64,000 nucleotides of DNA from the IMG/VR virus record IMGVR_UViG_3300045988_075875. One strand, given 5' to 3'. The notes below the pieces were generated by a model that worked only from the letters and a program-made list of their open reading frames with translations, was not told where the DNA came from and did not search any database. The position numbers and the translations under genes were made by a program. Positions 1 to 64,000 of this stretch are shown here, piece by piece. This DNA comes from a virus. Every line of letters begins with the position of its first letter. Position 1 is the stretch's first letter.

Positions 1-521
1 AACTCCCCAACAAGGATGGAGGTGTTGGACGCCGCCACGCTGTCCGCAAACAGAACCTTGGGCTTGTCCTCCTCCGCCTTGGCTTCCAGCATCCGGCGCT
101 TCTGCCGTTCCTCCTTCAAGGTGGTCGCAAGCTGGATGATGTAGTCCGGGTCAGTCAGCGTCCGTTCGATCACGTCCGGCGTCATGTAGGCCCCATGTTT
201 GCGGATGGTGGGGATCACCTCATGCGTAATCCAATGCTTAAACTTCTTCGCATTCGGAAGTTTGCTGGACAATACCAGTGAATAAAGGCCGCTTTCATTG
301 ATAATCCATCCGCCGCGTTGCCCGAGGTTTAAATTCAAACTCGATAACGATTCGTTATTGAGTTTATCTTCTGCATCCACATGGTCTGATAGCGCCTTGC
401 TTGGATTTGCATATCCGAGAATTTCTGCAACATCCTTACCTACGAACCAAGGCTCCCCATCCATTTCAATGATCCTGATTTCCCCAAACTCTGGGTTGTT
501 AAAAATCTGCAACTCATTCAT
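1..521 (-). CDS. phage antirepressor (BRO-N domain + KilAC/ANT-type C-terminal region); C-terminus beyond window edge
   Basis: Hand translation from ATG at 521 (GGAGG RBS): MNELQIFNNPEFGEIRIIEMDGEPWFVGKDVAEILGYANPSKALSDHVD...KHWITHEVIPTIRKHGAYMT...; open to position 1, absent from ORF track because edge-truncated. Confidence 0.85.
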   Translation of the reverse strand, partial: MNELQIFNNPEFGEIRIIEMDGEPWFVGKDVAEILGYANPSKALSDHVDAEDKLNNESLSSLNLNLGQRGGWIINESGLYSLVLSSKLPNAKKFKHWITHEVIPTIRKHGAYMTPDVIERTLTDPDYIIQLATTLKEERQKRRMLEAKAEEDKPKVLFADSVAASNTSILVGE

Positions 522-735
522 TCTCAGGAACCTCCTTCCCGCAGGTCTCCAGGATGCACCGCTCCAACACCGGAAGGGGGACCCGGTACATCGCCGCCAG
601 CGTGGGCCATAGTTTCTTCGCCGGGGCACACTCTCCATTTTCCCAGCGGCATACTGCCGACTGGGTAATCATCAATGCGGCCGCCACCCCGCCCTGCGTC
701 AAAGAAACATTACGCCGCAGGTCTCTCAACGTCAT
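514..735 (-). CDS. XRE-family HTH regulator, Cro-like (first gene of leftward early operon)
   Basis: 73 aa, HTH stretch LTQGGVAAALMITQSAVCRWENG; GGAGAG RBS; overlaps antirepressor start by 8 nt; divergent from CI-like gene. Confidence 0.8.
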   Translation of the reverse strand: MTLRDLRRNVSLTQGGVAAALMITQSAVCRWENGECAPAKKLWPTLAAMYRVPLPVLERCILETCGKEVPENE

Positions 736-971
736 TTTCTCACTCTCCTCTACTCAAAACTCATAAATATGACTTTTCCGCTTGACAACCTCATAGAGCG
801 GCGATACAATACAACTGCCAAGAAATATTGCAAATCAGCCACTCTATGAGGGGTCAGTTTTTTGCACCCTGCCCGGTGCAAATATATAATAACTCATATT
901 TATCGTATTTGCAATAGCAAAATTATGTTTTGTCGCATTTTGGTTAAACTGTATAAATGTGAGGCTATTTT
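736..971. promoter_or_regulatory. divergent immunity switch region (promoters and operators)
   Basis: TTGACA(782-787)-17 nt-TACAAT(805-810); 10-bp inverted repeat CCTCATAGAG (789-798) / CTCTATGAGG (842-851); palindrome TTTGCACC-N6-GGTGCAAA; repeated TTGCAA/TTGCAC half-sites. Confidence 0.55.
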
Positions 972-1340
972 ATGGACATTGTGTTGGAACGAATCCTATC
1001 ACTTATCCCCAAAAAGGAAAATGGAGATTTTGTTCACGGTTCTAAAAAGGAATTTTGCCAAAAGATTGATGCTCCCACCAACATTGTGAATGCGTGGGTT
1101 CGGGGAACAAATCACTCTTATCGGAATTATCTTTACCGTATTGCGTCTGAGTACGATGTTTCCGTGGAATGGCTGGAAGGCAAAACTGCAAAAAAAAATA
1201 ACCGCCCCACCGAAACCGGTAGGGTGGCCGATAAGCGCACGCAGCGCATATTTACTTTCGTAGATGAGTGCAGTCCGGAAGAATTGTCCGACCTCACAAA
1301 ATATATTGACTTCCTTGAAACCCGGAGGACTGCAAAATGA
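972..1340 (+). CDS. HTH DNA-binding protein, CI-like repressor candidate
   Basis: 122 aa; XRE-like HTH (FCQKIDAPTNIVNAWVRG...IASEYDVSVEWLEG); divergent from Cro-like gene. Confidence 0.65.
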   Translation: MDIVLERILSLIPKKENGDFVHGSKKEFCQKIDAPTNIVNAWVRGTNHSYRNYLYRIASEYDVSVEWLEGKTAKKNNRPTETGRVADKRTQRIFTFVDECSPEELSDLTKYIDFLETRRTAK

Positions 1341-1684
1341 TGCTTGATAAAATGACAAATCTTCTCCTTAAAGAACTCTACGCAAGAGATAAAATGACTA
1401 TTCAAGAGATTGAACACATCACCGGCACAGATGAGATGAAATCAACCTCCCCTCAACTTCAACTACTTTCAGAGGCGGGTTTTATCTTCTCATGGGAAAA
1501 TAAGGATGTAATTCATGACGAGTATGATAAAAAATACTTGGGCTATGCAATTACCATCCAAGGCCGCGCTTACATAGAGCAGCAACGGCAGCAGAAATAT
1601 CAGTTTTGGGTCCCGTACCTTATTACAACTGTAATTGCCGCATCGAGTCTCGTTGTATCTCTTATAAGCCTAATTATCCGTTAG
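1337..1684 (+). CDS. hypothetical protein with C-terminal transmembrane helix
   Basis: 115 aa; ATGA start/stop coupling with upstream gene; hydrophobic C-terminus VPYLITTVIAASSLVVSLISLII. Confidence 0.55.
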   Translation: MMLDKMTNLLLKELYARDKMTIQEIEHITGTDEMKSTSPQLQLLSEAGFIFSWENKDVIHDEYDKKYLGYAITIQGRAYIEQQRQQKYQFWVPYLITTVIAASSLVVSLISLIIR

Positions 1685-1917
1685 TGCACTCGCTTGTAGT
1701 GCTCACATTTGCTTTTTACATCGACATCACAGCCCAGAAGAAACGAGAGGCCATTCCCTCGGTCTACAAAAACTGCGTGTTCACAGACCCGACAGACAGC
1801 CCCCTTGCATTTTCCAAGGCCACTGTCCTCGCACTGTTTGATGAGCTTCTCCAAATAGTCATTTCTCTCTTGCAGACATTGTATCTGCTTTTTCAGCTCA
1901 CTTCTTGTCTGGAACAT
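1681..1917 (-). CDS. hypothetical Cys-rich protein
   Basis: 78 aa; GGAGGG RBS upstream of ATG at 1917. Confidence 0.5.
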   Translation of the reverse strand: MFQTRSELKKQIQCLQERNDYLEKLIKQCEDSGLGKCKGAVCRVCEHAVFVDRGNGLSFLLGCDVDVKSKCEHYKRVH

Positions 1918-2046
1918 AGGTTTCCCTCCTCTATGGCCTTTAACAGTTCGTCCAATTCATTGTCTGTCAACCCAAGTATACGTTCTTTCAGTTTCTCTCG
2001 CAATGCCAAGTCGCTATGTAATTTCTTTTCTTCCATGTCCCAATGT
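1903..2046 (-). CDS. small hypothetical protein (47 aa)
   Basis: Hand-found ORF MEEKKLHSDLALREKLKERILGLTDNELDELLKAIEEGNL...; below track cutoff; weak RBS. Confidence 0.3.
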
Positions 2047-2302
2047 CATATCCCTTTCTCCCCATCTCCGTTCCGTTTTTCTCCCTTGCCCCCTGAAGCT
2101 GTGATGGAGAGCCGCCGCCCCAGCCACGAAAGCGGCGGCCCGTTAAGACCTGCTGCTTGGGGGTGCGGTAGGTCTGTTATTATCGTACCATCAAGTCTCC
2201 AGGTTTGTAAGTCTTAATACGCACGATTTCGGTGTTGATACACACAATTCCGATTGCTATTTCGCACATTTTGTCAATTTTCAACAAGGAGGTACTCTAT
2301 GT

Positions 2303-2755
2303 ATGCTGTCATTGATTGACCAGTGCCGCGCGGTAAAAGAAGAAAAACACATCACCAACAAGGAGATCGCGGACGGCAGCGGAGTTCCTCTCAACACGGT
2401 GAACAATATGTTCCGTGCCACCACCCATTCCCCTACGTTGGAAACTCTCGGCCCCATCTGCGTTTTCCTCGGAATTTCCATTGACCAGTTTTTAGGGATG
2501 AAACCAACGGAAGATTCTACGCCACCGGAAACCATAGAGGAAATCATAAACCGGGAACTGTGTGTCTACCGTCAGGAGATCAACGGCCTGAACGCCCAGA
2601 ACGAACTTCTCCGGGAATTTATGGAACGTCAGTCCCACGGCATCCGCAACCGGGACCGTCTTTTGCGATGGATGTTGGTCCTTCTGATCTTCGTCTTGGC
2701 TTACGCCGTTTATCTGGACCTGCACTGTCTGGAATTTGGGTTCTTCCACGGCTGA
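2303..2755 (+). CDS. XRE-family HTH protein with coiled-coil and C-terminal transmembrane anchor
   Basis: 150 aa; AAGGAGG RBS; HTH ITNKEIADGSGVPLNTVNNMF; C-terminal LLRWMLVLLIFVLAYAVYL. Confidence 0.7.
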   Translation: MLSLIDQCRAVKEEKHITNKEIADGSGVPLNTVNNMFRATTHSPTLETLGPICVFLGISIDQFLGMKPTEDSTPPETIEEIINRELCVYRQEINGLNAQNELLREFMERQSHGIRNRDRLLRWMLVLLIFVLAYAVYLDLHCLEFGFFHG

Positions 2756-2775
2756 TACACACGGGAGGTGTGCGC

Positions 2776-3939
2776 ATGAAATGCAAAAACTGTAAGCGCG
2801 TCATTGACGATGATTCCATCTTCTGCAAATGGTGCGGCGAACGTCAGATCAGGGAGCGCAAAAAGAAGGGCGAGATCAAAGTCCCCTCCCCACGTCAGTT
2901 GAAGTCCGGCAAGTGGAACATCGAACTGCGGGCCGAAGGGCAAAGTATCACGGAGGATACCGCCGCTCTCTGCGAAGCCAAGGCCCGCGCCATCCGCGCC
3001 GGCTTTCTGGAAGCTAAAAAGGACGCAAAATGCAGTCTCACGCTTCTTCAGGCAATCGACAGTTATTTGAAAAAAAATCAATCTCTATCCCCGTCAACGA
3101 TCCGGGGATATGAGTGCATCAAAAAGAATCGCTTCCCCGGAAAGATCAATGCCAAAATACAGGACCTTTCAAATTGGCAGTCGGAGATCGACGAAGCCAG
3201 TGAAACCCTGTCCCCTAAAACGGTGTATAATTCATGGGGCCTTGTTTGCACCGTGATGCGGGATAATCACATCGCTCCGCCGGAAGTCCGTCTCCCTCAA
3301 AGCATAAAAAAAGACCTTCCCTGGCTGACCTACCAGCAGATTCTTGTTTTTGTAGACGCTGTGAGCGGCAGCCGGTTTGAAGTGGGCGCATTGCTGGCCC
3401 TTCACAGCCTCCGCCGTTCTGAGATATTCGGTCTTTCCTGGGAAAATATAGACTTAAAGAAAAAGCGGATTAAAATTCAGGGCGCACGGGTCATGGATAA
3501 AAACGGAGACTTTGTGTATAAAAAGACCAACAAAAACGTTTCATCTCAACGCACGATCCAAATTATGATCCCCGCCCTTTACGATCTCCTTTCACAGAGG
3601 AAAAGCGCCGGCCTTCCCATTATGGATTGTACTGAAAATTCTTTGCGCGGCGGCATCAACCTGATCTGCAAAAAGAATGACCTTCCTGAGTGCGGTGTTC
3701 ACGGTCTCCGCCGCTCCTTTGCCTCCCTCGGTTTCCATCTTGGGCTTAGCGAATTGGAAGTGCAAGAAATCGGTGGATGGAGCGACCACAACACCGTTCA
3801 CAAGATTTACCTAAAACTTGCCAAAGAAGATCGGCTCAACGCCGAAAACAAAATGGAGCGGTTTTACAAAAACCGAGGCGATGACACCGCTTCGGACGCA
3901 GAGCATACCCTCGAAAAAAAGCCTTGTGCGTCCGCCTGA
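2776..3939 (+). CDS. int: tyrosine site-specific integrase with N-terminal zinc ribbon
   Basis: Start moved to ATG 2776 (GGGAGG RBS), MKCKNCKRVIDDDSIFCKWCG; catalytic-domain motifs LHSLRRSE, HGLRRSFAS, GGWSDHNTVHKIYL; next to att site. Confidence 0.9.
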   Translation: MKCKNCKRVIDDDSIFCKWCGERQIRERKKKGEIKVPSPRQLKSGKWNIELRAEGQSITEDTAALCEAKARAIRAGFLEAKKDAKCSLTLLQAIDSYLKKNQSLSPSTIRGYECIKKNRFPGKINAKIQDLSNWQSEIDEASETLSPKTVYNSWGLVCTVMRDNHIAPPEVRLPQSIKKDLPWLTYQQILVFVDAVSGSRFEVGALLALHSLRRSEIFGLSWENIDLKKKRIKIQGARVMDKNGDFVYKKTNKNVSSQRTIQIMIPALYDLLSQRKSAGLPIMDCTENSLRGGINLICKKNDLPECGVHGLRRSFASLGFHLGLSELEVQEIGGWSDHNTVHKIYLKLAKEDRLNAENKMERFYKNRGDDTASDAEHTLEKKPCASA

Positions 3940-3982
3940 CCTTTCACCGCCCTCCTCAGATTTCCCACCGCCAAACCTCACG

Positions 3983-4006
3983 TTTTACGAACGATTTTAC
4001 GAACGC
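3983..4006 (+). repeat. tandem 12-mers TTTTACGAACGN x2 (arm-type integrase-binding site candidates, int-proximal arm)
   Basis: Direct reading; same 12-mer pair recurs at 4202-4225 in same orientation. Confidence 0.6.
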
Positions 4007-4024
4007 CGCAAAACGCCCATTCAT

Positions 4025-4041
4025 TTTCAACGGTTATAGCC
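4025..4041 (+). repeat. 17-mer TTTCAACGGTTATAGCC flanking att core
   Basis: 14/17 match to TTTCAACGGATTCAGCC at 4115-4131, same orientation. Confidence 0.5.
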
Positions 4042-4049
4042 ATTTATTA

Positions 4050-4077
4050 GTGGGTTCGACTCCCGCCACTCGGACCA
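4050..4077 (+). other. att core: 3' fragment of a tRNA (T-arm, acceptor 3' strand, discriminator, CCA)
   Basis: GTGGG-TTCGACT-CCCGC-CACTCGG-A-CCA; no complementary 5' acceptor strand ~70 nt upstream, so not a complete tRNA. Confidence 0.7.
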
Positions 4078-4107
4078 ACCCCACAATCATTGTGATTGTG
4101 GGGTTTT
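4077..4107 (+). terminator. hairpin plus T-run after tRNA fragment
   Basis: AACCCCACAATCA-TTG-TGATTGTGGGGTTTT. Confidence 0.6.
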
Positions 4108-4114
4108 CCTTATA

Positions 4115-4131
4115 TTTCAACGGATTCAGCC
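4115..4131 (+). repeat. 17-mer TTTCAACGGATTCAGCC flanking att core (distal side)
   Basis: Partner of 4025-4041. Confidence 0.5.
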
Positions 4132-4201
4132 TTTTTTGGATGGTAAAAATATTTTCCATTGCGTCAATAAAAATACTAAATGCAAGGCGTTTTATCTTAA
4201 A

Positions 4202-4225
4202 TTTTACGAACGGTTTTACGAACGG
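4202..4225 (+). repeat. tandem 12-mers TTTTACGAACGG x2 (arm-type site candidates, distal arm)
   Basis: Partner of 3983-4006. Confidence 0.6.
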
Positions 4226-4226
4226 A

Positions 4227-4258
4227 AAACCCCCGCTTCAAAAGCGAGGGTTTTTCTT
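4227..4258. terminator. bidirectional terminator downstream of methyltransferase gene
   Basis: AAAACCCCCGCTTCAAAAGCGAGGGTTTTTC, A-run and T-run on either side of the stem. Confidence 0.55.
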
Positions 4259-4263
4259 TTGCA

Positions 4264-5223
4264 TTATTTGGCTTGCACGTCCTCCACATAGCACCAGCTT
4301 TGGGGTGGGCGACCGATAACCCGGCCATCACAGTCCATTTTGGCGTATTGATTTTTAGGGGTATTGCGGAATAACTCTCTGTACGACGGTGCAGAGTTGT
4401 TTTTCTTTTTTGGGTCAGGCTTTTGCACAATGATTATGTACTCATTTACATTTTTAAAGAGAAGATTTGGAGGATAGGGATAGCTCCCGAATATAGGACG
4501 CTGGGAAGTTGAAGATCCCCATCTGCCGCCAGTACCCTTCTTATTCCAAATAATTTGATTGATTAGTGAGAAACCAACAGACTGCGCAATTTTGGTTAAA
4601 TCCGATGCAATAGGGATTGTCACTAACCCATATTCTTTAGTATTTTGATTGACATTTGCAGTAACAATACAAAGCTTTCTACCAGGCATAAGAACACGAT
4701 AGCATTCTCTGACAACACTTTCCATGCTGTCAATGAAATCATCATAATATTCAAATCCACCAATATTTCCAATGTACTCGCCATAGTCTGCTTTGTTCCA
4801 GTAAGGAGGGGATGTAATTACGGCGCCGATACTGTTGTCCGGAATGGAGGCCATATCCAGGCAACTGTGATTGTGAATTACAAAAGCCCCATTTGCATTT
4901 TCGATGTTCTTATTTTGAATGACTTCGAGTAACCGCTGGGTTGAACGCTCATAGTACGTGGAGTTTGTTTCAAAACCTACATACTTTCTGCCGTTACTTA
5001 ACGCCGCTTCGCCAGTTGTACCGGTCCCCGAAAAGGGGTCAAGAATAGTTTCTCCCCAAAAAGAAAACATTCGTAGGAGCCTGTAGGGAATTTCGACAGG
5101 AAAGACCGCAGGATGAACGCTATCGCTAATATTTGCGATATCCCATACCGTCATTGTCCATTCTTTCCATTCTTCGCTTGTTATTTTAGATAGTTCTTTA
5201 ATTTCTTTAGTAATAGTGGCCAT
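4264..5223 (-). CDS. DNA methyltransferase (N4-cytosine/N6-adenine type), motif order FxGxG before SPPY
   Basis: Start set at ATG 5223 (GGAGG RBS; track start is TTG). HPAVFPVEIPYRLLRMFSFWGETILDPFSGTGTT then ITSPPYW; visibly AT-richer than its neighbours. Confidence 0.85.
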   Translation of the reverse strand: MATITKEIKELSKITSEEWKEWTMTVWDIANISDSVHPAVFPVEIPYRLLRMFSFWGETILDPFSGTGTTGEAALSNGRKYVGFETNSTYYERSTQRLLEVIQNKNIENANGAFVIHNHSCLDMASIPDNSIGAVITSPPYWNKADYGEYIGNIGGFEYYDDFIDSMESVVRECYRVLMPGRKLCIVTANVNQNTKEYGLVTIPIASDLTKIAQSVGFSLINQIIWNKKGTGGRWGSSTSQRPIFGSYPYPPNLLFKNVNEYIIIVQKPDPKKKNNSAPSYRELFRNTPKNQYAKMDCDGRVIGRPPQSWCYVEDVQAK

Positions 5224-5238
5224 CCTTTTTACCTCCAA

Positions 5239-5376
5239 TTATTCTTGAAACTCATCAACCGATTGGCATCCGCAGTCAACAAAATCAAAATACCATTGAT
5301 TTAAATATGTTAGAAAGGACTTGTCAATATTGAGAGCTTCTATCAAAAGAGTATCAATCTGTTCAATGATGCCCAT
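5239..5376 (-). CDS. small hypothetical protein (45 aa)
   Basis: Hand-found ORF MGIIEQIDTLLIEALNIDKSFLTYLNQWYFDFVDCGCQSVDEFQE; AT-rich like the adjacent methyltransferase. Confidence 0.35.
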   Translation of the reverse strand: MGIIEQIDTLLIEALNIDKSFLTYLNQWYFDFVDCGCQSVDEFQE

Positions 5377-5415
5377 AAGTTGTTTATGATCGTAGTCGTA
5401 ATGAGGGCAGGCGCG

Positions 5416-5892
5416 TCAACCAAAATCGACTCTACACACTGGCTTGAACTCGCTCAATTCTTTCGGCGTATCATAAATGCGCAAGTCGGAGATGTGCCAG
5501 CCGTAAAGCGGTGTTCCGTGCCCATAATCCCATAGTGCCCCATTTTCAAGGCAAGTCTGTAATACATAATTATCGTCAATGTCATAGATGCCATACGGTT
5601 CGTTTGCCGGGGAAAGTCTATCTATGCGGTCACAGGTAAATTCCCCGACGACCCTGCCGTTTCCTATGGCACCGCCCACCGGAATTGCCGTTTCCGCGTT
5701 CATACAGGTGATCAGGTTCGTGCCTGACGCATTCTGCATAAACGCAAGGTGCTTGTCTCTTGTGCAGTAGATATAGCACTTAAACGGCGTTTCCAGTTTC
5801 GGCTTGGTCTTGCGGACTTCGATAGTCTTTTCGCCGGAGGCAATCTTTTGACACCACTGCGGGCGAATGCTCAGCAAAGCAGCCTTACTCAT
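5416..5892 (-). CDS. ASCH (PUA-like) domain protein
   Basis: Start at ATG 5892 (GGAGG RBS): MSKAALLSIRPQWCQKIASGEKTIEVRK, typical ASCH N-terminus. Confidence 0.75.
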   Translation of the reverse strand: MSKAALLSIRPQWCQKIASGEKTIEVRKTKPKLETPFKCYIYCTRDKHLAFMQNASGTNLITCMNAETAIPVGGAIGNGRVVGEFTCDRIDRLSPANEPYGIYDIDDNYVLQTCLENGALWDYGHGTPLYGWHISDLRIYDTPKELSEFKPVCRVDFG

Positions 5893-6361
5893 CCTTCTTC
5901 GCCTCCAATGCACGATCCGCCTCCTCGCGGGTCAGGAATACGGTCTTGCCGATTTCATTAACCGGTACGCCGAAAATGGATTTATCAACAAACCCGGCTA
6001 CGATATCCCATTCAATGAATGTACAAAACAATTCCACGCGAATTGCCTTTACTCGGTATTCGCTTATGGTTTTTCGACTTGTAACCTCATACACCGTATC
6101 TCCCGCCTTGCACGGCGGTACCACCAGCCGCCCGTCTCTGTCGGCCTCGGCCAGATCGCGGATGCGATTGAGCAATGCAAGCTGCTCCGTCAGCGTTTTC
6201 GATTCTTCCAGCGCGTAATCAAACAGTTTTCCCAACGCGGTTACTTCTTCCGGCGTCCGCCCCGTCTCTTCGTAGGCGGCAAGGCGGTTTGCCGCCTCAC
6301 CGCTTCCGCAATGATAAGACCAACACCCGTATTCTTCGTTCCAATAGGTCAATCGCTCCAT
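5885..6361 (-). CDS. hypothetical phage protein
   Basis: 158 aa, co-oriented, 8-nt overlap with downstream gene. Confidence 0.6.
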   Translation of the reverse strand: MERLTYWNEEYGCWSYHCGSGEAANRLAAYEETGRTPEEVTALGKLFDYALEESKTLTEQLALLNRIRDLAEADRDGRLVVPPCKAGDTVYEVTSRKTISEYRVKAIRVELFCTFIEWDIVAGFVDKSIFGVPVNEIGKTVFLTREEADRALEAKKDE

Positions 6362-6365
6362 CTGA

Positions 6366-6794
6366 TTACCTCCAAACCATATCGCATTTGTGGACTGCGC
6401 AATCTGTCAAAATAGCCTTGAAATCCCGGAACATGGCGCAGTCTTTTCTTCCAGAGTAGCCGTAGTGAATTTCATCATCATAGTCTCCAATCACCTTTAG
6501 GATCTCCTTGCAGGCCCCATAGTGGATACTACCGCCAGCGTCCGGTTGAAGCAGAAAATCCACTATTTTTACGGAAACCTTTTTCTCTCGGATTAAATCT
6601 TCTGTCCTTTTGTCGAAGGCATCAAAATACTGCTTCCGTGCTTCTCCCATAAAGGGGGCTTTGTCAATGCCCTGATAGTGATCCCAAAATACACCGCCGT
6701 GCAACTCTGCGACCTTATCCCTCAGTCGCTTAAATCCAAAATAGCCAAGGTCAATGCTCCGCCCGGTTTTCCGGCATAAAACTGTCATTCCCAT
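6366..6794 (-). CDS. hypothetical phage protein
   Basis: 142 aa, GGGGAGA RBS. Confidence 0.6.
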   Translation of the reverse strand: MGMTVLCRKTGRSIDLGYFGFKRLRDKVAELHGGVFWDHYQGIDKAPFMGEARKQYFDAFDKRTEDLIREKKVSVKIVDFLLQPDAGGSIHYGACKEILKVIGDYDDEIHYGYSGRKDCAMFRDFKAILTDCAVHKCDMVWR

Positions 6795-6796
6795 TT

Positions 6797-7189
6797 TTAT
6801 CTCCCCATCTTTTCCAAAAACTCATCGATCCGGCCCTGATCTGCCACAACAACCTCTTTCCCAATCTTCTCGGCGTAGGCTCGCTCCAACCGTGCCACAG
6901 AACTCTCACGCCAGTCCGGCAGCAGAACCACACAGTCCGCACAGTCGATCATGGAAAAGCAGATACGCATATAATCGCCCTGCTCCATGCCGGAGGGGAG
7001 GTTCGCCGGGTTTAGGACACAATGTCCCATGGCAGTGAGGGCTTGCTCTGCCTTGGCGAACTTCTCCCGGTAGTTCGCATCCCCGGTGATCTTCCCGGCA
7101 ATATACACACGCAGGTGCGCCCCGACCTGAACGTCAAACGCCCGCTTCGCGGGCCGCTGCTTACTTACAACTCTGATGTACTCAATCAT
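6797..7189 (-). CDS. DUF4406 / nucleoside 2-deoxyribosyltransferase-like protein
   Basis: Start at internal ATG 7189 (MIEYIRV..); VYIAGKITGDANYREKFAKAEQALTAMGHCVLNPANL matches my recollection of the DUF4406 pattern. Confidence 0.65.
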   Translation of the reverse strand: MIEYIRVVSKQRPAKRAFDVQVGAHLRVYIAGKITGDANYREKFAKAEQALTAMGHCVLNPANLPSGMEQGDYMRICFSMIDCADCVVLLPDWRESSVARLERAYAEKIGKEVVVADQGRIDEFLEKMGR

Positions 7190-7568
7190 CCTTACTCTCC
7201 TTTGCATCCCGCATACGCAGTTCATTGACGGCATCCACAAGCTCGTTGATTTTCTTAATAATCTCACGAGAATCAAGGTAATACTCACCCTTGCTATCAA
7301 CATCTTCTAAAGTCCAAGACTTTATTAAAGGCTCAATCTTGTCTTCAGCCTTCTTAGTAAAATCATACTGGCCAATGCGTTTGTACCCCGGAAACCCTTT
7401 CGCATACTCGTAAACCGTAATGCAATCACTATTGCCGTCCGTATACAGGACGAAAGGTTCGTAGAAACCGCGCGCCTTGCATTGCTCACATTGGCAGATG
7501 GATTGGATATAACCGACCCGGCCAGTAACATCTTCAACGTAGTCCCCGACACGAAAATCATACTTCAT
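7182..7568 (-). CDS. hypothetical phage protein
   Basis: ATG 7568 in TTTTGATG stop/start junction. Confidence 0.6.
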   Translation of the reverse strand: MKYDFRVGDYVEDVTGRVGYIQSICQCEQCKARGFYEPFVLYTDGNSDCITVYEYAKGFPGYKRIGQYDFTKKAEDKIEPLIKSWTLEDVDSKGEYYLDSREIIKKINELVDAVNELRMRDAKESKDD

Positions 7569-7855
7569 CAAAAATCATCCCCCTCATACAATCCTCCGGA
7601 AACATCAAGGGTATCAACCCCCTGAATGCCGTGGAGACGAATATATTTTTCACCTTCCCACCAATAGTTTAACCATTCAACGCACCTTTGGTATGGGGAG
7701 GCAATTTCATTTGTGCAACGCCATTCGACCGAATCATAGGACGCTTCAACAGAAACGATTACATCTTCATCACCATGGCAATCCCAGTACCTTTTCACAT
7801 ATTCTTCAACTCTGCTATATCCATTTTCGTTGTCTTTAAGAATTAGAACTACCAT
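7568..7855 (-). CDS. hypothetical phage protein
   Basis: ATG 7855 in TTTTGATG junction; AT-richer segment. Confidence 0.55.
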   Translation of the reverse strand: MVVLILKDNENGYSRVEEYVKRYWDCHGDEDVIVSVEASYDSVEWRCTNEIASPYQRCVEWLNYWWEGEKYIRLHGIQGVDTLDVSGGLYEGDDF

Positions 7856-8175
7856 CAAAAATCTTCTCCTTTCTCACATTTTTCGCCTAAACCCGCTAAA
7901 ATCAAGGCGTAGATTTCTTCAAACTTTTCAGTAATCCCATCAGTAATCTTAGCCATGCTGGACATTGTACCGTCATCTTTCGACCATTCCCAACCATGGA
8001 AGGCACAATCATTTTTCCAATAAGAGAGGAAAAAGATATATTCATCATAAAAATTCTCAATAAGGGGTTTAAGTCTACCCAAACTATCATAAACACCCCT
8101 CATTGTTGCCTTTTTGCAACCGCTATCTTCAATCATTTTATTGATTGTGTCAGCAGAATAAACAAAATTACTCAT
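7855..8175 (-). CDS. hypothetical phage protein
   Basis: ATG 8175 preceded by GGGGGA. Confidence 0.55.
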   Translation of the reverse strand: MSNFVYSADTINKMIEDSGCKKATMRGVYDSLGRLKPLIENFYDEYIFFLSYWKNDCAFHGWEWSKDDGTMSSMAKITDGITEKFEEIYALILAGLGEKCEKGEDF

Positions 8176-8188
8176 CAAAAGTCCCCCT

Positions 8189-8359
8189 TTAATTCAAAAA
8201 AATCATCTGGCACAAAGCAAACCCACACTGGAACGCCGCGCCGGTCAACAGCAGCATCAGGATCGCCAGTGCGCCTTTGTCCCAGTCTTTACAGATGCCG
8301 TAACAGGCCCACCCACAAAGGCAGAGCGGAATAAATAGCAGAATCGCCAGTTTAGCCAT
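8189..8359 (-). CDS. small membrane protein (56 aa)
   Basis: MAKLAILLFIPLCLCGWACYG...; two hydrophobic helices; 8-nt overlap with upstream methyltransferase stop. Confidence 0.45.
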   Translation of the reverse strand: MAKLAILLFIPLCLCGWACYGICKDWDKGALAILMLLLTGAAFQCGFALCQMIFLN

Positions 8360-8942
8360 TTTTATTTTCCGCTCCCATCTCCGGCCGCATAAGCGGACGG
8401 TACACCGTCTGAATATCATTCTTCCATGGTGTCAGCCATACGCACCACATCACGTCCATCAGCGGACTTCCCTTCTCTCCGGGCATCCGCTTCTTGAAAA
8501 AGAAATCCGGGCGCCACGTCAGCGGCAGAATGTAGCTGGGCGGGATCTCGTCAAACAGCTTCCGCCGGCACGTTGCGTTCCAATACTGCGACTTGAGCAG
8601 GAACGCAAAAGGCTTGCCCAGCTCCGCTGCTCTGCGGATAAACGCCTCCGCCAGCGAGAAAGGCGGGTTTGTGATGATCCAATCAGCCGCGTCAATGCTG
8701 GACTTCAAGAAGTCCGTCCCATCCAGAATGTCTGTTGCATAGACGGTCTCAAAGTAGGTCTGAAGCACACCAGCCATATCGCCCTCTCCCGTTGCCGGTT
8801 CCCACACGGACGTTGTGCGCGGAAGATTCAAAAAGCGCATAAGTACCACCGTCACATCCGGCGGCGTGGGATAGAAGTCTGACTGACTCCGCCCATACGC
8901 ACTGTTCCCGCCAGCTATCCTGCTTGCATTCAAGCTATCCAT
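8352..8942 (-). CDS. N6-adenine-type DNA methyltransferase (NPPF motif)
   Basis: ATG 8942 (GGAGG RBS). YPTPPDV, EPATGEGDM (motif I-like), IITNPPF (motif IV). Confidence 0.75.
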   Translation of the reverse strand: MDSLNASRIAGGNSAYGRSQSDFYPTPPDVTVVLMRFLNLPRTTSVWEPATGEGDMAGVLQTYFETVYATDILDGTDFLKSSIDAADWIITNPPFSLAEAFIRRAAELGKPFAFLLKSQYWNATCRRKLFDEIPPSYILPLTWRPDFFFKKRMPGEKGSPLMDVMWCVWLTPWKNDIQTVYRPLMRPEMGAENKNG

Positions 8943-8944
8943 AT

Positions 8945-9628
8945 TCAACCTCCCGTAAACAAACTGATCTGCGCCGTGTGTTCCGCAAAGCGCTTTTCCT
9001 GCGCCTGAAAATAGTGAGGGTCGATCTCACACCCAACAAAATCAAAGCCAAGATCATAGGCGGCTATGCGGCTGCTGCCGCTGCCTAAGTGGGTGTCCAG
9101 TATCTTGTCTCCCGGCTTTGCGTACTTCTGCAAAATCCATGTGTATAACGCCACCGGCTTCTGCGTTGGGTGGATGCGCTTCTCATTAAGAGCTTTGTTC
9201 CCCTGTTGGACTGTCCCCTCTGCGATACTCTTCCCCTGGAACATCCCATTCCACATATAGCGGAACAGACGGACGCTTTCAAAGCAGTTCGTCGCCGCAA
9301 TTTCGCAATCGCTAAAGCTGCTCTCCCCATTGCACTTGTCCCACACGATTCGCCCGTGGGAAAACACGAAATCAAAGTAGTTACATCCCCATACGATATA
9401 ATGTTTTGACACTCTGTCCAATTCAGCAAAAAATTCTGCGTCAGGTATATCCCATTTGGGAGACACAGGGTAATCCCGTTTCACCCCAATGGGGCTGATC
9501 TTACAGCCATAATAGCCACGCCGCTCCGGACCGCTGAAATATGGAGGGTCCACCACGGCCAGATCAAACGCCTTGTCCTGCAGCGTCCGCATATACTCCA
9601 TGCAGTCCATGTTATAGGCTACGTTCAA
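8945..9628 (-). CDS. DNA methyltransferase, beta-class N6A/N4C (DPPY ... HPTQKP ... DTHLGSGSS)
   Basis: 227 aa; VVDPPYF at N-terminus, HPTQKPVALY, ILDTHLGSGSS at C-terminus; TTGA-coupled TTG start. Confidence 0.85.
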   Translation of the reverse strand: MNVAYNMDCMEYMRTLQDKAFDLAVVDPPYFSGPERRGYYGCKISPIGVKRDYPVSPKWDIPDAEFFAELDRVSKHYIVWGCNYFDFVFSHGRIVWDKCNGESSFSDCEIAATNCFESVRLFRYMWNGMFQGKSIAEGTVQQGNKALNEKRIHPTQKPVALYTWILQKYAKPGDKILDTHLGSGSSRIAAYDLGFDFVGCEIDPHYFQAQEKRFAEHTAQISLFTGG

Positions 9629-9918
9629 TCCCTTTTCCCTCCCTCAATCACGGTAAATGCCCCTCGGCGCTTGACCGCCGCACGAGCCTCCTTCTGCTTC
9701 ACCTGTTCCAGATACTCTTTATACTTCGCCGGCAGGCGAAATTTTTCACACGATTTTCGCCATTGGCTCCGCTTCGTATAGTCCCGATCGAACCACTTGC
9801 ACTCATCACAGCAATAGCAGACGTCCTCCACGTCCTTGATCTCCCCCGGCGTGAAGTATGCGCCGTATAACTCGCAGTTATAGAGACAGTTGTTGCAGAT
9901 ACACCCATAGCAGCTCAT
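9625..9918 (-). CDS. Cys-rich hypothetical phage protein
   Basis: 97 aa, MSCYGCICNNCLYNC...CYCCDEC; ATGA coupling. Confidence 0.6.
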   Translation of the reverse strand: MSCYGCICNNCLYNCELYGAYFTPGEIKDVEDVCYCCDECKWFDRDYTKRSQWRKSCEKFRLPAKYKEYLEQVKQKEARAAVKRRGAFTVIEGGKRD

Positions 9919-10130
9919 TTCGCATCTCCATCAGCCGGAACGTTCTTATCCGCAAAGTAAAGGTGTCCTCCGCCGATTTCCCTGATAAGCATATCAAGCT
10001 GCCAGTGCATAAAGACTTGCTTATGAACCGTCCTCCCATGCCAGGAAAAATACTGCGTCTCCGGGGAATGCACAAAGTCCTCAATGCTCTTGACCCGCGC
10101 CCCCTGCCTGTATTTCCGCGTGTATGCCAT
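9915..10130 (-). CDS. hypothetical phage protein
   Basis: 71 aa, GGAGG RBS. Confidence 0.55.
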   Translation of the reverse strand: MAYTRKYRQGARVKSIEDFVHSPETQYFSWHGRTVHKQVFMHWQLDMLIREIGGGHLYFADKNVPADGDAK

Positions 10131-10151
10131 GTCTCTCGACCTCCTACTGCT

Positions 10152-10499
10152 TTACGTCCCAAGGCCAATTTCCGTGATCGTCATTTCGGTGACAGTTTCT
10201 GTTTTATCGAAAATCACATCTTCGCACGTTCCACCAAACCGCAAAAATCCATTTACCTCAACGAAGCCTTCCGGGTCCCACTTGATAGACTTGACAATAC
10301 CAATCGTTTTAGGAGTACCGTCTGCCTGAAACTGAATGACCGGGACGTTCGTATCCCCCTTGCAGGAATTTTTAATGGCATCAATCGTATAAACAACACC
10401 GTTCAAATCCCGGAAGCGTGGGCCGTGGTCGCAACCACCGCTATCGTAATTCTCAGAAACAGGAAATCTCGCGTGAAATTCAACTGGTGTACATCTCAT
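10152..10499 (-). CDS. hypothetical phage protein (first gene of leftward accessory operon)
   Basis: 115 aa, AGGAGG RBS. Confidence 0.55.
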   Translation of the reverse strand: MRCTPVEFHARFPVSENYDSGGCDHGPRFRDLNGVVYTIDAIKNSCKGDTNVPVIQFQADGTPKTIGIVKSIKWDPEGFVEVNGFLRFGGTCEDVIFDKTETVTEMTITEIGLGT

Positions 10500-10941
10500 A
10501 AATCATTCCTCCTATCTTTAGCATAGCAACCCCCTCCAATAGGGTTTTTGCATGTCTGCTTCACCTACCGCCTACCAGCACGTCACCTACCGACCGCCTG
10601 CGCCCCGCCCGCGCCGCGCAACCTAAGTACGTATTCCCCACATAAGCGAAGCGTTTTTATAAAATTTTTTTTGGGCCCCTTTTTGACTTTTCCGTTTTTT
10701 GCCCACGGTTTTCTAAACTACCCCCCCTTTAAAGGGGGAGGAAGGGCGACGGGGATGAGAACGTGGGGGGGAAAGAACGTGAGTGGAGGGGGAAGAGTTG
10801 TGGAGAGATTCTGCGCCGATCCGGTGGCCAGGTCTGTAAACCACCCCCCCACCCAGCCGGGGCCGTGGTCATCTGGTCAGCTGGTCAGCCGGGGCCGCTG
10901 GGCGGGTCTCGGAGAGTGTCAAGACCTGTTGCAAATGCCTA

Positions 10942-10976
10942 AACTGTTGCCATAATAAGCAATTATGGCAACAGTT
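10942..10976. repeat. perfect 15-bp inverted repeat with 5-nt spacer
   Basis: AACTGTTGCCATAAT-aagca-ATTATGGCAACAGTT, followed by accgccTTTTTT. Confidence 0.7.
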
Positions 10977-11469
10977 ACCGCCTTTTTTGGTGGTAAATGC
11001 AACAACAGCCTATGCCGCCCTTGTGCAACCTGACGAAAGGCGGCGGGAGCCGGGGCCGCTGCCGGTTCTCTGGACTTCGGTGGCGGTGGTGGTGGCCGTC
11101 CTCCGATGGTCGGCGGCTGGCCCGCTTGCGGTTCCCGGGCTGGTATGGTCGGCGGTGGCCGTGGTGGCCGATCTGATGCAATCAGCCGGAACAGACCCCC
11201 GGCGGTGACTCCTCCACCCTTTCCCCTTTTTCCCTTGTCCATTGCTTCCGGTCCTGCGGGAGTGCTCCGCGCTTTTCTTCATCCGGGTAAAGCGTCCGGG
11301 GGTCTCCGTGGGTACATTTGTGTATACTCTAATCAAGCGCGCCCGCAAGAAACGCGCCCGCGCGCATAGGGGTTAAAAATAGCCGCTTGGGACGGCGTAG
11401 GGTGCAAGCGGCTGCGCGGCGTGGGTCTGCTGCGGTGCGGTGCTGGGCAGTATTGCTCAGAGGGCACGA

Positions 11470-11500
11470 GAAAAGCCCGCGGGGGGCTTCCCTGCGGGCT
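11470..11500 (-). terminator. intrinsic terminator of 12075->11517 operon
   Basis: Stem AGCCCGC/GCGGGCT; T-run on minus strand (gaaaa on plus). Confidence 0.6.
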
Positions 11501-11516
11501 GTGGTGGCTGGTGGTA

Positions 11517-11879
11517 TCAGGTCAGAAACAGTTCGCCGTTGATCTCAAGGCTGACGGCCTCTTGTTTCATTTCGCGTTTGATCTTGTGGCAGATGGCGAC
11601 GATCTCGGCGCCGTGGCGCTCGATGTCCTCGGCTGCGGCGTTGCTGTAAACGATGGTGACGGCCTCGCCCACGAGTCCGGCGGACTGGCTCACCCAGTAG
11701 CCGCGGGCCTCGGTAGCGGTGGCACCGCCAAACATGGCGGACAGCTTCGCGGCGACTTCCTCCACCTGCTGCCGGTTGTCGGTGGGGTGGTCGGTGTCGG
11801 TGGTGCTCGGTACATAGATAGCCACGCGGGAGTCCAGACGGACAACGCCGGGGATCGTGTCAAAAAAGCTCTTTTTCAT
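11517..11879 (-). CDS. hypothetical protein
   Basis: 120 aa, GGAGGAA RBS. Confidence 0.65.
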   Translation of the reverse strand: MKKSFFDTIPGVVRLDSRVAIYVPSTTDTDHPTDNRQQVEEVAAKLSAMFGGATATEARGYWVSQSAGLVGEAVTIVYSNAAAEDIERHGAEIVAICHKIKREMKQEAVSLEINGELFLT

Positions 11880-11898
11880 TTCGTGTTCCTCCTCTTCC

Positions 11899-12075
11899 TT
11901 ATGCGGTCGCCCGTGTGCGGCGGTTGATCTCTGCGAGTGCTGCCCTTACTGCGGTTTCATCTTCGGCGTATGCCGTGCCGGAGATCGTCCCGCAGGCCCT
12001 CCGGTATGCTGCCCGGTCATCGGCCCAGGCGATCAGCTCGCGGAGCTTGTCCATGCTCATTTTGCTGTAATCCAT
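11899..12075 (-). CDS. small hypothetical protein (58 aa)
   Basis: Hand-found MDYSKMSMDKLRELIAWADDRAAYRRACGTISGTAYAEDETAVRAALAEINRRTRATA; AAAGGA RBS. Confidence 0.45.
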   Translation of the reverse strand: MDYSKMSMDKLRELIAWADDRAAYRRACGTISGTAYAEDETAVRAALAEINRRTRATA

Positions 12076-12136
12076 TTTGTAATCCTTTCCGGCCCGGTGG
12101 GCCTCCGTGGTTTTCCTCTGTTTTCATTTACCATTA

Positions 12137-12221
12137 TATATGGGTAAACCCCATATTTCAATAGTCAATTCCTACAAAAGTAAACCCCATATTTTGTATA
12201 ATATTTATGGGGTAAACCCAT
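12137..12221. promoter_or_regulatory. operator array plus extended -10 promoter between divergent operons
   Basis: Three copies of GTAAACCC(C)AT in dyads ATATGGGTAAACCCCATAT (12137-12155), GTAAACCCCATATT (12180-12193), ATGGGGTAAACCCAT (12207-12221); TGTATAAT at 12195-12202. Confidence 0.55.
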
Positions 12222-12318
12222 TGTTTTTCTGTTTCCGGCTCCCTATAATAATAGATGTCAAAAGGATAGCACCAAACCACCGGACCGGCGGCCGCTCCGC
12301 CGGGGAAAGGATGTTAAA

Positions 12319-12726
12319 ATGTCGGATTTATTGGAAAGGTACGAGGCCCAATATGGCCCCGTTGCAAGTGGCTACTTGTACACGCTGGGCGGTGATCCTG
12401 CCGCCATCGTGGCGGAGATGGAGCGCACCCAGGAAGCGCCGGAAGCGGACCCGCTCGCGTTTCTGGCTCCGCTGATGCCCACCACCCCGGAACAGGACGC
12501 ACACAACGCCATCATGAAAGAGATCCAGCGGCTCTATTTTCTGCCGATCTCCCGCGCCTCCGCTCTGGCCGTGTGTAACGTGCTGGGCGAGGCAGGCGAG
12601 CTGATCCCCTTTCCCGGCTTGCCGGATTTCCGGTTTAATTCTTGGACTTTTAAAAACGCCTGGAACGATGCCCACCCGGACGAGGCACGGATCACCGTTA
12701 ACGGTGCCGCCATGCTGAGTGTTTGA
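12319..12726 (+). CDS. hypothetical protein
   Basis: 135 aa, AAAGGA RBS, first gene of rightward block. Confidence 0.6.
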   Translation: MSDLLERYEAQYGPVASGYLYTLGGDPAAIVAEMERTQEAPEADPLAFLAPLMPTTPEQDAHNAIMKEIQRLYFLPISRASALAVCNVLGEAGELIPFPGLPDFRFNSWTFKNAWNDAHPDEARITVNGAAMLSV

Positions 12727-12789
12727 CCCCCCAGAACAGCGGCCCAGGATCACCCCGGGCCGCTGAACAGGAAAACGGAGGTTTGCGAA

Positions 12790-13341
12790 ATGGCAAGAGT
12801 CAAGATCACTTTAAAATGCGAGCACTGCGGGAAAGAGTTTGAACACATCCACATGTGCCGCAATTCCACCGAGGCGGGATCTTATGAAGTCTGGGCGCGG
12901 GAAAACCTCGCCACCTGCCCCGCCTGCTACGCAGAACAGAAGAACGCGAAACGAGGCGCGGAGCTTTCCGGCTACATTTCCAGCTTCAGCGACCGGCACC
13001 CGCTGCCGCAAATAACCGGCGTTTCCGAAAAACAAATTTCTTATGCTTCAAGCCTGCGGGAAAAATTCATCCGTGAAAATCTAATGCCGGTTCAGCTTGA
13101 TGTGAACTGTTTTTTTGAAATCGCGGACAAGATCAAGCCGGAAAACTGCGACGAAGCAGGGCGGGATCTCATGCACAAGGCCGCAGCCGATGCCGGGAAG
13201 CCCTTTGAAATCTGGTTTGAAGCGTTCCGGGCGGACCGCCTCCGGCGCTATTTCGGCCTGATCTATGCCGCTGACGCGGACAAAATCGAAACCATTTTTA
13301 CAGAGAACAGCGCATCTAAAATTATTGATGCGCTGAGATAG
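12790..13341 (+). CDS. hypothetical zinc-ribbon protein
   Basis: 183 aa; CEHCGKEF...CPAC; GGAGG RBS. Confidence 0.6.
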   Translation: MARVKITLKCEHCGKEFEHIHMCRNSTEAGSYEVWARENLATCPACYAEQKNAKRGAELSGYISSFSDRHPLPQITGVSEKQISYASSLREKFIRENLMPVQLDVNCFFEIADKIKPENCDEAGRDLMHKAAADAGKPFEIWFEAFRADRLRRYFGLIYAADADKIETIFTENSASKIIDALR

Positions 13342-13358
13342 GACAGGAGGAAAAACAC

Positions 13359-13664
13359 ATGATCGCCCATCTTTACAAAATCCCTTCAACTTTTCGGAAC
13401 GTTCCCGACGCGGTGCAGGTTCGCGCGGTTCCCTTTGAAAATTTTCCCGGCACCTGGCTACATGCAACGCTGAATTTGCCCGACGGTCTCCGCGTGGCCG
13501 ACTCAAAATACGGAGAAGGGGCATTTATCACGGAGTCCGGCGAGGTCATCGGCGAGGCATACGCCGACCCCGAACAGATCGCCGGAAACGAACTGAAAGG
13601 CCGCGTTACCGTGCGGGACTCCGCCGGAAATTTTCTTGTTGATACCGTTGTCATCTGGCAATGA
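13359..13664 (+). CDS. hypothetical protein
   Basis: 101 aa, AGGAGG RBS. Confidence 0.6.
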   Translation: MIAHLYKIPSTFRNVPDAVQVRAVPFENFPGTWLHATLNLPDGLRVADSKYGEGAFITESGEVIGEAYADPEQIAGNELKGRVTVRDSAGNFLVDTVVIWQ

Positions 13665-13686
13665 TCCATGAAAGCGAGGTAAAACC

Positions 13687-13890
13687 ATGCCCAGACCCAG
13701 AACCAGCGCCACCAGAACAGACGCCCAAAGACGGGCGGAAAACAAGTATAAAAACAAGGCGCAAATTGTGATTGCCTGCCGGATGGACCGCCAGACGGGG
13801 GAACGCTATAAGGCCCTTTGCGCCGAACGCGGCACCACGCCCAACGCCGAAATCAAAGCCTTTATTTTGTCCCAGCTTGGCGAACAGTAA
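13687..13890 (+). CDS. small basic protein, ribbon-helix-helix-like
   Basis: 67 aa; basic N-terminus then IVIACRMDRQTGERYKALCAERGTTPNAEIKAFI. Confidence 0.5.
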   Translation: MPRPRTSATRTDAQRRAENKYKNKAQIVIACRMDRQTGERYKALCAERGTTPNAEIKAFILSQLGEQ

Positions 13891-13906
13891 GAAGGAGGCC
13901 GCGCAC

Positions 13907-14191
13907 GTGAAAGAAGAATATTACATCCCGAACACAAGCGGCGAAAAAATTTCTTTTGACGGAAAAGAATACATTTTTGCGGAAGATTTGCACGATGAAA
14001 TTTCCCCGCCACAAAACCCGGATGACCCGGCGGATCGTGCACAAATTTCCTACCGTGCGCAAGTAATTGACCCGGCCGCGCCGGAACGTCTGCTTGAGCT
14101 TTATTATGCCCCTATCTTAGTATGTGATGATCCGCCATTCGATTACAAAACAGCCGAGATCATCGGAATTATCGAAACGGAAACCGACTAA
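13907..14191 (+). CDS. hypothetical acidic protein
   Basis: GTG start after GAAGGAGG RBS; upstream part of track ORF 13772..14191 overlaps the previous gene. Confidence 0.45.
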   Translation: MKEEYYIPNTSGEKISFDGKEYIFAEDLHDEISPPQNPDDPADRAQISYRAQVIDPAAPERLLELYYAPILVCDDPPFDYKTAEIIGIIETETD

Positions 14192-14206
14192 CCCCAAAAC
14201 GCAGAA

Positions 14207-14244
14207 CAGCGACCCGGAAAAAATCCGGGCCGCTGCTTTTTTTA
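14207..14244. terminator. terminator shared by convergent genes
   Basis: CAGCGACCCGG-aaaaaaat-CCGGGCCGCTG then TTTTTTT. Confidence 0.7.
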
Positions 14245-14448
14245 TTCTGCTTTTTCTTCCGGCTGATATTCCATGATCTCACCCGGCTGCACGTTCAGTG
14301 CTGCACAGATTTTGCATAAAACATCCGTTGTCACGCTATCCCCTTTCCCCAGTTTGGCCAGCGTAGGCGATGAAATCCACTGCAAGAGATCCGTTTTTTT
14401 CATCCCCCGGCGGGCCAGCAGGTCAAACAACTTAAAATATCGCATCAT
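14242..14448 (-). CDS. XRE-family HTH regulator
   Basis: 68 aa; MKKTDLLQWISSPTLAKLGKGDSVTTDVLCKICAALNVQPGEIMEY. Confidence 0.75.
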   Translation of the reverse strand: MMRYFKLFDLLARRGMKKTDLLQWISSPTLAKLGKGDSVTTDVLCKICAALNVQPGEIMEYQPEEKAE

Positions 14449-14469
14449 CTTTTTTCACCTCGCCATATT

Positions 14470-14600
14470 TAGCATATCTTAACACCGGCAAAATGTCAAT
14501 AAAAAAAACATTTGCAAGTGCTAAAATAACTGTTGACTTTTATATTAGTATATGCTAATATAATATCAACGAAAGCAAAGCGAATTTTCACACCGTCAAA
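14470..14600. promoter_or_regulatory. AT-rich promoter/operator region with 22-bp near-palindrome
   Basis: TTGACT-17-TAATAT; palindrome TATATTAGTATATGCTAATATA (20/22 symmetric); extra TTAGCATAT half-site near HTH gene start. Confidence 0.55.
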
Positions 14601-14619
14601 AGCCAAGGAGGCCGAGATC

Positions 14620-14712
14620 ATGAGTTTTCACCTTTTTATCCTCGTTCTGGGCGCTGGCACCTTTGCCCGCCTGATGTTCCGCGTGGTGGATCTCATCGAG
14701 GCCCGCCGCTAA
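14620..14712 (+). CDS. 30-aa hydrophobic peptide
   Basis: AAGGAGG RBS; MSFHLFILVLGAGTFARLMFRVVDLIEARR. Confidence 0.35.
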   Translation: MSFHLFILVLGAGTFARLMFRVVDLIEARR

Positions 14713-14736
14713 ATCAAAATCAAGGAGGATCACAAA

Positions 14737-14913
14737 ATGACCACTTATAAAACCCGCAAAGCCGCCGCCCGTGATGCGGCGATCATAGCCCAGCAGGAAG
14801 CCGCCGAACAGGTGCAAAGCTGGGAAGAAGTCGCAGAGACCGCCGACTGTCTGGAACGGCTGGCCCGCCGTTTCGGTCTCCTGCGGGAGTTCCGGGAAAA
14901 CGGCCTTATCTGA
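14737..14913 (+). CDS. small hypothetical protein (58 aa)
   Basis: AAGGAGG RBS; MTTYKTRKAAARDAAIIAQQEAAEQVQSWEEV... Confidence 0.45.
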   Translation: MTTYKTRKAAARDAAIIAQQEAAEQVQSWEEVAETADCLERLARRFGLLREFRENGLI

Positions 14914-14934
14914 ACAAAGAAGGAGGACCCCACC

Positions 14935-15129
14935 ATGAAAATTGAAATCCGTTCCCTTTTTTCCGGCTGGCAGACCGTAGACCGGGAGACCGCCGCCCGT
15001 TTTGTTTCTCACCTGCTCCGCAATATGTCCGCGATCCCTGCCGCCCAGCGTCCCGCCTATATCGAGGCGCACCGGCTCCGGGGCTGCACCGTCTCCGACC
15101 TGCTCCACCAGAACAGCGCCACCAACTAA
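14935..15129 (+). CDS. hypothetical protein
   Basis: 64 aa, GAAGGAGG RBS. Confidence 0.55.
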   Translation: MKIEIRSLFSGWQTVDRETAARFVSHLLRNMSAIPAAQRPAYIEAHRLRGCTVSDLLHQNSATN

Positions 15130-15143
15130 AAGGAGGTTCACCC

Positions 15144-15773
15144 ATGTTTAACAGTCTTTACCATGCCGAGATCGGCGGCGGCTACACCCTCCGCCGGAAA
15201 GTCATTATCAACGCCGCGGACCTGCGGCCCCTGGGCGGTCAAATCGAGGTTGCCGCCATCATCGAGAACGGGGACGAGCTGAACAGCACCACCGTTACAA
15301 CGGAGGCCGCTGCGCTGGCCGCGTTTCATTCCATGGTCCAGCAGTACGCCGAACCCCTGCAAAAAGCTGTGGACGCCGCCGGACTGGTTCTGGGCCGGAA
15401 ATATACCCTTGTATATCTCTCCGAGTTCGGTTTTCCCATTGCGGAGAAAATCACCTTTCACGGCTACACCCTCACCACCTACGCCCAGCACGCCGACGTT
15501 GTGCGCCTGACCTACACCCCATACCGTAAGCGCTCCACACGCGGCCGGCTGTTTTTAGGCTCGTCCTCCCTGCTGATCTTCAACGGCTGGCAGGATCTCC
15601 CAGAACAGGCCACCCATGAAACCCTGAAGGAGGACGAGAAAGTCAAGATCACCCGCAGTAAATACGGCTGCTTTTCCGCTTCCTATATCGAGGATGCCGC
15701 CGCCCTGCTGAAGGACCCGGTTCTGATCTTCAAAAGCTACCAGACCGGCGCCAACGGCAAAGTTTACGCCTGA
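15144..15773 (+). CDS. hypothetical protein
   Basis: 209 aa, AAGGAGG RBS. Confidence 0.6.
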   Translation: MFNSLYHAEIGGGYTLRRKVIINAADLRPLGGQIEVAAIIENGDELNSTTVTTEAAALAAFHSMVQQYAEPLQKAVDAAGLVLGRKYTLVYLSEFGFPIAEKITFHGYTLTTYAQHADVVRLTYTPYRKRSTRGRLFLGSSSLLIFNGWQDLPEQATHETLKEDEKVKITRSKYGCFSASYIEDAAALLKDPVLIFKSYQTGANGKVYA

Positions 15774-15876
15774 ACAGCCACCCCGGACACCTTGGAGCCG
15801 CCGCACCGATAAAAGCGACGGCACCCCAGAAAGCCAAAATCTACACATTCAAAACACATTTCAGGAGGATTTTACC

Positions 15877-17373
15877 ATGACTGACAAGAACAACCGCACC
15901 ATGAAAACCGGCGACGTGGTGGAGATCACCGGCGCATACTTCAAGAATGACAACGGCCTTTACTTCGTCGAGCACACCCCCGGCGATCCGAATTGGAGCG
16001 GCCGCGATCACTGCCTCCGGCGCATCAAGCGCAACGGCGAACTCAGCACCGCAAAGGATAACATTTGCTTCTGGCCCATTTCCGCCTTTGTGAACAGCCG
16101 GGACAAGCGGGCCGCCGCGAACCAGTGGAATCAGGAGCATGCGGAAATCGAAATCAAGGCCTTCCCCCACACCACCCATATTGCGGCCTACTTCGCAGAC
16201 GAGGCGGAAAAGCAGGACAAGGAGGCCCAGCGCTGCATCTGGAACCTTGGCGAGGATCACGAGGTAGTCAAGGCCATCCAGGCGACGCGCAACTTCCTCC
16301 GCTCCATTTCCGACGGCCTCCGGGCCGAACAGCCCACCCCCGCCGACACCCAGCAGCCCGAACAGCAGACCCCCGCCACCGGCGCAGGCGCAGAAGCGCC
16401 CGCGGAACAGCTGGAGGCCACCACCGCAGAACAGGCAGAACAGCCCGCCCCGGAAAATCGACCTGCTACGGTCCCGACCTACTACGAGATCAGCGAGGAA
16501 ACCGCCCGGAACGCTCACTATTGCGTCCACATGAGCGACTACAAACCCGGCAGCGCCACCGCCGATTATCGAAATTCCGTGAACAGCGCCGCCGAACTGG
16601 TGGAACAGCAGAAGGACCGCGTTAGCACTTTTTACCATGACAAGCTGGACGCCCTGCTTGACCGCTACGCCCGCCGCCTTGCCCAGTGGACGAACGATTA
16701 CAACCGCAACCAGGCCAGCTATCCCAGCCAGTTTATCGCCGGGGCGGGTAACTTCAATATGCGCAAGCACAACCGCCAAATGTCCCGCGAGGGATCCCTG
16801 TGGGAGGAATACCGGCAGATCGAGGCGATTCTGGACAAGATCCGCAGCGTCGGCACCGGCCCGGTAGACCTTGCCGACCCCCACGCCCGCGAAATGCTCA
16901 CCGAGCGCCTGAACAGCCAACGCCAAATGCTGGAGGATGCCAAGACCGCAAACGCCTACTATCGCAAGCACAAAACGCTGGAAGGCTGCCCCGGCTTTAC
17001 GTCTGAACAGGCCGCGAACCTCACCGACCCGAACAGCTTTGATATTCGCGTTCACGGTTCCCCCTTCCCCGCTTACGAGCTGGCCAGCATCCGGGGCAAA
17101 ATCGAGCGGGCAGAACAGCGCCTCGCGGAGCTTGACCGCAGAGAACAGCAGGCCGCCGAGCCTCAGACCGGCACCGCCTTTGACGGCGGCCAGATCGTCC
17201 GCAATATCGACCTGAACAGACTCCAAATCCTCTTTGATGCCATTCCCGACGCCGACACCCGCGCCGCCCTGAAGCAAAACGGCTTCCGCTGGTCTCCGAA
17301 AAATCAGGCATGGCAGCGCCAGCTCACCGACAACGCCGAACGCGCCGCCCGTCAGGTCCTCCGCCTTGCCTGA
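15877..17373 (+). CDS. large hypothetical protein, C-terminal part resembles DUF3560-type plasmid/ICE/phage proteins
   Basis: 498 aa, AGGAGG RBS; Q/E/A/P-rich linker; C-terminal ...ALKQNGFRWSPKNQAWQRQL. Family assignment from memory only. Confidence 0.6.
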   Translation: MTDKNNRTMKTGDVVEITGAYFKNDNGLYFVEHTPGDPNWSGRDHCLRRIKRNGELSTAKDNICFWPISAFVNSRDKRAAANQWNQEHAEIEIKAFPHTTHIAAYFADEAEKQDKEAQRCIWNLGEDHEVVKAIQATRNFLRSISDGLRAEQPTPADTQQPEQQTPATGAGAEAPAEQLEATTAEQAEQPAPENRPATVPTYYEISEETARNAHYCVHMSDYKPGSATADYRNSVNSAAELVEQQKDRVSTFYHDKLDALLDRYARRLAQWTNDYNRNQASYPSQFIAGAGNFNMRKHNRQMSREGSLWEEYRQIEAILDKIRSVGTGPVDLADPHAREMLTERLNSQRQMLEDAKTANAYYRKHKTLEGCPGFTSEQAANLTDPNSFDIRVHGSPFPAYELASIRGKIERAEQRLAELDRREQQAAEPQTGTAFDGGQIVRNIDLNRLQILFDAIPDADTRAALKQNGFRWSPKNQAWQRQLTDNAERAARQVLRLA

Positions 17374-17470
17374 ACAGCGGCAAAAACCCCCTTGGCCCAC
17401 CCTGCTACAATGAAATTAAGAACTGAACAGCCCAGCCCCGGAGGTCACGAGGGCATGAAAGGACAACCCC

Positions 17471-17686
17471 ATGTTTATGGTTTACTTCAAAGGCCCCAGA
17501 GACAAACAGCATAAGCCCATGAGCCTGAACACCGGCGAGCTGTTTAATCGCCTCGTTTATGCGCCCGTCTACAATGACGATCTTCTCCCCGCCGTGAAGT
17601 CATGGATCGACCTGAACAAGAAGAACGCCCCGGATTGTTCGATCCAGTGCCGCGTCCCCGGCACCTCGAAAATCCTATATGCCTGA
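17471..17686 (+). CDS. hypothetical protein
   Basis: 71 aa, AAAGGA RBS. Confidence 0.55.
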   Translation: MFMVYFKGPRDKQHKPMSLNTGELFNRLVYAPVYNDDLLPAVKSWIDLNKKNAPDCSIQCRVPGTSKILYA

Positions 17687-17712
17687 ACAGCCGCACAGAA
17701 AGGAGCGCAACC

Positions 17713-18198
17713 ATGAAAACCGCCGGATATTGGGAGTGCAGAAATGAGATTATCGCCGCGCGCCTCCCCACCCCGCACAAGTACGAACCGTTTACCGAGC
17801 TTTTTGACGTGGATAAGCTCGACGCTATCCGCGACAAATACGGCGTTGACCTTTACCGCGAGTGCTACACAGACGTAGCCCGCGAGGTCATGGCCGATGC
17901 GATAAATGCACAGAAGGAAGCCCGTGAAAAAATGACTTATTCTGAAAAAATCGCCGAAGTCAAGAAGGTCGCGGTCAACTGCCAAATAACTGGAGGCTTG
18001 CTTGACCGTGGATATTGGTATGGCGAAAATCCGTATGCCGATCATCTGATCGAGTGTGCGCTGCTGTGGGACCTTTTTCCTGAAACAGTTGCTGATTTTG
18101 AAAACTTTTGCAGTTTCCGCAGATCCGATTATGCCATTCTCAGACTGAGCAAAAAAGCCAAACGTGAAATAGGAGGTACAACCCATGCTGAACACTGA
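17713..18198 (+). CDS. hypothetical protein
   Basis: Start at ATG 17713 (AAAGGAG RBS), MKTAGYWECRNEII... Confidence 0.55.
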   Translation: MKTAGYWECRNEIIAARLPTPHKYEPFTELFDVDKLDAIRDKYGVDLYRECYTDVAREVMADAINAQKEAREKMTYSEKIAEVKKVAVNCQITGGLLDRGYWYGENPYADHLIECALLWDLFPETVADFENFCSFRRSDYAILRLSKKAKREIGGTTHAEH

Positions 18199-18877
18199 AC
18201 AGTCCCTCACCTGCGTTTTGCAGCTCGTCCACGGACTGGACGAGGACGGAGCCGCCATTTATACCGCCGTCAGCAAAAACCCCTATGAATGGAAAAGCGC
18301 CGACGGCCCCATCCCCCGGCTGTATTTCTTAGAACAGGATCTCCGCCGCACGTTGGTGGAGGAAGCTGCCAGCCGCATCTGCGACGCAGCCGTGCGCATG
18401 AACAGCCAACGCCCCAATGAACAGGGCTTCTGGATCGACGAGGAAGGCAAGCAGTGCGTCTGCGACGGGCACCGGGGCTTCCGCCTGAACAGCCCCATAG
18501 AGCTGACCGCCGCGCCGGAACTAAGCGCAGACGGTTCCCGGTTTAACCTGGCGCAGATCATCGCCCCCATCCGCAAGAACACCCTGCGCCTCACCCTTCC
18601 CACTGTGGCGGAGGTCCGGGCGCAAATCAAAACGGACCGCGCGGAATGGGCCGCCAAGCGCCGCCGCAAGGGCGAGACCTTCAAAGCCAGTTATGATTTC
18701 GGCCCCGGCCTCCCCAGTGTCGATGCCAACTATCTGATCGACTTTCTTCAGCTGTTCCCGGACGGCGAAGCGTTCACCTCTGAACAGAAGCCCTATATCA
18801 CCCCCATCTATTTCCGGTCCGCCGACGGTGAAGGCATTCTCTGCCCCATCCGCAAGGCCACCGAAGCCGCCGCCTGA
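18185..18877 (+). CDS. hypothetical protein
   Basis: 230 aa, AGGAGG RBS. Confidence 0.6.
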   Translation: MLNTEQSLTCVLQLVHGLDEDGAAIYTAVSKNPYEWKSADGPIPRLYFLEQDLRRTLVEEAASRICDAAVRMNSQRPNEQGFWIDEEGKQCVCDGHRGFRLNSPIELTAAPELSADGSRFNLAQIIAPIRKNTLRLTLPTVAEVRAQIKTDRAEWAAKRRRKGETFKASYDFGPGLPSVDANYLIDFLQLFPDGEAFTSEQKPYITPIYFRSADGEGILCPIRKATEAAA

Positions 18878-18903
18878 ACAGCGGCGCAGGAAGGAACCGT
18901 CCC

Positions 18904-19332
18904 ATGAATGATAAAGCTATTATGAAGTACAACGCATTGATTGATGATCTTGCTTCGCTTGCCAAAGAGTCGCATGATTCCCGAGAGTCTATCGTCTGCA
19001 CGGAGGCGTCAGGATGGCTCAAGCATCTCTTCGACAAAAGCGAACGGCTTTCGATGGAGCTGAAGCACACGGAAGAAGTCGCCGCAAGCGCCAAGTCTGA
19101 AAAGTTCAGTCTGCAATCTTTTATCCTCGCGAACCTCGTTCAACCGAATCAGCAGGTGATCCTGTATGAATATACAGGTGTCCAGACTATGTGCCAATCT
19201 TGGCTCGGCAAGTTTTGTGGAATCCCAGATTCTTATGTCCACCGCACTGTGGATAAAGTTTTTGTCCCAGCCTACCCGGATATGTTGCCTTTCAACTCCA
19301 CCCTTTACATTCTTTTGGCCCCGGAAACCTAA
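18904..19332 (+). CDS. hypothetical protein (AT-richer)
   Basis: 142 aa, GGAAGGA RBS. Confidence 0.55.
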   Translation: MNDKAIMKYNALIDDLASLAKESHDSRESIVCTEASGWLKHLFDKSERLSMELKHTEEVAASAKSEKFSLQSFILANLVQPNQQVILYEYTGVQTMCQSWLGKFCGIPDSYVHRTVDKVFVPAYPDMLPFNSTLYILLAPET

Positions 19333-19381
19333 AGTCCCTATCCCCAACAACATTTGATTTTTATAGGAGGATGAATCGGAA

Positions 19382-19711
19382 ATGCAAAAAATTGTTTTGA
19401 ACGGCATGACCTTTGACGGCGCATCCGTCCTTCGGGCCGTGGAGCAGGTGGACCTGTTACCCTGTGGCGGTGAAGGTATGACCTGGAATCCGTGGCAGAT
19501 CGCAACCCCGGAGGAATATGCCATGCGCCTTCAAAAGATCAATTCGGCTCACTGGGATGCGCTGGATGTTGGCGAGATCCAGCCGGGTCCTTGTCTCTCT
19601 GCGCGGGAGATCGTCAGAGGCGGATGGAAGTTTTTATATCAGGTCGATGGACGTGGAGACTGGCAGTCTCAATGCTTTACTGTATGTGAAGCGGTTCTTA
19701 AGAAGTCCTAA
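19382..19711 (+). CDS. hypothetical protein
   Basis: 109 aa, AGGAGG RBS. Confidence 0.55.
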   Translation: MQKIVLNGMTFDGASVLRAVEQVDLLPCGGEGMTWNPWQIATPEEYAMRLQKINSAHWDALDVGEIQPGPCLSAREIVRGGWKFLYQVDGRGDWQSQCFTVCEAVLKKS

Positions 19712-19751
19712 ATGTCAAAAACTCTATTGGATGGGTATGGTACAATAAAAT

Positions 19752-19785
19752 CAAGGGCGAGATAGACGCCGCCCTTGCTTTCCAT
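19752..19785 (+). terminator. terminator of rightward block
   Basis: CAAGGGCG-loop-CGCCCTTG then CTTTCC. Confidence 0.5.
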
Positions 19786-19856
19786 CTTTCTATCTTCCCT
19801 CACGCACGGCGGCTGCCGGCCTACCCAACGGCAGCCGCCAAACTCCAAAACAGTAT

Positions 19857-19929
19857 GGGCGAAAATTGTGCGAACAGGGTTTTTGGCTTGTCCTCTGTTC
19901 TTCCGGTTCAACTCCGGTTTCGCTCACCA
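19857..19929 (+). ncRNA. tRNA-like element (good acceptor stem, T-arm and CCA; aberrant D/anticodon region)
   Basis: GGGCGAA...CCGG-TTCAACT-CCGG-T-TTCGCTC-A-CCA; 7-bp acceptor pairing (one G-U); middle folds only as GAACAG/CTGTTC stem with 16-nt loop. Confidence 0.3.
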
Positions 19930-20039
19930 GCGGCGCGAATGCCGCACGTAGTATTCTCCTACCTTCCAAGCGTGGCCCGTAAGTACACGCTCGCCGTTCT
20001 CGGAGCGGTGCCCCGGTGCAACCCCGGCAGGGCAGCAAC

Positions 20040-20113
20040 GCGGATATAGTTCATCGGCAGAACGGCGGCTTCCCAAGCCGCGAAGGTGGGTTCGATTCCC
20101 ATTATCCGCTCCA
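20040..20113 (+). tRNA. tRNA-Gly (anticodon CCC)
   Basis: Hand-folded cloverleaf: GCGGATA/TATCCGC acceptor, GTTC/GAAC D-stem, GCGGC-TTCCCAA-GCCGC anticodon arm, GTGGG-TTCGATT-CCCAT T-arm, encoded CCA. Confidence 0.85.
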
Positions 20114-20657
20114 AGGGTGCACGAAGCGCCCTGCATGGATCGCAAAGCCTCCTGAATGTGTATGACAGCCCGGAAAGACGGGCCGCCACATCACCCGCCA
20201 TGGCGCAAACAAGGCGGGATCACGCAGACGTCCAACCGATACTTCTGTCCTTTCCACCGGGAGCCGGGGACCTCTCCGGCCGTCTGCACCATGCCCGCCC
20301 ACATAAGAGGTGGTTACTCTATAAAAAACCGTAGTGGGAATGAAACCTCCATGTCTGGCAGTGGAGTCGGCGGGTTGATACAGCCGCTATCGGGATGGTT
20401 TTCTCAGAGACACTTGAGCAACCTGACAGCCGGGAAAGACCGGCATCTATATGCAGACGTCCAAGCCGCGGACGATCACGTGGGGAGTTGGGGGCATCTC
20501 CAACCGTCTGCACCACATCCAGCGCCGTGAGAAGTATACACTCACAAACGGGTTGCCCGGAGATGGGCGCGGCAGGGCAACAGAAACGTGTACCTATGGG
20601 GGCCAACCGCAGGCAGCCGACACGCAGCGGTGACAGTCTGGAAAGACAGACAAACAT
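20114..20657 (+). ncRNA. candidate large structured ncRNA between two tRNAs (ROOL/GOLLD-like context; class unverified)
   Basis: 544 nt with no credible ORF; three TGACAG-stem-GAAAGA-stem hairpins (20163, 20424, 20631); duplicated modules closed by GCAGACG/CGTCTGC helices. Confidence 0.45.
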
Positions 20658-20732
20658 AGGGGTGTAGCCAAGCGGTAAGGCAAGGGACTTTGACTCCCTC
20701 ACGCGCTGGTCCGAATCCAGCCATCCCTGCCA
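20658..20732 (+). tRNA. tRNA-Gln (anticodon UUG), atypical T-loop TCCGAAT
   Basis: AGGGGTG/CATCCCT acceptor (one G-U), AGGGA-CTTTGAC-TCCCT anticodon arm, GCTGG-TCCGAAT-CCAGC T-arm, encoded CCA. Confidence 0.75.
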
Positions 20733-20760
20733 TTGAAATTTTAGGAAAGGAGGATGTCCC

Positions 20761-21036
20761 ATGAACAAGACTGAACTGATCGCCGCCGTGGCGGAGCGTT
20801 CCGGCCACACCAAGCACGATACCGCCATCATGATGGATGCCGTGTTCACCGTCATTGAGGAATCCCTGCTCAACGGCAGCGAGGTCAAAGTCCCCGGCTT
20901 CGGCAAGTTCGCCGTGAAGCACCGGGAAGCACGGGTGGGGAAAGACCCCCGCACCGGCGAGGAAAAGGAATTTCCCGCCAAGACGGTTGCGGTGTTCCGC
21001 CCCGCAAAGCCCCTGAAGGACGCCCTGAACGGCTGA
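20761..21036 (+). CDS. hup: HU-family DNA-binding protein
   Basis: 91 aa; MNKTELIAAVAE...GFGKFAVKHREARVGKDPRTGEEKEFPAKTVAVFRPAKPLKDAL, canonical HU/IHF fold sequence. Confidence 0.9.
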   Translation: MNKTELIAAVAERSGHTKHDTAIMMDAVFTVIEESLLNGSEVKVPGFGKFAVKHREARVGKDPRTGEEKEFPAKTVAVFRPAKPLKDALNG

Positions 21037-21191
21037 TACCCCCATTTCGTAAATCGCCCACAGAAGCCCTGTAAGCGCCCCTTGAGTTTCGTGGGGTAGA
21101 GTTTTCAGCCCCCGCCTCTCTCTTATCTCTCAGGCCGCTTGTGGGGCCGTCAGCGCAAGAATTTTAATCAAGACCATACTCATACCGAAAA

Positions 21192-21235
21192 AGGGGGAAC
21201 GGTTTCCGTTTTGGAAAAGGTTCCTCCCTTTTTTA
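21192..21235 (+). terminator. terminator after HU gene
   Basis: GGGGGAAC...GTTCCTCCC then TTTTTT. Confidence 0.55.
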
Positions 21236-21237
21236 TC

Positions 21238-21266
21238 TCGACATTTTCTTGCAAATCGCCTATAAT
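21238..21266 (+). promoter_or_regulatory. sigma-A-type promoter
   Basis: TCGACA-17 nt-TATAAT. Confidence 0.5.
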
Positions 21267-21315
21267 TTTTCTGTAAAAAGGAATTACACGCCTAAAGGTA
21301 AAGGAGAATTTTACA

Positions 21316-21615
21316 ATGAAGATCATGAACCCCACCGCCATGAACCGATACAACGCCCTGCGAGAGGCCGCCGGGAAGATCGACCGTCTGGTCCCCCAGG
21401 TCCGCTTGCTGGACCAGCCGCCTCATGAGAACCGGGAGAACGCCTCCGTTGCGCTGGAATTTCCCACTCCCCTTGTGGTACTTAATTCCACCATCCGGCA
21501 GGCCCTCTCCTTCCTGTTCTGCCAGTGCGACACCGTGCAGACCGACAAAACGGACCGGGGTATCTGCTTCACCTTTACCGTCTCTGAAATCTGGATCACG
21601 GAGGAAACCACATGA
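21316..21615 (+). CDS. hypothetical protein
   Basis: 99 aa, AAAGGAGA RBS. Confidence 0.55.
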   Translation: MKIMNPTAMNRYNALREAAGKIDRLVPQVRLLDQPPHENRENASVALEFPTPLVVLNSTIRQALSFLFCQCDTVQTDKTDRGICFTFTVSEIWITEETT

Positions 21616-21806
21616 ACCTGAAAACCAATGTCACCCGCCGGGACTTCGCCTTCAGCGTCACCGCCGAGACCAAGGCGGGAGAACTGCGGATGTTCGATCA
21701 TACCGTTGACGCCGAAAGCGAGGAAGCCGCCCGCCTGCTCCTGATCTCCTATCTGGAAAGCCGGGGAATGGAGCTGGTGGAGGCCCGTCTGACCGGCGCG
21801 GAATAA
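21612..21806 (+). CDS. hypothetical protein
   Basis: 64 aa, ATGA coupling, GGAGGAA RBS. Confidence 0.5.
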   Translation: MNLKTNVTRRDFAFSVTAETKAGELRMFDHTVDAESEEAARLLLISYLESRGMELVEARLTGAE

Positions 21807-21819
21807 CGAGGTGCACTGC

Positions 21820-22119
21820 ATGAGTAATCAAAACGCCGACGTGAAAGTGCTGGCCGATAGCCTCTGGAATAACTACTTCCAGCCCAAAGTGGCGGATGCT
21901 ACCCGCTCCTGTCTCCGTCTGGAAAAGGCCACCGTAAAAGCGGCCCCCAGCGGCGGCACCGTGGCCGTCCAGCTTCCCTTTGACGAGACCGTGCTAAACC
22001 TGCCCTACGCCTCGTCCCTCTCAGGTCTCACCGCCGGACAGTCCGTCTGGGTGGGCATCCCCTACTCCGACCTATCCAACGGCGTTGTGATGTTCGACGC
22101 CACATTCCAGAACCTTTAA
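21820..22119 (+). CDS. hypothetical protein
   Basis: ATG 21820 (MSNQNADVKVL...). Confidence 0.5.
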   Translation: MSNQNADVKVLADSLWNNYFQPKVADATRSCLRLEKATVKAAPSGGTVAVQLPFDETVLNLPYASSLSGLTAGQSVWVGIPYSDLSNGVVMFDATFQNL

Positions 22120-22131
22120 ACGGAGGAACCA

Positions 22132-22434
22132 ATGAAAAACAGATTAACGGTCAGGCACGGGATGCTGTCAGACCTGAAAACGTATCTGACCCAAAGCGGC
22201 TGGAACCTTGAAGATCCCGTTGGAAAATACGAGGTTTTGCGGGCGCGGAATCTAAATTACCCGCGTCCGCTGCTCGTCCACAACCGCTCTGAGCGCGGAA
22301 TCGGATACAGCATCGACGAGCGCGATATGAAGATTTACAGCGGATGGAGGCGAAACCGCCGCAAGCGGGGACTCTCTCCTGACTTTCCGACAGAGGAAGA
22401 AAACGCGGCATACTGGCGCGGAGAAATCCAATAA
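22132..22434 (+). CDS. hypothetical basic protein
   Basis: 100 aa, GGAGGAA RBS. Confidence 0.55.
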   Translation: MKNRLTVRHGMLSDLKTYLTQSGWNLEDPVGKYEVLRARNLNYPRPLLVHNRSERGIGYSIDERDMKIYSGWRRNRRKRGLSPDFPTEEENAAYWRGEIQ

Positions 22435-22465
22435 GCAAACAAATCATCAAACAATTTGCAAAGTC

Positions 22466-22498
22466 TAAGCAAGATTTAAGCAAGTTGTAAGCAAGTTA
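22466..22498 (+). repeat. three tandem 11-mers TAAGCAAGNTN
   Basis: TAAGCAAGATT TAAGCAAGTTG TAAGCAAGTTA, then degenerate AAAAGCAAAG. Confidence 0.7.
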
Positions 22499-22506
22499 AA
22501 AAGCAA

Positions 22507-22531
22507 AGCCGCCCGTGTTGGGCGGCTTTTT
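22507..22531 (+). terminator. intrinsic terminator
   Basis: AGCCGCCC-gtgtt-GGGCGGCT TTTT. Confidence 0.8.
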
Positions 22532-22540
22532 CACAGGCGC

Positions 22541-22569
22541 TTGACTTCTCCTGCAAAATGCGATATGGT
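22541..22569 (+). promoter_or_regulatory. promoter of membrane-protein moron
   Basis: TTGACT-17 nt-TATGGT; shares CTTGACTT...CAAAATGC architecture with promoter at 23370. Confidence 0.6.
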
Positions 22570-22600
22570 CAAACCATCAGGAATTTAGGAGGTTTTTGAT

Positions 22601-23320
22601 ATGGCACTGATAAAATGCACCGAATGTGGCAAAGAGTTCAGTGATAAGGCGTCCGCTTGCCCTAACTGCGGCTGCCCTACAAAGGATGTTTTGTCCGAAC
22701 TGGCCCGGTCTCAGGAAACGCTGGAAGTAGAGCCGAAAACCGCAGAACCTCCTGCACCTGAAACACCAACCACACCTGTGGAATCCGCTCCACAGTCTAC
22801 GCCAAGTGAAATGATTCTGCCTGCTACGGGAAATGACGATACAGAAAAGCCTTGTGGGGAAAAGAAAGGTCATAATATTGTTCAAATGCTTGTCGGCCTT
22901 TTTATCTGCTTTGCCATCCTTTGTGCTGGTTTTTTCGTATTCTCTAAGAAAACAAATAAAAATCTTCAAGATACGCATACGCAAACAAAAACGAGCGATA
23001 CTTACCATTCTTCAGGAAGCTCCTCCACCTCGTCCAGCTCTTATACGAAAAAGACGGACACGAACACCGCCCGCCATTCCGACGAGGACGCCTTTTACTG
23101 TGCACAGTTGATTGTAGAGGACTATCTGAAAGCGCCGTCCACTGCAAAATTCTGCAAGCTATCGGATGCTACCGTGACCCATTTGGGAAACGGTGAGTAT
23201 ATGGTCACAGGCTGGGTGGATGCGGAAAATTCCTATGGAGCCATGATCCGCAGTGATTTTGTTGTCACCTATACCGCCACCGAAAAAGGCTTTAAAAACG
23301 GGAACGCCATAATCGGATAA
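22601..23320 (+). CDS. zinc-ribbon / single-pass membrane protein (moron; possible surface or exclusion function)
   Basis: 239 aa; MALIKCTECGKEFSDKASACPNCGCP, Pro/Thr linker, TM LVGLFICFAILCAGFFVF, Ser-rich linker, C-terminal globular domain; own promoter and terminator; AT-richer. Confidence 0.65.
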   Translation: MALIKCTECGKEFSDKASACPNCGCPTKDVLSELARSQETLEVEPKTAEPPAPETPTTPVESAPQSTPSEMILPATGNDDTEKPCGEKKGHNIVQMLVGLFICFAILCAGFFVFSKKTNKNLQDTHTQTKTSDTYHSSGSSSTSSSSYTKKTDTNTARHSDEDAFYCAQLIVEDYLKAPSTAKFCKLSDATVTHLGNGEYMVTGWVDAENSYGAMIRSDFVVTYTATEKGFKNGNAIIG

Positions 23321-23332
23321 AGATTGAAAAAG

Positions 23333-23358
23333 ACCGCCCTTCCGGGCGGCCTTTTCTT
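23333..23358 (+). terminator. intrinsic terminator
   Basis: CCGCCC-ttcc-GGGCGG then CCTTTTCTTC. Confidence 0.7.
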
Positions 23359-23369
23359 CGCCTCTGCTC

Positions 23370-23416
23370 TTGACTTTTGCCAGACAAAATGCTATGATAC
23401 TTATGCCAGACAAAAT
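23370..23416 (+). promoter_or_regulatory. promoter with duplicated operator GCCAGACAAAAT
   Basis: TTGACT(23370)-17 nt-TATGAT(23393); GCCAGACAAAAT at 23379-23390 and 23405-23416. Confidence 0.6.
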
Positions 23417-23433
23417 AGGAGGTGATCATCCCC

Positions 23434-23610
23434 ATGTCTGCCGCAAAGCTGGGCCGTCCCACAGACAACCCTCGCCCTCACAAAATCAGCATCCGTATCA
23501 ATGACCGCAGCCAGCAGATTTTAGAAGCCTACTGCCGGGAGCAGAACGTCACGAAAACGGAAGCCATTGAGCGCGGGATCACCCTGCTGGCGACCGCCAA
23601 ACCGATATAA
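23434..23610 (+). CDS. ribbon-helix-helix (CopG/Arc-like) DNA-binding protein
   Basis: MSAAKLGRPTDNPRPHKISIRINDRSQQILEAYCREQNVTKTEAIERGITLL; likely autoregulator of the operator repeats. Confidence 0.6.
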   Translation: MSAAKLGRPTDNPRPHKISIRINDRSQQILEAYCREQNVTKTEAIERGITLLATAKPI

Positions 23611-23796
23611 AATTTCCCCATGCTGCTCTATCTTGCCGGACGGACAGCATGAGGAAAACGGCAAATATCCGCAGGGACTCGCCAAATTCATTATGGCGCG
23701 GGCCTTGTGAAAAGTCAAGTATTCTGTCAAAAAGCCCCTTGTCAGCGGCTGGTACAATAAAGATAGAATACTGGAAAGATCAAGGAGGAATCCCCA

Positions 23797-24876
23797 ATGC
23801 TCAAGAGTTACTATTTCGACGCGGCGGCCCACGAACCGCCTTCCCCTGCCGCGATCAAGGCGTTCACCCGCGCCCTGCCCCTTGGCAACCCAAGCGCCCT
23901 TCACGCCTGCGGCGTTGCCGCAAAGATCGCCTTGGAGGAAGCCCGCGCCTCCATCGCCCAGGACCTGAACTGTCTCCCGGAGGAAGTTTACTTCACCAGC
24001 GGAGCAACGGAAGCCTGCAACTGGATGATGAAAAGTCTGAGTGCCTACACCGGCAAGCTGGACTTCCCCCGCCATTACGAGCACCACTCCGTTTTGGAAT
24101 ATCCCCCCGTGGATCATCCCCACCGCACAGACCGCACCGGCTTCACCCACATGATGGCCAATAACGAGACCGGCGAGACTTACGACATTCTCTCCAGACG
24201 GCGAAACGCCCCCAACGCCCTGTTCGCCTGTGACGCGACGGCGGCGGTCGGCCAGATCCCCGTGGACTTCAAGGCCCTTGGCGTGGACTATCTGGCTTTC
24301 GGCGCTCACAAGTTCGGCGGCATCTCCGGCATCGGCTGTCTGATCGTCAAGAAAGACACGCCCCTGATTTCCATGATTCGCGGCGGAGATCAGGAGTGGG
24401 GCAAGCGCGGCGGCACCGAAAGCGTGGCCCTCGCCTGCGCCATGGCAGCGGCCCTCCATGAGCGCATGGACAATATGCTCTCCAACATGAAGCGGATCGC
24501 CCGTTGCCGCGACCTGCTGATTTCCTATTTGTTGAGGTTCGTCCCGGATACCTATGTCAACGGCCCCTATACCCCCGGTGACGTGCTCCTCCGTCTCCCC
24601 GGAAACGCCAACCTCTCTTTCCTTGGCGTGGAATCGCAGGCCCTTGTCATGGCCCTGTCTGCGGAGGGCGTGTACGCTTCCTCCGGCTCCGCCTGTACCA
24701 GCGGGGAGGCTGACGGAAGCTATGTCCTCCGGGCCATGGGCTACCCCGCCAACCGCGCCCGCTCCGCCGTCCGTTTCACTCTCCCCTATACCGTCACCGA
24801 GGATGATATTCTGGGCGCCGTCCCTCTGATCGTCAGCGCCGTGGAAAATCTCCGCCGCCTGACCCCTACCCCCTGA
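23797..24876 (+). CDS. cysteine desulfurase (NifS/IscS-like class V aminotransferase)
   Basis: 359 aa; PLP-lysine context AFGAHKFGGISGIGCLIV; catalytic Cys loop SSGSACTSG; AAGGAGG RBS. Confidence 0.8.
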   Translation: MLKSYYFDAAAHEPPSPAAIKAFTRALPLGNPSALHACGVAAKIALEEARASIAQDLNCLPEEVYFTSGATEACNWMMKSLSAYTGKLDFPRHYEHHSVLEYPPVDHPHRTDRTGFTHMMANNETGETYDILSRRRNAPNALFACDATAAVGQIPVDFKALGVDYLAFGAHKFGGISGIGCLIVKKDTPLISMIRGGDQEWGKRGGTESVALACAMAAALHERMDNMLSNMKRIARCRDLLISYLLRFVPDTYVNGPYTPGDVLLRLPGNANLSFLGVESQALVMALSAEGVYASSGSACTSGEADGSYVLRAMGYPANRARSAVRFTLPYTVTEDDILGAVPLIVSAVENLRRLTPTP

Positions 24877-24909
24877 TACCCGCCTGTTTAACTGGAAAGG
24901 ACTGATTTT

Positions 24910-25917
24910 ATGGGAAGAACCTCTGCGCAGGAGCGCCGGGTCATGTCGGCCTTAGACTCATGGCTCCGCAACGTGCAGGCCAGCGGCGCGGCGGAACGCA
25001 CCGTCACCGCCTACGCTGCCGTCACAAACAGCTTTTATTCCTTCCTCGTGGAAAGCGGCCTTTCCACCGAGGAACCCACCTTCACCACCATGCAAGCCTA
25101 CCGGGATCACCTCTTTGACCGTGGCCTCTCCCCTGTCTCCGTCCGGTATCATCTGGTGGTCCTCCGCTCCTTCTTCACCTACGCCAGCTCCCCCGAACTG
25201 GGCGAGGATCGCTTTTATGAGCAAAACCCTGTTTCCCTCTACCTGATGCCCTCCCTCCGCAAATTGGGAAAGCGCCCCTATGACGTGCTGCTCACCGATG
25301 AGCAGGTCTGCAAGCTCTGGAGGGATTCCCCAGTCCGCACCACCCACCCGGAGAACTGGCCCCGGAATTACGCCATCGTGATCCTGCTGCTGACCACCGA
25401 GCTGCGCAACGCCGAACTGCGGGCCTTGACCCCGGCGGACATCGACTTGGAGGAAGCCGCCCTCCGTGTGGAACACGGCAAGGGCGATAAATTCCGGGTG
25501 GTGGACCTGCCAGACATCGCCGTGATTGCCCTCCGCCATTACATTGCCAGCGGCATCCGCCCGGATGATCTCCCGGATACCGCCCCCCTGTTCGGCACCC
25601 TCCGTTCCGGGGAATGGAAGGCCGGCACAAAACAGTGGCTTTCGGAGCTGGTGGAGCGTCACGTCCGTTCCGTCACCGGCGTTCCGGACATCCGCAGCCA
25701 CGATCTCCGCCATGTCGGCTCCCGCTTGGATCTCAACTCCGGTATGCCCGAAAACGAACTGCAAGCCAAATTGGGCCATGCCAGTCCCGTCACCACCCAG
25801 CGTTATTCCGGGCGGCTCATGGACCGTTCCGGCCGGAAAAGCGCCAAGAAGGTCTTTGCCGAACGGGACTTGCAAGCCAAGCGCAGTGCCGACAAACTTG
25901 CCTCCTTTTCCGCCTGA
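24910..25917 (+). CDS. tyrosine recombinase, XerC/XerD-like
   Basis: 335 aa; N-terminal SAM-like core-binding domain, LLLTTELRNAE, HDLRHVGS, LGHASPVTTQRY. Confidence 0.8.
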   Translation: MGRTSAQERRVMSALDSWLRNVQASGAAERTVTAYAAVTNSFYSFLVESGLSTEEPTFTTMQAYRDHLFDRGLSPVSVRYHLVVLRSFFTYASSPELGEDRFYEQNPVSLYLMPSLRKLGKRPYDVLLTDEQVCKLWRDSPVRTTHPENWPRNYAIVILLLTTELRNAELRALTPADIDLEEAALRVEHGKGDKFRVVDLPDIAVIALRHYIASGIRPDDLPDTAPLFGTLRSGEWKAGTKQWLSELVERHVRSVTGVPDIRSHDLRHVGSRLDLNSGMPENELQAKLGHASPVTTQRYSGRLMDRSGRKSAKKVFAERDLQAKRSADKLASFSA

Positions 25918-26018
25918 TCCCTCAACATTTACCCTGAAATCAAAACACACGTCCGTGCGTTACTTCGCATGGGCGTGTGTTTTTATCGTGCGTTTTACGA
26001 AAGAAAGGACAATTTACT

Positions 26019-26666
26019 ATGATTTACGGCTATATCCGCGTCTCCACCGACAAGCAGACCTTGGAAAATCAGCGCCATATCATCCTCAATTACTGTGAAG
26101 TAAATGAGCTCCACATAGACGGCTGGATCGAGGAAACCATCTCCGGCACCAAGGCCCCGGACAAACGAAAGCTGGGCCAGCTTCTCCGCCATGTCCAGCC
26201 GGGAGACACCATCCTCTGTTCCGAGATTTCCCGCCTTGGCCGCAGCCTGTTTATGGTCATGTCCATCCTCTCCCTCTGCATGAGCAAGCGCGTCAGTGTC
26301 CACACCATCAAGGACGGCTTTGACCTCAGTGACGATCTCCAATCCAAGGTTCTTGCCTTTGCCTTTGCCCTTGCCGCCGAGATCGAGCGTCAGATGATCT
26401 CCCAGCGGACGCGGGAAGCGCTGGACCTCCGCCGCAGTCAGGGCGTCACCCTTGGCCGTCCAAAGGGTGCTTTGGGCAAGCACACCAAACTCTCCGACTA
26501 TGAATCCACCATCCGCGTTCTGATCGAGCAGGACAATTCCTATGCGGAGCTGGCTCGATTGTTCCATGTGGACCGTTCCACCATGAAACGCTTCTGCGAT
26601 GCGCGGGACATCAAACGCCCCTTTTCCCGCAGCGCCGCCGGTTTCATTTCCAACGTTGCGGGATAA
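26019..26666 (+). CDS. small serine recombinase (resolvase/invertase family, Hin/Gin/Cin-like)
   Basis: Start ATG 26019: MIYGYIRVSTDKQTLENQ (catalytic Ser), SEISRLGRS, C-terminal HTH YAELARLFHVDRSTMKRF; 215 aa is too small for a large serine integrase. Confidence 0.85.
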   Translation: MIYGYIRVSTDKQTLENQRHIILNYCEVNELHIDGWIEETISGTKAPDKRKLGQLLRHVQPGDTILCSEISRLGRSLFMVMSILSLCMSKRVSVHTIKDGFDLSDDLQSKVLAFAFALAAEIERQMISQRTREALDLRRSQGVTLGRPKGALGKHTKLSDYESTIRVLIEQDNSYAELARLFHVDRSTMKRFCDARDIKRPFSRSAAGFISNVAG

Positions 26667-26900
26667 CCCCCTCTATTTCGCCCGGAAACGCCCTCAGACG
26701 CGCTCCACCGCTTTCCTATCACTCCGTATACCGCCTGACCCGTCCTCGCGTTCCTGTGCCCCTCCCTGTCCGCCGCCGTTGCCATTTATAGGCTGTTTGG
26801 ACGCAACAGTTGATGGAAAAAGTTTTCTGCCTGCCGCCGGATTTCACGCTTTTTCGGCACGGCGGCTGTGGTACACTGACCGTAGAAAGGAGGAGACGAT

Positions 26901-27038
26901 ATGGAGCATCTGGACCCGGAATACCTCTGCCTGTTTCACGCCATTACGGAGACCATTGAAGAACTGGAACGGTTAAAAGCAGACCTGATGGCCGCACAGC
27001 GCAGAGCGGAAGCCCTGTACGTGGAGCGCACGGATTGA
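26901..27038 (+). CDS. small hypothetical protein (45 aa)
   Basis: Hand-found, strong RBS GAAAGGAGGAG; MEHLDPEYLCLFHAITETIEELERLKADLMAAQRRAEALYVERTD. Confidence 0.45.
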   Translation: MEHLDPEYLCLFHAITETIEELERLKADLMAAQRRAEALYVERTD

Positions 27039-27055
27039 CCGTGCGTTCCTTTTTT
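27027..27055 (+). terminator. intrinsic terminator just outside the left inversion-site candidate
   Basis: CGCACGG-attga-CCGTGCG then TTCCTTTTTT. Confidence 0.7.
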
Positions 27056-27070
27056 ACGTTGCGTCCAATT

Positions 27071-27084
27071 GGCCGATAGTTTGG
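27071..27084 (+). repeat. left copy of 14-bp inverted repeat GGCCGATAGTTTGG (candidate inversion crossover site)
   Basis: Perfect reverse complement at 28869-28882; each copy sits just upstream of the RBS of a tail-fibre gene. Confidence 0.6.
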
Positions 27085-27105
27085 CCGGGAAGGAGCGTGG
27101 CTGAT

Positions 27106-27798
27106 ATGGCATATACACCGACAGTCTGGAAGAATGGAGAATTTCCTCCGATTGACGCGGAGCACCTCAACAAGATCGAGCAGGGCATTGCCAACTCTGC
27201 CCCTGGCGGGTTTGGGTTGGGAGAGTTAAGTGGACGGACGGCCAATAGTTTTTCTGATATAACTGGCTATGGATTCTATCGGATTCCAACTGAAAGTGGT
27301 TTTGCTCCAGACACATCGACGAACTGGGGGGGCGTCTATATTGGGGCAAGTCTATCGTATGGAACCCTGCTGTATGCACGGAATAGCGCATTGATGGCCG
27401 TAAGAGAGGTTTCTGGTGGTGAAGTCGGCCCAATTGAATGGATCAATCCTCCCATGCAGTTAGGCGTAGAGTACCGCACCACGGAGCGGTATCTTGGCAA
27501 GCCGGTTTATGTGAAAACGATAAACATGGGGAATCTCCCGGGCAATGCCGTAAAGCAGTCCAGTTTCCAGTCGAACAATGTTGTTGATAAAATCGTATCC
27601 GTAACCGGGCAATGCACTTCCGACTCAGGCGTGAACATGTCCTTGCCTTACCACGCAGGGTCTGGTCCGAACTGGAATACCGTAATTCTTATTGGCGCGA
27701 CAGGGGTAGGAACAGCTCAAATTGTCACATTTGCTGAAGATTTTGCCGGTTATACAGATGCCTGTATCACGGTAAAATACACCAAGTTGGCAGATTAA
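27106..27798 (+). CDS. tail fibre / receptor-binding protein, variant A (currently not joined to late operon)
   Basis: ATG 27106 (AAGGAG RBS): MAYTPTVWKNGEFPPIDAEHLNKIEQGIANS parallels variant B N-terminus; C-terminus unrelated. Confidence 0.7.
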   Translation: MAYTPTVWKNGEFPPIDAEHLNKIEQGIANSAPGGFGLGELSGRTANSFSDITGYGFYRIPTESGFAPDTSTNWGGVYIGASLSYGTLLYARNSALMAVREVSGGEVGPIEWINPPMQLGVEYRTTERYLGKPVYVKTINMGNLPGNAVKQSSFQSNNVVDKIVSVTGQCTSDSGVNMSLPYHAGSGPNWNTVILIGATGVGTAQIVTFAEDFAGYTDACITVKYTKLAD

Positions 27799-27810
27799 AG
27801 GGGTGGCTCT

Positions 27811-27900
27811 ATGGAAAACACCTGCGTATGCTGCGGAGCCATCATCCCCGAAGGCTTACAGGTCTGTCCGATCTGTCAACGAACGTGGCCCACATTTTGA
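27811..27900 (+). CDS. 29-aa Cys4 zinc-ribbon mini-protein A
   Basis: MENTCVCCGAIIPEGLQVCPICQRTWPTF; homologous mirror copy on minus strand. Confidence 0.5.
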   Translation: MENTCVCCGAIIPEGLQVCPICQRTWPTF

Positions 27901-27933
27901 AAAGCCGGAGGGAAATCCCCTCCGGCTTTTTTT
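27901..27933. terminator. bidirectional terminator at the centre of the convergent fibre cassettes
   Basis: AGCCGGAGGG-aaatc-CCCTCCGGCT then TTTTTTT. Confidence 0.8.
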
Positions 27934-28019
27934 CAGAACTCCGGCCACCGTCTCTCACACTGAGGACACACCTGACGGCCTTCGGGGATGATAGCCCCAC
28001 AACAGATGCAAGTGTTCAC
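27933..28019 (-). CDS. 28-aa Cys4 zinc-ribbon mini-protein B
   Basis: GTG start overlapping fibre B stop (GTGTGA): (M)NTCICCGAIIPEGRQVCPQCERRWPEF. Confidence 0.5.
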   Translation of the reverse strand: MNTCICCGAIIPEGRQVCPQCERRWPEF

Positions 28020-28858
28020 ACCAATGCACCGTCCATGAAAATGATGCCGCCGTAGTCCTTTTTATACTTAGTTGTACCGTCAATCGTGCAGTTATAGCCA
28101 ACAACAATTCCACCAAACCCGGAACTGGAGGAACCCGAATTGATCGCAACCGCATTATTCGTTCCGCTTACACGTCCACAGTATAGCGTTGTGCCGTCTG
28201 CGGAGATGCCTGCTTTGCTTTTATCAGAAACTTCTGAATAGTAGATGCTTGCCCATGTGCATGAATCAAACCACACCCCAAAGACGGCCATAGTGCCAAC
28301 TAAGGCGACATCATAAACCTGGATACCATGTACATGCAAAGCCGCTACGTTAGAACCGGAAGTTGCCCCTTTGATCGTGAATTTGCTGATCAGAACGAAG
28401 CACATACACGATGAGACTTCGATGCCACCAGTAACAATTGTGCTTTCACGATCCTCGCCTATGATGGAAATGGCGTAATGATTCAGGTAGCCAGTCCCGA
28501 AAAAACCGGCGATTTTAAATCCGGCATATTCACCAGCGGCGACACTGATTTTAATTTCGCTTGCCCCAAGATTTTTTGGCAAAGAATCAATGGCCCTCTG
28601 AACCTGGCGGAACGGCTTGCTCTGGCTGCCATCACCGGTGTTATCGTTCCCGCTGGGGGAAACATAAATGGTTTTGAACGCATTCAAGCCTATTTGTTCC
28701 GCCCCGATGTTCGTCCGGGCCTGCGACTGTTGTTCGGAACTGAGCGTCTGCGGCGTAACGCTGACCGCATCCGCAATCCCCTGTTCGATTTTATTCAGAT
28801 GGTCGGCGTCCAGCGCCGGGGCCTGACCGTTGACCCACACGGTTTTCTCGTATGCCAT
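28016..28858 (-). CDS. tail fibre / receptor-binding protein, variant B (in expressed orientation), beta-helix-like C-terminal part
   Basis: 280 aa; MAYEKTVWVNGQAPALDADHLNKIEQGIADA; GGAGG RBS; last gene of late operon. Confidence 0.75.
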   Translation of the reverse strand: MAYEKTVWVNGQAPALDADHLNKIEQGIADAVSVTPQTLSSEQQSQARTNIGAEQIGLNAFKTIYVSPSGNDNTGDGSQSKPFRQVQRAIDSLPKNLGASEIKISVAAGEYAGFKIAGFFGTGYLNHYAISIIGEDRESTIVTGGIEVSSCMCFVLISKFTIKGATSGSNVAALHVHGIQVYDVALVGTMAVFGVWFDSCTWASIYYSEVSDKSKAGISADGTTLYCGRVSGTNNAVAINSGSSSSGFGGIVVGYNCTIDGTTKYKKDYGGIIFMDGALV

Positions 28859-28868
28859 TACACCACCT

Positions 28869-28882
28869 CCAAACTATCGGCC
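28869..28882 (-). repeat. right copy of 14-bp inverted repeat (CCAAACTATCGGCC on plus strand)
   Basis: See 27071-27084. Confidence 0.6.
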
Positions 28883-28954
28883 GTTTTTCCGCAACAAATC
28901 TTCTTCATAAAAGTCCTCCTTTTGATCCGGTGCCCTTTTGGGCTGCTTCACTGT

Positions 28955-30211
28955 TCAGGTGGGCCACCCCGTCACGGTGGCTGTGGGGAAATCCTGGACC
29001 GACACGGCGGAAATCTGCATGGGGCCGCTCCATGTCAGGGGCCTTGTGAACCCCTGTACCAGATGCCGCTCCACCGGAGACCCCGCCTTGTCGCTCCGCA
29101 CAATGGAGATCAGTTCGTTCTCGTTCAGGTGCATGATCTGGCTGCACGAAACCGAGACGGACTTTTGCAGTGCCGCGGACCGTTTCAGCTTCCACACAGC
29201 CAAGTCCTCGCACTGTCTTTTCGTGGAATATCCCGCCGCCCGGTAGCGCACGGTTTTGCGCCCAATCCGACTTACATTCGTGCTGCTGGCCGGGTCCAGA
29301 TTCTGTGCCCGCGCCGCCACCTGCGCACTGTTGTTCACGGCTTCCCCAATCACGATGAAATCGTTGTACACCTCCGTGTTCTTCTCCGTGTACTCCGTCC
29401 CCAGCAGCTCCGCCTCGCTTTGGGAGAACTGCCACGCCAGCGGCTTGTCGCTGTCCAGAATGTCATCCTGAGAGGGATCGATCCGCAGTGCGCCGGACGC
29501 ATCGTACCCGATCCACGCCGCCAGCATTTCCGCAAGGCCGAGGCACACGTCCGCATAGCTTCCGTTTTCGCTGTCCACCCGCAGGGTGTAGGGTGCGTCC
29601 GTCAGCTTGAACACAGACCCGTCCGCCAGCTGCTGAGTCTTGCCGTTGTAATATTCCGTAAATACCGGGGGCACGTTGTCCACCAGATCCCCGTTCCCCC
29701 GGTCCAGCTTCAGCAGGGCGGCGATGGGGTCAAAGACGTTGGTCCCTGCCTTTACCTCGTAGGTGCTTTCCAGATAGCCGAAAAGTGTTCCGTCCAGGTC
29801 CGACCATTTGTCCACCAGGTTGTACTGCGCCGTCCGCTTGGCCGGTTCCAGCGTCTCCACAGGGTCCTTCACCAGAAAGACCCCCTGTTGGATGTAAAAG
29901 TCCGTGCCGTCGCTGAGCACAAGCCCCTCGTCCAGTGCGATCCGGTTCCCGAACCACACCCGGTTGATGTTGTAATCGAACGTGCCGTCCAGATTCGCCA
30001 GTGTCACCGAGGCCGTCCGCCGCTGGCCGTTGTTCAGATTCACAGACAGGCTTCCGTCCGCGATAAATGCCCCGGCAAAGCGCCCCGTTGGGTTGTTGTC
30101 CAGTGCGAAAGCCGTGGAGCCGTCCGGCTGTAAAAACCGCAGACGGCACAGCTTGGTAAAAGGCCGGCGCAGCATTTTGCGGTAATCGTTCATCCGTTCC
30201 GCTTGGGTCAT
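28955..30211 (-). CDS. tail tip / baseplate hub-like protein (Tal/gpD-like by position)
   Basis: 418 aa, GGAGG RBS, second gene downstream of the tape measure gene. Confidence 0.45.
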   Translation of the reverse strand: MTQAERMNDYRKMLRRPFTKLCRLRFLQPDGSTAFALDNNPTGRFAGAFIADGSLSVNLNNGQRRTASVTLANLDGTFDYNINRVWFGNRIALDEGLVLSDGTDFYIQQGVFLVKDPVETLEPAKRTAQYNLVDKWSDLDGTLFGYLESTYEVKAGTNVFDPIAALLKLDRGNGDLVDNVPPVFTEYYNGKTQQLADGSVFKLTDAPYTLRVDSENGSYADVCLGLAEMLAAWIGYDASGALRIDPSQDDILDSDKPLAWQFSQSEAELLGTEYTEKNTEVYNDFIVIGEAVNNSAQVAARAQNLDPASSTNVSRIGRKTVRYRAAGYSTKRQCEDLAVWKLKRSAALQKSVSVSCSQIMHLNENELISIVRSDKAGSPVERHLVQGFTRPLTWSGPMQISAVSVQDFPTATVTGWPT

Positions 30212-30229
30212 CTCTGCATCGCCTCCATC

Positions 30230-32329
30230 TTATGCAAATAAAGCGTCGCTGGATATGAGCAGGATACGCGCCCCGTCTGCGGAGCCGATCTCCACCCACG
30301 GCAGCGTTACCGTCTGCACCTGCTGTCGGCTTCCGTCCATGGTGCTCATGGAAATGGCACCGCCTGCCCGGATCTGCCACAGGTCTCCCCGCCTGTCTTT
30401 CAGAAACAGAGTGTCCTGCGTGGCTGAGAGGGCGTACACGGCGTCCCGCACCTCGTTGGTATCCGTATACTCCCCGTTCTCAAGAACGCGCCCTATGGCC
30501 GCTGAGAGCGTCCCGGAGCGGTAATCGCTGGGGGAACTTTGTACCGTTGGATACCGGGTGAAGTTGCTCAGTATGCCGGGGCTGTTGTTGTTGCTGATCC
30601 CGCCGCTGGCCACATTCAGGCTGAATCGGAAGATCGCCGCCGGGTGATAGGCGCCCTCTGCGTCCTTGGTGCATTGCAGGACCGTCCAGTCCCAGAAGAT
30701 GGGCGTCACCGCGTCGGAGATCAGGGCGTTGGTCACGATAACGTCCGCGCCGTTCGTGTTTTTGCCGAGGCCGAACATATAGTAGCGGTATGTCTCCTGC
30801 GATACCGCCTTGCAGTCCCAGATAGCCCGCTCCGAAAGGGGCATCTGCGCCACAGGTTCCAGCGTGGCGTCTCCCTCGTGGTAGCGGTAAATGGCAAAGC
30901 CCGTCAGCGTCCCGGCAAAGGTCAGGTTGCCCGCCTGTAAGCCGCCACCGGCGAAATCCGTCTGAAACAGCGTGTTTCCGGAAAATGCTCCCGGTGTCCA
31001 CCCTTCCAAACTCAGGATCTGAGACAAAATGCTTTCGTCCAGTGTCTCCCCCGTCACCCACAGATAGTCACAGGTCTGAACGCCGCCCAGCGTCAAAGAT
31101 GTGATGGGTTTCCCCGTCAGGTCTGCCCCGCCGGTAAAGACCCGCAGTTCTTCGCGCTCCTGAATGGGAAACAGCTTGACGGACGGGAACAGGGTGGTCA
31201 GGGGATAAATGCCGCCCGCCAGCGTGATCTGCCGCAGATAGACGTTCCCGTTTGCGATCGCCACCGTAAACCGGTCTGTCTCCCGCAGCCACGGGAGGGC
31301 CTGACTCCAAACCGTGCTGCCCCCCACCGTCAGTTTGCCGCCGTTTTTGCCCAGCGAAAGCACTGCCGAGGTCTCCCCCATGCCGACGGTCACAATGGGG
31401 TTGTCGCGGCTCACGTCCACTGTCCCGCTCCACACAAGGCTCCACGGCTGCGGGTAGTTCATGGGCTGTCCCGTCACCTCGTTCCATGTGACGCTGCCGT
31501 CGCTTCCGATGTTCAGTTTGCCCCCGGAGATCTCCGTACTGCCCGCCGCAGTTCCGGGGATGGAGTACAGCCCCGGCCAGCTTACCCGGATGCCGGACTG
31601 CTTGCAGTTGGGACACGCCACCACAGCGCCGGAGACCTCCGTGGTATCGTAGGCCACCCGGAAGCTCACCCAGCCGGTGTCTGCCTGAACGCCGTTTTCC
31701 GTCTGCACCTGACAGCGGACGGCGTAATCCGTGTCAGAAAACAGGCCGTCATATTCCATCCGCAGTTCCGCCGTGCCATAAATGCGCCCGCTGTCATAGA
31801 GGATTGCTTTGTTGTTCCCGGCCCGCAGCATCCACCGCACCCAGTTCAGCGTGTCCCCCTGCGCCTGCGTGTAGGCCGCCGTAAAGGCGTACTTCCGCAC
31901 CGTCAGAGGCGAGGGGATGGCGGCCACGGTCAAAACCGGGGCCGTCCGGGTGAGAAAGACCGATGCGCTCCGCTGGGTCACGCTCTCCGCGTCGGTCGCC
32001 CCCCACCACTGCCGGATCAGCAGCTTGTACTGCTGTCCGTTTACCATCCCGGCTCCGCTCAGTGCGCTGGCCGGAATGGTGTAGGTGAATAGCAAGGTGT
32101 TCCCCGCGTAGTCCGTCCCGTAGAAAGGGCACCCCGCCGTCAGTTTTCCGGTGGAATATACCTGCGTGGACGCCGCATCGTTTTTGCAGATCGTCAGGGA
32201 AAACGCGGTCATAGCGGAGTTGCCGTTCACCTGCCAACTCACCGCCAGCGGCTTTGTAATGTCAACCGTGCCGTTTCCCAGTTCCCCAAGGGACGAGGGA
32301 TAAATATTCGTTGGTTGGAATAACGCCAT
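30230..32329 (-). CDS. distal tail protein-like structural protein
   Basis: 699 aa, GGGAGG RBS, immediately downstream of tape measure gene. Confidence 0.45.
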   Translation of the reverse strand: MALFQPTNIYPSSLGELGNGTVDITKPLAVSWQVNGNSAMTAFSLTICKNDAASTQVYSTGKLTAGCPFYGTDYAGNTLLFTYTIPASALSGAGMVNGQQYKLLIRQWWGATDAESVTQRSASVFLTRTAPVLTVAAIPSPLTVRKYAFTAAYTQAQGDTLNWVRWMLRAGNNKAILYDSGRIYGTAELRMEYDGLFSDTDYAVRCQVQTENGVQADTGWVSFRVAYDTTEVSGAVVACPNCKQSGIRVSWPGLYSIPGTAAGSTEISGGKLNIGSDGSVTWNEVTGQPMNYPQPWSLVWSGTVDVSRDNPIVTVGMGETSAVLSLGKNGGKLTVGGSTVWSQALPWLRETDRFTVAIANGNVYLRQITLAGGIYPLTTLFPSVKLFPIQEREELRVFTGGADLTGKPITSLTLGGVQTCDYLWVTGETLDESILSQILSLEGWTPGAFSGNTLFQTDFAGGGLQAGNLTFAGTLTGFAIYRYHEGDATLEPVAQMPLSERAIWDCKAVSQETYRYYMFGLGKNTNGADVIVTNALISDAVTPIFWDWTVLQCTKDAEGAYHPAAIFRFSLNVASGGISNNNSPGILSNFTRYPTVQSSPSDYRSGTLSAAIGRVLENGEYTDTNEVRDAVYALSATQDTLFLKDRRGDLWQIRAGGAISMSTMDGSRQQVQTVTLPWVEIGSADGARILLISSDALFA

Positions 32330-32342
32330 GCGCCCGCCTCCC

Positions 32343-35300
32343 TTAATGTTTGTAGAGGCCCAAGTTCCCGGCCCCGTGGTTCAATGCCTTCATGACCTGC
32401 GCAACGGTCAGGCGGTTGGCCGCCTCCGCCCCGATCTGAACGCCGTTTACGCTGTAACTGTCTCCGTAGTGGTCATAGCTGGTCCGGCTCATCACCGTCT
32501 TTCCCGGCATGGTGCCGCCCCGCTCCGCTGCGCCGTACAGCCACCCAAGTTCGCTCATCCGCTTTTGGAAGGTGCTGTCTGCGCTGGGTTCCAGCATCTT
32601 TTCCGCCAGCAGCGGGGGAATCACAATCTCGTCCTGACTGGTGGCCTTGATACCCCCAAGTCCCCGCAGGATGCCGCCGGAATCGTACTTCTTGTACGGG
32701 TCCTTGCCGCCGTACTTATCGTTGATCTTGTTCTGCCGTTCTTCCTTTAGTTTGTCGATGGTGGACTGACTGGCTCCATTCTTCTCCGCGTTCTTGATAG
32801 CCAGAGAGTAGTCCACGTTGCTGTCATAGCCCTTGCCGGAAGAACCGGAGGAATTGCTTTTGGAGGAAGAGGAACCGCCGCTGGAGGGCGGCTTAAAGCC
32901 TTCGTTCATTTCAGCGTCCGTCCAGCCGCCGCCGGGGTTTTTGTTGAAGTCAAAATGGAATCCACCGCCGGAAGAACCGCCTCCAGACGGGCTTGAACTC
33001 CCGCCGGACGGGCTTGAACTTCCGCCGGACGGTTTGCCGCCCTTGTCCGGGTCTACCCCGCCGTACATGGCGTTGATCTTGTTCTGCCGCTCCGTCTCTA
33101 ACTGCTTGATTACGCCTTCCCCGGCTCCGGACTCCTTGGCCTGCTTGATGGCAAGGTTGTAATCCACGTTCTTGTCATAGCCAACGTAGTGCATTTCGTT
33201 GCCGTTTGCGTCAACCTTGGTGTAAATTCCCGACAGGTCATCCCGTGCCGCTCCCTGATGGACGTTGGTGGCGGAAACCGCATAGCCAAGTTTGTCATAG
33301 GTGATCACATAGCCGTTTTTTTCAACGGTTTTTCCCGCCAGCTTTTCGTCCCGGCTCATGTCCGGGCCTTTGTACTTGCCCTGCTCTCCTTTTCCATAAG
33401 GCGTTGTGTCCTTAAAATTCAGGTCGGCTGCACTGCCGTCCGCCAACTGCCAGCCGGAAGCGCTGCTTCCGTTAAACCCCTCATTCATTTCAGCGTCCGT
33501 CCAGCCGCCGCCGGGGTTCTTGTTGAAATCAAAATGGAACCCGCCGGTGGTCCCGGTCCCGTTGGTCACGCCGCCCGGTTGGCCGGGGAACTGTCCGCCG
33601 TTTATAGCCCCGGCAATGTACTGATTCAGCTTGCCCAGCAGATTGTTGACCTCATCAACCTGCTCCCGCATTTTGGGCGTCCCGTTTCTGGCAATGTCGC
33701 TGAGAATATCGCTGATCGTCCGGGTGGGGTTTTGCATGCTGTCCGTGATCCGCTTCCACTCGGCCTTTAGGGTGTTATAGGTTTCTTCGATCAGGGTTTT
33801 CTTGGCTTCCAGTTCGTCAATTTCCCGCTGAAGAGCCAACTCCCGCTCATATTCCGCCAAGTCCTCCTTGGCCTTTTCATAGGCATCCTGCGCGGACTTC
33901 ACGGACGAGGCGTTGGCTTCCCACTCCCATTGTCCGGTTGCGGCGTTGAATACCCGCACCGTCCGTTCCTTCTGGGCTTCCAGCAAGGCGTTCTGCTTTT
34001 CCAGCACCGCCGCCTTCAGCTGTTCCAGTTTCAGAGCTTCGTCCTCGGCTTGCTTGGCGTCCTTCAGCGCTTCAATCTGCTTGTCAATGGCGTCAACCTG
34101 CTTGTCACGGGCATCCGCCGCTTCTTCCAGCTTTTTGTTTACGGCATCTTCCAGTTCGTCCCAAAGATCCTCCTGCAGCTCCTTGATCTGCTTGGTGATC
34201 TTCCAGTGCTCCGTGGACAGGGCGTTGATGTCCGCCTGACTGGCCCCGATCCGCCGCATATACTCCGCCTGTGCGTGGAGCGCCGCTTGGATCTGCCGCA
34301 TCTTGTCGATCTGGTCCGCCGTGCTGTCCCCCCGCTCCTGCATGAGGGAAAGCTCCGACTTCCGCAGGGATACGATGTCCTTCAGCCGTTCCAGCTCCGC
34401 GTCCTTAGTGGATTTCCCCGTGGACGATGTGGTGGAGGACGTATCCACTCTGGAGGTGGTATCCACCGTCCCGCTGTCCCGCCCGGTGTCCGTAAACATG
34501 GACTTGTAGATCCGGTTCAGAACGATGGCACGGGCTTCGTCATAGGTCTTGGCCTTTCCGGTCTGCAACAGGCCCTTGATGGTCCGCTCTACATCCTGCG
34601 TCTTGGCGGCACCGATCATGCCCACGGAATAGGCGGCCGCCCCGGCTTCGGTGGCCAGCTGCCGCAGCGCCCCGATCTGCTGACTCAGGTCCAGCTTCTT
34701 CTCGTTCAGAACGATCATCCGCTTCACCAGATTGTAAATCTGATCCCCGGTTTTCCCTGCTTGCTTTTGTTCGCGGATCAATCCGTTTACATAGTATGTG
34801 ATGCGGTTTGATGCTTCGTCATACGCTTTATTCAGTTTATCAAGTGCGGCCTTTGCCTCTGTATTCTTATCACCAAGCACATCATGAGCTTGTGCAAACC
34901 TGGCAAGTCCCGTGGTAACGGAATCGTATTCTCCCTGAAGTTCTTCAAGGTCTCCCCGGTTCTCCTTCAGCTTTTCAGAAAGTGCCGATGCTTGTGCAAT
35001 CAGGGATTTCTCATACGTCTCCCCGGTCTGATAGGCTTTTTTCTCCGTTTCCTCAAACTGGACGCCCAGCGCCTCCAATTCCTTCCGGGACTTTTCCGCC
35101 GCTCCCGGAATGTACTGGTCCAGGTATGCGGTCAGTTCCGCATAGCTCTTAAAAGTCCGCCCAGTGAGACCCAGCGCCTCCGCACCGCCCCGACTTTCCC
35201 CCATAGAGGTCAGGTGATATACCGTCTCCCCGGTTCCTACATACCCTCCGGCGCTTTTCAGGGTGCGCTTGGCCTGTCTCTCTTCCAGTTTTTTGAGTTT

Positions 35301-37577
35301 TTCAATCTGCCGTTCCAGTTCGGCGTTTTCCTGTTCCAACGCCGCCTTTTCATTCAGAATTTCCGGAGTTTTTTCGTTCCAGCCAAGCTCATTGATCTCG
35401 GTGAGCCGCCGCCGATTTTCCTCCAACTTTTCTGTGTTGTCGGAAATGTCGGTGTTCAGTTCGTCAAGGCTTTTCCGGTAGTCCTCCGTGGCATTCCACA
35501 AAAATTCAAACGCCGCCACCGTCGCGCCGATGGCAAGAATCCACGGGTTCATGGTGATCCCAGCCGCCGACAGTTTTGTAAACGCCGCCGTCGCGCCCTT
35601 GGCCGCCGCCTGAATACCGATCAGCCCCAGCGACACCGCTCCGGCAGTCACCGCCGCGTGCCCAAGGTCCGTGTTCAGGGATTCTACCGCGCCGATCAGA
35701 ACGTCCAGTCCGCCCTTAACGGTGTCGGTGCTCACCATGCTTTGAATGAACTCCGTCCATTCGTTTTTCAGAATGTTGGTCTTGCGGGTCCAACTGTCCA
35801 GCGCGTTTTCAATTTCCTTGTCCGCGCTTCCTACGGCGTTGGCGTAGTCTTTCAGCATGGACTGGTACATATCCCAGTTCTGGATCAGGGCCAGCAGTTG
35901 AGAGGTCCGCAGCTTGCCGCCGATGTCGCTGACCATCTCCATCAGCTTTTGTTCGGTCAGCAGCCCGTCCTTCATGCTCTGGGCAAGGCCCCCGATGGCT
36001 TCCATGGGATCAATGACCTCGCCGGTGGCCTTGGCCGCTTCATACGCAGCCGGGGCGTACTGTCGGATTACGTCCCTCAACCCGGCGATCTCCCCAGTGG
36101 TCCACGTCACGCCCTCGTCGATCTCGGTTTTCGTGTCCCCCACGATGTTCAGCACAAGTGCCCGGAACGCACGGGCCGCTTCGCTGCCGCTCCGCTGTGT
36201 GACCGCCGTGATCGTACCGATTGCCGCCGTCAGTTCATCGATCCCCACATGGGCCTGTGCCGCCACCGGAGCCACGGTCCCCAAGCCCTCCGCCAGCTTT
36301 TCAATGCTGGTGGCGTACTTGTTGTCAATCTCGTTGGCGCCGTCCAGCACCTTGGTCAATGCTTCAATGTTTCCCTTGTACTGATACGCCGCGTCCACGG
36401 ACAGCAGGAATTGCTGTGCCGTTTCTGCGTTAGTGTCGCCAACCAGCTTTGTCTTGGTGGCCAGCTCCGCCAGCGCGTCCGCCTGTTCGCCGTAACCGGC
36501 ACGGGCAAACGCCGCCACGGAGTTCAGATATTCGTCCGCCGCCTCGCCGTAGGCCGATGCCGTCTCATAGGCCCGATCCCGCAGATTTTCCATCTGCTCC
36601 GCTGTAAAGCCAGTTACCTTGCGGACCGTCACCATTTCATCGTCCACGGCTTTCGTGGTGGAAATGGCATCCCGGAAGGCCCCAATGGTCTTGGAGACGA
36701 TGGTTCCCATCACCTGCCATTGCAGCATTTTCAGGTAGACGTTGGTGAATCTGTCCCCTAACAGCCCGGTTTTCTCGGTAGACTCCTTTACGCCTTCACT
36801 GAGTCGGTAGACCTCTCCGGTCGCTTGGTCAATGGCGATCTTGAAGTTTTGGGCAGTCCCGTCCGCGTTCTTGACGCTTGCCCGGAATGTTTGAAACGTT
36901 CCAGCGGAATCCTGTACGATGCCCGTGGCCTTTACCTGTGCGTTTTGCAGTCCGTCCAGCGTCTTGATATACTCCTTGGCGCTTTCAGTGTTTCCGCTAA
37001 ACAGTCCTTGGCTCTGCCCGTACTTGGTTTGAATATTGCTCCACGCCCGCTCAAACGCGCCGGCACTGTCCGCAGCACTCTTGGCGGCATTCCCGATGCC
37101 CACCATGCCCTCGATCTGCCGCTGGATTGATGTGGGATTATAAGGGGTGTTCTGCGCTGCTCTGGTCTGCTGCTGTAAATAGGCGTTGGCCTGTCGGGTG
37201 GCTTTCAGTTCTGCGGCAGCGGCTTTCTCCGCCGCTTGGGCCTGCTGTCGGTAGTTCCGGGTCACGGTCTGCTGGGTCACAGCAAGATCTCCCGTCTCCT
37301 TGTTCAGCGTTGCCACCACGCGGGTGGTCTCTCCCAGCCGTGCGGAGAAATCCCGCACCTGCCGCGTGGCCTGCCCGTTTGCGTCAAAAGTGGTGGAGAC
37401 CTTCTGTAAATTCCCCGCCAGCTTCCCGGCGGCATTGGCCGCGCCGTTCAAGCCCTGCGTTGTGCCGTTCAGATTCACCTTTGTGGAGGAAACCGACGCT
37501 ACCTCCTGCTTCAGCTTTGCGATCTCCGCTCGGACCTCTGTAAAATCGGGTACGCCCTTAAAGATAATTTGTGCCAT
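32343..37577 (-). CDS. tail tape measure protein
   Basis: 1744 aa; long A/E/K/Q-rich coiled coils, central hydrophobic segment, Gly/Ser-rich C-terminal region with internal duplications; lies between tail and tail-tip genes. Confidence 0.9.
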   Translation of the reverse strand: MAQIIFKGVPDFTEVRAEIAKLKQEVASVSSTKVNLNGTTQGLNGAANAAGKLAGNLQKVSTTFDANGQATRQVRDFSARLGETTRVVATLNKETGDLAVTQQTVTRNYRQQAQAAEKAAAAELKATRQANAYLQQQTRAAQNTPYNPTSIQRQIEGMVGIGNAAKSAADSAGAFERAWSNIQTKYGQSQGLFSGNTESAKEYIKTLDGLQNAQVKATGIVQDSAGTFQTFRASVKNADGTAQNFKIAIDQATGEVYRLSEGVKESTEKTGLLGDRFTNVYLKMLQWQVMGTIVSKTIGAFRDAISTTKAVDDEMVTVRKVTGFTAEQMENLRDRAYETASAYGEAADEYLNSVAAFARAGYGEQADALAELATKTKLVGDTNAETAQQFLLSVDAAYQYKGNIEALTKVLDGANEIDNKYATSIEKLAEGLGTVAPVAAQAHVGIDELTAAIGTITAVTQRSGSEAARAFRALVLNIVGDTKTEIDEGVTWTTGEIAGLRDVIRQYAPAAYEAAKATGEVIDPMEAIGGLAQSMKDGLLTEQKLMEMVSDIGGKLRTSQLLALIQNWDMYQSMLKDYANAVGSADKEIENALDSWTRKTNILKNEWTEFIQSMVSTDTVKGGLDVLIGAVESLNTDLGHAAVTAGAVSLGLIGIQAAAKGATAAFTKLSAAGITMNPWILAIGATVAAFEFLWNATEDYRKSLDELNTDISDNTEKLEENRRRLTEINELGWNEKTPEILNEKAALEQENAELERQIEKLKKLEERQAKRTLKSAGGYVGTGETVYHLTSMGESRGGAEALGLTGRTFKSYAELTAYLDQYIPGAAEKSRKELEALGVQFEETEKKAYQTGETYEKSLIAQASALSEKLKENRGDLEELQGEYDSVTTGLARFAQAHDVLGDKNTEAKAALDKLNKAYDEASNRITYYVNGLIREQKQAGKTGDQIYNLVKRMIVLNEKKLDLSQQIGALRQLATEAGAAAYSVGMIGAAKTQDVERTIKGLLQTGKAKTYDEARAIVLNRIYKSMFTDTGRDSGTVDTTSRVDTSSTTSSTGKSTKDAELERLKDIVSLRKSELSLMQERGDSTADQIDKMRQIQAALHAQAEYMRRIGASQADINALSTEHWKITKQIKELQEDLWDELEDAVNKKLEEAADARDKQVDAIDKQIEALKDAKQAEDEALKLEQLKAAVLEKQNALLEAQKERTVRVFNAATGQWEWEANASSVKSAQDAYEKAKEDLAEYERELALQREIDELEAKKTLIEETYNTLKAEWKRITDSMQNPTRTISDILSDIARNGTPKMREQVDEVNNLLGKLNQYIAGAINGGQFPGQPGGVTNGTGTTGGFHFDFNKNPGGGWTDAEMNEGFNGSSASGWQLADGSAADLNFKDTTPYGKGEQGKYKGPDMSRDEKLAGKTVEKNGYVITYDKLGYAVSATNVHQGAARDDLSGIYTKVDANGNEMHYVGYDKNVDYNLAIKQAKESGAGEGVIKQLETERQNKINAMYGGVDPDKGGKPSGGSSSPSGGSSSPSGGGSSGGGFHFDFNKNPGGGWTDAEMNEGFKPPSSGGSSSSKSNSSGSSGKGYDSNVDYSLAIKNAEKNGASQSTIDKLKEERQNKINDKYGGKDPYKKYDSGGILRGLGGIKATSQDEIVIPPLLAEKMLEPSADSTFQKRMSELGWLYGAAERGGTMPGKTVMSRTSYDHYGDSYSVNGVQIGAEAANRLTVAQVMKALNHGAGNLGLYKH

Positions 37578-37599
37578 GCTTCACCGCCCTGCCTTTACT

Positions 37600-38121
37600 T
37601 CAATATCCTTCGTCACCCTCCCGGCCCGTGTAGCCGTTGGCTTCGATCTGTAATTCTGCGTCCTGTTGGTTCATGGCCCGTACCAGCGTTTCCTCCGCCC
37701 GTCCGCCTTCTACCAGCTCCGTGACAAAATTTTCAAAAAACGGTCTGGCCGGGGGCCTCCGGGTCCAGTCATAGGGCGGGTCCAGATGCTCAATGCGCCC
37801 GATCAGTGCGTCTCCGTTCAGCGGGTTTTCCACCTGTTCGCTCTCGCCGCTTGGCTGGTAATCCATGGAAACGCTGTCCTCTGTCACCGCAAACTCCGTG
37901 TTGCCGTCAATGTCAGCCAAGCCGCCGTATTCTCCCCGCCGGATATATTCCTTTGGGTCGAATTTTTCGTATACGTCGCCCTGCACGTGCTCAAAAAGGC
38001 ATTGGGACAGATCCTCCCGCAGCGTGGGCATGGCCCCCGCCAGCGCCGCCTTGAACCGCTGTTCCAGCGCCGCCATGTCCTCGTCCAGCCCTGTGATCCT
38101 GGCAGATGCGCTCCCGCTCAT
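37600..38121 (-). CDS. hypothetical tail-module protein (in the slot usually held by the tail chaperone)
   Basis: Start set at ATG 38121 (AAGGAG RBS, MSGSASARITGLD...); no obvious frameshift partner seen. Confidence 0.45.
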   Translation of the reverse strand: MSGSASARITGLDEDMAALEQRFKAALAGAMPTLREDLSQCLFEHVQGDVYEKFDPKEYIRRGEYGGLADIDGNTEFAVTEDSVSMDYQPSGESEQVENPLNGDALIGRIEHLDPPYDWTRRPPARPFFENFVTELVEGGRAEETLVRAMNQQDAELQIEANGYTGREGDEGY

Positions 38122-38313
38122 ATCCCCGCTCCTTTCCGTCATTTTCGTGACCTCACGAAAATGGTCCCAGGCATACGCCAAAGCATGAGTCTCTCATGCC
38201 CTCCCGTCTGCCGGGGAACAAAAAGCGGAGCCGACCGCCGGGTTTCCCCGGCAGTCAGCCCCGCTCGGCTCATCCTATCCAACGCTTAGGATAAGGCGTT
38301 TTTGGTGTGTCAC

Positions 38314-39441
38314 TTACTCGGCGGTGACTTCCAGAACCGCCTGCGCGGTGTACTTGGCGGCTCCCTCGGCGGGATACTGGATGGCGATGCTCCCGGTGCC
38401 CTGCGTACTCCCGGCGGTCACAATGCCGTCCGTGGAGACCGTGGTCCCGGTAGCAGTCCCGGCGGTCACGGTGTACTTCAGCAGGCTTGCGGGAGAGGGC
38501 ATCACCAGTTCGCCGTTTTTCATGACCAACTTGGCATTCACGGGGGCAGTGCCACTGGCAGCCACGCTCACCACGCCGCCGATCACGGCGATCCCGGCCA
38601 CCTCGTCGCTTTCCTCGTCAGGCACCAGCACCATGTAGGCCACGGTGCCCATGCCGCCGCAGGCGTCGCACTCAGCGGATACCACCTCCGCGTCCTCGTT
38701 GATGGCGCGGCCGGTGATGGTGGTGGTGTCGTAGTTGGTCTGGTCGCCGGTGGTGTTGGCCCCTTCGGGGTTCAGATACAGGCGGGGCACGATCAAATAG
38801 CCCCACCCCCAACGGGTGCCCTTATTCTTGCCGGACACGTTCTGATACACGGCGATCTGAGCGGTGAAATGGACAATGCGGCCATTGAACGCACCGTTCA
38901 CAATGCCCACCTGGGCCGCGGGCTTCTTGGCGAAGTACCACACCTTGTAGCTCTTGCCGTTCTCAGCGACAAAGCCGGTAATAGCGCCGGTGGCAGGGTC
39001 GATGGGATAGGGAACGCCGCCCACAGCGTAGGAGGACGCGGCCCCCACCTCCTGCACGTAGCAGAAGATGTTGGAATAGCCGTACTGGGCCACCGGCACC
39101 AGCTTGCTCACGTCGGCCTTCAGGGAAGTACCCGCGGCCTCCACCGTCTGGCAGACGGGGGAAACGGCGTTGTAGTTCACGGTGCCGCCCACAGCCATCA
39201 TCTTGCTCATCAGGTCGAAGTCCGCGCGGGTGAAGTTCACCTGCGTGTCGCTGTCGCTGGCAATGATGGTGGCAATGCCGTTGCCAAGGCCCGCCCGCAG
39301 GGGGTCGGTGTTGGCGGAGAACTGAATGTTGCCGGTGGAAAACTTGTCGCTCTGGCTCAGAATCTCCCCGGTGGAGGGGTCCTGAAGCTGTGCGGAGCAA
39401 ATGCCCTTAGCGTACAGTCTCTTGTCGGTAAAAGTGATCAT
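38314..39441 (-). CDS. major tail protein candidate with C-terminal Ig-like extension
   Basis: 375 aa, GGAGTG RBS, position upstream of the tape measure gene; Thr/Gly/Ala/Val-rich C-terminal domain. Confidence 0.6.
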   Translation of the reverse strand: MITFTDKRLYAKGICSAQLQDPSTGEILSQSDKFSTGNIQFSANTDPLRAGLGNGIATIIASDSDTQVNFTRADFDLMSKMMAVGGTVNYNAVSPVCQTVEAAGTSLKADVSKLVPVAQYGYSNIFCYVQEVGAASSYAVGGVPYPIDPATGAITGFVAENGKSYKVWYFAKKPAAQVGIVNGAFNGRIVHFTAQIAVYQNVSGKNKGTRWGWGYLIVPRLYLNPEGANTTGDQTNYDTTTITGRAINEDAEVVSAECDACGGMGTVAYMVLVPDEESDEVAGIAVIGGVVSVAASGTAPVNAKLVMKNGELVMPSPASLLKYTVTAGTATGTTVSTDGIVTAGSTQGTGSIAIQYPAEGAAKYTAQAVLEVTAE

Positions 39442-39458
39442 GTCTGTTCACACTCCTT

Positions 39459-40259
39459 TTAATGTTCCGTATTGTTGGTAAATTGACTCAGCGGGGTCAT
39501 GGCCCCCGTGTCCTCCCGCTCCCGGTCATAGAAAAGGTGGGGTACAGGGTTCCCGCCCTTCCATTTGGTGCCGCCGCCCTCCGAAATGCCGCAGATCAGA
39601 TAATCCGCCGCCCGCTGGATGGCTTCCTGACGCCGTTTCAGCTTCAGCAGGGGCCATTCGTCCATCTCTGTTTCCTCACAGCCTGTAAACAGGGCGATGG
39701 AGGAAAGCAGACCGGCCGGGTCCCGGCGCAGCTTCGGCCCATTTCTTCGGGCCAGCTCCGCCTCCGCTTCCAACAGGTCCGGATTGGCGTCCTCATCCGT
39801 CAGCTCAATGCCGTTCTGGTAGGCCAGAATGGCCCTGAGTCGCTGGAATTGTACCGGGGTAATGGTGATTTCTTCCTCCCCGTTCCATGTAAAGGATATT
39901 CCCTTTAAATCCATTGTGTTTTCAGGTGAAAGTTTCACATGAAACAGGCGGATGCGGTCTGAAAGGCTCCGGCCCTCCCCCAGCCGCAGCGCCAGCGCCA
40001 AAAACGCAAGCGCCCGGTTGAAAAGGCCCACCGGTTCCTCCCCCCGCTCCATACTTTCCAGATCCATGACCCAATAGGCTGTCAGTAGAGGCATGACCGC
40101 ATAGCGCACAGGGAGCGCCTGCTGGATCACGTCAATGGCGGGCCTCGCCCGCTCAAATTCCTCCTGCTCACATACCCGGATGGGCCATAGGGTCAGTCCG
40201 GCGGTTTCTACGGGTTCGTAGCGGTCCGCCGCCCGCTTGATATTCCGTGAGAGTTCCAT
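39459..40259 (-). CDS. hypothetical structural-module protein
   Basis: 266 aa, GGAGAGG RBS. Confidence 0.55.
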   Translation of the reverse strand: MELSRNIKRAADRYEPVETAGLTLWPIRVCEQEEFERARPAIDVIQQALPVRYAVMPLLTAYWVMDLESMERGEEPVGLFNRALAFLALALRLGEGRSLSDRIRLFHVKLSPENTMDLKGISFTWNGEEEITITPVQFQRLRAILAYQNGIELTDEDANPDLLEAEAELARRNGPKLRRDPAGLLSSIALFTGCEETEMDEWPLLKLKRRQEAIQRAADYLICGISEGGGTKWKGGNPVPHLFYDREREDTGAMTPLSQFTNNTEH

Positions 40260-40289
40260 TTTTTAATTCATCCTCTCCAATATCTGAAA

Positions 40290-40592
40290 TCAAATGGCAA
40301 TGCCCGCGCTGGCAAACAGCGCCGCAATACAGGCCCCGGCGATCAGCCAGATCACTTTGTCCACGAGGCTGTCCCACCGTTTGGCGGACTTCCCTTCCAT
40401 CTCCGTCATCTTTTCATCGATCCGGCTCACCTTCGTCCCCATTTCTTCTTGCTTGGTCGCCATTACCTCTACGCTGGCAGTCAGCTTGATCAGCGCCTGC
40501 TGATCCCGCTCCACCTCCTCCATGCGGTGTTTCAGGGACTTGATCTCGTGCTCATGCCCCTCTATCTTTACGGCTGCTTCTTCCATGGTCAT
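40290..40592 (-). CDS. XhlA-like coiled-coil membrane protein
   Basis: 100 aa; N-terminal coiled coil, C-terminal TM VIWLIAGACIAALFASAGIAI; resemblance to XhlA is architecture only. Confidence 0.45.
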   Translation of the reverse strand: MTMEEAAVKIEGHEHEIKSLKHRMEEVERDQQALIKLTASVEVMATKQEEMGTKVSRIDEKMTEMEGKSAKRWDSLVDKVIWLIAGACIAALFASAGIAI

Positions 40593-40616
40593 GGTGGCTG
40601 TCCTCCCGTTGTGAAT

Positions 40617-41321
40617 TTAGTAGTCCTCAATGGTATCCCCCATGGCGGCTTCGCTTTCCGCCCAATGTATGCTCATTTTCAGTTCCCGGCCAACCACCGT
40701 GCCCGTCTGGTCATATACCGGGCGGCTTCCGTTGTCCGCGTGTGCGGTACGGGAAAAATCGCACACGCCGATCCCCGCCAGATTTACCCCATTCAGCGCT
40801 TCGAGGATGCACTGCTCCATATCGTAGGAGCGGGCGTATGCCTCCGTTTTGGTGGTAGTCTCCTGATTCACGTTGCAAGAAATCACAAACGTGATCCCGA
40901 TTCGCGCATCAAAGGGCGTCTGTGCAAAAATGCGGCCCAAATAACATTTGATCGTGCTTTTCGCCTCCGTCTGGGCTTCTCCCCAGAACTTCTGAGCGTA
41001 AAGGCGATACCCTTTCGGGTGCTTGCGCCGCTGGGCATCCGTGTCTACCACCGGCTCGTTTCCGTCAAAAAGAAGGCTCTGCTTTTCCTTGGCCGTGGGC
41101 AGCCGCTCTCCCAGCGGCTTGGCCCCGTCATGCCATAGATATTTCATCAGCCGGACACGGGGCCGGGTGTTGTCATCCACCGGCTCGTAGCCGTCCGGCA
41201 GCGGCAGATCCATCAGATAGGTCAACAGCTTGTGGGGGATTTCCTCTGCCCCACAGAAGGTCAGAAACGATGGCATAACTCTTTCGTATGGATATGTAGG
41301 GCTGTGGAAGGCCGGGTTCAT
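40617..41321 (-). CDS. hypothetical head-tail joining module protein
   Basis: 234 aa, ATGA coupling. Confidence 0.55.
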   Translation of the reverse strand: MNPAFHSPTYPYERVMPSFLTFCGAEEIPHKLLTYLMDLPLPDGYEPVDDNTRPRVRLMKYLWHDGAKPLGERLPTAKEKQSLLFDGNEPVVDTDAQRRKHPKGYRLYAQKFWGEAQTEAKSTIKCYLGRIFAQTPFDARIGITFVISCNVNQETTTKTEAYARSYDMEQCILEALNGVNLAGIGVCDFSRTAHADNGSRPVYDQTGTVVGRELKMSIHWAESEAAMGDTIEDY

Positions 41322-41890
41322 TGTGCGCCGCCTTTCCGCTGCTGAAAGGCCGCGTCAAAGGCGCTCCGGGCCTCCTTCAGGTCATTCAGCGTCTTTTGCA
41401 CCGCCTCCGGCGTCATGCTCTGCGCCGCAAGGTCCTGAAACCGGCTCACGGGATCGTTCATGGCTTGCAGCATCCCGTAAATCTCCGTTTTCAGCATCTT
41501 TTCCAGATCCCGGTAGTCCGCCAGCAGGTCAAAGGCCTTGTCCCGCAGCTCCGGCCCTTTCCCCTTCATGCGGTCGATCTGATTAAAAATGTGCCCTCCG
41601 GCCCAGCGGTCATAGTCGTCGGCGGACATGAGGTAAGTTTCCCCCTCCACCGGTTCAAAGTCCTCTCCCAGATACAGCTTTACAAAGCCGCCCATGAGAT
41701 ATCGGCTCCGCCGCTCCACGTTTTCCCGGTAATAGGGCAAAACCTCTCCCTGTTCAAGCCGCACCTCCATCCGGTCAAAGCACCGTCCAGCGCACTCCGC
41801 AGCAAACGCCGCCTTTTCCATCAGGGGTACATAGTCTCTGGCTGCCAGCAGCCCTTCTTCTGTCAGCTTTTTCCATTCCATATACGTCAT
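41318..41890 (-). CDS. hypothetical head-tail joining module protein
   Basis: 190 aa, GAAAGGA RBS. Confidence 0.55.
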   Translation of the reverse strand: MTYMEWKKLTEEGLLAARDYVPLMEKAAFAAECAGRCFDRMEVRLEQGEVLPYYRENVERRSRYLMGGFVKLYLGEDFEPVEGETYLMSADDYDRWAGGHIFNQIDRMKGKGPELRDKAFDLLADYRDLEKMLKTEIYGMLQAMNDPVSRFQDLAAQSMTPEAVQKTLNDLKEARSAFDAAFQQRKGGAQ

Positions 41891-41895
41891 TCCTT

Positions 41896-42090
41896 TCAGA
41901 TTTTTTGGAATTTTTCACGGTCAATCCCTCGCAGGGGGCACAAGGCCGCCTGCGGCGTGTTCTCCCACTGCCCGGTCACGCCACACAAATGCTGGTGGGC
42001 GCAGATAGGGAATTTCTGCCCCGGCTGCTTCTCGCACAGCAGGCTCACCGTTCCGGGCCGCTTGTAGGCGTATGGGCACTTATCTGCCAT
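41896..42090 (-). CDS. small Cys-containing hypothetical protein
   Basis: 64 aa, GGAGGGG RBS. Confidence 0.5.
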   Translation of the reverse strand: MADKCPYAYKRPGTVSLLCEKQPGQKFPICAHQHLCGVTGQWENTPQAALCPLRGIDREKFQKI

Positions 42091-43412
42091 CAGAACCCCT
42101 CCAATTCAATCTCCGCGCTGACGCTCTCGCCCTCGCATTTGGCTGTTACCGTCAGCGGTTTCGGGCTGTAGCCCCAGCACCGTACTGTCAACTGGTTTCC
42201 ATTGACACTTACGCTGTAAGAACCCTCTGTGGCTCCCTCATAGGTCCACTCCACCACCGCGTCCTGTCGAACGCCGCCAATAAACAGCGCCGCCTCCAAG
42301 GTCTCCACATCGTAGGGGGCCATGTACTTGGGAACCTCATTCAAAAACCGTATCGCCGGTGTTTTTGCCGCCGATGCCTCCACCGTCACTGTAAACTCAC
42401 CGGCACAGTCCAGGTTCTGTTCCAGTGTCGCCTTGATCTGGCAGGTGCCCTCGCCTACCGCTGTTACCACGCCTTTGCCGTCCACCGTGGCTACATTGGG
42501 ATCGCTGGACGTCCATACATAACCGATGGGGTGTGCCTCCGTGGTCTCCACCTCGGCCCCATTCCGCCGGGAGGCTGCGGTAAATTGGGCCGAGTCTCCC
42601 GCTGTCATGCGAGGCGCCCCGGTGACAAATACCGCCCAGGAGAAGTTCTTCCCCCCTGCTACCTTCGCTTCCATATCGTCGATCTCGTGGTTCGGCTCCT
42701 GCATCCGGGCGTTGAAATACAGCAGGTGTGTACTCTCATCGTCCCCGGTAAACTCCTGCGTCACGTCGGAGTAGCCCGTGATCTGATAGGCCCGCCGCCC
42801 TAAGATCAGGCGGCTGTTCTGGTCCAGCTGCTCCGTGTTTTCGTTTCGCTGGCAGATGATGTTGAAATATCCCTGCATGATGAGGGTCATTTCCTGAAAG
42901 TCATTGGATGTGGCCTGCGCCAAGGACTTTTCCACAAGGATCGGTTCTTCTCGGATGTTCCCGTACCAATCCAGAAACCGCCACACGGCGTTGCACCGCC
43001 GCATAATGCCGCACCCCGACACGCTGGACAGGTTGGATGGGTTCGTTACCAGCCAGTAGGAACCCATGGTCTCCACCTTAGCTCCCTCCGGGATGTAATC
43101 CACCCCGGCGTCCGCCACCAGAAACGCCTTCTGGTCATCGGTTTTCCGGGTAAGGCTGACGCCCTGCTTGGTGGTGTCGGAGAGCCGGATGCGCTTTGTG
43201 CTCCACCGGTAGAAGTCTCCGGGAACCAATCCCTGCATCCGGGCCGTCACAAAGTCCGTGGCGTAAGGAGCCATTTCCTCCGCAAACAGCGCCGTGGCAT
43301 CCGCAAAATACTGCCGCTGCCGATCCCTGTATTGGGCCGGAGCGTTGGTCGCCCTGCCGTTCCCGCCGCTCAAAAGGCTGATGTTTTTCATGCTCCGCTT
43401 AACATCTGCCAT
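42090..43412 (-). CDS. structural protein with Ig-like (Big_2-type) domains
   Basis: 440 aa; YVWTSSDPNVATVDGKGVVTAVGEGTCQIKATL. Confidence 0.6.
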   Translation of the reverse strand: MADVKRSMKNISLLSGGNGRATNAPAQYRDRQRQYFADATALFAEEMAPYATDFVTARMQGLVPGDFYRWSTKRIRLSDTTKQGVSLTRKTDDQKAFLVADAGVDYIPEGAKVETMGSYWLVTNPSNLSSVSGCGIMRRCNAVWRFLDWYGNIREEPILVEKSLAQATSNDFQEMTLIMQGYFNIICQRNENTEQLDQNSRLILGRRAYQITGYSDVTQEFTGDDESTHLLYFNARMQEPNHEIDDMEAKVAGGKNFSWAVFVTGAPRMTAGDSAQFTAASRRNGAEVETTEAHPIGYVWTSSDPNVATVDGKGVVTAVGEGTCQIKATLEQNLDCAGEFTVTVEASAAKTPAIRFLNEVPKYMAPYDVETLEAALFIGGVRQDAVVEWTYEGATEGSYSVSVNGNQLTVRCWGYSPKPLTVTAKCEGESVSAEIELEGF

Positions 43413-43425
43413 GTGCCCCCTCCTT

Positions 43426-44139
43426 TCAGATCAGCTCTATCCGCCGCGTAGATCGGCGGAACGCCGTGGCGTATGCACAGTCCTGCTCATACTTCCGCAA
43501 TTCCTCGTTCAAAAGCCCCCGGTTTTGCAGTTTCTTCTTATTGCCCTTTTCCATGTACTGTGACTCGTTAGGCGGGTTAAAACTCCGGTCATGATCTTTG
43601 GGCGCGTCGCTGAGCCAGTTGCGGAAAAACCGCTCGTCCCATACGGAGGCTACGCACAGTCCCAATAGCCGCTTTTGCTCCGCCGTCAGGTCATGGGCAA
43701 AGGCCCCGTCGGTGTAAAAGTCCATCTCGTACTGCAATCCCGCATCCATCTGCGGCGGGAAGGTCACGGTCCCGGTCTCCGGGTCATACACCGCCTCTCC
43801 ATACGGTACTAAGAGCACGGACCCGTCCGGCTGCTCCGCCCGCTGTGCGCAGGAGAATAATTCGTAGCCGGTCATCCCTGTTTCCACCTTGGTCTCCGCC
43901 GTCAGGCTTTCCTCCGTGGAGACCCATGTGCTGTCTCCGTATGCCGGTTCCGTCAGTCCATTTTTCAGGTAATCCACCATCTCAGGGGGACGGTTGAATA
44001 CCGGGATCGCGTTTTTCATGTACAGGCTCATCCGACGCAGAAACTGTGCGGGGTTTTCCTCCGCCTGCCTTGTCAGCCGCACGTCATCAATAAAAACCTT
44101 GGCATGGTCGGAAATGATCTCGCTCCAACTCGTTCCCAT
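43426..44139 (-). CDS. hypothetical structural-module protein
   Basis: 237 aa, GGAGGGA RBS. Confidence 0.55.
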   Translation of the reverse strand: MGTSWSEIISDHAKVFIDDVRLTRQAEENPAQFLRRMSLYMKNAIPVFNRPPEMVDYLKNGLTEPAYGDSTWVSTEESLTAETKVETGMTGYELFSCAQRAEQPDGSVLLVPYGEAVYDPETGTVTFPPQMDAGLQYEMDFYTDGAFAHDLTAEQKRLLGLCVASVWDERFFRNWLSDAPKDHDRSFNPPNESQYMEKGNKKKLQNRGLLNEELRKYEQDCAYATAFRRSTRRIELI

Positions 44140-44297
44140 AGCCGTCCCTCCTTTTTGGCCTGTTTTATATGTTTTCCGTCCCGCCCTGTTTTTTCGGAAC
44201 GGTCATGTTCTGTTTTAATATTGCCCCATGCCGCCGCATTCCCAGTAGCATGGGGCTTTTCGCCTGGTTTCTCTCAGCCGGTCCAGTCGGCCTTTAA

Positions 44298-44864
44298 TCA
44301 AGGTTGAAAACCTTTTGCAAACGTCCAGTGAAGTCCCCCAGCACTTTGCGCATTTCGGTATTTTGTGCAGCAAGAATGAATACACCCTCGATTGATGCCC
44401 GTTTCTCGTTCCGCTGCTCCGCACGAACAATAAACTTTTCCTGTTTCAACGCAAACCACGGGACGGCCTCTTGATTTGCTGAATTTTTCCGCACGTCTCC
44501 CATAATTCTTGTTGTATTTTGCTGTGCACCATTCAAGGTTGTCCGCGTGGTTGTTCCCCCGGTTTTCATCAATGTGATTGATTTCCGGGTACCGATTGGG
44601 ATTCGGCAAATATGCCATAGCCACAAGTCGATGTACGTAATACTTTTTTGGCCTGCCATCAATGCACACGCACACATGTTTGTATCCGTGGCCGTTATCC
44701 ATTTGCTTTAAAGTTTTGTTGCTTTTTAGACTAAAAACCTCTCCGCTTTTGCTTACCGCATAATCGCCGTTCAAGATGCGTTTTAGCCCGTCCAATCGGC
44801 TTTCACCTCTCTTGTGTCGATGTGCGTAAAGCCCTTTTTCGCGTAGATCCCTACGCCGCCCCAA
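44298..44864 (-). CDS. HNH homing endonuclease (NUMOD4-like N-terminus + HNH_3); start uncertain
   Basis: YAVSKSGEVFSL..., VHRLVAMAYLPNP, EINHIDENRGNNHADNLEW; AT-richer; annotated start overlaps endolysin 3' end. Confidence 0.75.
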   Translation of the reverse strand: MGRRRDLREKGLYAHRHKRGESRLDGLKRILNGDYAVSKSGEVFSLKSNKTLKQMDNGHGYKHVCVCIDGRPKKYYVHRLVAMAYLPNPNRYPEINHIDENRGNNHADNLEWCTAKYNKNYGRRAEKFSKSRGRPVVCVETGKVYCSCGAAERETGINRGCIHSCCTKYRNAQSAGGLHWTFAKGFQP

Positions 44865-45796
44865 TCGGGCATCAGCTGTCGGGCGTAGGCCGCCACCTGC
44901 GCCGGGGTCTTTCCCCGTACCACAATGTCAGCCGCCGTGCCGTAGCAGTGCTGGCTGTGTGCCACGCCGCCCTCTTTGGCGTTGTACTGGGGCGTCCGGT
45001 AGGCACTGTTGATTACCACAGCGGAACCGAAATGTGTGCGGATGGATTCCAGCACCATCACAAGGCGGGGCGCCACCAGAATGGCGTCGCTGCCGTCCCT
45101 GCAGGCAAACTCCCGGACCTTGAAGTGGGCGGAAAGACGCTTGTTCCCGTCCTTGGCCTTGGAGTATCCGTTGATTTCTACCATGGGTTTTCCTCCTTTC
45201 GGTTCCGGGTCGATGTTCCAAAAGCAAATGTAGTTCTGCACCCGGCGGCTGGAATAGATGTACTGATTCCCCGCCTGTGACAGCTGGGTGGACCCGCCGC
45301 CGTCCAGCATCAGCGCGTAGTCGATGCCGGGAATGGCGCCCAGCGTGGCTTGCAGTTGGGCGGGAGTCTGGTTTCGCACTCCCTCCTTCATGGCGTAGAC
45401 CCAAATGCTGCCGTCCTTCAGTCCGTAGATGGCGGTCCGTCCGGCGGCCCGCTTCACGTCCGGTGTCATATCCGGAAGTGCCAGCTTTTTCCCCTCGTTG
45501 ATCAGAAACACACAGGAAATGAAGTTTTCGTACTTCGCCATCTCCCCGGAGACAGCCACCGTAAAGCGGCTGTCCCCGTTGTTCCATGCAAGACCCCGGT
45601 AGGCGTAGCGATCATTGGAAAGCACCTTCCCATTCGCCTTCACGTCGCAGGTCGGCACCCACTTGGCGGCATTGAAAAGGGTCCCGTTGATCACCACGTC
45701 CGCCCCCGTCAGCTTTCGGACCTGTGACGCCGTTTTCTTTCTGTTCTTCGGCGTTACAAATACCCGGATCTTCCCCGGCGTCACACGCACGTTCAT
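44783..45796 (-). CDS. endolysin-like cell-wall hydrolase: phosphodiester glycosidase (NAGPA/DUF2233)-like N-domain + peptidase M15A C-domain
   Basis: 337 aa; ALMLDGGGSTQL; INSAYRTPQYNAKEGGVAHSQHCYGTAADI. Confidence 0.8.
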   Translation of the reverse strand: MNVRVTPGKIRVFVTPKNRKKTASQVRKLTGADVVINGTLFNAAKWVPTCDVKANGKVLSNDRYAYRGLAWNNGDSRFTVAVSGEMAKYENFISCVFLINEGKKLALPDMTPDVKRAAGRTAIYGLKDGSIWVYAMKEGVRNQTPAQLQATLGAIPGIDYALMLDGGGSTQLSQAGNQYIYSSRRVQNYICFWNIDPEPKGGKPMVEINGYSKAKDGNKRLSAHFKVREFACRDGSDAILVAPRLVMVLESIRTHFGSAVVINSAYRTPQYNAKEGGVAHSQHCYGTAADIVVRGKTPAQVAAYARQLMPDWGGVGIYAKKGFTHIDTREVKADWTG

Positions 45797-46176
45797 CTGT
45801 TCAGATTCTTCCGGCTGTAGCAGCAGCCCCGGCTGTCATAGCTCAGCTCCCAGTGACCCACGGTGATGGTGGTGTCGGCGCGGCTCTCGTCCCGATCCAT
45901 CACGGGGATGGCAACGCCGTAGACTCCGCCGCCCAGTGCCTTGTTGGAGTAGCGGATAGGCTTGCCGTCGCTGGCGGTTTTGTAGATGCCGTCTTTCCCG
46001 TCATCCTCGGCGGGGATAAAGCCCTCCTTCATTTCCTGTTCCGTCCAACCGGACACGCCGCCGTCGGGATTCAGGTGGAAGTTTGCACCGGCCTCCTTCA
46101 GGGCCTCGTTGATCTCATCAATGCTCTTGCCGTTCTTCTTGCCCTCGTTGATGATCTCTGCATATTTCTTTTCCAT
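45793..46176 (-). CDS. hypothetical protein sharing a GWTxxEMxEGF motif with the tape measure protein
   Basis: ATG 46176 (AAAGGAGAA RBS); ...FHLNPDGGVSGWTEQEMKEGFIP... Confidence 0.55.
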   Translation of the reverse strand: MEKKYAEIINEGKKNGKSIDEINEALKEAGANFHLNPDGGVSGWTEQEMKEGFIPAEDDGKDGIYKTASDGKPIRYSNKALGGGVYGVAIPVMDRDESRADTTITVGHWELSYDSRGCCYSRKNLNR

Positions 46177-46194
46177 GATTTGTTCTCCTTTCAA

Positions 46195-46475
46195 ATCAAA
46201 AAATGGTTGTTGATTCTATCTATGCCCCCTCGTCGTTTCCCCGTTCCTCGTCCTCAAGGAGGGGTTTCCAAAGGGGATTCCCCCGTCTCCCGTCTTATGG
46301 GAGAGGGTTTTCAAAGGGAGAGGGCCGCAGCCCTCGCCCTTTGTGCCAGAGGGGGGATGGGGGACGGTGGCGTCCCCCATGTTTCTGGTGGGGGTTTAAG
46401 GGGGAGGGATCTTTGCGCCAAAGATTCCTCCCCCTTGCCCTGACACGGGAATGTCCCCCTGCGGGGAGCGCAATT
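46195..46475. other. G-tract-rich, hairpin-dense intergenic region inside the late operon
   Basis: No ORF; repeats GGGGTTTCCAAAGGGG / GAGGGTTTTCAAAGGGAG / GGGGGTTTAAGGGGGAGGG; ~12-bp hairpin GAGGGATCTTTG-cgc-CAAAGATTCCTC. Confidence 0.5.
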
Positions 46476-46742
46476 TTAATTACTCATCTGCTTTGCGATC
46501 TGATTCACGCCGGTGCTGGCCAGACCGCTTACAATGCCTACTGCCACGGCGGTAAGATAGTCCGTTGCGGGAAAGTCTGCCATAATCAGCATTCCCACCA
46601 CGCCCAGAACGCCGCCGGATACGCCCACAATAATGGGAATCCACTTGTTCTCAATGGCGGTGGCCTTCACAGCCATGCCGATCAGGTAGCAGATCACCGT
46701 GATTACCGCCACGCTGGCAATGCCAAATCCAGAAATATCCAT
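46476..46742 (-). CDS. holin (Hol44-like, multi-TM)
   Basis: 88 aa; MDISGFGIASVAVITVICYLIGMAVK...IPIIVGVSGGVLGVVGMLI...ASTGVNQIAKQ. Confidence 0.75.
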   Translation of the reverse strand: MDISGFGIASVAVITVICYLIGMAVKATAIENKWIPIIVGVSGGVLGVVGMLIMADFPATDYLTAVAVGIVSGLASTGVNQIAKQMSN

Positions 46743-46763
46743 GTCTAATTCCTCCTTTTATTT

Positions 46764-47552
46764 TTAGTCCTCTTCCGCTGCCTCCGCGCTGTTCAGCGCG
46801 TCCAGCACCGGGCGGAACATTCCCTTCCGCCGGGGGTCCTCCTTGGGTTCCTCCGCATACCGGGCCTTGTTCTTCGCGTTCAGCTGCTTCAGCAGTTCCC
46901 GACGGTCAGAGCTTACCTCGCCCCGCTCCCATGCGTCGTAATAAGCCTTGGCCACCATCTCCTGATGCTCCGTGCAGAGATCGTCGAAGATGTCCAGCAG
47001 CTTGTCCCCCATGGTCACGGCGCAACGGAAAGCCGTCTCGTCCAGCACCTCGCCCTTGCGGTACGCACAGTGATACACCGCCCGTTCCTCGTCCGTCATG
47101 CCGGAGAGCACCACCAGCCAGCGCCGCTCAATGAGCCGTCTTGCCGTCTCATCATAGAACCGGCTCCACTCGCTCTTGGGCACCATCACGGTGCCGTTCT
47201 TCCCGGTCACGGTGCCGTACATCCCGTTGGGACCGAATACAGCCAGATTATCGTCCGCCACCGGGGCGCACCAGCGGAGCGTCACTTTTTCCGTGTCCGC
47301 CATCACCTGCACCACTTGGGGTTTGACCTCCGCCATAGCCTTTGCAACGGCCTCCGCCGCCGCCTGTTTGGCGATCTCCGCTACCTCATCGGCTGTATAG
47401 AGCTTTTCGGGTTCTTTCTCCGCCGCAGGCGCTTTCTGCTCTGCCACGGGCGCAGCCTTTGTCTGTTCCCGCAAGGGCTGGTCGGCTGCTTCCAGCTCCT
47501 GGGCTTCAATCCCCGCCGCCACATCTGCGGCCGTCCGTTTCTCTTTTGCCAT
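46764..47552 (-). CDS. hypothetical head-module protein
   Basis: 262 aa, GGAGCGG RBS, Ala/Glu-rich N-terminus. Confidence 0.55.
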   Translation of the reverse strand: MAKEKRTAADVAAGIEAQELEAADQPLREQTKAAPVAEQKAPAAEKEPEKLYTADEVAEIAKQAAAEAVAKAMAEVKPQVVQVMADTEKVTLRWCAPVADDNLAVFGPNGMYGTVTGKNGTVMVPKSEWSRFYDETARRLIERRWLVVLSGMTDEERAVYHCAYRKGEVLDETAFRCAVTMGDKLLDIFDDLCTEHQEMVAKAYYDAWERGEVSSDRRELLKQLNAKNKARYAEEPKEDPRRKGMFRPVLDALNSAEAAEED

Positions 47553-47666
47553 CCTTGTCCGCTCCTTTCAGATAAAAGATGCTGGTTTGTTTCTTGCGCT
47601 TCGCCCTCATGCGGACTTCGCGCCATATCTGCGGGAGAGAGGGTTTCCTCCCTCCCGCTTTGGGTC

Positions 47667-48911
47667 TTACGCGTTAATGACGGCCATTTTATTGGCGGGG
47701 ACCGGCACACAGTCGATGGACATAGAAACCACTGCGTCGATGCTCATGTCTGCGGTCTGGTCGGGGGTCAGCTCCAACTGAATGGGAGTGCCCTCTTCCA
47801 CGCCGATGAACACGGGCTTGTAGCCGCCCACGGCGGTCAGCCAAATCTTGTCGGCGGGTACGATGTCGGTCACGGTGGTGTTCTGAGTGCCGGGGACAAT
47901 GGCGGTATCAATGGGCATCAGGTTCATGCCCATGTACTCGCCAAGGAACCCATAGCGCGTCCAGTCCAGCCCCAGCATGGTGGACAGGGCCGCATCCAGG
48001 TTCACGGTGGAGGCGTTCACCACACCGCTGGGCAGTGCCTTGGTCAGTGCGGAGGGACGGCCAATGGCCATCACATTCCGGTAGCGAGTCCCGTTCACAA
48101 CGCTCACGCGTTCACCGGCGGTGACCCAGTTGGCGGAAGTGTTGGTGAAGGTCATGTTGGCGGGCACATAGGCGGTGTTGGCGGTCATCTTGGTCAGGGT
48201 GCTGATCCACAGAGCGGTGATCTTGGAGTACATACCGGCGGCCAGGGCGTTGAAGAACCGGCCCATGTCGGCATCGTTGCCCACCAGCTGATACCACTTC
48301 ATGCTCACCCGCGCGGTGCGCAGACGGGGGTTCAGGGTCACGCTCTTGTTGTAGAGGGTGTTGGCGGGCTTGGAGCGGGACGAGCCCCAGCTGTCATCCT
48401 CAAAGAGGAAGATGTCGTTGGACATGATGTCCAGCTCCTTGGTCTGGCCGATGGGCACGGTGGTCATCTCAGCCAGCCAGCCCAGCCCGGAACTCATGAC
48501 GGTGGGCAGCATGGGGGTCACGATCTCGGTGACGATCCCGGCCAGAGTCTTGAGGTACAGGCTGTCGCTCATGAACTTGCGCTGGTTGCGGCGGAACTCG
48601 TCCAGATCAGCGGGGGGAATCTCCCCGCTCAGAGCGCACACCCGCTTGGCGCAGAAAAGCAGCAGGTTCTTCTGAAAGTTGCGGTTGGTCATGCTGTAAC
48701 TGTTCTGCCCCTCGCCGTCCGCCAGCATGGCGGTGAAATCGTCGGGCTGCTTGGTCATGACTCGCAGGGCGCGTTCGTCCCGGCCCAGACGCTCACGCAT
48801 CAGCAGACGGCCACAGGTCACGATGAAGGCCCGCTCCCGCTCCGCGTTGCTGAACTCCTTGGCTGCGCTGTCATATACATCAGGATTGATGCTGTTCAGT
48901 TTGATTGCCAT
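47667..48911 (-). CDS. major capsid protein candidate
   Basis: ATG 48911 (GAGAGGAGAG leader); ~414 aa; position downstream of protease/scaffold and decoration-like genes. Confidence 0.65.
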   Translation of the reverse strand: MAIKLNSINPDVYDSAAKEFSNAERERAFIVTCGRLLMRERLGRDERALRVMTKQPDDFTAMLADGEGQNSYSMTNRNFQKNLLLFCAKRVCALSGEIPPADLDEFRRNQRKFMSDSLYLKTLAGIVTEIVTPMLPTVMSSGLGWLAEMTTVPIGQTKELDIMSNDIFLFEDDSWGSSRSKPANTLYNKSVTLNPRLRTARVSMKWYQLVGNDADMGRFFNALAAGMYSKITALWISTLTKMTANTAYVPANMTFTNTSANWVTAGERVSVVNGTRYRNVMAIGRPSALTKALPSGVVNASTVNLDAALSTMLGLDWTRYGFLGEYMGMNLMPIDTAIVPGTQNTTVTDIVPADKIWLTAVGGYKPVFIGVEEGTPIQLELTPDQTADMSIDAVVSMSIDCVPVPANKMAVINA

Positions 48912-48934
48912 TGTTGTCACTCTCCTCTCGTTTC

Positions 48935-49567
48935 TCAGCCCGCTGCCGCGTCAACCTTGCAGGCCAGCACGTCCACGAACTCAAATGCGCTCTGTGCGCC
49001 CTCGGTAAAGGTGCCGCCGGTGGGCAGAACCTTGAAGTACGGAGTCCCCACGTCGGTGGGAGCAGCGCTGGCGGGCACCAGCAGACCGTTGGCAATGGTC
49101 AGGAACTTGTTGGCCCCCAGAGTGGTGGACAGGTTGCCGATGCCGAAGCGGTAAATCTTGTTCCCGTCGAACACGATCTTGGTGAAGGTGACGGGATAGC
49201 CCTTGGGCGCAGGCAGGCCCAGCGTGTTGGCGCCGACCTTGTAGAGGTTGCCGGTCGCGGGGTCCTGAACCATGTTCACGTCATAGGGGTTGCAGGCGAA
49301 AATGCCGTCGCCCTCGCTCTTCACGGCGGCTCCGGTGGCCTTCATGTTCCAGCTGTTGCTGTTCTTGATGGTCACGGTGGAGCCGGTGGGGCCAACGCCC
49401 ACATAGCCCTCGCAGTCCATCAGCTCGTCCTTCACGCACAGGAAACCGGCGGAGCACAGCTCATCCTGCTTCTCGCCGTTCTGGAACTTGCCGGTGATGT
49501 TCAGAGTCTCGTCGAATACGCGGTTGGTCACGCGGGGCCAAAACGCAGTCTTTTCAATGTATGCCAT
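48935..49567 (-). CDS. head decoration / accessory capsid protein candidate
   Basis: 210 aa; same conserved leader as capsid gene. Confidence 0.45.
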   Translation of the reverse strand: MAYIEKTAFWPRVTNRVFDETLNITGKFQNGEKQDELCSAGFLCVKDELMDCEGYVGVGPTGSTVTIKNSNSWNMKATGAAVKSEGDGIFACNPYDVNMVQDPATGNLYKVGANTLGLPAPKGYPVTFTKIVFDGNKIYRFGIGNLSTTLGANKFLTIANGLLVPASAAPTDVGTPYFKVLPTGGTFTEGAQSAFEFVDVLACKVDAAAG

Positions 49568-49591
49568 TGTGATTCACTCTCCTCTCGTATC

Positions 49592-50908
49592 TCAGCCGTT
49601 CATGCGGGCAAGCATTTCCTCAATGCCGCCGCCCTCACCGCTGTTGGTCTTGGGGTTGTTCCATGCGAAGGAATGCTGCTTGGCGGCCATTTCCTTCTTG
49701 CGCTTCTCGGTCTGTGCCTTGCCGTGTGCGGCCATCAGGTCCAGCACGGCGCGGTCTGCGCCGCAGAACTTCCCGTCAGTCTCCATGGCTGCGAACTCCT
49801 CTGCCCGGTCACACAGGCCCTTGGCAGTCTCGGTCATGTCGGCGTCGCCTTCCACGGCGCAAGCCTGGATGTCCTCCAAGGCACCGTTCACGGCTTCCTT
49901 CACGGCCTCCACCCGGCGCTCATGCTCGGCGGCTTCCATGGTGCGGATCTTTTCCTCCGCCTTGTCCAGACGTGCCTGCAGTTCTTTCACATCCTCCGCT
50001 TGCTGTCCCTTTGCGGCGCAGGCATAGTCCACGATGTCGCTTACCTCTACCGTGGCCTCCGCCCCTTCGCCAAAGGGGAAGGCTGCCGTGAGATAAGCGG
50101 GCTTGATGCGGCTCTCCACCACGGCGCCGTTATCCTCCGCGTTAAAGGCGTAGGTATAAGCGCTGCCGGCAGAGTCCACGAGGCCAACGTGCATCCCGTC
50201 CTCGCTCAGAGCGACCACGCGGTAGCCCGAGAATTTCTCGGACATGGCCTCCATTGCCTTCTTGCTCATGATGTTCACTCCTTTTCTCTTGTTCGTTTCG
50301 TTGCTTCCCTTTCCGGGGTCCAGAGACGCCGCCCGCAGTTTCAATGTCTTAAACTCTTCCTGCATGGCACTCAGCGCCTTGATCCGCGCCCCCGGAATTG
50401 CCGGCGGCACACCTTTTCCAAGGACCGTTACCGCCAAGCCTTCCCATTCCGTAAAAACTTCAATGTCTCCATCCTGGTAAGACTTACTTACAATGGTCTC
50501 CGCCGACACATCCATGCGCCCTGTCCGCACAATGAGATCGACAAGCTCCTTTGCGTAAAAGGCAAACAATTTGCCTTTTGCGGTGATCCATGTATGACCA
50601 TCTCTTTTTACAAGAGCAAAGTCCTTTTTGTCATCGGACAGCGTTCCGACGATGCGCTCCGCCGTCCCATCGAGGTAGGAATAGTATTCCTCCCCGGTCT
50701 TTGGGTCGATTTTCTTCCGGGCGTTGTGCCCATCCCCGATCTTTCCATTTACATAGGCAATCAGGATTGGACGCCCAACAAATGTCAGATAGTGGTTCTC
50801 AAGGTTTTGATAATTCCATTTATTCTGGTTTTCCGCGTCCCGCATGATCCACAGCTCCACTTCAAATTCGTGGTTGCTGATTTTTTGCAGAACCCGCAGT
50901 TCACCCAT
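49592..50908 (-). CDS. prohead protease / scaffolding protein candidate
   Basis: Start at internal ATG 50908 (MGELRVLQK...); C-terminal half is A/E/K-rich coiled coil; lies between portal and capsid. Confidence 0.45.
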   Translation of the reverse strand: MGELRVLQKISNHEFEVELWIMRDAENQNKWNYQNLENHYLTFVGRPILIAYVNGKIGDGHNARKKIDPKTGEEYYSYLDGTAERIVGTLSDDKKDFALVKRDGHTWITAKGKLFAFYAKELVDLIVRTGRMDVSAETIVSKSYQDGDIEVFTEWEGLAVTVLGKGVPPAIPGARIKALSAMQEEFKTLKLRAASLDPGKGSNETNKRKGVNIMSKKAMEAMSEKFSGYRVVALSEDGMHVGLVDSAGSAYTYAFNAEDNGAVVESRIKPAYLTAAFPFGEGAEATVEVSDIVDYACAAKGQQAEDVKELQARLDKAEEKIRTMEAAEHERRVEAVKEAVNGALEDIQACAVEGDADMTETAKGLCDRAEEFAAMETDGKFCGADRAVLDLMAAHGKAQTEKRKKEMAAKQHSFAWNNPKTNSGEGGGIEEMLARMNG

Positions 50909-51596
50909 GGCAGACGCCGGTTCCTTTTTCTTGATTCCCAATTTGTTTTCCCCCCTTATCTGGTATTCGCAGCAGCGTTTCCGCTGATTTCCCACGTCGC
51001 ATCCTTGCTCGGATCGTGCTGTCTGCTATTCCCGTTTCTTCCGCCCATTGGGCCACTGTCTTTTCTTCTCCATTCCATGTGATTCTTTTGTTCACACGGG
51101 TGTTGTTTAGCTGGGTTTTCATGGTCGCCCACCGGCAATTCTCCGGGCAATAGTTGCCGTTCACATCAATGCGGTCTATGGTGCATTCCCCTCTCGGTGC
51201 TGTTTCGTCATACCCGTTGGCAAGCGCCCAATCCCGGAACGCTTCAAAACTCTCAGCCCATTCTTTACAAACCGTGATGCCTCTGCCGCCGTAATGCCGA
51301 AAAGCGTTGCTTTTCTCGTTCCTACAACGCGATCTCATCCCAACCCAGACCCGGTAAAGATGTGTACGGCTTTCAAAGTGTTTTGTGTGATTTGGCGTAT
51401 GAGAAACCGATACCTCTAATCCATAGCAACCGCAGCTTTGGGTATGTCCGGTTCTTAGTGATTGTCCGCAAACCACGGTTTCCTTCCCGCAGTCGCAGAT
51501 ACAGCGCCATTGTGCTTGTGCTTTAGGGCTTTTTATCCGCTCAATCACTTGCAGACGCCCAAACCGTTGTCCGCTCAAGTCAATTAAACGTCCCAT
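50901..51596 (-). CDS. free-standing homing-endonuclease-like DNA-binding protein (AP2/HNH-associated type)
   Basis: ATG 51596; GQRFGRLQVI..CICDCG, LYRVWVGMRSRCRNEKSNAFRHYGGRGITVCKEW, C-terminal HTH-like WAEETGIADSTIRARM; AT-richer insert. Confidence 0.5.
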   Translation of the reverse strand: MGRLIDLSGQRFGRLQVIERIKSPKAQAQWRCICDCGKETVVCGQSLRTGHTQSCGCYGLEVSVSHTPNHTKHFESRTHLYRVWVGMRSRCRNEKSNAFRHYGGRGITVCKEWAESFEAFRDWALANGYDETAPRGECTIDRIDVNGNYCPENCRWATMKTQLNNTRVNKRITWNGEEKTVAQWAEETGIADSTIRARMRRGKSAETLLRIPDKGGKQIGNQEKGTGVCHG

Positions 51597-51694
51597 ATTC
51601 AATTACTCCCTTCGGTAATCCCCTTATTGATAAAACCGGGGAAGGCGGTAAGGGTGCCGCTTTTCGGGAGCTACCCTATCCCCTGTTTATCTAC

Positions 51695-52219
51695 TTATTC
51701 GAAAAACAGGTGTTCGATCCAGTTGTCATAGCTGGTTCCACTGGATTCCGTGGCGTCATACATCTGCCATGCGTAAAGCATGGTCTCGTAGCTTTTGCTG
51801 TTCTCCATCTGAAGGTTTTCAAATTCCCTTGCCAGAGGATACAGCCCAACTTTTTCGCTGGTTCCCACGCAGTCCCGCAAGGCGCCCTCAATGTCCTCCA
51901 ACAGCCGGATCACCTCTCCGAAAACGCCGTCCATGTCCTCCGGCCGCTCCCGGTATTCCGGGGTCTCCGGGTATTCCTGCATCAGGTGCCGCTGGTGGAG
52001 AATGTCTCCGATCACGTCAAACCGCTTGGGCTGTTCGTGGGCCAGACGATGAATGGCGTCCGCCGTGTGTACCAGTCCAAACTCTACCAGAACCCACTCC
52101 TTCAGCGTGTCCAGACCCCGTGCGGCGTTCTGGTATGCCGCCGTGGCCCGCCTCGCCGCGTCCCGCAGAGGGGAAAAGCGGGGGTCCTCGTAATTGTAAA
52201 TTTCCCTCAGCTTTGCCAT
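51695..52219 (-). CDS. hypothetical head-module protein
   Basis: Start at ATG 52219 (MAKLREIYNYED...). Confidence 0.5.
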   Translation of the reverse strand: MAKLREIYNYEDPRFSPLRDAARRATAAYQNAARGLDTLKEWVLVEFGLVHTADAIHRLAHEQPKRFDVIGDILHQRHLMQEYPETPEYRERPEDMDGVFGEVIRLLEDIEGALRDCVGTSEKVGLYPLAREFENLQMENSKSYETMLYAWQMYDATESSGTSYDNWIEHLFFE

Positions 52220-52340
52220 GTGGTTTCCTCCTCTCATGTTGAAAAAAAGCGCTGCCCACGCCGGTCATTCCGGCGTCAGCAACGCTTTGCTCCTCCCGCT
52301 CACCGCTTAGAGCGGGGTGCTCTGTTCACTTTTTCTTCGG

Positions 52341-54110
52341 CTATCCGCCGTAGGTGTCAATGTCCGCTTCCTGCCCCTCGCTGGTCACGGTGCCGTCCCC
52401 CTTGGGTCTCCCGCCGGGGTTCAGATCGTGGGCCGCCTGGGGCGGCAGTCCGCTTTCGGACTGCTTGGCATTGTAGCTGGTCACCAGCGGTAGCCGCTTA
52501 TCCATGATGCCGCTTGCCTTGATGGCGTTGGAAATGCTCAGATCGTCCAGCAGAGAAAGATCGTTCATCGCCATGTAGATGATGGTCTGGGGCAGGATTC
52601 CGAGGGTCATGCCCTGCTTGGCCTCCTCCATCCGCTTTTCCTCTGTGGAGAGGGTCCCAAAGAGCGAGAACCGCCACGAATATTTCAGATTCAGCTTGTC
52701 CATAATGGCCGCCATCATCCGTTCGTAGCCCCGGTATACGCACTCCGCGAATTTCCCTTCGATCTGCAGGGAGATTTGAGCGATGCCTGCCTTGGGGTCC
52801 TCCGTGGTGGGTACAATGGCGGACAGCCCTGCCTTGTTCATGGCGTAGCTGTACCCGGCTGCGGAAATCTTGGTTGCGCTGGGTGCTTCTGCCAGCTGGT
52901 GCATTTTGATGTTTTCCACAGGGGCCGTGAACCAGCCGATCCCGCTGGTGTTGCTCTCTTGTAGCATCTGATACCACAGGTACTCAAACAGCCGTCGTCC
53001 CGCATCGGAAAGCCGGTAATCGTCCTCTGTGCTTGTAATTTCGGGCTTATCCTTGTAGGGGATCTCGCCGGTAAACAGGGCGATCAGGGGGTTCTGCACC
53101 AGTTCCAGCTGGATCTGCTCGTACTGGGCCATCTGCACCAGAGAGAGATACAGCCCCGCCAGCGGGGAAATGGCGTTCCGGGATACATCGTCTGCCTCAA
53201 AGGTGAAAATCTTGTCCACCGGCAGCGTCACCCAGTAGAACCACCGCCCGTTCTGGGAGTATACCTCCGGGTCTCCCGCCAAGCGACCTCCGGTCTGCTT
53301 CCTCCGCTGTTCCAGCACGTTCAGGTCTACCCGGCCCCGCGCCGCGAAGATCACCCGCTTCCCCGTGCCCTCCGGTGCCCGCTCCGCCGATGCGTAGAAG
53401 TCATCCAGATAGGGCAGCAGCAGGTCTCCGAACTGCAACGGGTCCGTCCCCGGCTGCATAAAGTACATCAGGTTCATCGCCACCGTGTATTTGGAAATGT
53501 TGTTGAACCCCACGATCTTTACCCAGTCGCTGGGGAGCTGCTGTAAAAAAGCGTGGTTTACCTTGTTGTGGGGTTTGTCCACGCTGACCCGGGGATAGTA
53601 GAAAACCTTTCCCTCCTGCAATACCTGCCCCGCGATCTCATGGGCCGTGGCCTTGGGATCCAGCGTTTTCCGCAGCTTGTCCAAAAGCTGCCATTCCCGC
53701 AGAAAGTCCTTCCGCTTCGCTTCTTCCTCTGTGGCGTACTCCGGGGCAATGTAGCTGTGGTAGGTGAGCATTTCCGTGTACACCTTCCGGGTGTGAAACA
53801 GGGGATACGCCGTCCATTCCAGCGCGTGGGCCACCTGCCGTAGGCCCTGTTCGTTGCCGTCCGGGGCGGTGAGCATCTCCGCCACCTTGTCCTTGCTGTA
53901 ATTCACCGGCAAGGAGGAAATGGCCTTTACCCGGCGGTTCTGAATGTAGGGGTTATTCCGGGTGTAGGTGCTGCTGGCCGCCCGCATAAACGCGCCGCTT
54001 ACGGTGTCCATGGGCAGGTCGCCATACTGTGCCGCCAGTTCCCGTAGCCTTCCGAATATCTTCGGGTACGAGGCGAATTGCACCGACCTCAATTCAGTTT
54101 GCAGGTCCAT
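52341..54110 (-). CDS. portal protein candidate
   Basis: 589 aa, GGGAGG RBS, second gene downstream of the large terminase. Confidence 0.6.
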   Translation of the reverse strand: MDLQTELRSVQFASYPKIFGRLRELAAQYGDLPMDTVSGAFMRAASSTYTRNNPYIQNRRVKAISSLPVNYSKDKVAEMLTAPDGNEQGLRQVAHALEWTAYPLFHTRKVYTEMLTYHSYIAPEYATEEEAKRKDFLREWQLLDKLRKTLDPKATAHEIAGQVLQEGKVFYYPRVSVDKPHNKVNHAFLQQLPSDWVKIVGFNNISKYTVAMNLMYFMQPGTDPLQFGDLLLPYLDDFYASAERAPEGTGKRVIFAARGRVDLNVLEQRRKQTGGRLAGDPEVYSQNGRWFYWVTLPVDKIFTFEADDVSRNAISPLAGLYLSLVQMAQYEQIQLELVQNPLIALFTGEIPYKDKPEITSTEDDYRLSDAGRRLFEYLWYQMLQESNTSGIGWFTAPVENIKMHQLAEAPSATKISAAGYSYAMNKAGLSAIVPTTEDPKAGIAQISLQIEGKFAECVYRGYERMMAAIMDKLNLKYSWRFSLFGTLSTEEKRMEEAKQGMTLGILPQTIIYMAMNDLSLLDDLSISNAIKASGIMDKRLPLVTSYNAKQSESGLPPQAAHDLNPGGRPKGDGTVTSEGQEADIDTYGG

Positions 54111-54462
54111 GCTCCCCGCCTCCCTTCATGCGTTCCCGCTCCTTCTGCAATTCCCATTCCAGCCGGTCCAGAGTGCTGACCCATTGCTTCTCCGCTGCTT
54201 CCGCCGTTACGCCCGCTTGGGCCGCCGCTTCTGCCAGGATCATGGTGTTGCAGTCCGCCAGCCACAGGCGGTCCCCGTCTGTCAGCCGGTCCAGGTCTGC
54301 CCCGGTCACCTCCACTGCGCCCTCCAGCTTTTTCCGTCCGGTGAGATACAGCAGAATGTATCCTGCGCAGATCCGGTAAAACCGGGTGTCATACGCGATC
54401 TCTTCCGTTTTCCGGGTCCGCCCCATGGCGTACAGCCGGTATTGTTTCTTCCGTTGAGCCAT
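54094..54462 (-). CDS. hypothetical protein
   Basis: ATG 54462 after GGAGG. Confidence 0.5.
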   Translation of the reverse strand: MAQRKKQYRLYAMGRTRKTEEIAYDTRFYRICAGYILLYLTGRKKLEGAVEVTGADLDRLTDGDRLWLADCNTMILAEAAAQAGVTAEAAEKQWVSTLDRLEWELQKERERMKGGGEHGPAN

Positions 54463-54464
54463 TG

Positions 54465-56318
54465 TCAAAACCTCCGGCCTCCCCGCCGCGCCGTCACCAG
54501 CCGTCCGCTGCTTCCGGTGCTGATAGGCGGAGCCACTTTGTTTTCCTTGAACCGATCCAGCGCCGACGCCCAGTCGCTCTTGTTTTTCCCGTGGATCTCC
54601 GTCAGCAGTTCCTCCCGCTCGATCAGCTGGGCCAGCCGCAGGGCATATTTCGTGGCGGACCAGCTATCGCGCTGGATGGCCTTGGAAATGCGCTTCTCGC
54701 TCATTCCCGCCCCGCTGGGCACCAGCTTCAGGTTCTGTATCTGGCCGGACAGTTCCCGGCACTTCTGGTAGGGCTGTGCAAACTGGTAGTCCCGGTCATC
54801 GTCCCGGATGCGGTGGGCGCGCTTATACGCCTCCACGCCTTCGTTGGCGTTCAGCGTCAGAAGTTCAACGTTGTGGTGCTCAAACTCCGTCTGCGCGTAT
54901 TTCAGCATTTCAAAGTCCGGGTCCGTCACGCCGGTGCCGCCTGCCTTGATGGGGTAGATCACCGGGATGGCCCCCGGCAGCTCCGCCGCCGCATAGGCCG
55001 CGTGGTTCTTTACGCACAGGGGCGGCAAGCCGTCTCCCAAGTCGGTCATCAAGTCCTCTAAAACGCCCCGGCCATACTGCCAAGAGTCAATGGCGATGTA
55101 GGTCTGGCTCCCGTCATAGCAGAACCGGTTCCAGATCGCTTTCAGCCGCCGTGCCTGCGCCTTGCTCTGGTCCGGCGGGGGCCAATCGTCAATGTAAACC
55201 ATCTGCTTCAAAAAGCGGTCCCGTTTCAGGTATTCCCGCTGCCGTGTCAGCTTCAGCACCACGCAGGCGCATTTGGCGTTCTTTGCCGAATCCTCGTAGG
55301 AAACGTCATAGCCCACAATGTAAATAACTTCCTCCGGGTCCAGCTTGGGGTGCGGGTCCTTGCAGCAGTGCTCCGTCTCCATCACCAGCACCCGCTGGGA
55401 ATCCGTCAGCACCTCGTCGGAAAGCACGGGGAACTCGTCCGCGCCGGTGTACCGGCTCTCCATTTCCCGCATCCACTTTTCCGCCGACAGTTTTTTCCGC
55501 TGTTTCAGTACCCATGAGTATGGGCGGATCTGCTGAAGTATAACGCATTCCCAAGAAATATCCATAGCAAACGCGCTCTCACCGGCAGTCATGGACTTCA
55601 TCGCGTCGCATCGAGCCTGAAACGCCGGATTCTGCTTGCGTCCAGCACTGGTGATGGAGTGATCCTTGTACGCGACAAAATTGGGGTCGGCTTCTCCGCT
55701 GATGTTGTGCAACAAACGCACCGCCGGCATTACAATTGTCCCGTATGCCTCGTGGTCAAAGGGTTCTCCATCCTCTTGGGCAAATTCCTCCGCCGTAACC
55801 GCGTGTATGTTGTCACCGCGCATGGCAGAGATATAAAAGGCGCTTCCGCAGTCCGTCTCGATCTTGAAATCGTCCTTGCTCTCCGCCGTGACCCTCCAAT
55901 GCGCTGCCAGCGTCGGAAAGTCTTTTTCGATTTGGCGAAACGTTTTGCTGCCGATGCTGGCCATCTGCCTGTAGCTTGGACCAAAATATGCAACCTGTGT
56001 GGCCGGCCATACAACACCGTTCACCATCTCGTATTTCATCTTGGAATAGGTTTTTGTAATGCCTCTGGTTCCCGTAAAGGCCACGCTGGATTTTCTTGCG
56101 TACACCCGCTCCATAACCCTTTGCAAAATCTCGTCTCGCGCGTAGTCCGCGTTCTCCCCACGGCAAATATCTAACAACTTGTCCGGGAACCACCGAAATG
56201 TCCAGATCAGAAAGGCCCACCAGGCATCCTCATAGTTCGTGTAGTCCCGCTCCGCTGTTGGCTTCACGCTGACCCAGCCCTGTGAACTTGTCCATGCCTT
56301 TCCAGCCCGCCGTGCCAT
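54465..56318 (-). CDS. terL: terminase large subunit
   Basis: 617 aa; Walker-A-like FTGTRGITKT; size and position upstream of portal; AAGGAGG RBS. Confidence 0.75.
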   Translation of the reverse strand: MARRAGKAWTSSQGWVSVKPTAERDYTNYEDAWWAFLIWTFRWFPDKLLDICRGENADYARDEILQRVMERVYARKSSVAFTGTRGITKTYSKMKYEMVNGVVWPATQVAYFGPSYRQMASIGSKTFRQIEKDFPTLAAHWRVTAESKDDFKIETDCGSAFYISAMRGDNIHAVTAEEFAQEDGEPFDHEAYGTIVMPAVRLLHNISGEADPNFVAYKDHSITSAGRKQNPAFQARCDAMKSMTAGESAFAMDISWECVILQQIRPYSWVLKQRKKLSAEKWMREMESRYTGADEFPVLSDEVLTDSQRVLVMETEHCCKDPHPKLDPEEVIYIVGYDVSYEDSAKNAKCACVVLKLTRQREYLKRDRFLKQMVYIDDWPPPDQSKAQARRLKAIWNRFCYDGSQTYIAIDSWQYGRGVLEDLMTDLGDGLPPLCVKNHAAYAAAELPGAIPVIYPIKAGGTGVTDPDFEMLKYAQTEFEHHNVELLTLNANEGVEAYKRAHRIRDDDRDYQFAQPYQKCRELSGQIQNLKLVPSGAGMSEKRISKAIQRDSWSATKYALRLAQLIEREELLTEIHGKNKSDWASALDRFKENKVAPPISTGSSGRLVTARRGGRRF

Positions 56319-56327
56319 GGCTCCTCC

Positions 56328-57293
56328 TTACCGCTTTTTCTTCGCCGGAGGCATCTTCACCAGTCCGAGCTGCTGGTATGCCTCCTTTTCTTGCTCGTTG
56401 GGTTCCTCCGCAAACTCGCCCAAATCGTCCCGCAGCCGCATCTCCGGCGGCAGGGTGGTCAGCTCAGGCCGCCCCTCATTCTGCCGCATCCGGTTTTCGT
56501 TAATTAAAATCATTTGCTCCGCCGCGTCCATGGTGTAGGGGTATTTGCAGGATCGCCCAAACAAAATGCGGAACATTTCGTCCGGGTCGCATTGCTTCCC
56601 ATTTTTCAAAAGCCCCTTCTTTTCCAGTGCTTCCACCAGACTGTCGATCCGCAGATCGTCAATCGGCTTCGCGTCCTTTTTCCGCAGCCCTTCGCTGGAC
56701 AGGTTATCCTGAACCATCTTGTTCAGCTTGGCCGCCTTGTCATATTGGCCGATGGCCCGCATCTTATCCCGGTCCAGCGTCATTTTCGCGCAATCCCGCA
56801 GAATGAACTCCTGTTTCACGCTTACGCCGCCCGCCGCCATCAGGTCGCTGGCCAGCGCCTCGTAAATACGGTCCAGTTCGTCATAGTCCTCGGAGGTGTA
56901 GGGGTTCTTCGCAGAGTTCTCGCCCCAGTTCTTCCTCTGCTGTGCCGTCCCCACTTTCCGGTTCCGGGCGGATTTCTCATTGCCCACCGCTTTGGTAAAT
57001 TCCCCGGCGGACAGTCCCTCGCCAAAAATCTTGGTAATGTCCGTCAGCCCGTCCAGAAACCCAAGGGGTTCCCCCCGCCGCGTGTCCAGCTTTTTCAGCC
57101 GCAGGTTGTCCAGATAGGCGATCCACTTCTCGCCTACGTCCGGCTCTTTTGGCACCGCCAGCATATCGAAGGGCCGGTCAAATTCAATGCAGCAGTAAAA
57201 AAGGGCAAGGCTGTCGCTTGTGGCACGGGCAATGGCGTCATAGCGTTCCTGCTGTGCAGTCAGTTCCGCCGTATCCATCGGTTCCAGTTCCAT
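56328..57293 (-). CDS. terminase small subunit candidate (by position)
   Basis: 321 aa, GGAGG RBS, first gene of late operon, directly upstream of terL. Confidence 0.4.
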   Translation of the reverse strand: MELEPMDTAELTAQQERYDAIARATSDSLALFYCCIEFDRPFDMLAVPKEPDVGEKWIAYLDNLRLKKLDTRRGEPLGFLDGLTDITKIFGEGLSAGEFTKAVGNEKSARNRKVGTAQQRKNWGENSAKNPYTSEDYDELDRIYEALASDLMAAGGVSVKQEFILRDCAKMTLDRDKMRAIGQYDKAAKLNKMVQDNLSSEGLRKKDAKPIDDLRIDSLVEALEKKGLLKNGKQCDPDEMFRILFGRSCKYPYTMDAAEQMILINENRMRQNEGRPELTTLPPEMRLRDDLGEFAEEPNEQEKEAYQQLGLVKMPPAKKKR

Positions 57294-57310
57294 TTGCGGC
57301 CTCCTTACCT

Positions 57311-57353
57311 CAAAAAACAGAGAGTGAAAAGAATTTATTTCTTCTCACTCTCT
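57311..57353 (-). terminator. strong intrinsic terminator 17 nt upstream of the first late gene
   Basis: Minus strand: AGAGAGTGAGAAGAA-ataaa-TTCTTTTCACTCTCT then GTTTTTTG (~14-bp stem, one mismatch). Confidence 0.7.
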
Positions 57354-57410
57354 ATTATTTCACAAGGTTTTCTTAATTTGGTAAACTTTAGTAGCCACTT
57401 GAAAATTTTT

Positions 57411-57644
57411 TTATTCCGGCTCCAAGCCAAGGATGTAATCCACACTCACGCCGTAAAAATCCGCCAGCGTGATCAGGGCCGTGGCCTTCGGTTCCTTCAT
57501 GCCGCTTTCGTAAAAGCCTACCATACCGTGGCTCATACCGCAGTATTCGGATACCCGGCGGCTGCTCACGCCTCTGGCCCGCCGCAATTCCCGCAGCCGT
57601 ACCGCGTAGACCGGCAGTTCCCTGCGGTCCTCAGTCCTCTCCAT
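57411..57644 (-). CDS. XRE-family HTH regulator (last early gene before late operon)
   Basis: 77 aa; LRELRRARGVSSRRVSEYCGMSHGMVGFYESG...LADFYGVSVDYILGLE. Confidence 0.75.
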   Translation of the reverse strand: MERTEDRRELPVYAVRLRELRRARGVSSRRVSEYCGMSHGMVGFYESGMKEPKATALITLADFYGVSVDYILGLEPE

Positions 57645-57840
57645 CGTCCCCCTCCCCTTCCAGCAATTCGCAAAGCCGTTTCAGGCGCCGTTTGATGCTT
57701 TCCATCTTCCAAAGCAAAGAAAACAGCGCCAGCAGTGTGCAGGCGTATACCGTCATGGCAATATTTCCGCTGTTTGCCTCATAGACCGCAAAGCCCACCA
57801 CTACAAGCAGGATCACAAAATTTACAAGCGTCTCTGCCAT
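57631..57840 (-). CDS. small membrane protein
   Basis: 69 aa, two hydrophobic helices, acidic tail. Confidence 0.5.
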   Translation of the reverse strand: MAETLVNFVILLVVVGFAVYEANSGNIAMTVYACTLLALFSLLWKMESIKRRLKRLCELLEGEGDDGED

Positions 57841-57857
57841 GTCCTCCGCTCCCTTTC

Positions 57858-58067
57858 TCAGACTGCCCGGACCTCTTCGGGCAAAAAGTTTTCCGTCACG
57901 TCCCCGCCCTTAGTGTGGGTGGTCACGGCGATAAACCGTCCGCGAGGATGAATCCATGCAACCCATCCCCGCCGAATCGGGCACAGTTCCACGCTTGACC
58001 GCTCACTTCTCGCCCGCTCCACCGGCAGCGTCTTGAACTTCGCTTCTACCGCCTGTCCGATCTTCAT
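57858..58067 (-). CDS. hypothetical protein
   Basis: 69 aa, GGAGG RBS. Confidence 0.5.
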   Translation of the reverse strand: MKIGQAVEAKFKTLPVERARSERSSVELCPIRRGWVAWIHPRGRFIAVTTHTKGGDVTENFLPEEVRAV

Positions 58068-58408
58068 TTCCGTCCTCCATACGTCACTTTTTTTAAATCT
58101 TTGTACCGCTCAGCGTGCGGAATCAGCTCCGCCTTATCCCGGATGATCTCTTTCAGCACCCGGTCCATGTGCTCCTGACACACGTCCGCCGCCGGATTCT
58201 TGTAGTCCAGCGCCGGTCTGTATTCTTTTCTCACCTCTGCCCATGCTTCGGTGAGCCTCATAATGCGGTCATAACCCCAGCCCTCCGACTGGTGGATCGC
58301 GATTTGCAATGTATCAATGTCGAATTGCGAGGTTATAACCATCGTTGCCTGAAGCAGCCGGTTGGTCTCGTTCTCCCACCGTTGCAAGTATCCAGATTGT
58401 TTGGCCAT
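58064..58408 (-). CDS. hypothetical protein
   Basis: 114 aa, ATGA coupling. Confidence 0.55.
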   Translation of the reverse strand: MAKQSGYLQRWENETNRLLQATMVITSQFDIDTLQIAIHQSEGWGYDRIMRLTEAWAEVRKEYRPALDYKNPAADVCQEHMDRVLKEIIRDKAELIPHAERYKDLKKVTYGGRK

Positions 58409-58409
58409 C

Positions 58410-58553
58410 TTACTTCCCCCTTAACAAGTGCAGTTTCAGCCACAGTGGAATGTCGGCGGTTAAAATGCTTTTGAAATAAAACACGATAAGCGCAATGCCA
58501 GCGGCTATAACCAACGTCCAAAAGGCTATAATCAGCCAGTCTTTCAACTTCAT
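58410..58553 (-). CDS. small membrane protein (47 aa)
   Basis: Hand-found MKLKDWLIIAFWTLVIAAGIALIVFYFKSILTADIPLWLKLHLLRGK; ATGA coupling. Confidence 0.4.
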   Translation of the reverse strand: MKLKDWLIIAFWTLVIAAGIALIVFYFKSILTADIPLWLKLHLLRGK

Positions 58554-58810
58554 TCAGCACCTCCGTCCTTTCTCTTGCCGTCGCTGCAATAATCGTCCGG
58601 ATGTTCACGGTCGAGATGGACTTCACACCATCCCGTTTTCGGTTTGTTGTATGACCGACAATCCTTGCACCGCGTCACGATCACAGCATCCACGGTGGGG
58701 GCTTTTTCGATCAAGCCAAGTAAGCCGTTCCAACCAGCGCAATACGCCGCAGGGAGAACATCTTTGCTGCACCGCCCCACGCCCAAATCATCAACATCAA
58801 CCAGCTTCAT
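58550..58810 (-). CDS. hypothetical Cys-rich protein
   Basis: ATG 58810 after GGAGG (MKLVDVDDLG...). Confidence 0.55.
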   Translation of the reverse strand: MKLVDVDDLGVGRCSKDVLPAAYCAGWNGLLGLIEKAPTVDAVIVTRCKDCRSYNKPKTGWCEVHLDREHPDDYCSDGKRKDGGAE

Positions 58811-58871
58811 GGTCAGCACCTCCGTCCATTATCGCCCCGCAGTTGGGGCAAAAGTTCTTGTCTCCTTGTGT

Positions 58872-59081
58872 TTACAGTTTGTGTCCATACGGGTTTTCAT
58901 CTCCGCTCATCATTGCCAGCATCTCTCGTACTTTCGGCGGAAAAATCAGTTCTTCCATACGTGCCGCCATGATCTGCCGCACAGCCTTTTTCCCCAATGG
59001 CGGTTTCTTCGGTGGTATTTCTCCCCGTCTTGCCGCTTGTGCAACAGGGTTATTCTTTGCTGCCCATCCCATGCTCAACAT
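58872..59081 (-). CDS. hypothetical basic protein (start uncertain)
   Basis: 69 aa ORF overlapping upstream gene by ~30 nt. Confidence 0.35.
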   Translation of the reverse strand: MLSMGWAAKNNPVAQAARRGEIPPKKPPLGKKAVRQIMAARMEELIFPPKVREMLAMMSGDENPYGHKL

Positions 59082-59340
59082 CTCCTTCCGTGCTTTCGCC
59101 GTTCATATTGGCCCTCTCAATCTCAAGCGCACGTTCACGAAGGTCTCCGAATCCGTACTCATCCTGCCAGCCCAGCTCCGCAGAGGCTTTTTGGCAACTC
59201 TCACATAGATAACACGTCCACGGAGTTCCATCAAAAACACAACTGCGTTCCATCATAGTCCCTCGGTAAAATTTTCGCCCACACCCAAAGCAAACATGGT
59301 CAACCCTCGTTTTTACAACTTTTCTTCCGGCAACATCCAT
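59050..59340 (-). CDS. hypothetical zinc-binding protein
   Basis: ATG 59340 after GGAGG; CFGCGRKF...CYLCESC. Confidence 0.55.
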   Translation of the reverse strand: MDVAGRKVVKTRVDHVCFGCGRKFYRGTMMERSCVFDGTPWTCYLCESCQKASAELGWQDEYGFGDLRERALEIERANMNGESTEGDVEHGMGSKE

Positions 59341-59344
59341 GTGT

Positions 59345-59605
59345 TCATCCTCCGTCATGCACCGTTGTGTACTTCCAAATCAACGTGTTCAACTTTCTCA
59401 GCCCCTCCATGGTGATTAGGCCCTGCTCGCAGAGTTCGTCCCGCAGGCGCTCCAGCGCTTCGATTGGGGCCACGTCTGCGGCAGGTAATTGTTCAATAAT
59501 GGCATATACCCCGTCTGCAAATACTCTTTCGATAAAGCTGTTTTCGCCCAACTTCAGCCGCTTAAATTCGGCTTTCAGCGCTTCCCGCTTGATGTATTCA
59601 GTCAT
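59345..59605 (-). CDS. hypothetical protein
   Basis: 86 aa, GAGGAGA RBS. Confidence 0.55.
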   Translation of the reverse strand: MTEYIKREALKAEFKRLKLGENSFIERVFADGVYAIIEQLPAADVAPIEALERLRDELCEQGLITMEGLRKLNTLIWKYTTVHDGG

Positions 59606-60189
59606 TATTTATTCTCCTCTTTTATTGCTGTGCCAACTTCATTGCCCCAGCAATCCCATCCGACGGCCTCTTGACGTGCGAATAGTTCAATGCGATGGAA
59701 ATGATGATACATACTATCTATACGATTTCGTATTTCTGCGGGTTTTTCTGAGTGACGTCCAACCCTTTCGCTCAAAAACTGCTTAATATTTGTTACAGTA
59801 CGTTTGGGGATTGTCCCTTTTTTAAATGCCAAGCAAAGCTCACATTGGCTCAATGTATAAAATCCATAGTTTGTTCTTTGCTTGTCCCATACAAAAGCAA
59901 CTGTTTTATATTCAAAGCCCCATGCCTTGCCTAACTCTATTGCAACATCTAAGTTTGGACTGGTTGCCCACATATATAGCAAGCAACTGTCATCAGCGAT
60001 TTTGTTCACTGGTAATGCTTTTAATTCACTTATAGACATCGCAGGATAATGCTCTGTAACATCGTTTTCGTATTTTTTATTTTCGTCATAATGTTGAAAG
60101 TTCATTTGCTTTTGTCTATACGCCCAAGGGGGATCGGCATAGATAATACGGTATTTCTTATCAGTGTTATAAATGTTTATAAATGCCAT
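59605..60189 (-). CDS. MT-A70 family N6-adenine DNA methyltransferase
   Basis: 194 aa; IIYADPPWAY (DPPW motif), SEKPAEIRNRI; AT-rich. Confidence 0.85.
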   Translation of the reverse strand: MAFINIYNTDKKYRIIYADPPWAYRQKQMNFQHYDENKKYENDVTEHYPAMSISELKALPVNKIADDSCLLYMWATSPNLDVAIELGKAWGFEYKTVAFVWDKQRTNYGFYTLSQCELCLAFKKGTIPKRTVTNIKQFLSERVGRHSEKPAEIRNRIDSMYHHFHRIELFARQEAVGWDCWGNEVGTAIKEENK

Positions 60190-60191
60190 TG

Positions 60192-60551
60192 TCAGCCCTT
60201 CTTTCTTTCCTGCTCCTCAAAGTAAAACTCAATCGGTTTTTCGGCCTCGATGACATTGCCATAGACCACGCCAATCTTGTAGATATAGTTCTCGCGCAGC
60301 TTTCGCGGAATTTCTGCGATGTAGCGTCTAAAAGTTTCAAGCGAATTTGCACGCTTGTAGTGGTTGCACATCCGGCAGGCTGGCATGAGGTTGTCAAGGT
60401 CATCTGTTCCAGCGTCCTCAATACCCCACGCCCTCAATGGGAGGAAATGGTCTACCTGCATATCCTTGTAGGCGATTTCGCGTCCACAATACGCACAGTG
60501 GCCATTATACTTTCGGTAGACCGCTTCACGCTTTGATTTGCTAATTGCCAT
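60192..60551 (-). CDS. HNH endonuclease
   Basis: 119 aa; CAYCGREI...QVDHFLPL...DNLMPACRMCNHYK. Confidence 0.85.
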   Translation of the reverse strand: MAISKSKREAVYRKYNGHCAYCGREIAYKDMQVDHFLPLRAWGIEDAGTDDLDNLMPACRMCNHYKRANSLETFRRYIAEIPRKLRENYIYKIGVVYGNVIEAEKPIEFYFEEQERKKG

Positions 60552-61209
60552 TTTTCTTCGCCCCCAATACTTTCTCCGCCTCTTCGCTTACCGCAGTAAT
60601 TCTCCCCTGTTTTACCAGATCACAGAATACATTGTAATCCATGTGAAACACAATTCCGCAACTGCTGCAATAGCGAATTGCAAGCTCTACATCCTTCATA
60701 AGTCGCGGACTGTCGATGTTTTCCTTGCATAGCAAAGTGCGCCCACTGGTAAATGGCAGCACCACCAGCCGACCGGCTCTGTCGGCCTCCATCAGCGCAA
60801 CAATGCGCTTAAATGTCACGCCCTTACTGATGGCCTCATCCTCAAACGTCTTGTAATTGGCGCACATCGCAGGTTCCAGGCCCGTGTCCTCATATTGCAT
60901 GAGCCTGCCCCGCAGTTCTGCGTATGACCATGCTACGGTATAAAGCAGGGCAAGCAGGCCTGTCGGCTCATCAGGGCCGTCCAGCAAAAGCTCACCCATC
61001 GCATAGTCTACGCCATCATCATCCATTGGAAAGTCCAAGTCCGGCAGCAAAATCTTTGCGGCTTTGCGGATAAAATCGTAGAGCCGGATGTCTGGGTAAT
61101 CCGGGCCATCACCTCCGCCCCGCACCCACGTTTCGGAGTCTTTGATGTAAAACAGATTCAGGGCGGCATCAAGGTTGTTATCCGGGCAATTAGTTGTCAA
61201 TCTTTTCAT
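60541..61209 (-). CDS. hypothetical protein
   Basis: 222 aa, GGAGGAAAGG RBS. Confidence 0.6.
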   Translation of the reverse strand: MKRLTTNCPDNNLDAALNLFYIKDSETWVRGGGDGPDYPDIRLYDFIRKAAKILLPDLDFPMDDDGVDYAMGELLLDGPDEPTGLLALLYTVAWSYAELRGRLMQYEDTGLEPAMCANYKTFEDEAISKGVTFKRIVALMEADRAGRLVVLPFTSGRTLLCKENIDSPRLMKDVELAIRYCSSCGIVFHMDYNVFCDLVKQGRITAVSEEAEKVLGAKKNGN

Positions 61210-61587
61210 TTACCTTTCCTCCTTCGGCGGTTCCGGCAGCGGCATCCACGCCAAAGCACGAGCATTTGTTCCATTGGCAACTTCACCGCCCCAGCGCCCG
61301 TTGTTTTGATATCCGAGTGCGTAATTTACAAACATTCCATTAAAGTCTCCATAGCGGAAATACTCACCCCAACACAGCACTTTCCGAAAATTCTCCGGTA
61401 GCCGCTCCTCCACCGGGATCCAGTGGGGCACCTGCCCCCGCAGTTTCTCAATTTCTTTCGCCTGCGCTTCGATCCGGTCAGCAGCTTCTGTCAGATCATC
61501 GCCCAGCGTGATCGGCGTTTCCCACTCATTTGCCCACGCCCATTCTGCGTGCTCACGCAGCGCATTTACGAGGTCTTGATCGTTCAT
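61210..61587 (-). CDS. DUF551-like phage protein
   Basis: Start ATG 61587 (ATGA coupling); ...WIPVEERLPENFRKVLCWG...WMPLPEPP. Confidence 0.55.
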   Translation of the reverse strand: MNDQDLVNALREHAEWAWANEWETPITLGDDLTEAADRIEAQAKEIEKLRGQVPHWIPVEERLPENFRKVLCWGEYFRYGDFNGMFVNYALGYQNNGRWGGEVANGTNARALAWMPLPEPPKEER

Positions 61588-62114
61588 AATTCCCCTTCCA
61601 ATTTCATAAAGCAGCCCCAAAAGGTCTGCGATTTTTTCCCGCTGTGGTGCCCGAAAAGAGGGCGTTCTCCGATTGCCGCCCAAACATCTGCGGCGGGGAT
61701 TTGCGTTTCTGCCCACTTAAAAATCAGCACACCGTCCGGTTTTAATACGCGCATACACTCGCGGAATCCGTCATGCAGCATTTCGCGCCAATTCTCTCCG
61801 AGATGCCCGTACTTCTTCTGCAGCCACGCATTTTCGCTGATGCGCAAAAGGTGTGGCGGGTCAAATACGACCAGCGCAAAAGAATTATTGGGAAACGGTA
61901 GATCCGTGAAGTCGCACAGCACGTCAGGATGCACGATGCAGGTTCGTTCTGAATCTTTATTGCTACTTTTCCAGACCCCCGTGTATTCCTCGTCCCGAAC
62001 GTCGCAGTAGATCGCAGCGGGATGGTTCTTGCTAAACCAAATTGATCTGCCCCCGCAGGTCACGTCAAGAATTTTCTTTCCATGCAATTCGTTTAAAAGG
62101 TTTGTATCTCTCAT
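61584..62114 (-). CDS. SAM-dependent (DNA) methyltransferase with DPPH motif
   Basis: ATG 62114 (GGGAGG RBS); KILDVTCGGRSIW (motif I-like), LVVFDPPHL (motif IV-like). Confidence 0.6.
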   Translation of the reverse strand: MRDTNLLNELHGKKILDVTCGGRSIWFSKNHPAAIYCDVRDEEYTGVWKSSNKDSERTCIVHPDVLCDFTDLPFPNNSFALVVFDPPHLLRISENAWLQKKYGHLGENWREMLHDGFRECMRVLKPDGVLIFKWAETQIPAADVWAAIGERPLFGHHSGKKSQTFWGCFMKLEGEL

Positions 62115-62806
62115 AGTTCCTCCCTTATATCTCCGCCCCATTGCTCCGCCATGGCTCTGGCAATGCCGGGGAAGGTCTTGCTCCTTGCCCTTGCCGTGCG
62201 CGGGTCATTCCATCTCAGGACTTTCCCCTTTTCATCTTTCGCATAATTCGCACTCGCACCTATACTGTATCCACCTGGTAAAATTTCCCCTGCGTCTACA
62301 ATATTTGTAGGTTTCAAAGCTGGAAGTCCCTTTAACCACAGGCAAGTCTTTTTTCTTGCCTGGTGCCCGAACTCATACGGCTGGATAATGCAATCCGGCT
62401 TACGATAGTATGTAGACATATATCCAACGGGATTTTCCACTGCGATTTTGCAAACATCTGCATTTGCAAAAGCCATGAAAAACGCCGCAGCTTCTTCCCG
62501 CAACGCCAGCCGCCTGACCGCCTTTTCCCCATATCTTTCCGTGTTAAACCAACGATTCCCGGTAACAGTTAAATATGTGCACGGAGGGTGCGCGATCAGC
62601 AAGTCCCACCTGTCGACGTCATGCGTCTCCCCGTCCATGGTAATCACTTGCCCTCCCTCGATGGCCTTGAGCGCATCTCCTAAGATGTGCCACTCAGGAT
62701 GCCCGCCGGACGGCTTCTGAATGTCGCAGCTATACGCCTCGTGCCCTAGCGCCCGGAACGCCTTGCAGACTTCCTGCGATTCCTCGCAGGCTATCAACAC
62801 TTTCAT
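62111..62806 (-). CDS. C5-cytosine methyltransferase-like protein (PPC and ENP motifs, no canonical FxGxG)
   Basis: ATG 62806 (GGAGG RBS); LLIAHPPCTYLTVTG, IAVENPVG. Confidence 0.5.
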   Translation of the reverse strand: MKVLIACEESQEVCKAFRALGHEAYSCDIQKPSGGHPEWHILGDALKAIEGGQVITMDGETHDVDRWDLLIAHPPCTYLTVTGNRWFNTERYGEKAVRRLALREEAAAFFMAFANADVCKIAVENPVGYMSTYYRKPDCIIQPYEFGHQARKKTCLWLKGLPALKPTNIVDAGEILPGGYSIGASANYAKDEKGKVLRWNDPRTARARSKTFPGIARAMAEQWGGDIREEL

Positions 62807-63150
62807 GTGTCCTCCACCTCCGCAAGCCAGAACTCCTTTTTGCACTCAAAGCAAGTTCGCTTGTTGCAGTCGATACCCGTATTTCCGAATACATCCATTG
62901 GGCAAGCATTAAGGAATCCCGAATCAGTTTGTGCGTTCGGAAACAGCTTCAAGAACTCGCTCTGTCGGGTTTTGGCGGGGTGCTCGGCGGCCCACTGTTC
63001 CACGATAGCAACGGCCTCCTCCGGGTGGGCTTTTCTCCAGGCTGTGCAGGTTTCATGCACGATAAGCCTTTTCCCAAGCTCGCATTGACTGCAGCACTCG
63101 CAGTTGCACATTCTGCGCAACGTTTTTAAATACTTTATAGCATCCATCAT
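62803..63150 (-). CDS. Cys-rich hypothetical protein
   Basis: 115 aa; CNCECCSQC...CFEC. Confidence 0.55.
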   Translation of the reverse strand: MMDAIKYLKTLRRMCNCECCSQCELGKRLIVHETCTAWRKAHPEEAVAIVEQWAAEHPAKTRQSEFLKLFPNAQTDSGFLNACPMDVFGNTGIDCNKRTCFECKKEFWLAEVEDT

Positions 63151-63311
63151 TTTCCCTCCCCTTCCTCGTCCAATTCGTTAAAATACTGGCTCCCGCAGTA
63201 GGGACAGCCCACCTTCCGAAACCGCTCAAAAAAGCAGTCCGGGCGCGGGTCAGACCCGACTAAGATCATCGGTGCTTCAAAATCTGCGCCGCAGGTTTCA
63301 CAGTGATACAT
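63147..63311 (-). CDS. small zinc-ribbon protein (54 aa)
   Basis: Hand-found MYHCETCGADFEAPMILVGSDPRPDCFFERFRKVGCPYCGSQYFNELDEEGEGK; ATGA coupling. Confidence 0.45.
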   Translation of the reverse strand: MYHCETCGADFEAPMILVGSDPRPDCFFERFRKVGCPYCGSQYFNELDEEGEGK

Positions 63312-63534
63312 GGTGTTTCCCTTTCTCCGGGCGGTAAACGTCTCCCCGGTTCCACGCCTTTGTGGCGCAGTTCAGACCGTGGTACGGTCTGGTCCGCGCC
63401 CCGCAGGAAGCGCACGCCACGATGTAGTCAAAGGGCGGCGCCGCATCCTCGACCCGCTCCCCGCTGTCCAGTCCGCAGAGGGGGCAGGGTGGCAGCTTTT
63501 TATTCCACCCTACTCTCCGGTTCTCCCTGTTCAC
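63298..63534 (-). CDS. Lar-family restriction-alleviation-like protein
   Basis: 78 aa; CPLCG...YIVACASCGARTRPYHGLNCATKAWNRG fits the Lar pattern as I recall it. Confidence 0.5.
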   Translation of the reverse strand: MNRENRRVGWNKKLPPCPLCGLDSGERVEDAAPPFDYIVACASCGARTRPYHGLNCATKAWNRGDVYRPEKGKHHVSL

Positions 63535-63728
63535 GGCGTTCCACCTCCCAGAATGGCTTTCGTCAGCAAAATCGCCACCAAAAGCAAGAAGCAGATTCCG
63601 CCGATCAGGGCGGATGTGTCCGCCCGCTCCCGGCGCCGCTGCTCTCTGGTTTTGCGGTTCTTCTCCGCCCGCCGCCGTTCCATCTCCCAGTAGGCTTCCT
63701 GTTCCCAGTAATCGTTGCTGTGCTTCAT
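63531..63728 (-). CDS. small membrane protein
   Basis: Start at ATG 63728 (MKHSNDYWEQEAYWEMERRR...ALIGGICFLLLVAILL). Confidence 0.45.
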   Translation of the reverse strand: MKHSNDYWEQEAYWEMERRRAEKNRKTREQRRRERADTSALIGGICFLLLVAILLTKAILGGGTP

Positions 63729-64000
63729 GTCCCGCTCCTTTCGTGTCTGGCCGTTCTTGGTGCCTCTCTCCGCAGTTTCCGTTTGCACCGACTCAGAAAA
63801 TCCGCGTCCATGTGCATCTCCCGGCAAATATCCGCCGGGTCTGTCCGTGCTTCCAGCATCTCCCGCAGCTTCTGCATTTCCGCTTCCCGCAGAAGGGGCG
63901 GCCGCCCGCCGCGGCTGGTAGTCCGACCTCCGCCCGCGCAGTTCACGCATTCCGCATAGGGGCAGTGGTTCAGGCAGTAGTCGATCTGGCTCTGCCGGTC
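63725..64000 (-). CDS. hypothetical protein with HTH-like C-terminus; N-terminus beyond window edge
   Basis: Frame stays open upstream of the track's GTG start to position 64000 (...DRQSQIDYCLNHCPYAECVNCAGGG...). Confidence 0.45.
   Translation of the reverse strand, partial: DRQSQIDYCLNHCPYAECVNCAGGGRTTSRGGRPPLLREAEMQKLREMLEARTDPADICREMHMDADFLSRCKRKLRREAPRTARHERSGT

Follow-up and report, generated by a model that had tools for sequence, protein, structure and literature searches.

Both orientations of a 1784-bp segment carrying two complete tail fibre genes were found in genomes that differ by zero SNPs, with the breakpoints in a pair of inverted 14-mers, GGCCGATAGTTTGG. The segment lies in the window, the whole stretch of 64,000 nucleotides that was analysed, which belongs to an uncultured human-gut siphovirus of approximately 73 kb. 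The locus is very probably a programmed switch in which DNA inversion selects the receptor-binding fibre of this phage, which supports the central interpretation of the initial annotation. Switches of this kind are already known (Mu G, P1 C, p15B Min), and the new element is the swapping of whole-gene cassettes at a site in the 5′-UTR. The locus has the following parts:

27085–28868, no strand: invertible segment, 1784 bp between the 14-mers, present in both orientations in 100%-identical contigs
27058–27084, + strand: recombination site at the silent junction, GTTGCG-TCCAATT-GGCCGATAGTTTGG, with the 14-mer at 27071–27084; breakpoint of the natural inversion
28869–28895, − strand: recombination site at the expressed junction, GTTGCG-GAAAAAC-GGCCGATAGTTTGG (− strand), with the 14-mer at 28869–28882; breakpoint of the natural inversion
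27106–27798, + strand: fibre A, complete gene preceded by a Shine-Dalgarno sequence of its own, predicted to be silent in the window's orientation
27811–27900, + strand: mini-ORF A, 29-aa Cys4 zinc-ribbon protein
28016–28858, − strand: fibre B, complete gene, predicted to be the expressed cassette in the window's orientation
27933–28019, − strand: mini-ORF B, 28-aa Cys4 zinc-ribbon protein
27901–27933, both strands: predicted bidirectional terminator common to both cassettes, identified by folding
27023–27055, + strand: predicted intrinsic terminator before fibre A, 11-bp stem with 8 GC pairs and a T-run (−21.9 kcal/mol, z −5.5)
26901–27038, + strand: orf45, 45-aa helical protein; in four-cassette relatives, the spacer between two invertible segments
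28858–28908, − strand: leader ORF MKKICCGKTADSLEVV, behind a strong Shine-Dalgarno sequence; 43 of the 44 expressed junctions have such an ORF
28955–30211, − strand: final constant gene in the tail operon, encoding 418 aa (phrog_1887 tail protein, 5e-37)

The features described in the initial annotation were confirmed: the 14-mers occur at 27071–27084 (+) and 28869–28882 (−), and the convergent cassettes of a fibre gene and a mini-ORF, both terminators and the recombinase gene lie where they had been placed. The recombination product which it had predicted was found in nature. The metagenome contig ERZ27272214:k141_146959 (L158/L163) has 0 mismatches with the window over about 6 kb, with the middle piece, 27071–28882, inverted and the breakpoints exactly in the 14-mers; the blocks with 100.000% identity are 23095–27084, 27071–28882 and 28869–29054 (3990 + 1812 + 186 nt). 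In this isomer the tail operon is joined to fibre A, and fibre B lies behind the orf45 terminator. The inverted junction is also present in L162, which is 100% identical to the window, and the window's orientation was found in L164 and L165 (100% identical). Three contigs with 96–98% identity (L001, L156 and L159) have the inversion with the same breakpoints as L158/L163. The zero-SNP contigs of opposite orientation came from different samples; among the samples yielding matching contigs, none gave contigs of both orientations. In these phages, flipping between the fibre genes outpaces the accumulation of a single SNP.

It is practically negligible as a possibility that the opposite orientation is an assembly artefact generated by the inverted repeats. 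Several contigs (L160–L162, L165 and L158) end near the switch, showing that assemblers struggle at this locus, and assemblies are expected to break or differ there. However, 14 bp is far shorter than any assembly k-mer (e.g. k141), so that the junction k-mers must derive from real reads, and both junctions are spanned in each of the MEGAHIT k141, SPAdes, IMG/VR and Logan assemblies, which come from different samples.

It is also very improbable that the two orientations arose by a rare, non-programmed event without a regulatory role, through homologous or illegitimate recombination at short inverted repeats. A perfect 14-bp inverted repeat by itself is not beyond chance, and a second, unrelated pair is present in the same 6 kb (28190–28203 / 30137–30150); the N-terminal coding regions of the fibres, in addition, have approximately 70% DNA identity. 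The breakpoints are nevertheless exactly the 14-mers and not this longer homologous stretch, the inversion is the sole difference between zero-SNP genomes, and a dedicated invertase is present. The same 14-mer also precedes 43 fibre types (clusters at 80% identity), at least 5 of which occur in both junction classes, expressed and silent. The significance of the 14-mers rests on their position, their conservation and the natural isomers.

Within the 64-kb window GGCCGATAGTTTGG has only two copies at ≤2 mismatches. It is the core of a site of 27–30 bp, GTTGCS-N7-GGCCGATAGTTTGG, and the inverted repeat continues imperfectly to 27 nt (27058–27084 / 28869–28895). Among gut siphoviruses of one family, with genomes of about 73 kb, the site was found in 56 distinct contexts, with the common pattern GTTGCg-N4-A-N-c-GGCCGATAGTTTGG and with variation between four unrelated outer flanks and two inner flanks. 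Metagenome matches to a 19-base pattern in L120, L137, L143 and L153 were rejected as chance matches with no fibre context. A strict 12-2-12 dyad symmetry of the Hin type was likewise rejected, as the symmetry is weak (6.7/13 pairs at the best axis, GG|CC) and the half-sites are dissimilar. The central dinucleotide at this axis would be a palindromic GC, and the exact crossover is probably at this GC in the centre of CGGCCG. In hixL and hixR, the sites of Salmonella Hin, an invertase from the same enzyme family as Gin and Cin, the identical 14 bp comprise the core and the inner half-site, and the outer halves diverge; the window sites are similar in having an identical 14-mer and divergent outer halves. 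The Mpi repeat consensus, ARACGTWCGT, has no apparent resemblance to the window site.

The first 31 residues of the two fibres are 68% identical and their C-termini are unrelated, as noted initially, and the Cys4 mini-ORFs, which had been regarded as homologous, are 78% identical to each other. The mini-ORF occurs as 34 distinct protein variants across loci, all with CxCCG...CPxC..WPxF. Fibre A is identical to the GenBank protein DAE22058.1 of Siphoviridae sp. ctBtS10, and its AF2 model has a confident beta-sandwich head (residues 115–230) with fold matches to phage tail fibres. Fibre B matches phrog_4577 tail protein (7e-11), with weak matches to a DUF1565 beta-helix, a phage glycoside hydrolase and a tail fibre. 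The fold matches of the cassette genes comprise tail fibres and collagen-like siphovirus proteins; together with the position of these genes at the end of an operon encoding the tape-measure and tail proteins, this is the reason for considering them fibres. Upstream of the 418-aa tail gene are genes for a 699-aa tail protein and the tape-measure protein (32343–37577, PhageMin_Tail).

In the proposed mechanism, the Mpi-family serine invertase would recombine the two inverted sites of ~27–30 bp, with the 14-mers as identical cores, by a crossover in the 5′-UTR, at a distance of 10–21 nt before the start codons of the fibres. This would flip the 1.8-kb segment as a whole and, with it, two complete fibre genes, each accompanied by its own ribosome-binding site and a Cys4 mini-gene. 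The tail-operon transcript would read into the switch, so that only the cassette facing the end of the operon would be transcribed, and fibre translation would probably be coupled to the short leader ORF, which begins within the constant flank and runs across the site. In the window this ORF stops at a TAATG overlapping the start codon of fibre B, and at the expressed junctions its end is always 1 nt before or overlapping the fibre ATG, with both inner-flank types; the distance from the 14-mer to the ATG is 21 nt for fibre A and 10 nt for fibre B. Transcription would end at the central hairpin (27901–27933), which has folding energies of −25.7 kcal/mol (+) and −24.3 kcal/mol (−) and z about −5.5, and which was recovered by folding after a consensus terminator scan had missed it. 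The other cassette would be silent behind the orf45 terminator (stem 27023–27049, followed by the T-run), which is proposed to insulate it. No promoter-like site was found between this terminator and fibre A, consistent with the initial description of fibre A as promoterless. Some low-level expression of the silent fibre could still occur.

Virions would then carry fibre A or fibre B, and the choice of fibre would presumably change host attachment and provide two adsorption specificities. Little is known of the host range of gut phages, and each genome is generally assumed to have a fixed one. With switching between fibre genes, a reference genome would display a single adsorption state out of several, and predicting the host from the 'expressed' fibre could lead to error. 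The family is abundant and carries two to four complete alternative receptor-binding genes; its tail-protein cluster (90% identity) comprises 820 members, and a single member occurs on 202 contigs. A megablast search of the locus against 50,697 GenBank phage records gave no match, and in tblastn searches fibre B and the tail protein of 418 aa gave weak or unannotated matches only. The best match, MT835723 (62.6% identity to the 418-aa tail protein), was rejected because it has a different gene order and no site.

Two recombinase genes are located beside the segment:

26019–26666, + strand: Mpi-family small serine DNA invertase, 215 aa, with catalytic Ser9 in YIRVSTDKQ and a C-terminal HTH
24910–25917, + strand: XerC/D-like tyrosine recombinase (Phage_integrase 2e-17, SAM-like N-domain; XerA/XerC/XerD-like below the cutoffs)

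The first of these was annotated initially as a Hin/Gin/Cin-type invertase. It has the N-terminal catalytic domain, Ser9 and HTH of a small serine recombinase (PF00239 Resolvase, residues 2–143, 1.7e-34; weak HTH_38 at residues 155–191; PHROG125 'DNA invertase', 6e-48), and that part of the assignment holds. The type has to be changed to Mpi, since the NCBIfam equivalog model NF009949 for this family scores 280.3 bits (cutoff 272, model positions 1–198 of 203) and Gin (4m6f, 3uj3), the best match among solved structures, reaches only E 7e-15 (residues 1–188), followed by gamma-delta resolvase at about 3e-12. The action in trans on many promoter segments that is characteristic of Mpi was not seen, as the window has two full sites and one gene-carrying segment. 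Invertases of the Hin/Gin/Cin/Pin group have a recombinational enhancer in cis to which Fis binds; in the window, a phage HU-like gene is present at 20761–21036.

The sequence context points to the Mpi-family invertase as the enzyme acting on the site. It is distinctly unlikely that the inversion is instead catalysed by the tyrosine recombinase, with another role for the serine recombinase. Tyrosine recombinases of the XerD-like type have been predicted to drive Rin, a shufflon of phage receptor-binding proteins (PMC6109161). The tyrosine recombinase gene adjoins the invertase gene in all family members with enough flank, and it is not needed for integration, as a separate larger integrase is present at 2560–3939. 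The site itself is asymmetric, like the shufflon sfx and rix sites (PMC6109161), and its dyad symmetry of 6.7/13 pairs is unlike that of typical Hin/Gin sites. However, loci which have the tyrosine recombinase and no serine invertase have all lost one fibre body, and all loci with two intact cassettes and the flank present have the invertase, a co-occurrence that is not independent evidence because the invertase-less loci may be a single lineage. In all relatives, one site type follows the stop codon of the invertase at a distance of about 125 nt. In addition, Mpi-family genes from other phyla with 57–59% identity have GATAGTTGGG 66–85 nt downstream of the gene, with an inverted partner about 1.7 kb away in L059 and L096, and the recurrence of GATAGTTKGG beside these distant genes, with no homologue of the tyrosine recombinase detected near them (tblastn, E ≤ 1e-3), argues for the serine invertase. 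The tyrosine recombinase is probably outside the switch. A search of genome contigs with the invertase gave 80 loci from many phyla, with ≤65% identity, none of them with fibre genes. The 27–30 bp site and the 215-aa invertase could together serve as a genetic switch part.

As in Mu G/Gin, P1 C/Cin and e14 P/Pin, a small serine invertase of the phage adjoins the invertible segment, two convergent fibre sets lie in the tail cluster with a small downstream gene each, and the orientation would select the set expressed from a fixed upstream operon. In Mu and P1 the crossover falls within the fibre gene, so that the N-terminal part is constant and the C-terminal part varies. The initial annotation considered the locus a different architecture, with a swap of whole genes. 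This agrees with the 14-mers being 21 and 10 nt upstream of the ATGs, and with the isomers, in which the crossover is 5′ of both start codons and complete genes are therefore exchanged. Unlike those of Mu and P1, the crossover is in the 5′-UTR of complete genes that each have a Shine-Dalgarno sequence and an ATG of their own, the enzyme belongs to the Mpi family, and the downstream gene encodes a zinc ribbon of 28–29 aa and not a U-type assembly chaperone; the site lacks the clear 12-2-12 dyad of the 26-bp Hin/Gin/Cin/Pin sites, which have 12-bp half-sites of imperfect symmetry on either side of a non-palindromic 2-bp core. A different gut phage (L002/L003) has the same head-domain family with the repeat inside a 486-aa fibre gene, in the Mu-like intragenic form, which identifies the window layout as a distinct architecture.

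In Campylobacter fetus sap and the surface antigens of Mycoplasma, complete gene cassettes are moved to and from a single expression site by inversion. By description the locus resembles these systems in that complete alternative cassettes reach one expression site; they concern cellular surface proteins and use different recombination machinery. In relatives with four sites, four cassettes and an invertible spacer (the contig pair L148+L119) or at least three sites and a spacer (L037), several isomers could form as in p15B Min and the shufflons, but those exchange C-terminal gene segments (PMC6109161) and not whole genes, and the window itself has two active sites and one degenerate site. Rin of Bifidobacterium prophages has a tyrosine recombinase and a rix site of 11 bp, and combines a constant N-terminal part, Rc, with variable C-terminal genes, Rv (PMC6109161). 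It is similar in that receptor-binding proteins of a human-gut bacterial phage are varied by inversion at short asymmetric repeats and the cassettes are flanked by a recombinase; it differs in that the enzyme in the window is likely a serine invertase and each cassette is a complete gene. Bacteroides fragilis Mpi is of the same curated recombinase family, and its crossover, too, is in non-coding DNA upstream of the regulated genes. It acts in trans, inverting promoters at many loci of the chromosome (PMC5903667); in the window it is the genes that would flip relative to a fixed operon, in cis and in a phage. No whole-gene or Mpi-family phage fibre switch was found described in the part of the literature covered. 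The locus would extend phage fibre switching to an Mpi-family invertase and to whole genes, not C-terminal exons, that move to a fixed expression site.

Besides the two sites of the initial annotation, a third was found in the window:

26778–26807, no strand: degenerate hybrid site, GTTGCC-ATTTATA-GGCT-GTTTGGA-CGCAAC, two outer half-sites fused at the core

At the corresponding positions the four-cassette relatives (L037 and L148+L119) have full sites around another fibre pair, suggesting that the degenerate site marks a lost second pair. Similar hybrids (outer half + GGCC + outer half) occur in L036, L129 and L151, and together they appear to mark places from which an entire fibre pair was precisely lost, in at least two configurations that are independent of each other. 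These scars and the palindromic centre of the site, CGGCCG, suggest the possibility that the invertase may, in addition, cut out cassette pairs in circular form and insert them again. Beyond its role as a two-state switch, the locus would then act as a cassette platform through which gut phages exchange complete receptor-binding genes in an integron-like manner, with expression licensed by translational coupling of the site-spanning leader ORF to the arriving fibre; this extension is doubtful, and if true it would account for the 43 cassette types behind one invariant 14-mer. The protein encoded by orf45 had no match in Pfam, PHROGs or NCBIfam, and among the relatives its gene occurs in either orientation relative to the invertase.

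Two complete tail-fibre cassettes converge between inverted copies of a 14-mer. Fibre B is preceded on the minus strand by a run of genes encoding the tape-measure protein, a 699-aa protein and a 418-aa tail protein. The following features make up the locus and the operon leading into it.

26019-26666: serine recombinase, 215 aa, with a C-terminal HTH (Resolvase, 1.7e-34; PHROG 'DNA invertase', 6e-48)
27023-27049 (stem) plus T-run: strong terminator upstream of fibre A, after the 45-aa ORF (orf45)
27071-27084, plus strand: 14-mer GGCCGATAGTTTGG, from a sequence scan of the window
27106-27798, plus strand: fibre A gene, ORF between the 14-mers, convergent with fibre B
27811-27900, plus strand: 29-aa Cys4 mini-ORF after fibre A
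27901-27933, both strands: hairpin where the cassettes meet (-25.7 and -24.3 kcal/mol, z about -5.5, from folding)
27933-28019, minus strand: 28-aa Cys4 mini-ORF after fibre B
28016-28858, minus strand: fibre B gene, ORF between the 14-mers
28858-28908, minus strand: leader ORF of 16 codons (MKKICCGKTADSLEVV) with a strong Shine-Dalgarno sequence
28869-28882, minus strand: second copy of the 14-mer, from the same scan
32343-37577, minus strand: tape-measure gene (PhageMin_Tail)
minus strand: 418-aa tail protein (phrog_1887, 5e-37)

The 14-mers, convergent cassettes, mini-ORFs, central and upstream terminators and invertase gene described in the initial annotation all match the sequence of the window. 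Only two copies of the 14-mer occur in the 64 kb, even with two mismatches allowed. A perfect 14-bp inverted repeat is by itself weak evidence, as an unrelated pair is present within the same 6 kb: TGTGCCGTCTGCGG, at 28190-28203 inside fibre B and at 30137-30150 in the 418-aa tail gene, which is probably a chance repeat, without conservation signal. Looping in Hin-type inversion is aided by HU, and the phage encodes an HU-like DNA-binding protein (20761-21036, plus strand; PF00216, 4.6e-30). Two DNA methyltransferase genes are found in the early region (4264-5238 and 8945-9628, both on the minus strand), with PHROG matches down to 2e-57.

The recombinant that had been predicted, an inversion between the 14-mers, was found as natural contigs. 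Exact-protein look-ups with fibres A and B retrieved contigs with the two genes exchanged: fibre A comes after the 418-aa tail protein, and orf45 and the invertase gene are the neighbours of fibre B. One of them, ERZ27272214:k141_146959 (L158/L163), has 100.000% identity with the window over 23095-27084 (3990 nt), 27071-28882 (1812 nt) and 28869-29054 (186 nt), the middle block being reversed and the overlaps of the blocks being exactly the two 14-mers. Judging from this alignment, the flip came about before a single point mutation had arisen in about 6 kb. The junction of the late operon with fibre A is also present in a contig from SRR3992995 which is 100% identical to the window, and the same inversion with unchanged breakpoints is found in three contigs of 96-98% identity (L001, L156, L159). 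The orientation of the window is kept in two further sequences, both 100% identical, one of them a 73,239-bp scaffold (L164, L165). Misassembly was rejected as the source of the inverted contigs: the repeat is 14 bp and assembly k-mers were up to 141, so the junction k-mers must derive from real reads. The switch is real and its initial reading essentially correct, which is well supported by the sequence comparisons.

The scan for the pattern GTTGC-N8-GGCCGATAGTTTGG gave 15 stretches from IMG/VR and 38 from metagenome contigs; four metagenome matches lacked phage context and were set aside as chance. The site occurs in 56 distinct sequence contexts, with a nearly invariant consensus of GTTGCg-N4-A-N-c-GGCCGATAGTTTGG. 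Its outer flanks are of four unrelated types, namely the end of the tail operon, the terminator side of orf45, the upstream side of orf45 and a position about 125 nt 3' of the invertase stop codon. The inner flanks are of two types, each with a Shine-Dalgarno sequence and the fibre ATG. Since GTTGC is kept across unrelated outer flanks, the functional site is about 27-30 bp rather than 14 bp. Its dyad symmetry is weak: the best axis, GG|CC, between bases 2 and 3 of the 14-mer, gives 6.7 of 13 complementary pairs, compared with about 3.25 by chance, and the site is therefore centred on CGGCCG.

A leader-type ORF was present at 43 of the 44 operon junctions, starting in the constant flank behind the Shine-Dalgarno sequence AAGGAGG and crossing the 14-mer. 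With either type of inner flank its end overlaps the ATG of the fibre (TAATG) or falls one base short of it (TGAtATG). The leader in the window overlaps the start codon of fibre B with its stop (TAATG), whereas with fibre A in place it would read MKKICCGKTADSLAGKERG and stop 1 nt before the ATG. Such an arrangement suggests translational coupling, which would license only the cassette at the operon junction.

The initial annotation had assigned the recombinase to the Hin/Gin/Cin type, which holds for the class but not for the family: the protein scores 280.3 bits with NCBIfam NF009949, 'master DNA invertase Mpi family' (curated cutoff 272), whereas Gin, the nearest solved structure, is matched with an E value of only 7e-15. 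A genuine rival as the inverting enzyme is the XerC/D-like tyrosine recombinase encoded at 24910-25917, the gene for which always adjoins that of the invertase. The phage carries another, larger tyrosine integrase (2560-3939, plus strand, 459 aa, with a zinc-ribbon insert), so the XerC/D-like protein is probably not the integration enzyme, and in the Rin shufflon XerD-like enzymes are the predicted invertases (PMC6109161). However, wherever both cassettes were intact and the flank was long enough, the invertase gene was present, while the nine loci lacking it (L018/L034, L026, L126, L128, L133, L134, L135, L149 and L154) keep the tyrosine recombinase and have, in all nine cases, lost one fibre body. 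One type of site also lies always just 3' of the invertase gene. Moreover, the comparison covered 80 loci of the Mpi family in other phyla, with 55-65% identity, in which neither the fibre genes nor this tyrosine recombinase had a detectable homologue. Four of these loci carry GATAGTTGGG, a motif that departs by a single base from the 14-mer's inner half, at 66-85 nt downstream of the gene for the invertase, and two of them (L059 and L096) have an inverted partner about 1.7 kb away. On these comparisons the serine recombinase is very probably the acting enzyme; the assignment is put no higher because the invertase-less loci may share ancestry.

The nine invertase-less loci represent a recurrent, decayed version of the switch, in which the invertase-proximal fibre body is deleted, so that its start codon reads on into the region of the mini-ORF (MAYG(N/K)QLRML...). 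They retain both sites, and in all of them it is the operon junction that has the intact fibre. Bipartite inverted repeats, GTTCAGTTGCA followed after about 28 nt by GATAGTTGGG, are found after Mpi-family genes in Paludibacteraceae and other MAGs. Both parts resemble the phage site, with a different spacing. They flank about 1.7 kb at the following positions, and occur also in L092 and L112.

L059: 9595-9673 and 11374-11452
L096: 637-695 and 2338-2396

The tail operon ends with the fibre genes. PHROG tail proteins are matched by fibre B, with weaker matches to a beta-helix family, to a glycoside hydrolase of a phage and to the tail fibre of a staphylococcal phage. The 1465 homologues of fibre A are all unnamed or hypothetical, one containing collagen repeats, and the near-identical GenBank genome (Siphoviridae sp. 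ctBtS10) gives the fibres no annotation beyond 'hypothetical protein' and 'Xylosidase'. An AlphaFold model of fibre A (51 sequences) had a mean pLDDT of 72, rising above 90 from about residue 115, so that only the C-terminal beta-sandwich head is confident. In BFVD it was matched best by tail-fibre and collagen-like proteins of siphoviruses, with E values as low as 2e-14, and in the PDB weakly by the R2 pyocin fibre. The conserved N-terminal 30 residues, with the invariant hinge APGGxGLG after them, are consistent with a shared attachment module. Gene position, matches and fold support the designation as fibres, with a putative role in receptor specificity.

The Cys4 mini-ORFs occur as 34 protein variants in which all cysteines and the WPxF tail are invariant, a conservation which identifies them as real genes. 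The fibre heads vary far more than the mini-protein does, which makes a role as a head-specific chaperone unlikely for it. Mini-proteins of 28-29 aa with the Cys4 motif are also found 3' of fibre genes of the same family in phages without invertase or 14-mer (L005-L016).

The 79 complete fibre genes behind sites form 43 clusters at 80% identity, five of which, including fibres A and B, were seen at both operon and silent junctions. Four sites and as many cassettes are present in the relative ERZ1034842.47 (L148+L119), in the order operon, site, fibres 237 and 249 (convergent), site, orf45, site, fibres 139 and 170 (convergent), site, invertase; another contig (L037) has at least three sites before its end. 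The orf45 spacer occurs in either orientation relative to the invertase in relatives. At the position of the missing invertase-proximal fibre pair the window has GTTGCC-ATTTATA-GGCT-GTTTGGA-CGCAAC (26778-26807), two outer half-sites joined at the core, which is GGCT here and GGCC in L036. Equivalent fusions with the opposite end of the orf45 spacer are found in L036, L129 and L151, so that precise loss of a fibre pair at GGCC has taken place in two configurations or more. The element in the window looks like the scar of such a loss and is perhaps a weak third site. Invertase-mediated deletion through a palindromic GC crossover, or microhomology slippage, could account for the loss. In one relative (position 1850 of L131 and 91 of L138) the fibre gene after the tail operon has no recognisable 14-mer, and a separate invertible pair, with GGCCGGTAGTTTGG as one site, lies between orf45 and the invertase. 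The arrangement could represent a locked or rearranged form of the switch.

In function the switch resembles Mu G/Gin and P1 C/Cin, and the four-cassette relatives resemble p15B Min. It differs from these systems in that complete genes are swapped at a site in the 5'-UTR, instead of C-terminal segments onto a constant N-terminus, the leader ORF standing in for the constant N-terminal exon of Mu-type systems. Other differences are the Mpi-family invertase, an asymmetric site centred on a palindrome, and a companion gene for a zinc-ribbon mini-protein. Gene-altering tail-fibre inversions are on record (PMC9881135). The literature search retrieved these and the tyrosine-recombinase Rin shufflon (PMC6109161), and no description of the present arrangement. 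What is new is a variant layout within a well-known class of fibre-inversion systems. The same family of head domain is found in another gut phage (L002/L003), where it is part of a 486-aa fibre of the classical form, with intragenic inverted repeats of 25-42 nt at the hinge-coding sequence (..LANKAPGGYGLG..).

L002: 3280-3321 and 4675-4716
L003: 1310-1334, 2813-2837 and 3761-3782

This is a classical constant/variable inversion layout, possibly with three copies, and no recombinase was seen with it. The contrast between its intragenic repeats and the 5'-UTR site of the window bears out the proposal that a whole-gene swap is an architecture different from that of Mu and P1, and, as L002/L003 carry the classical form, the two architectures coexist in nature.
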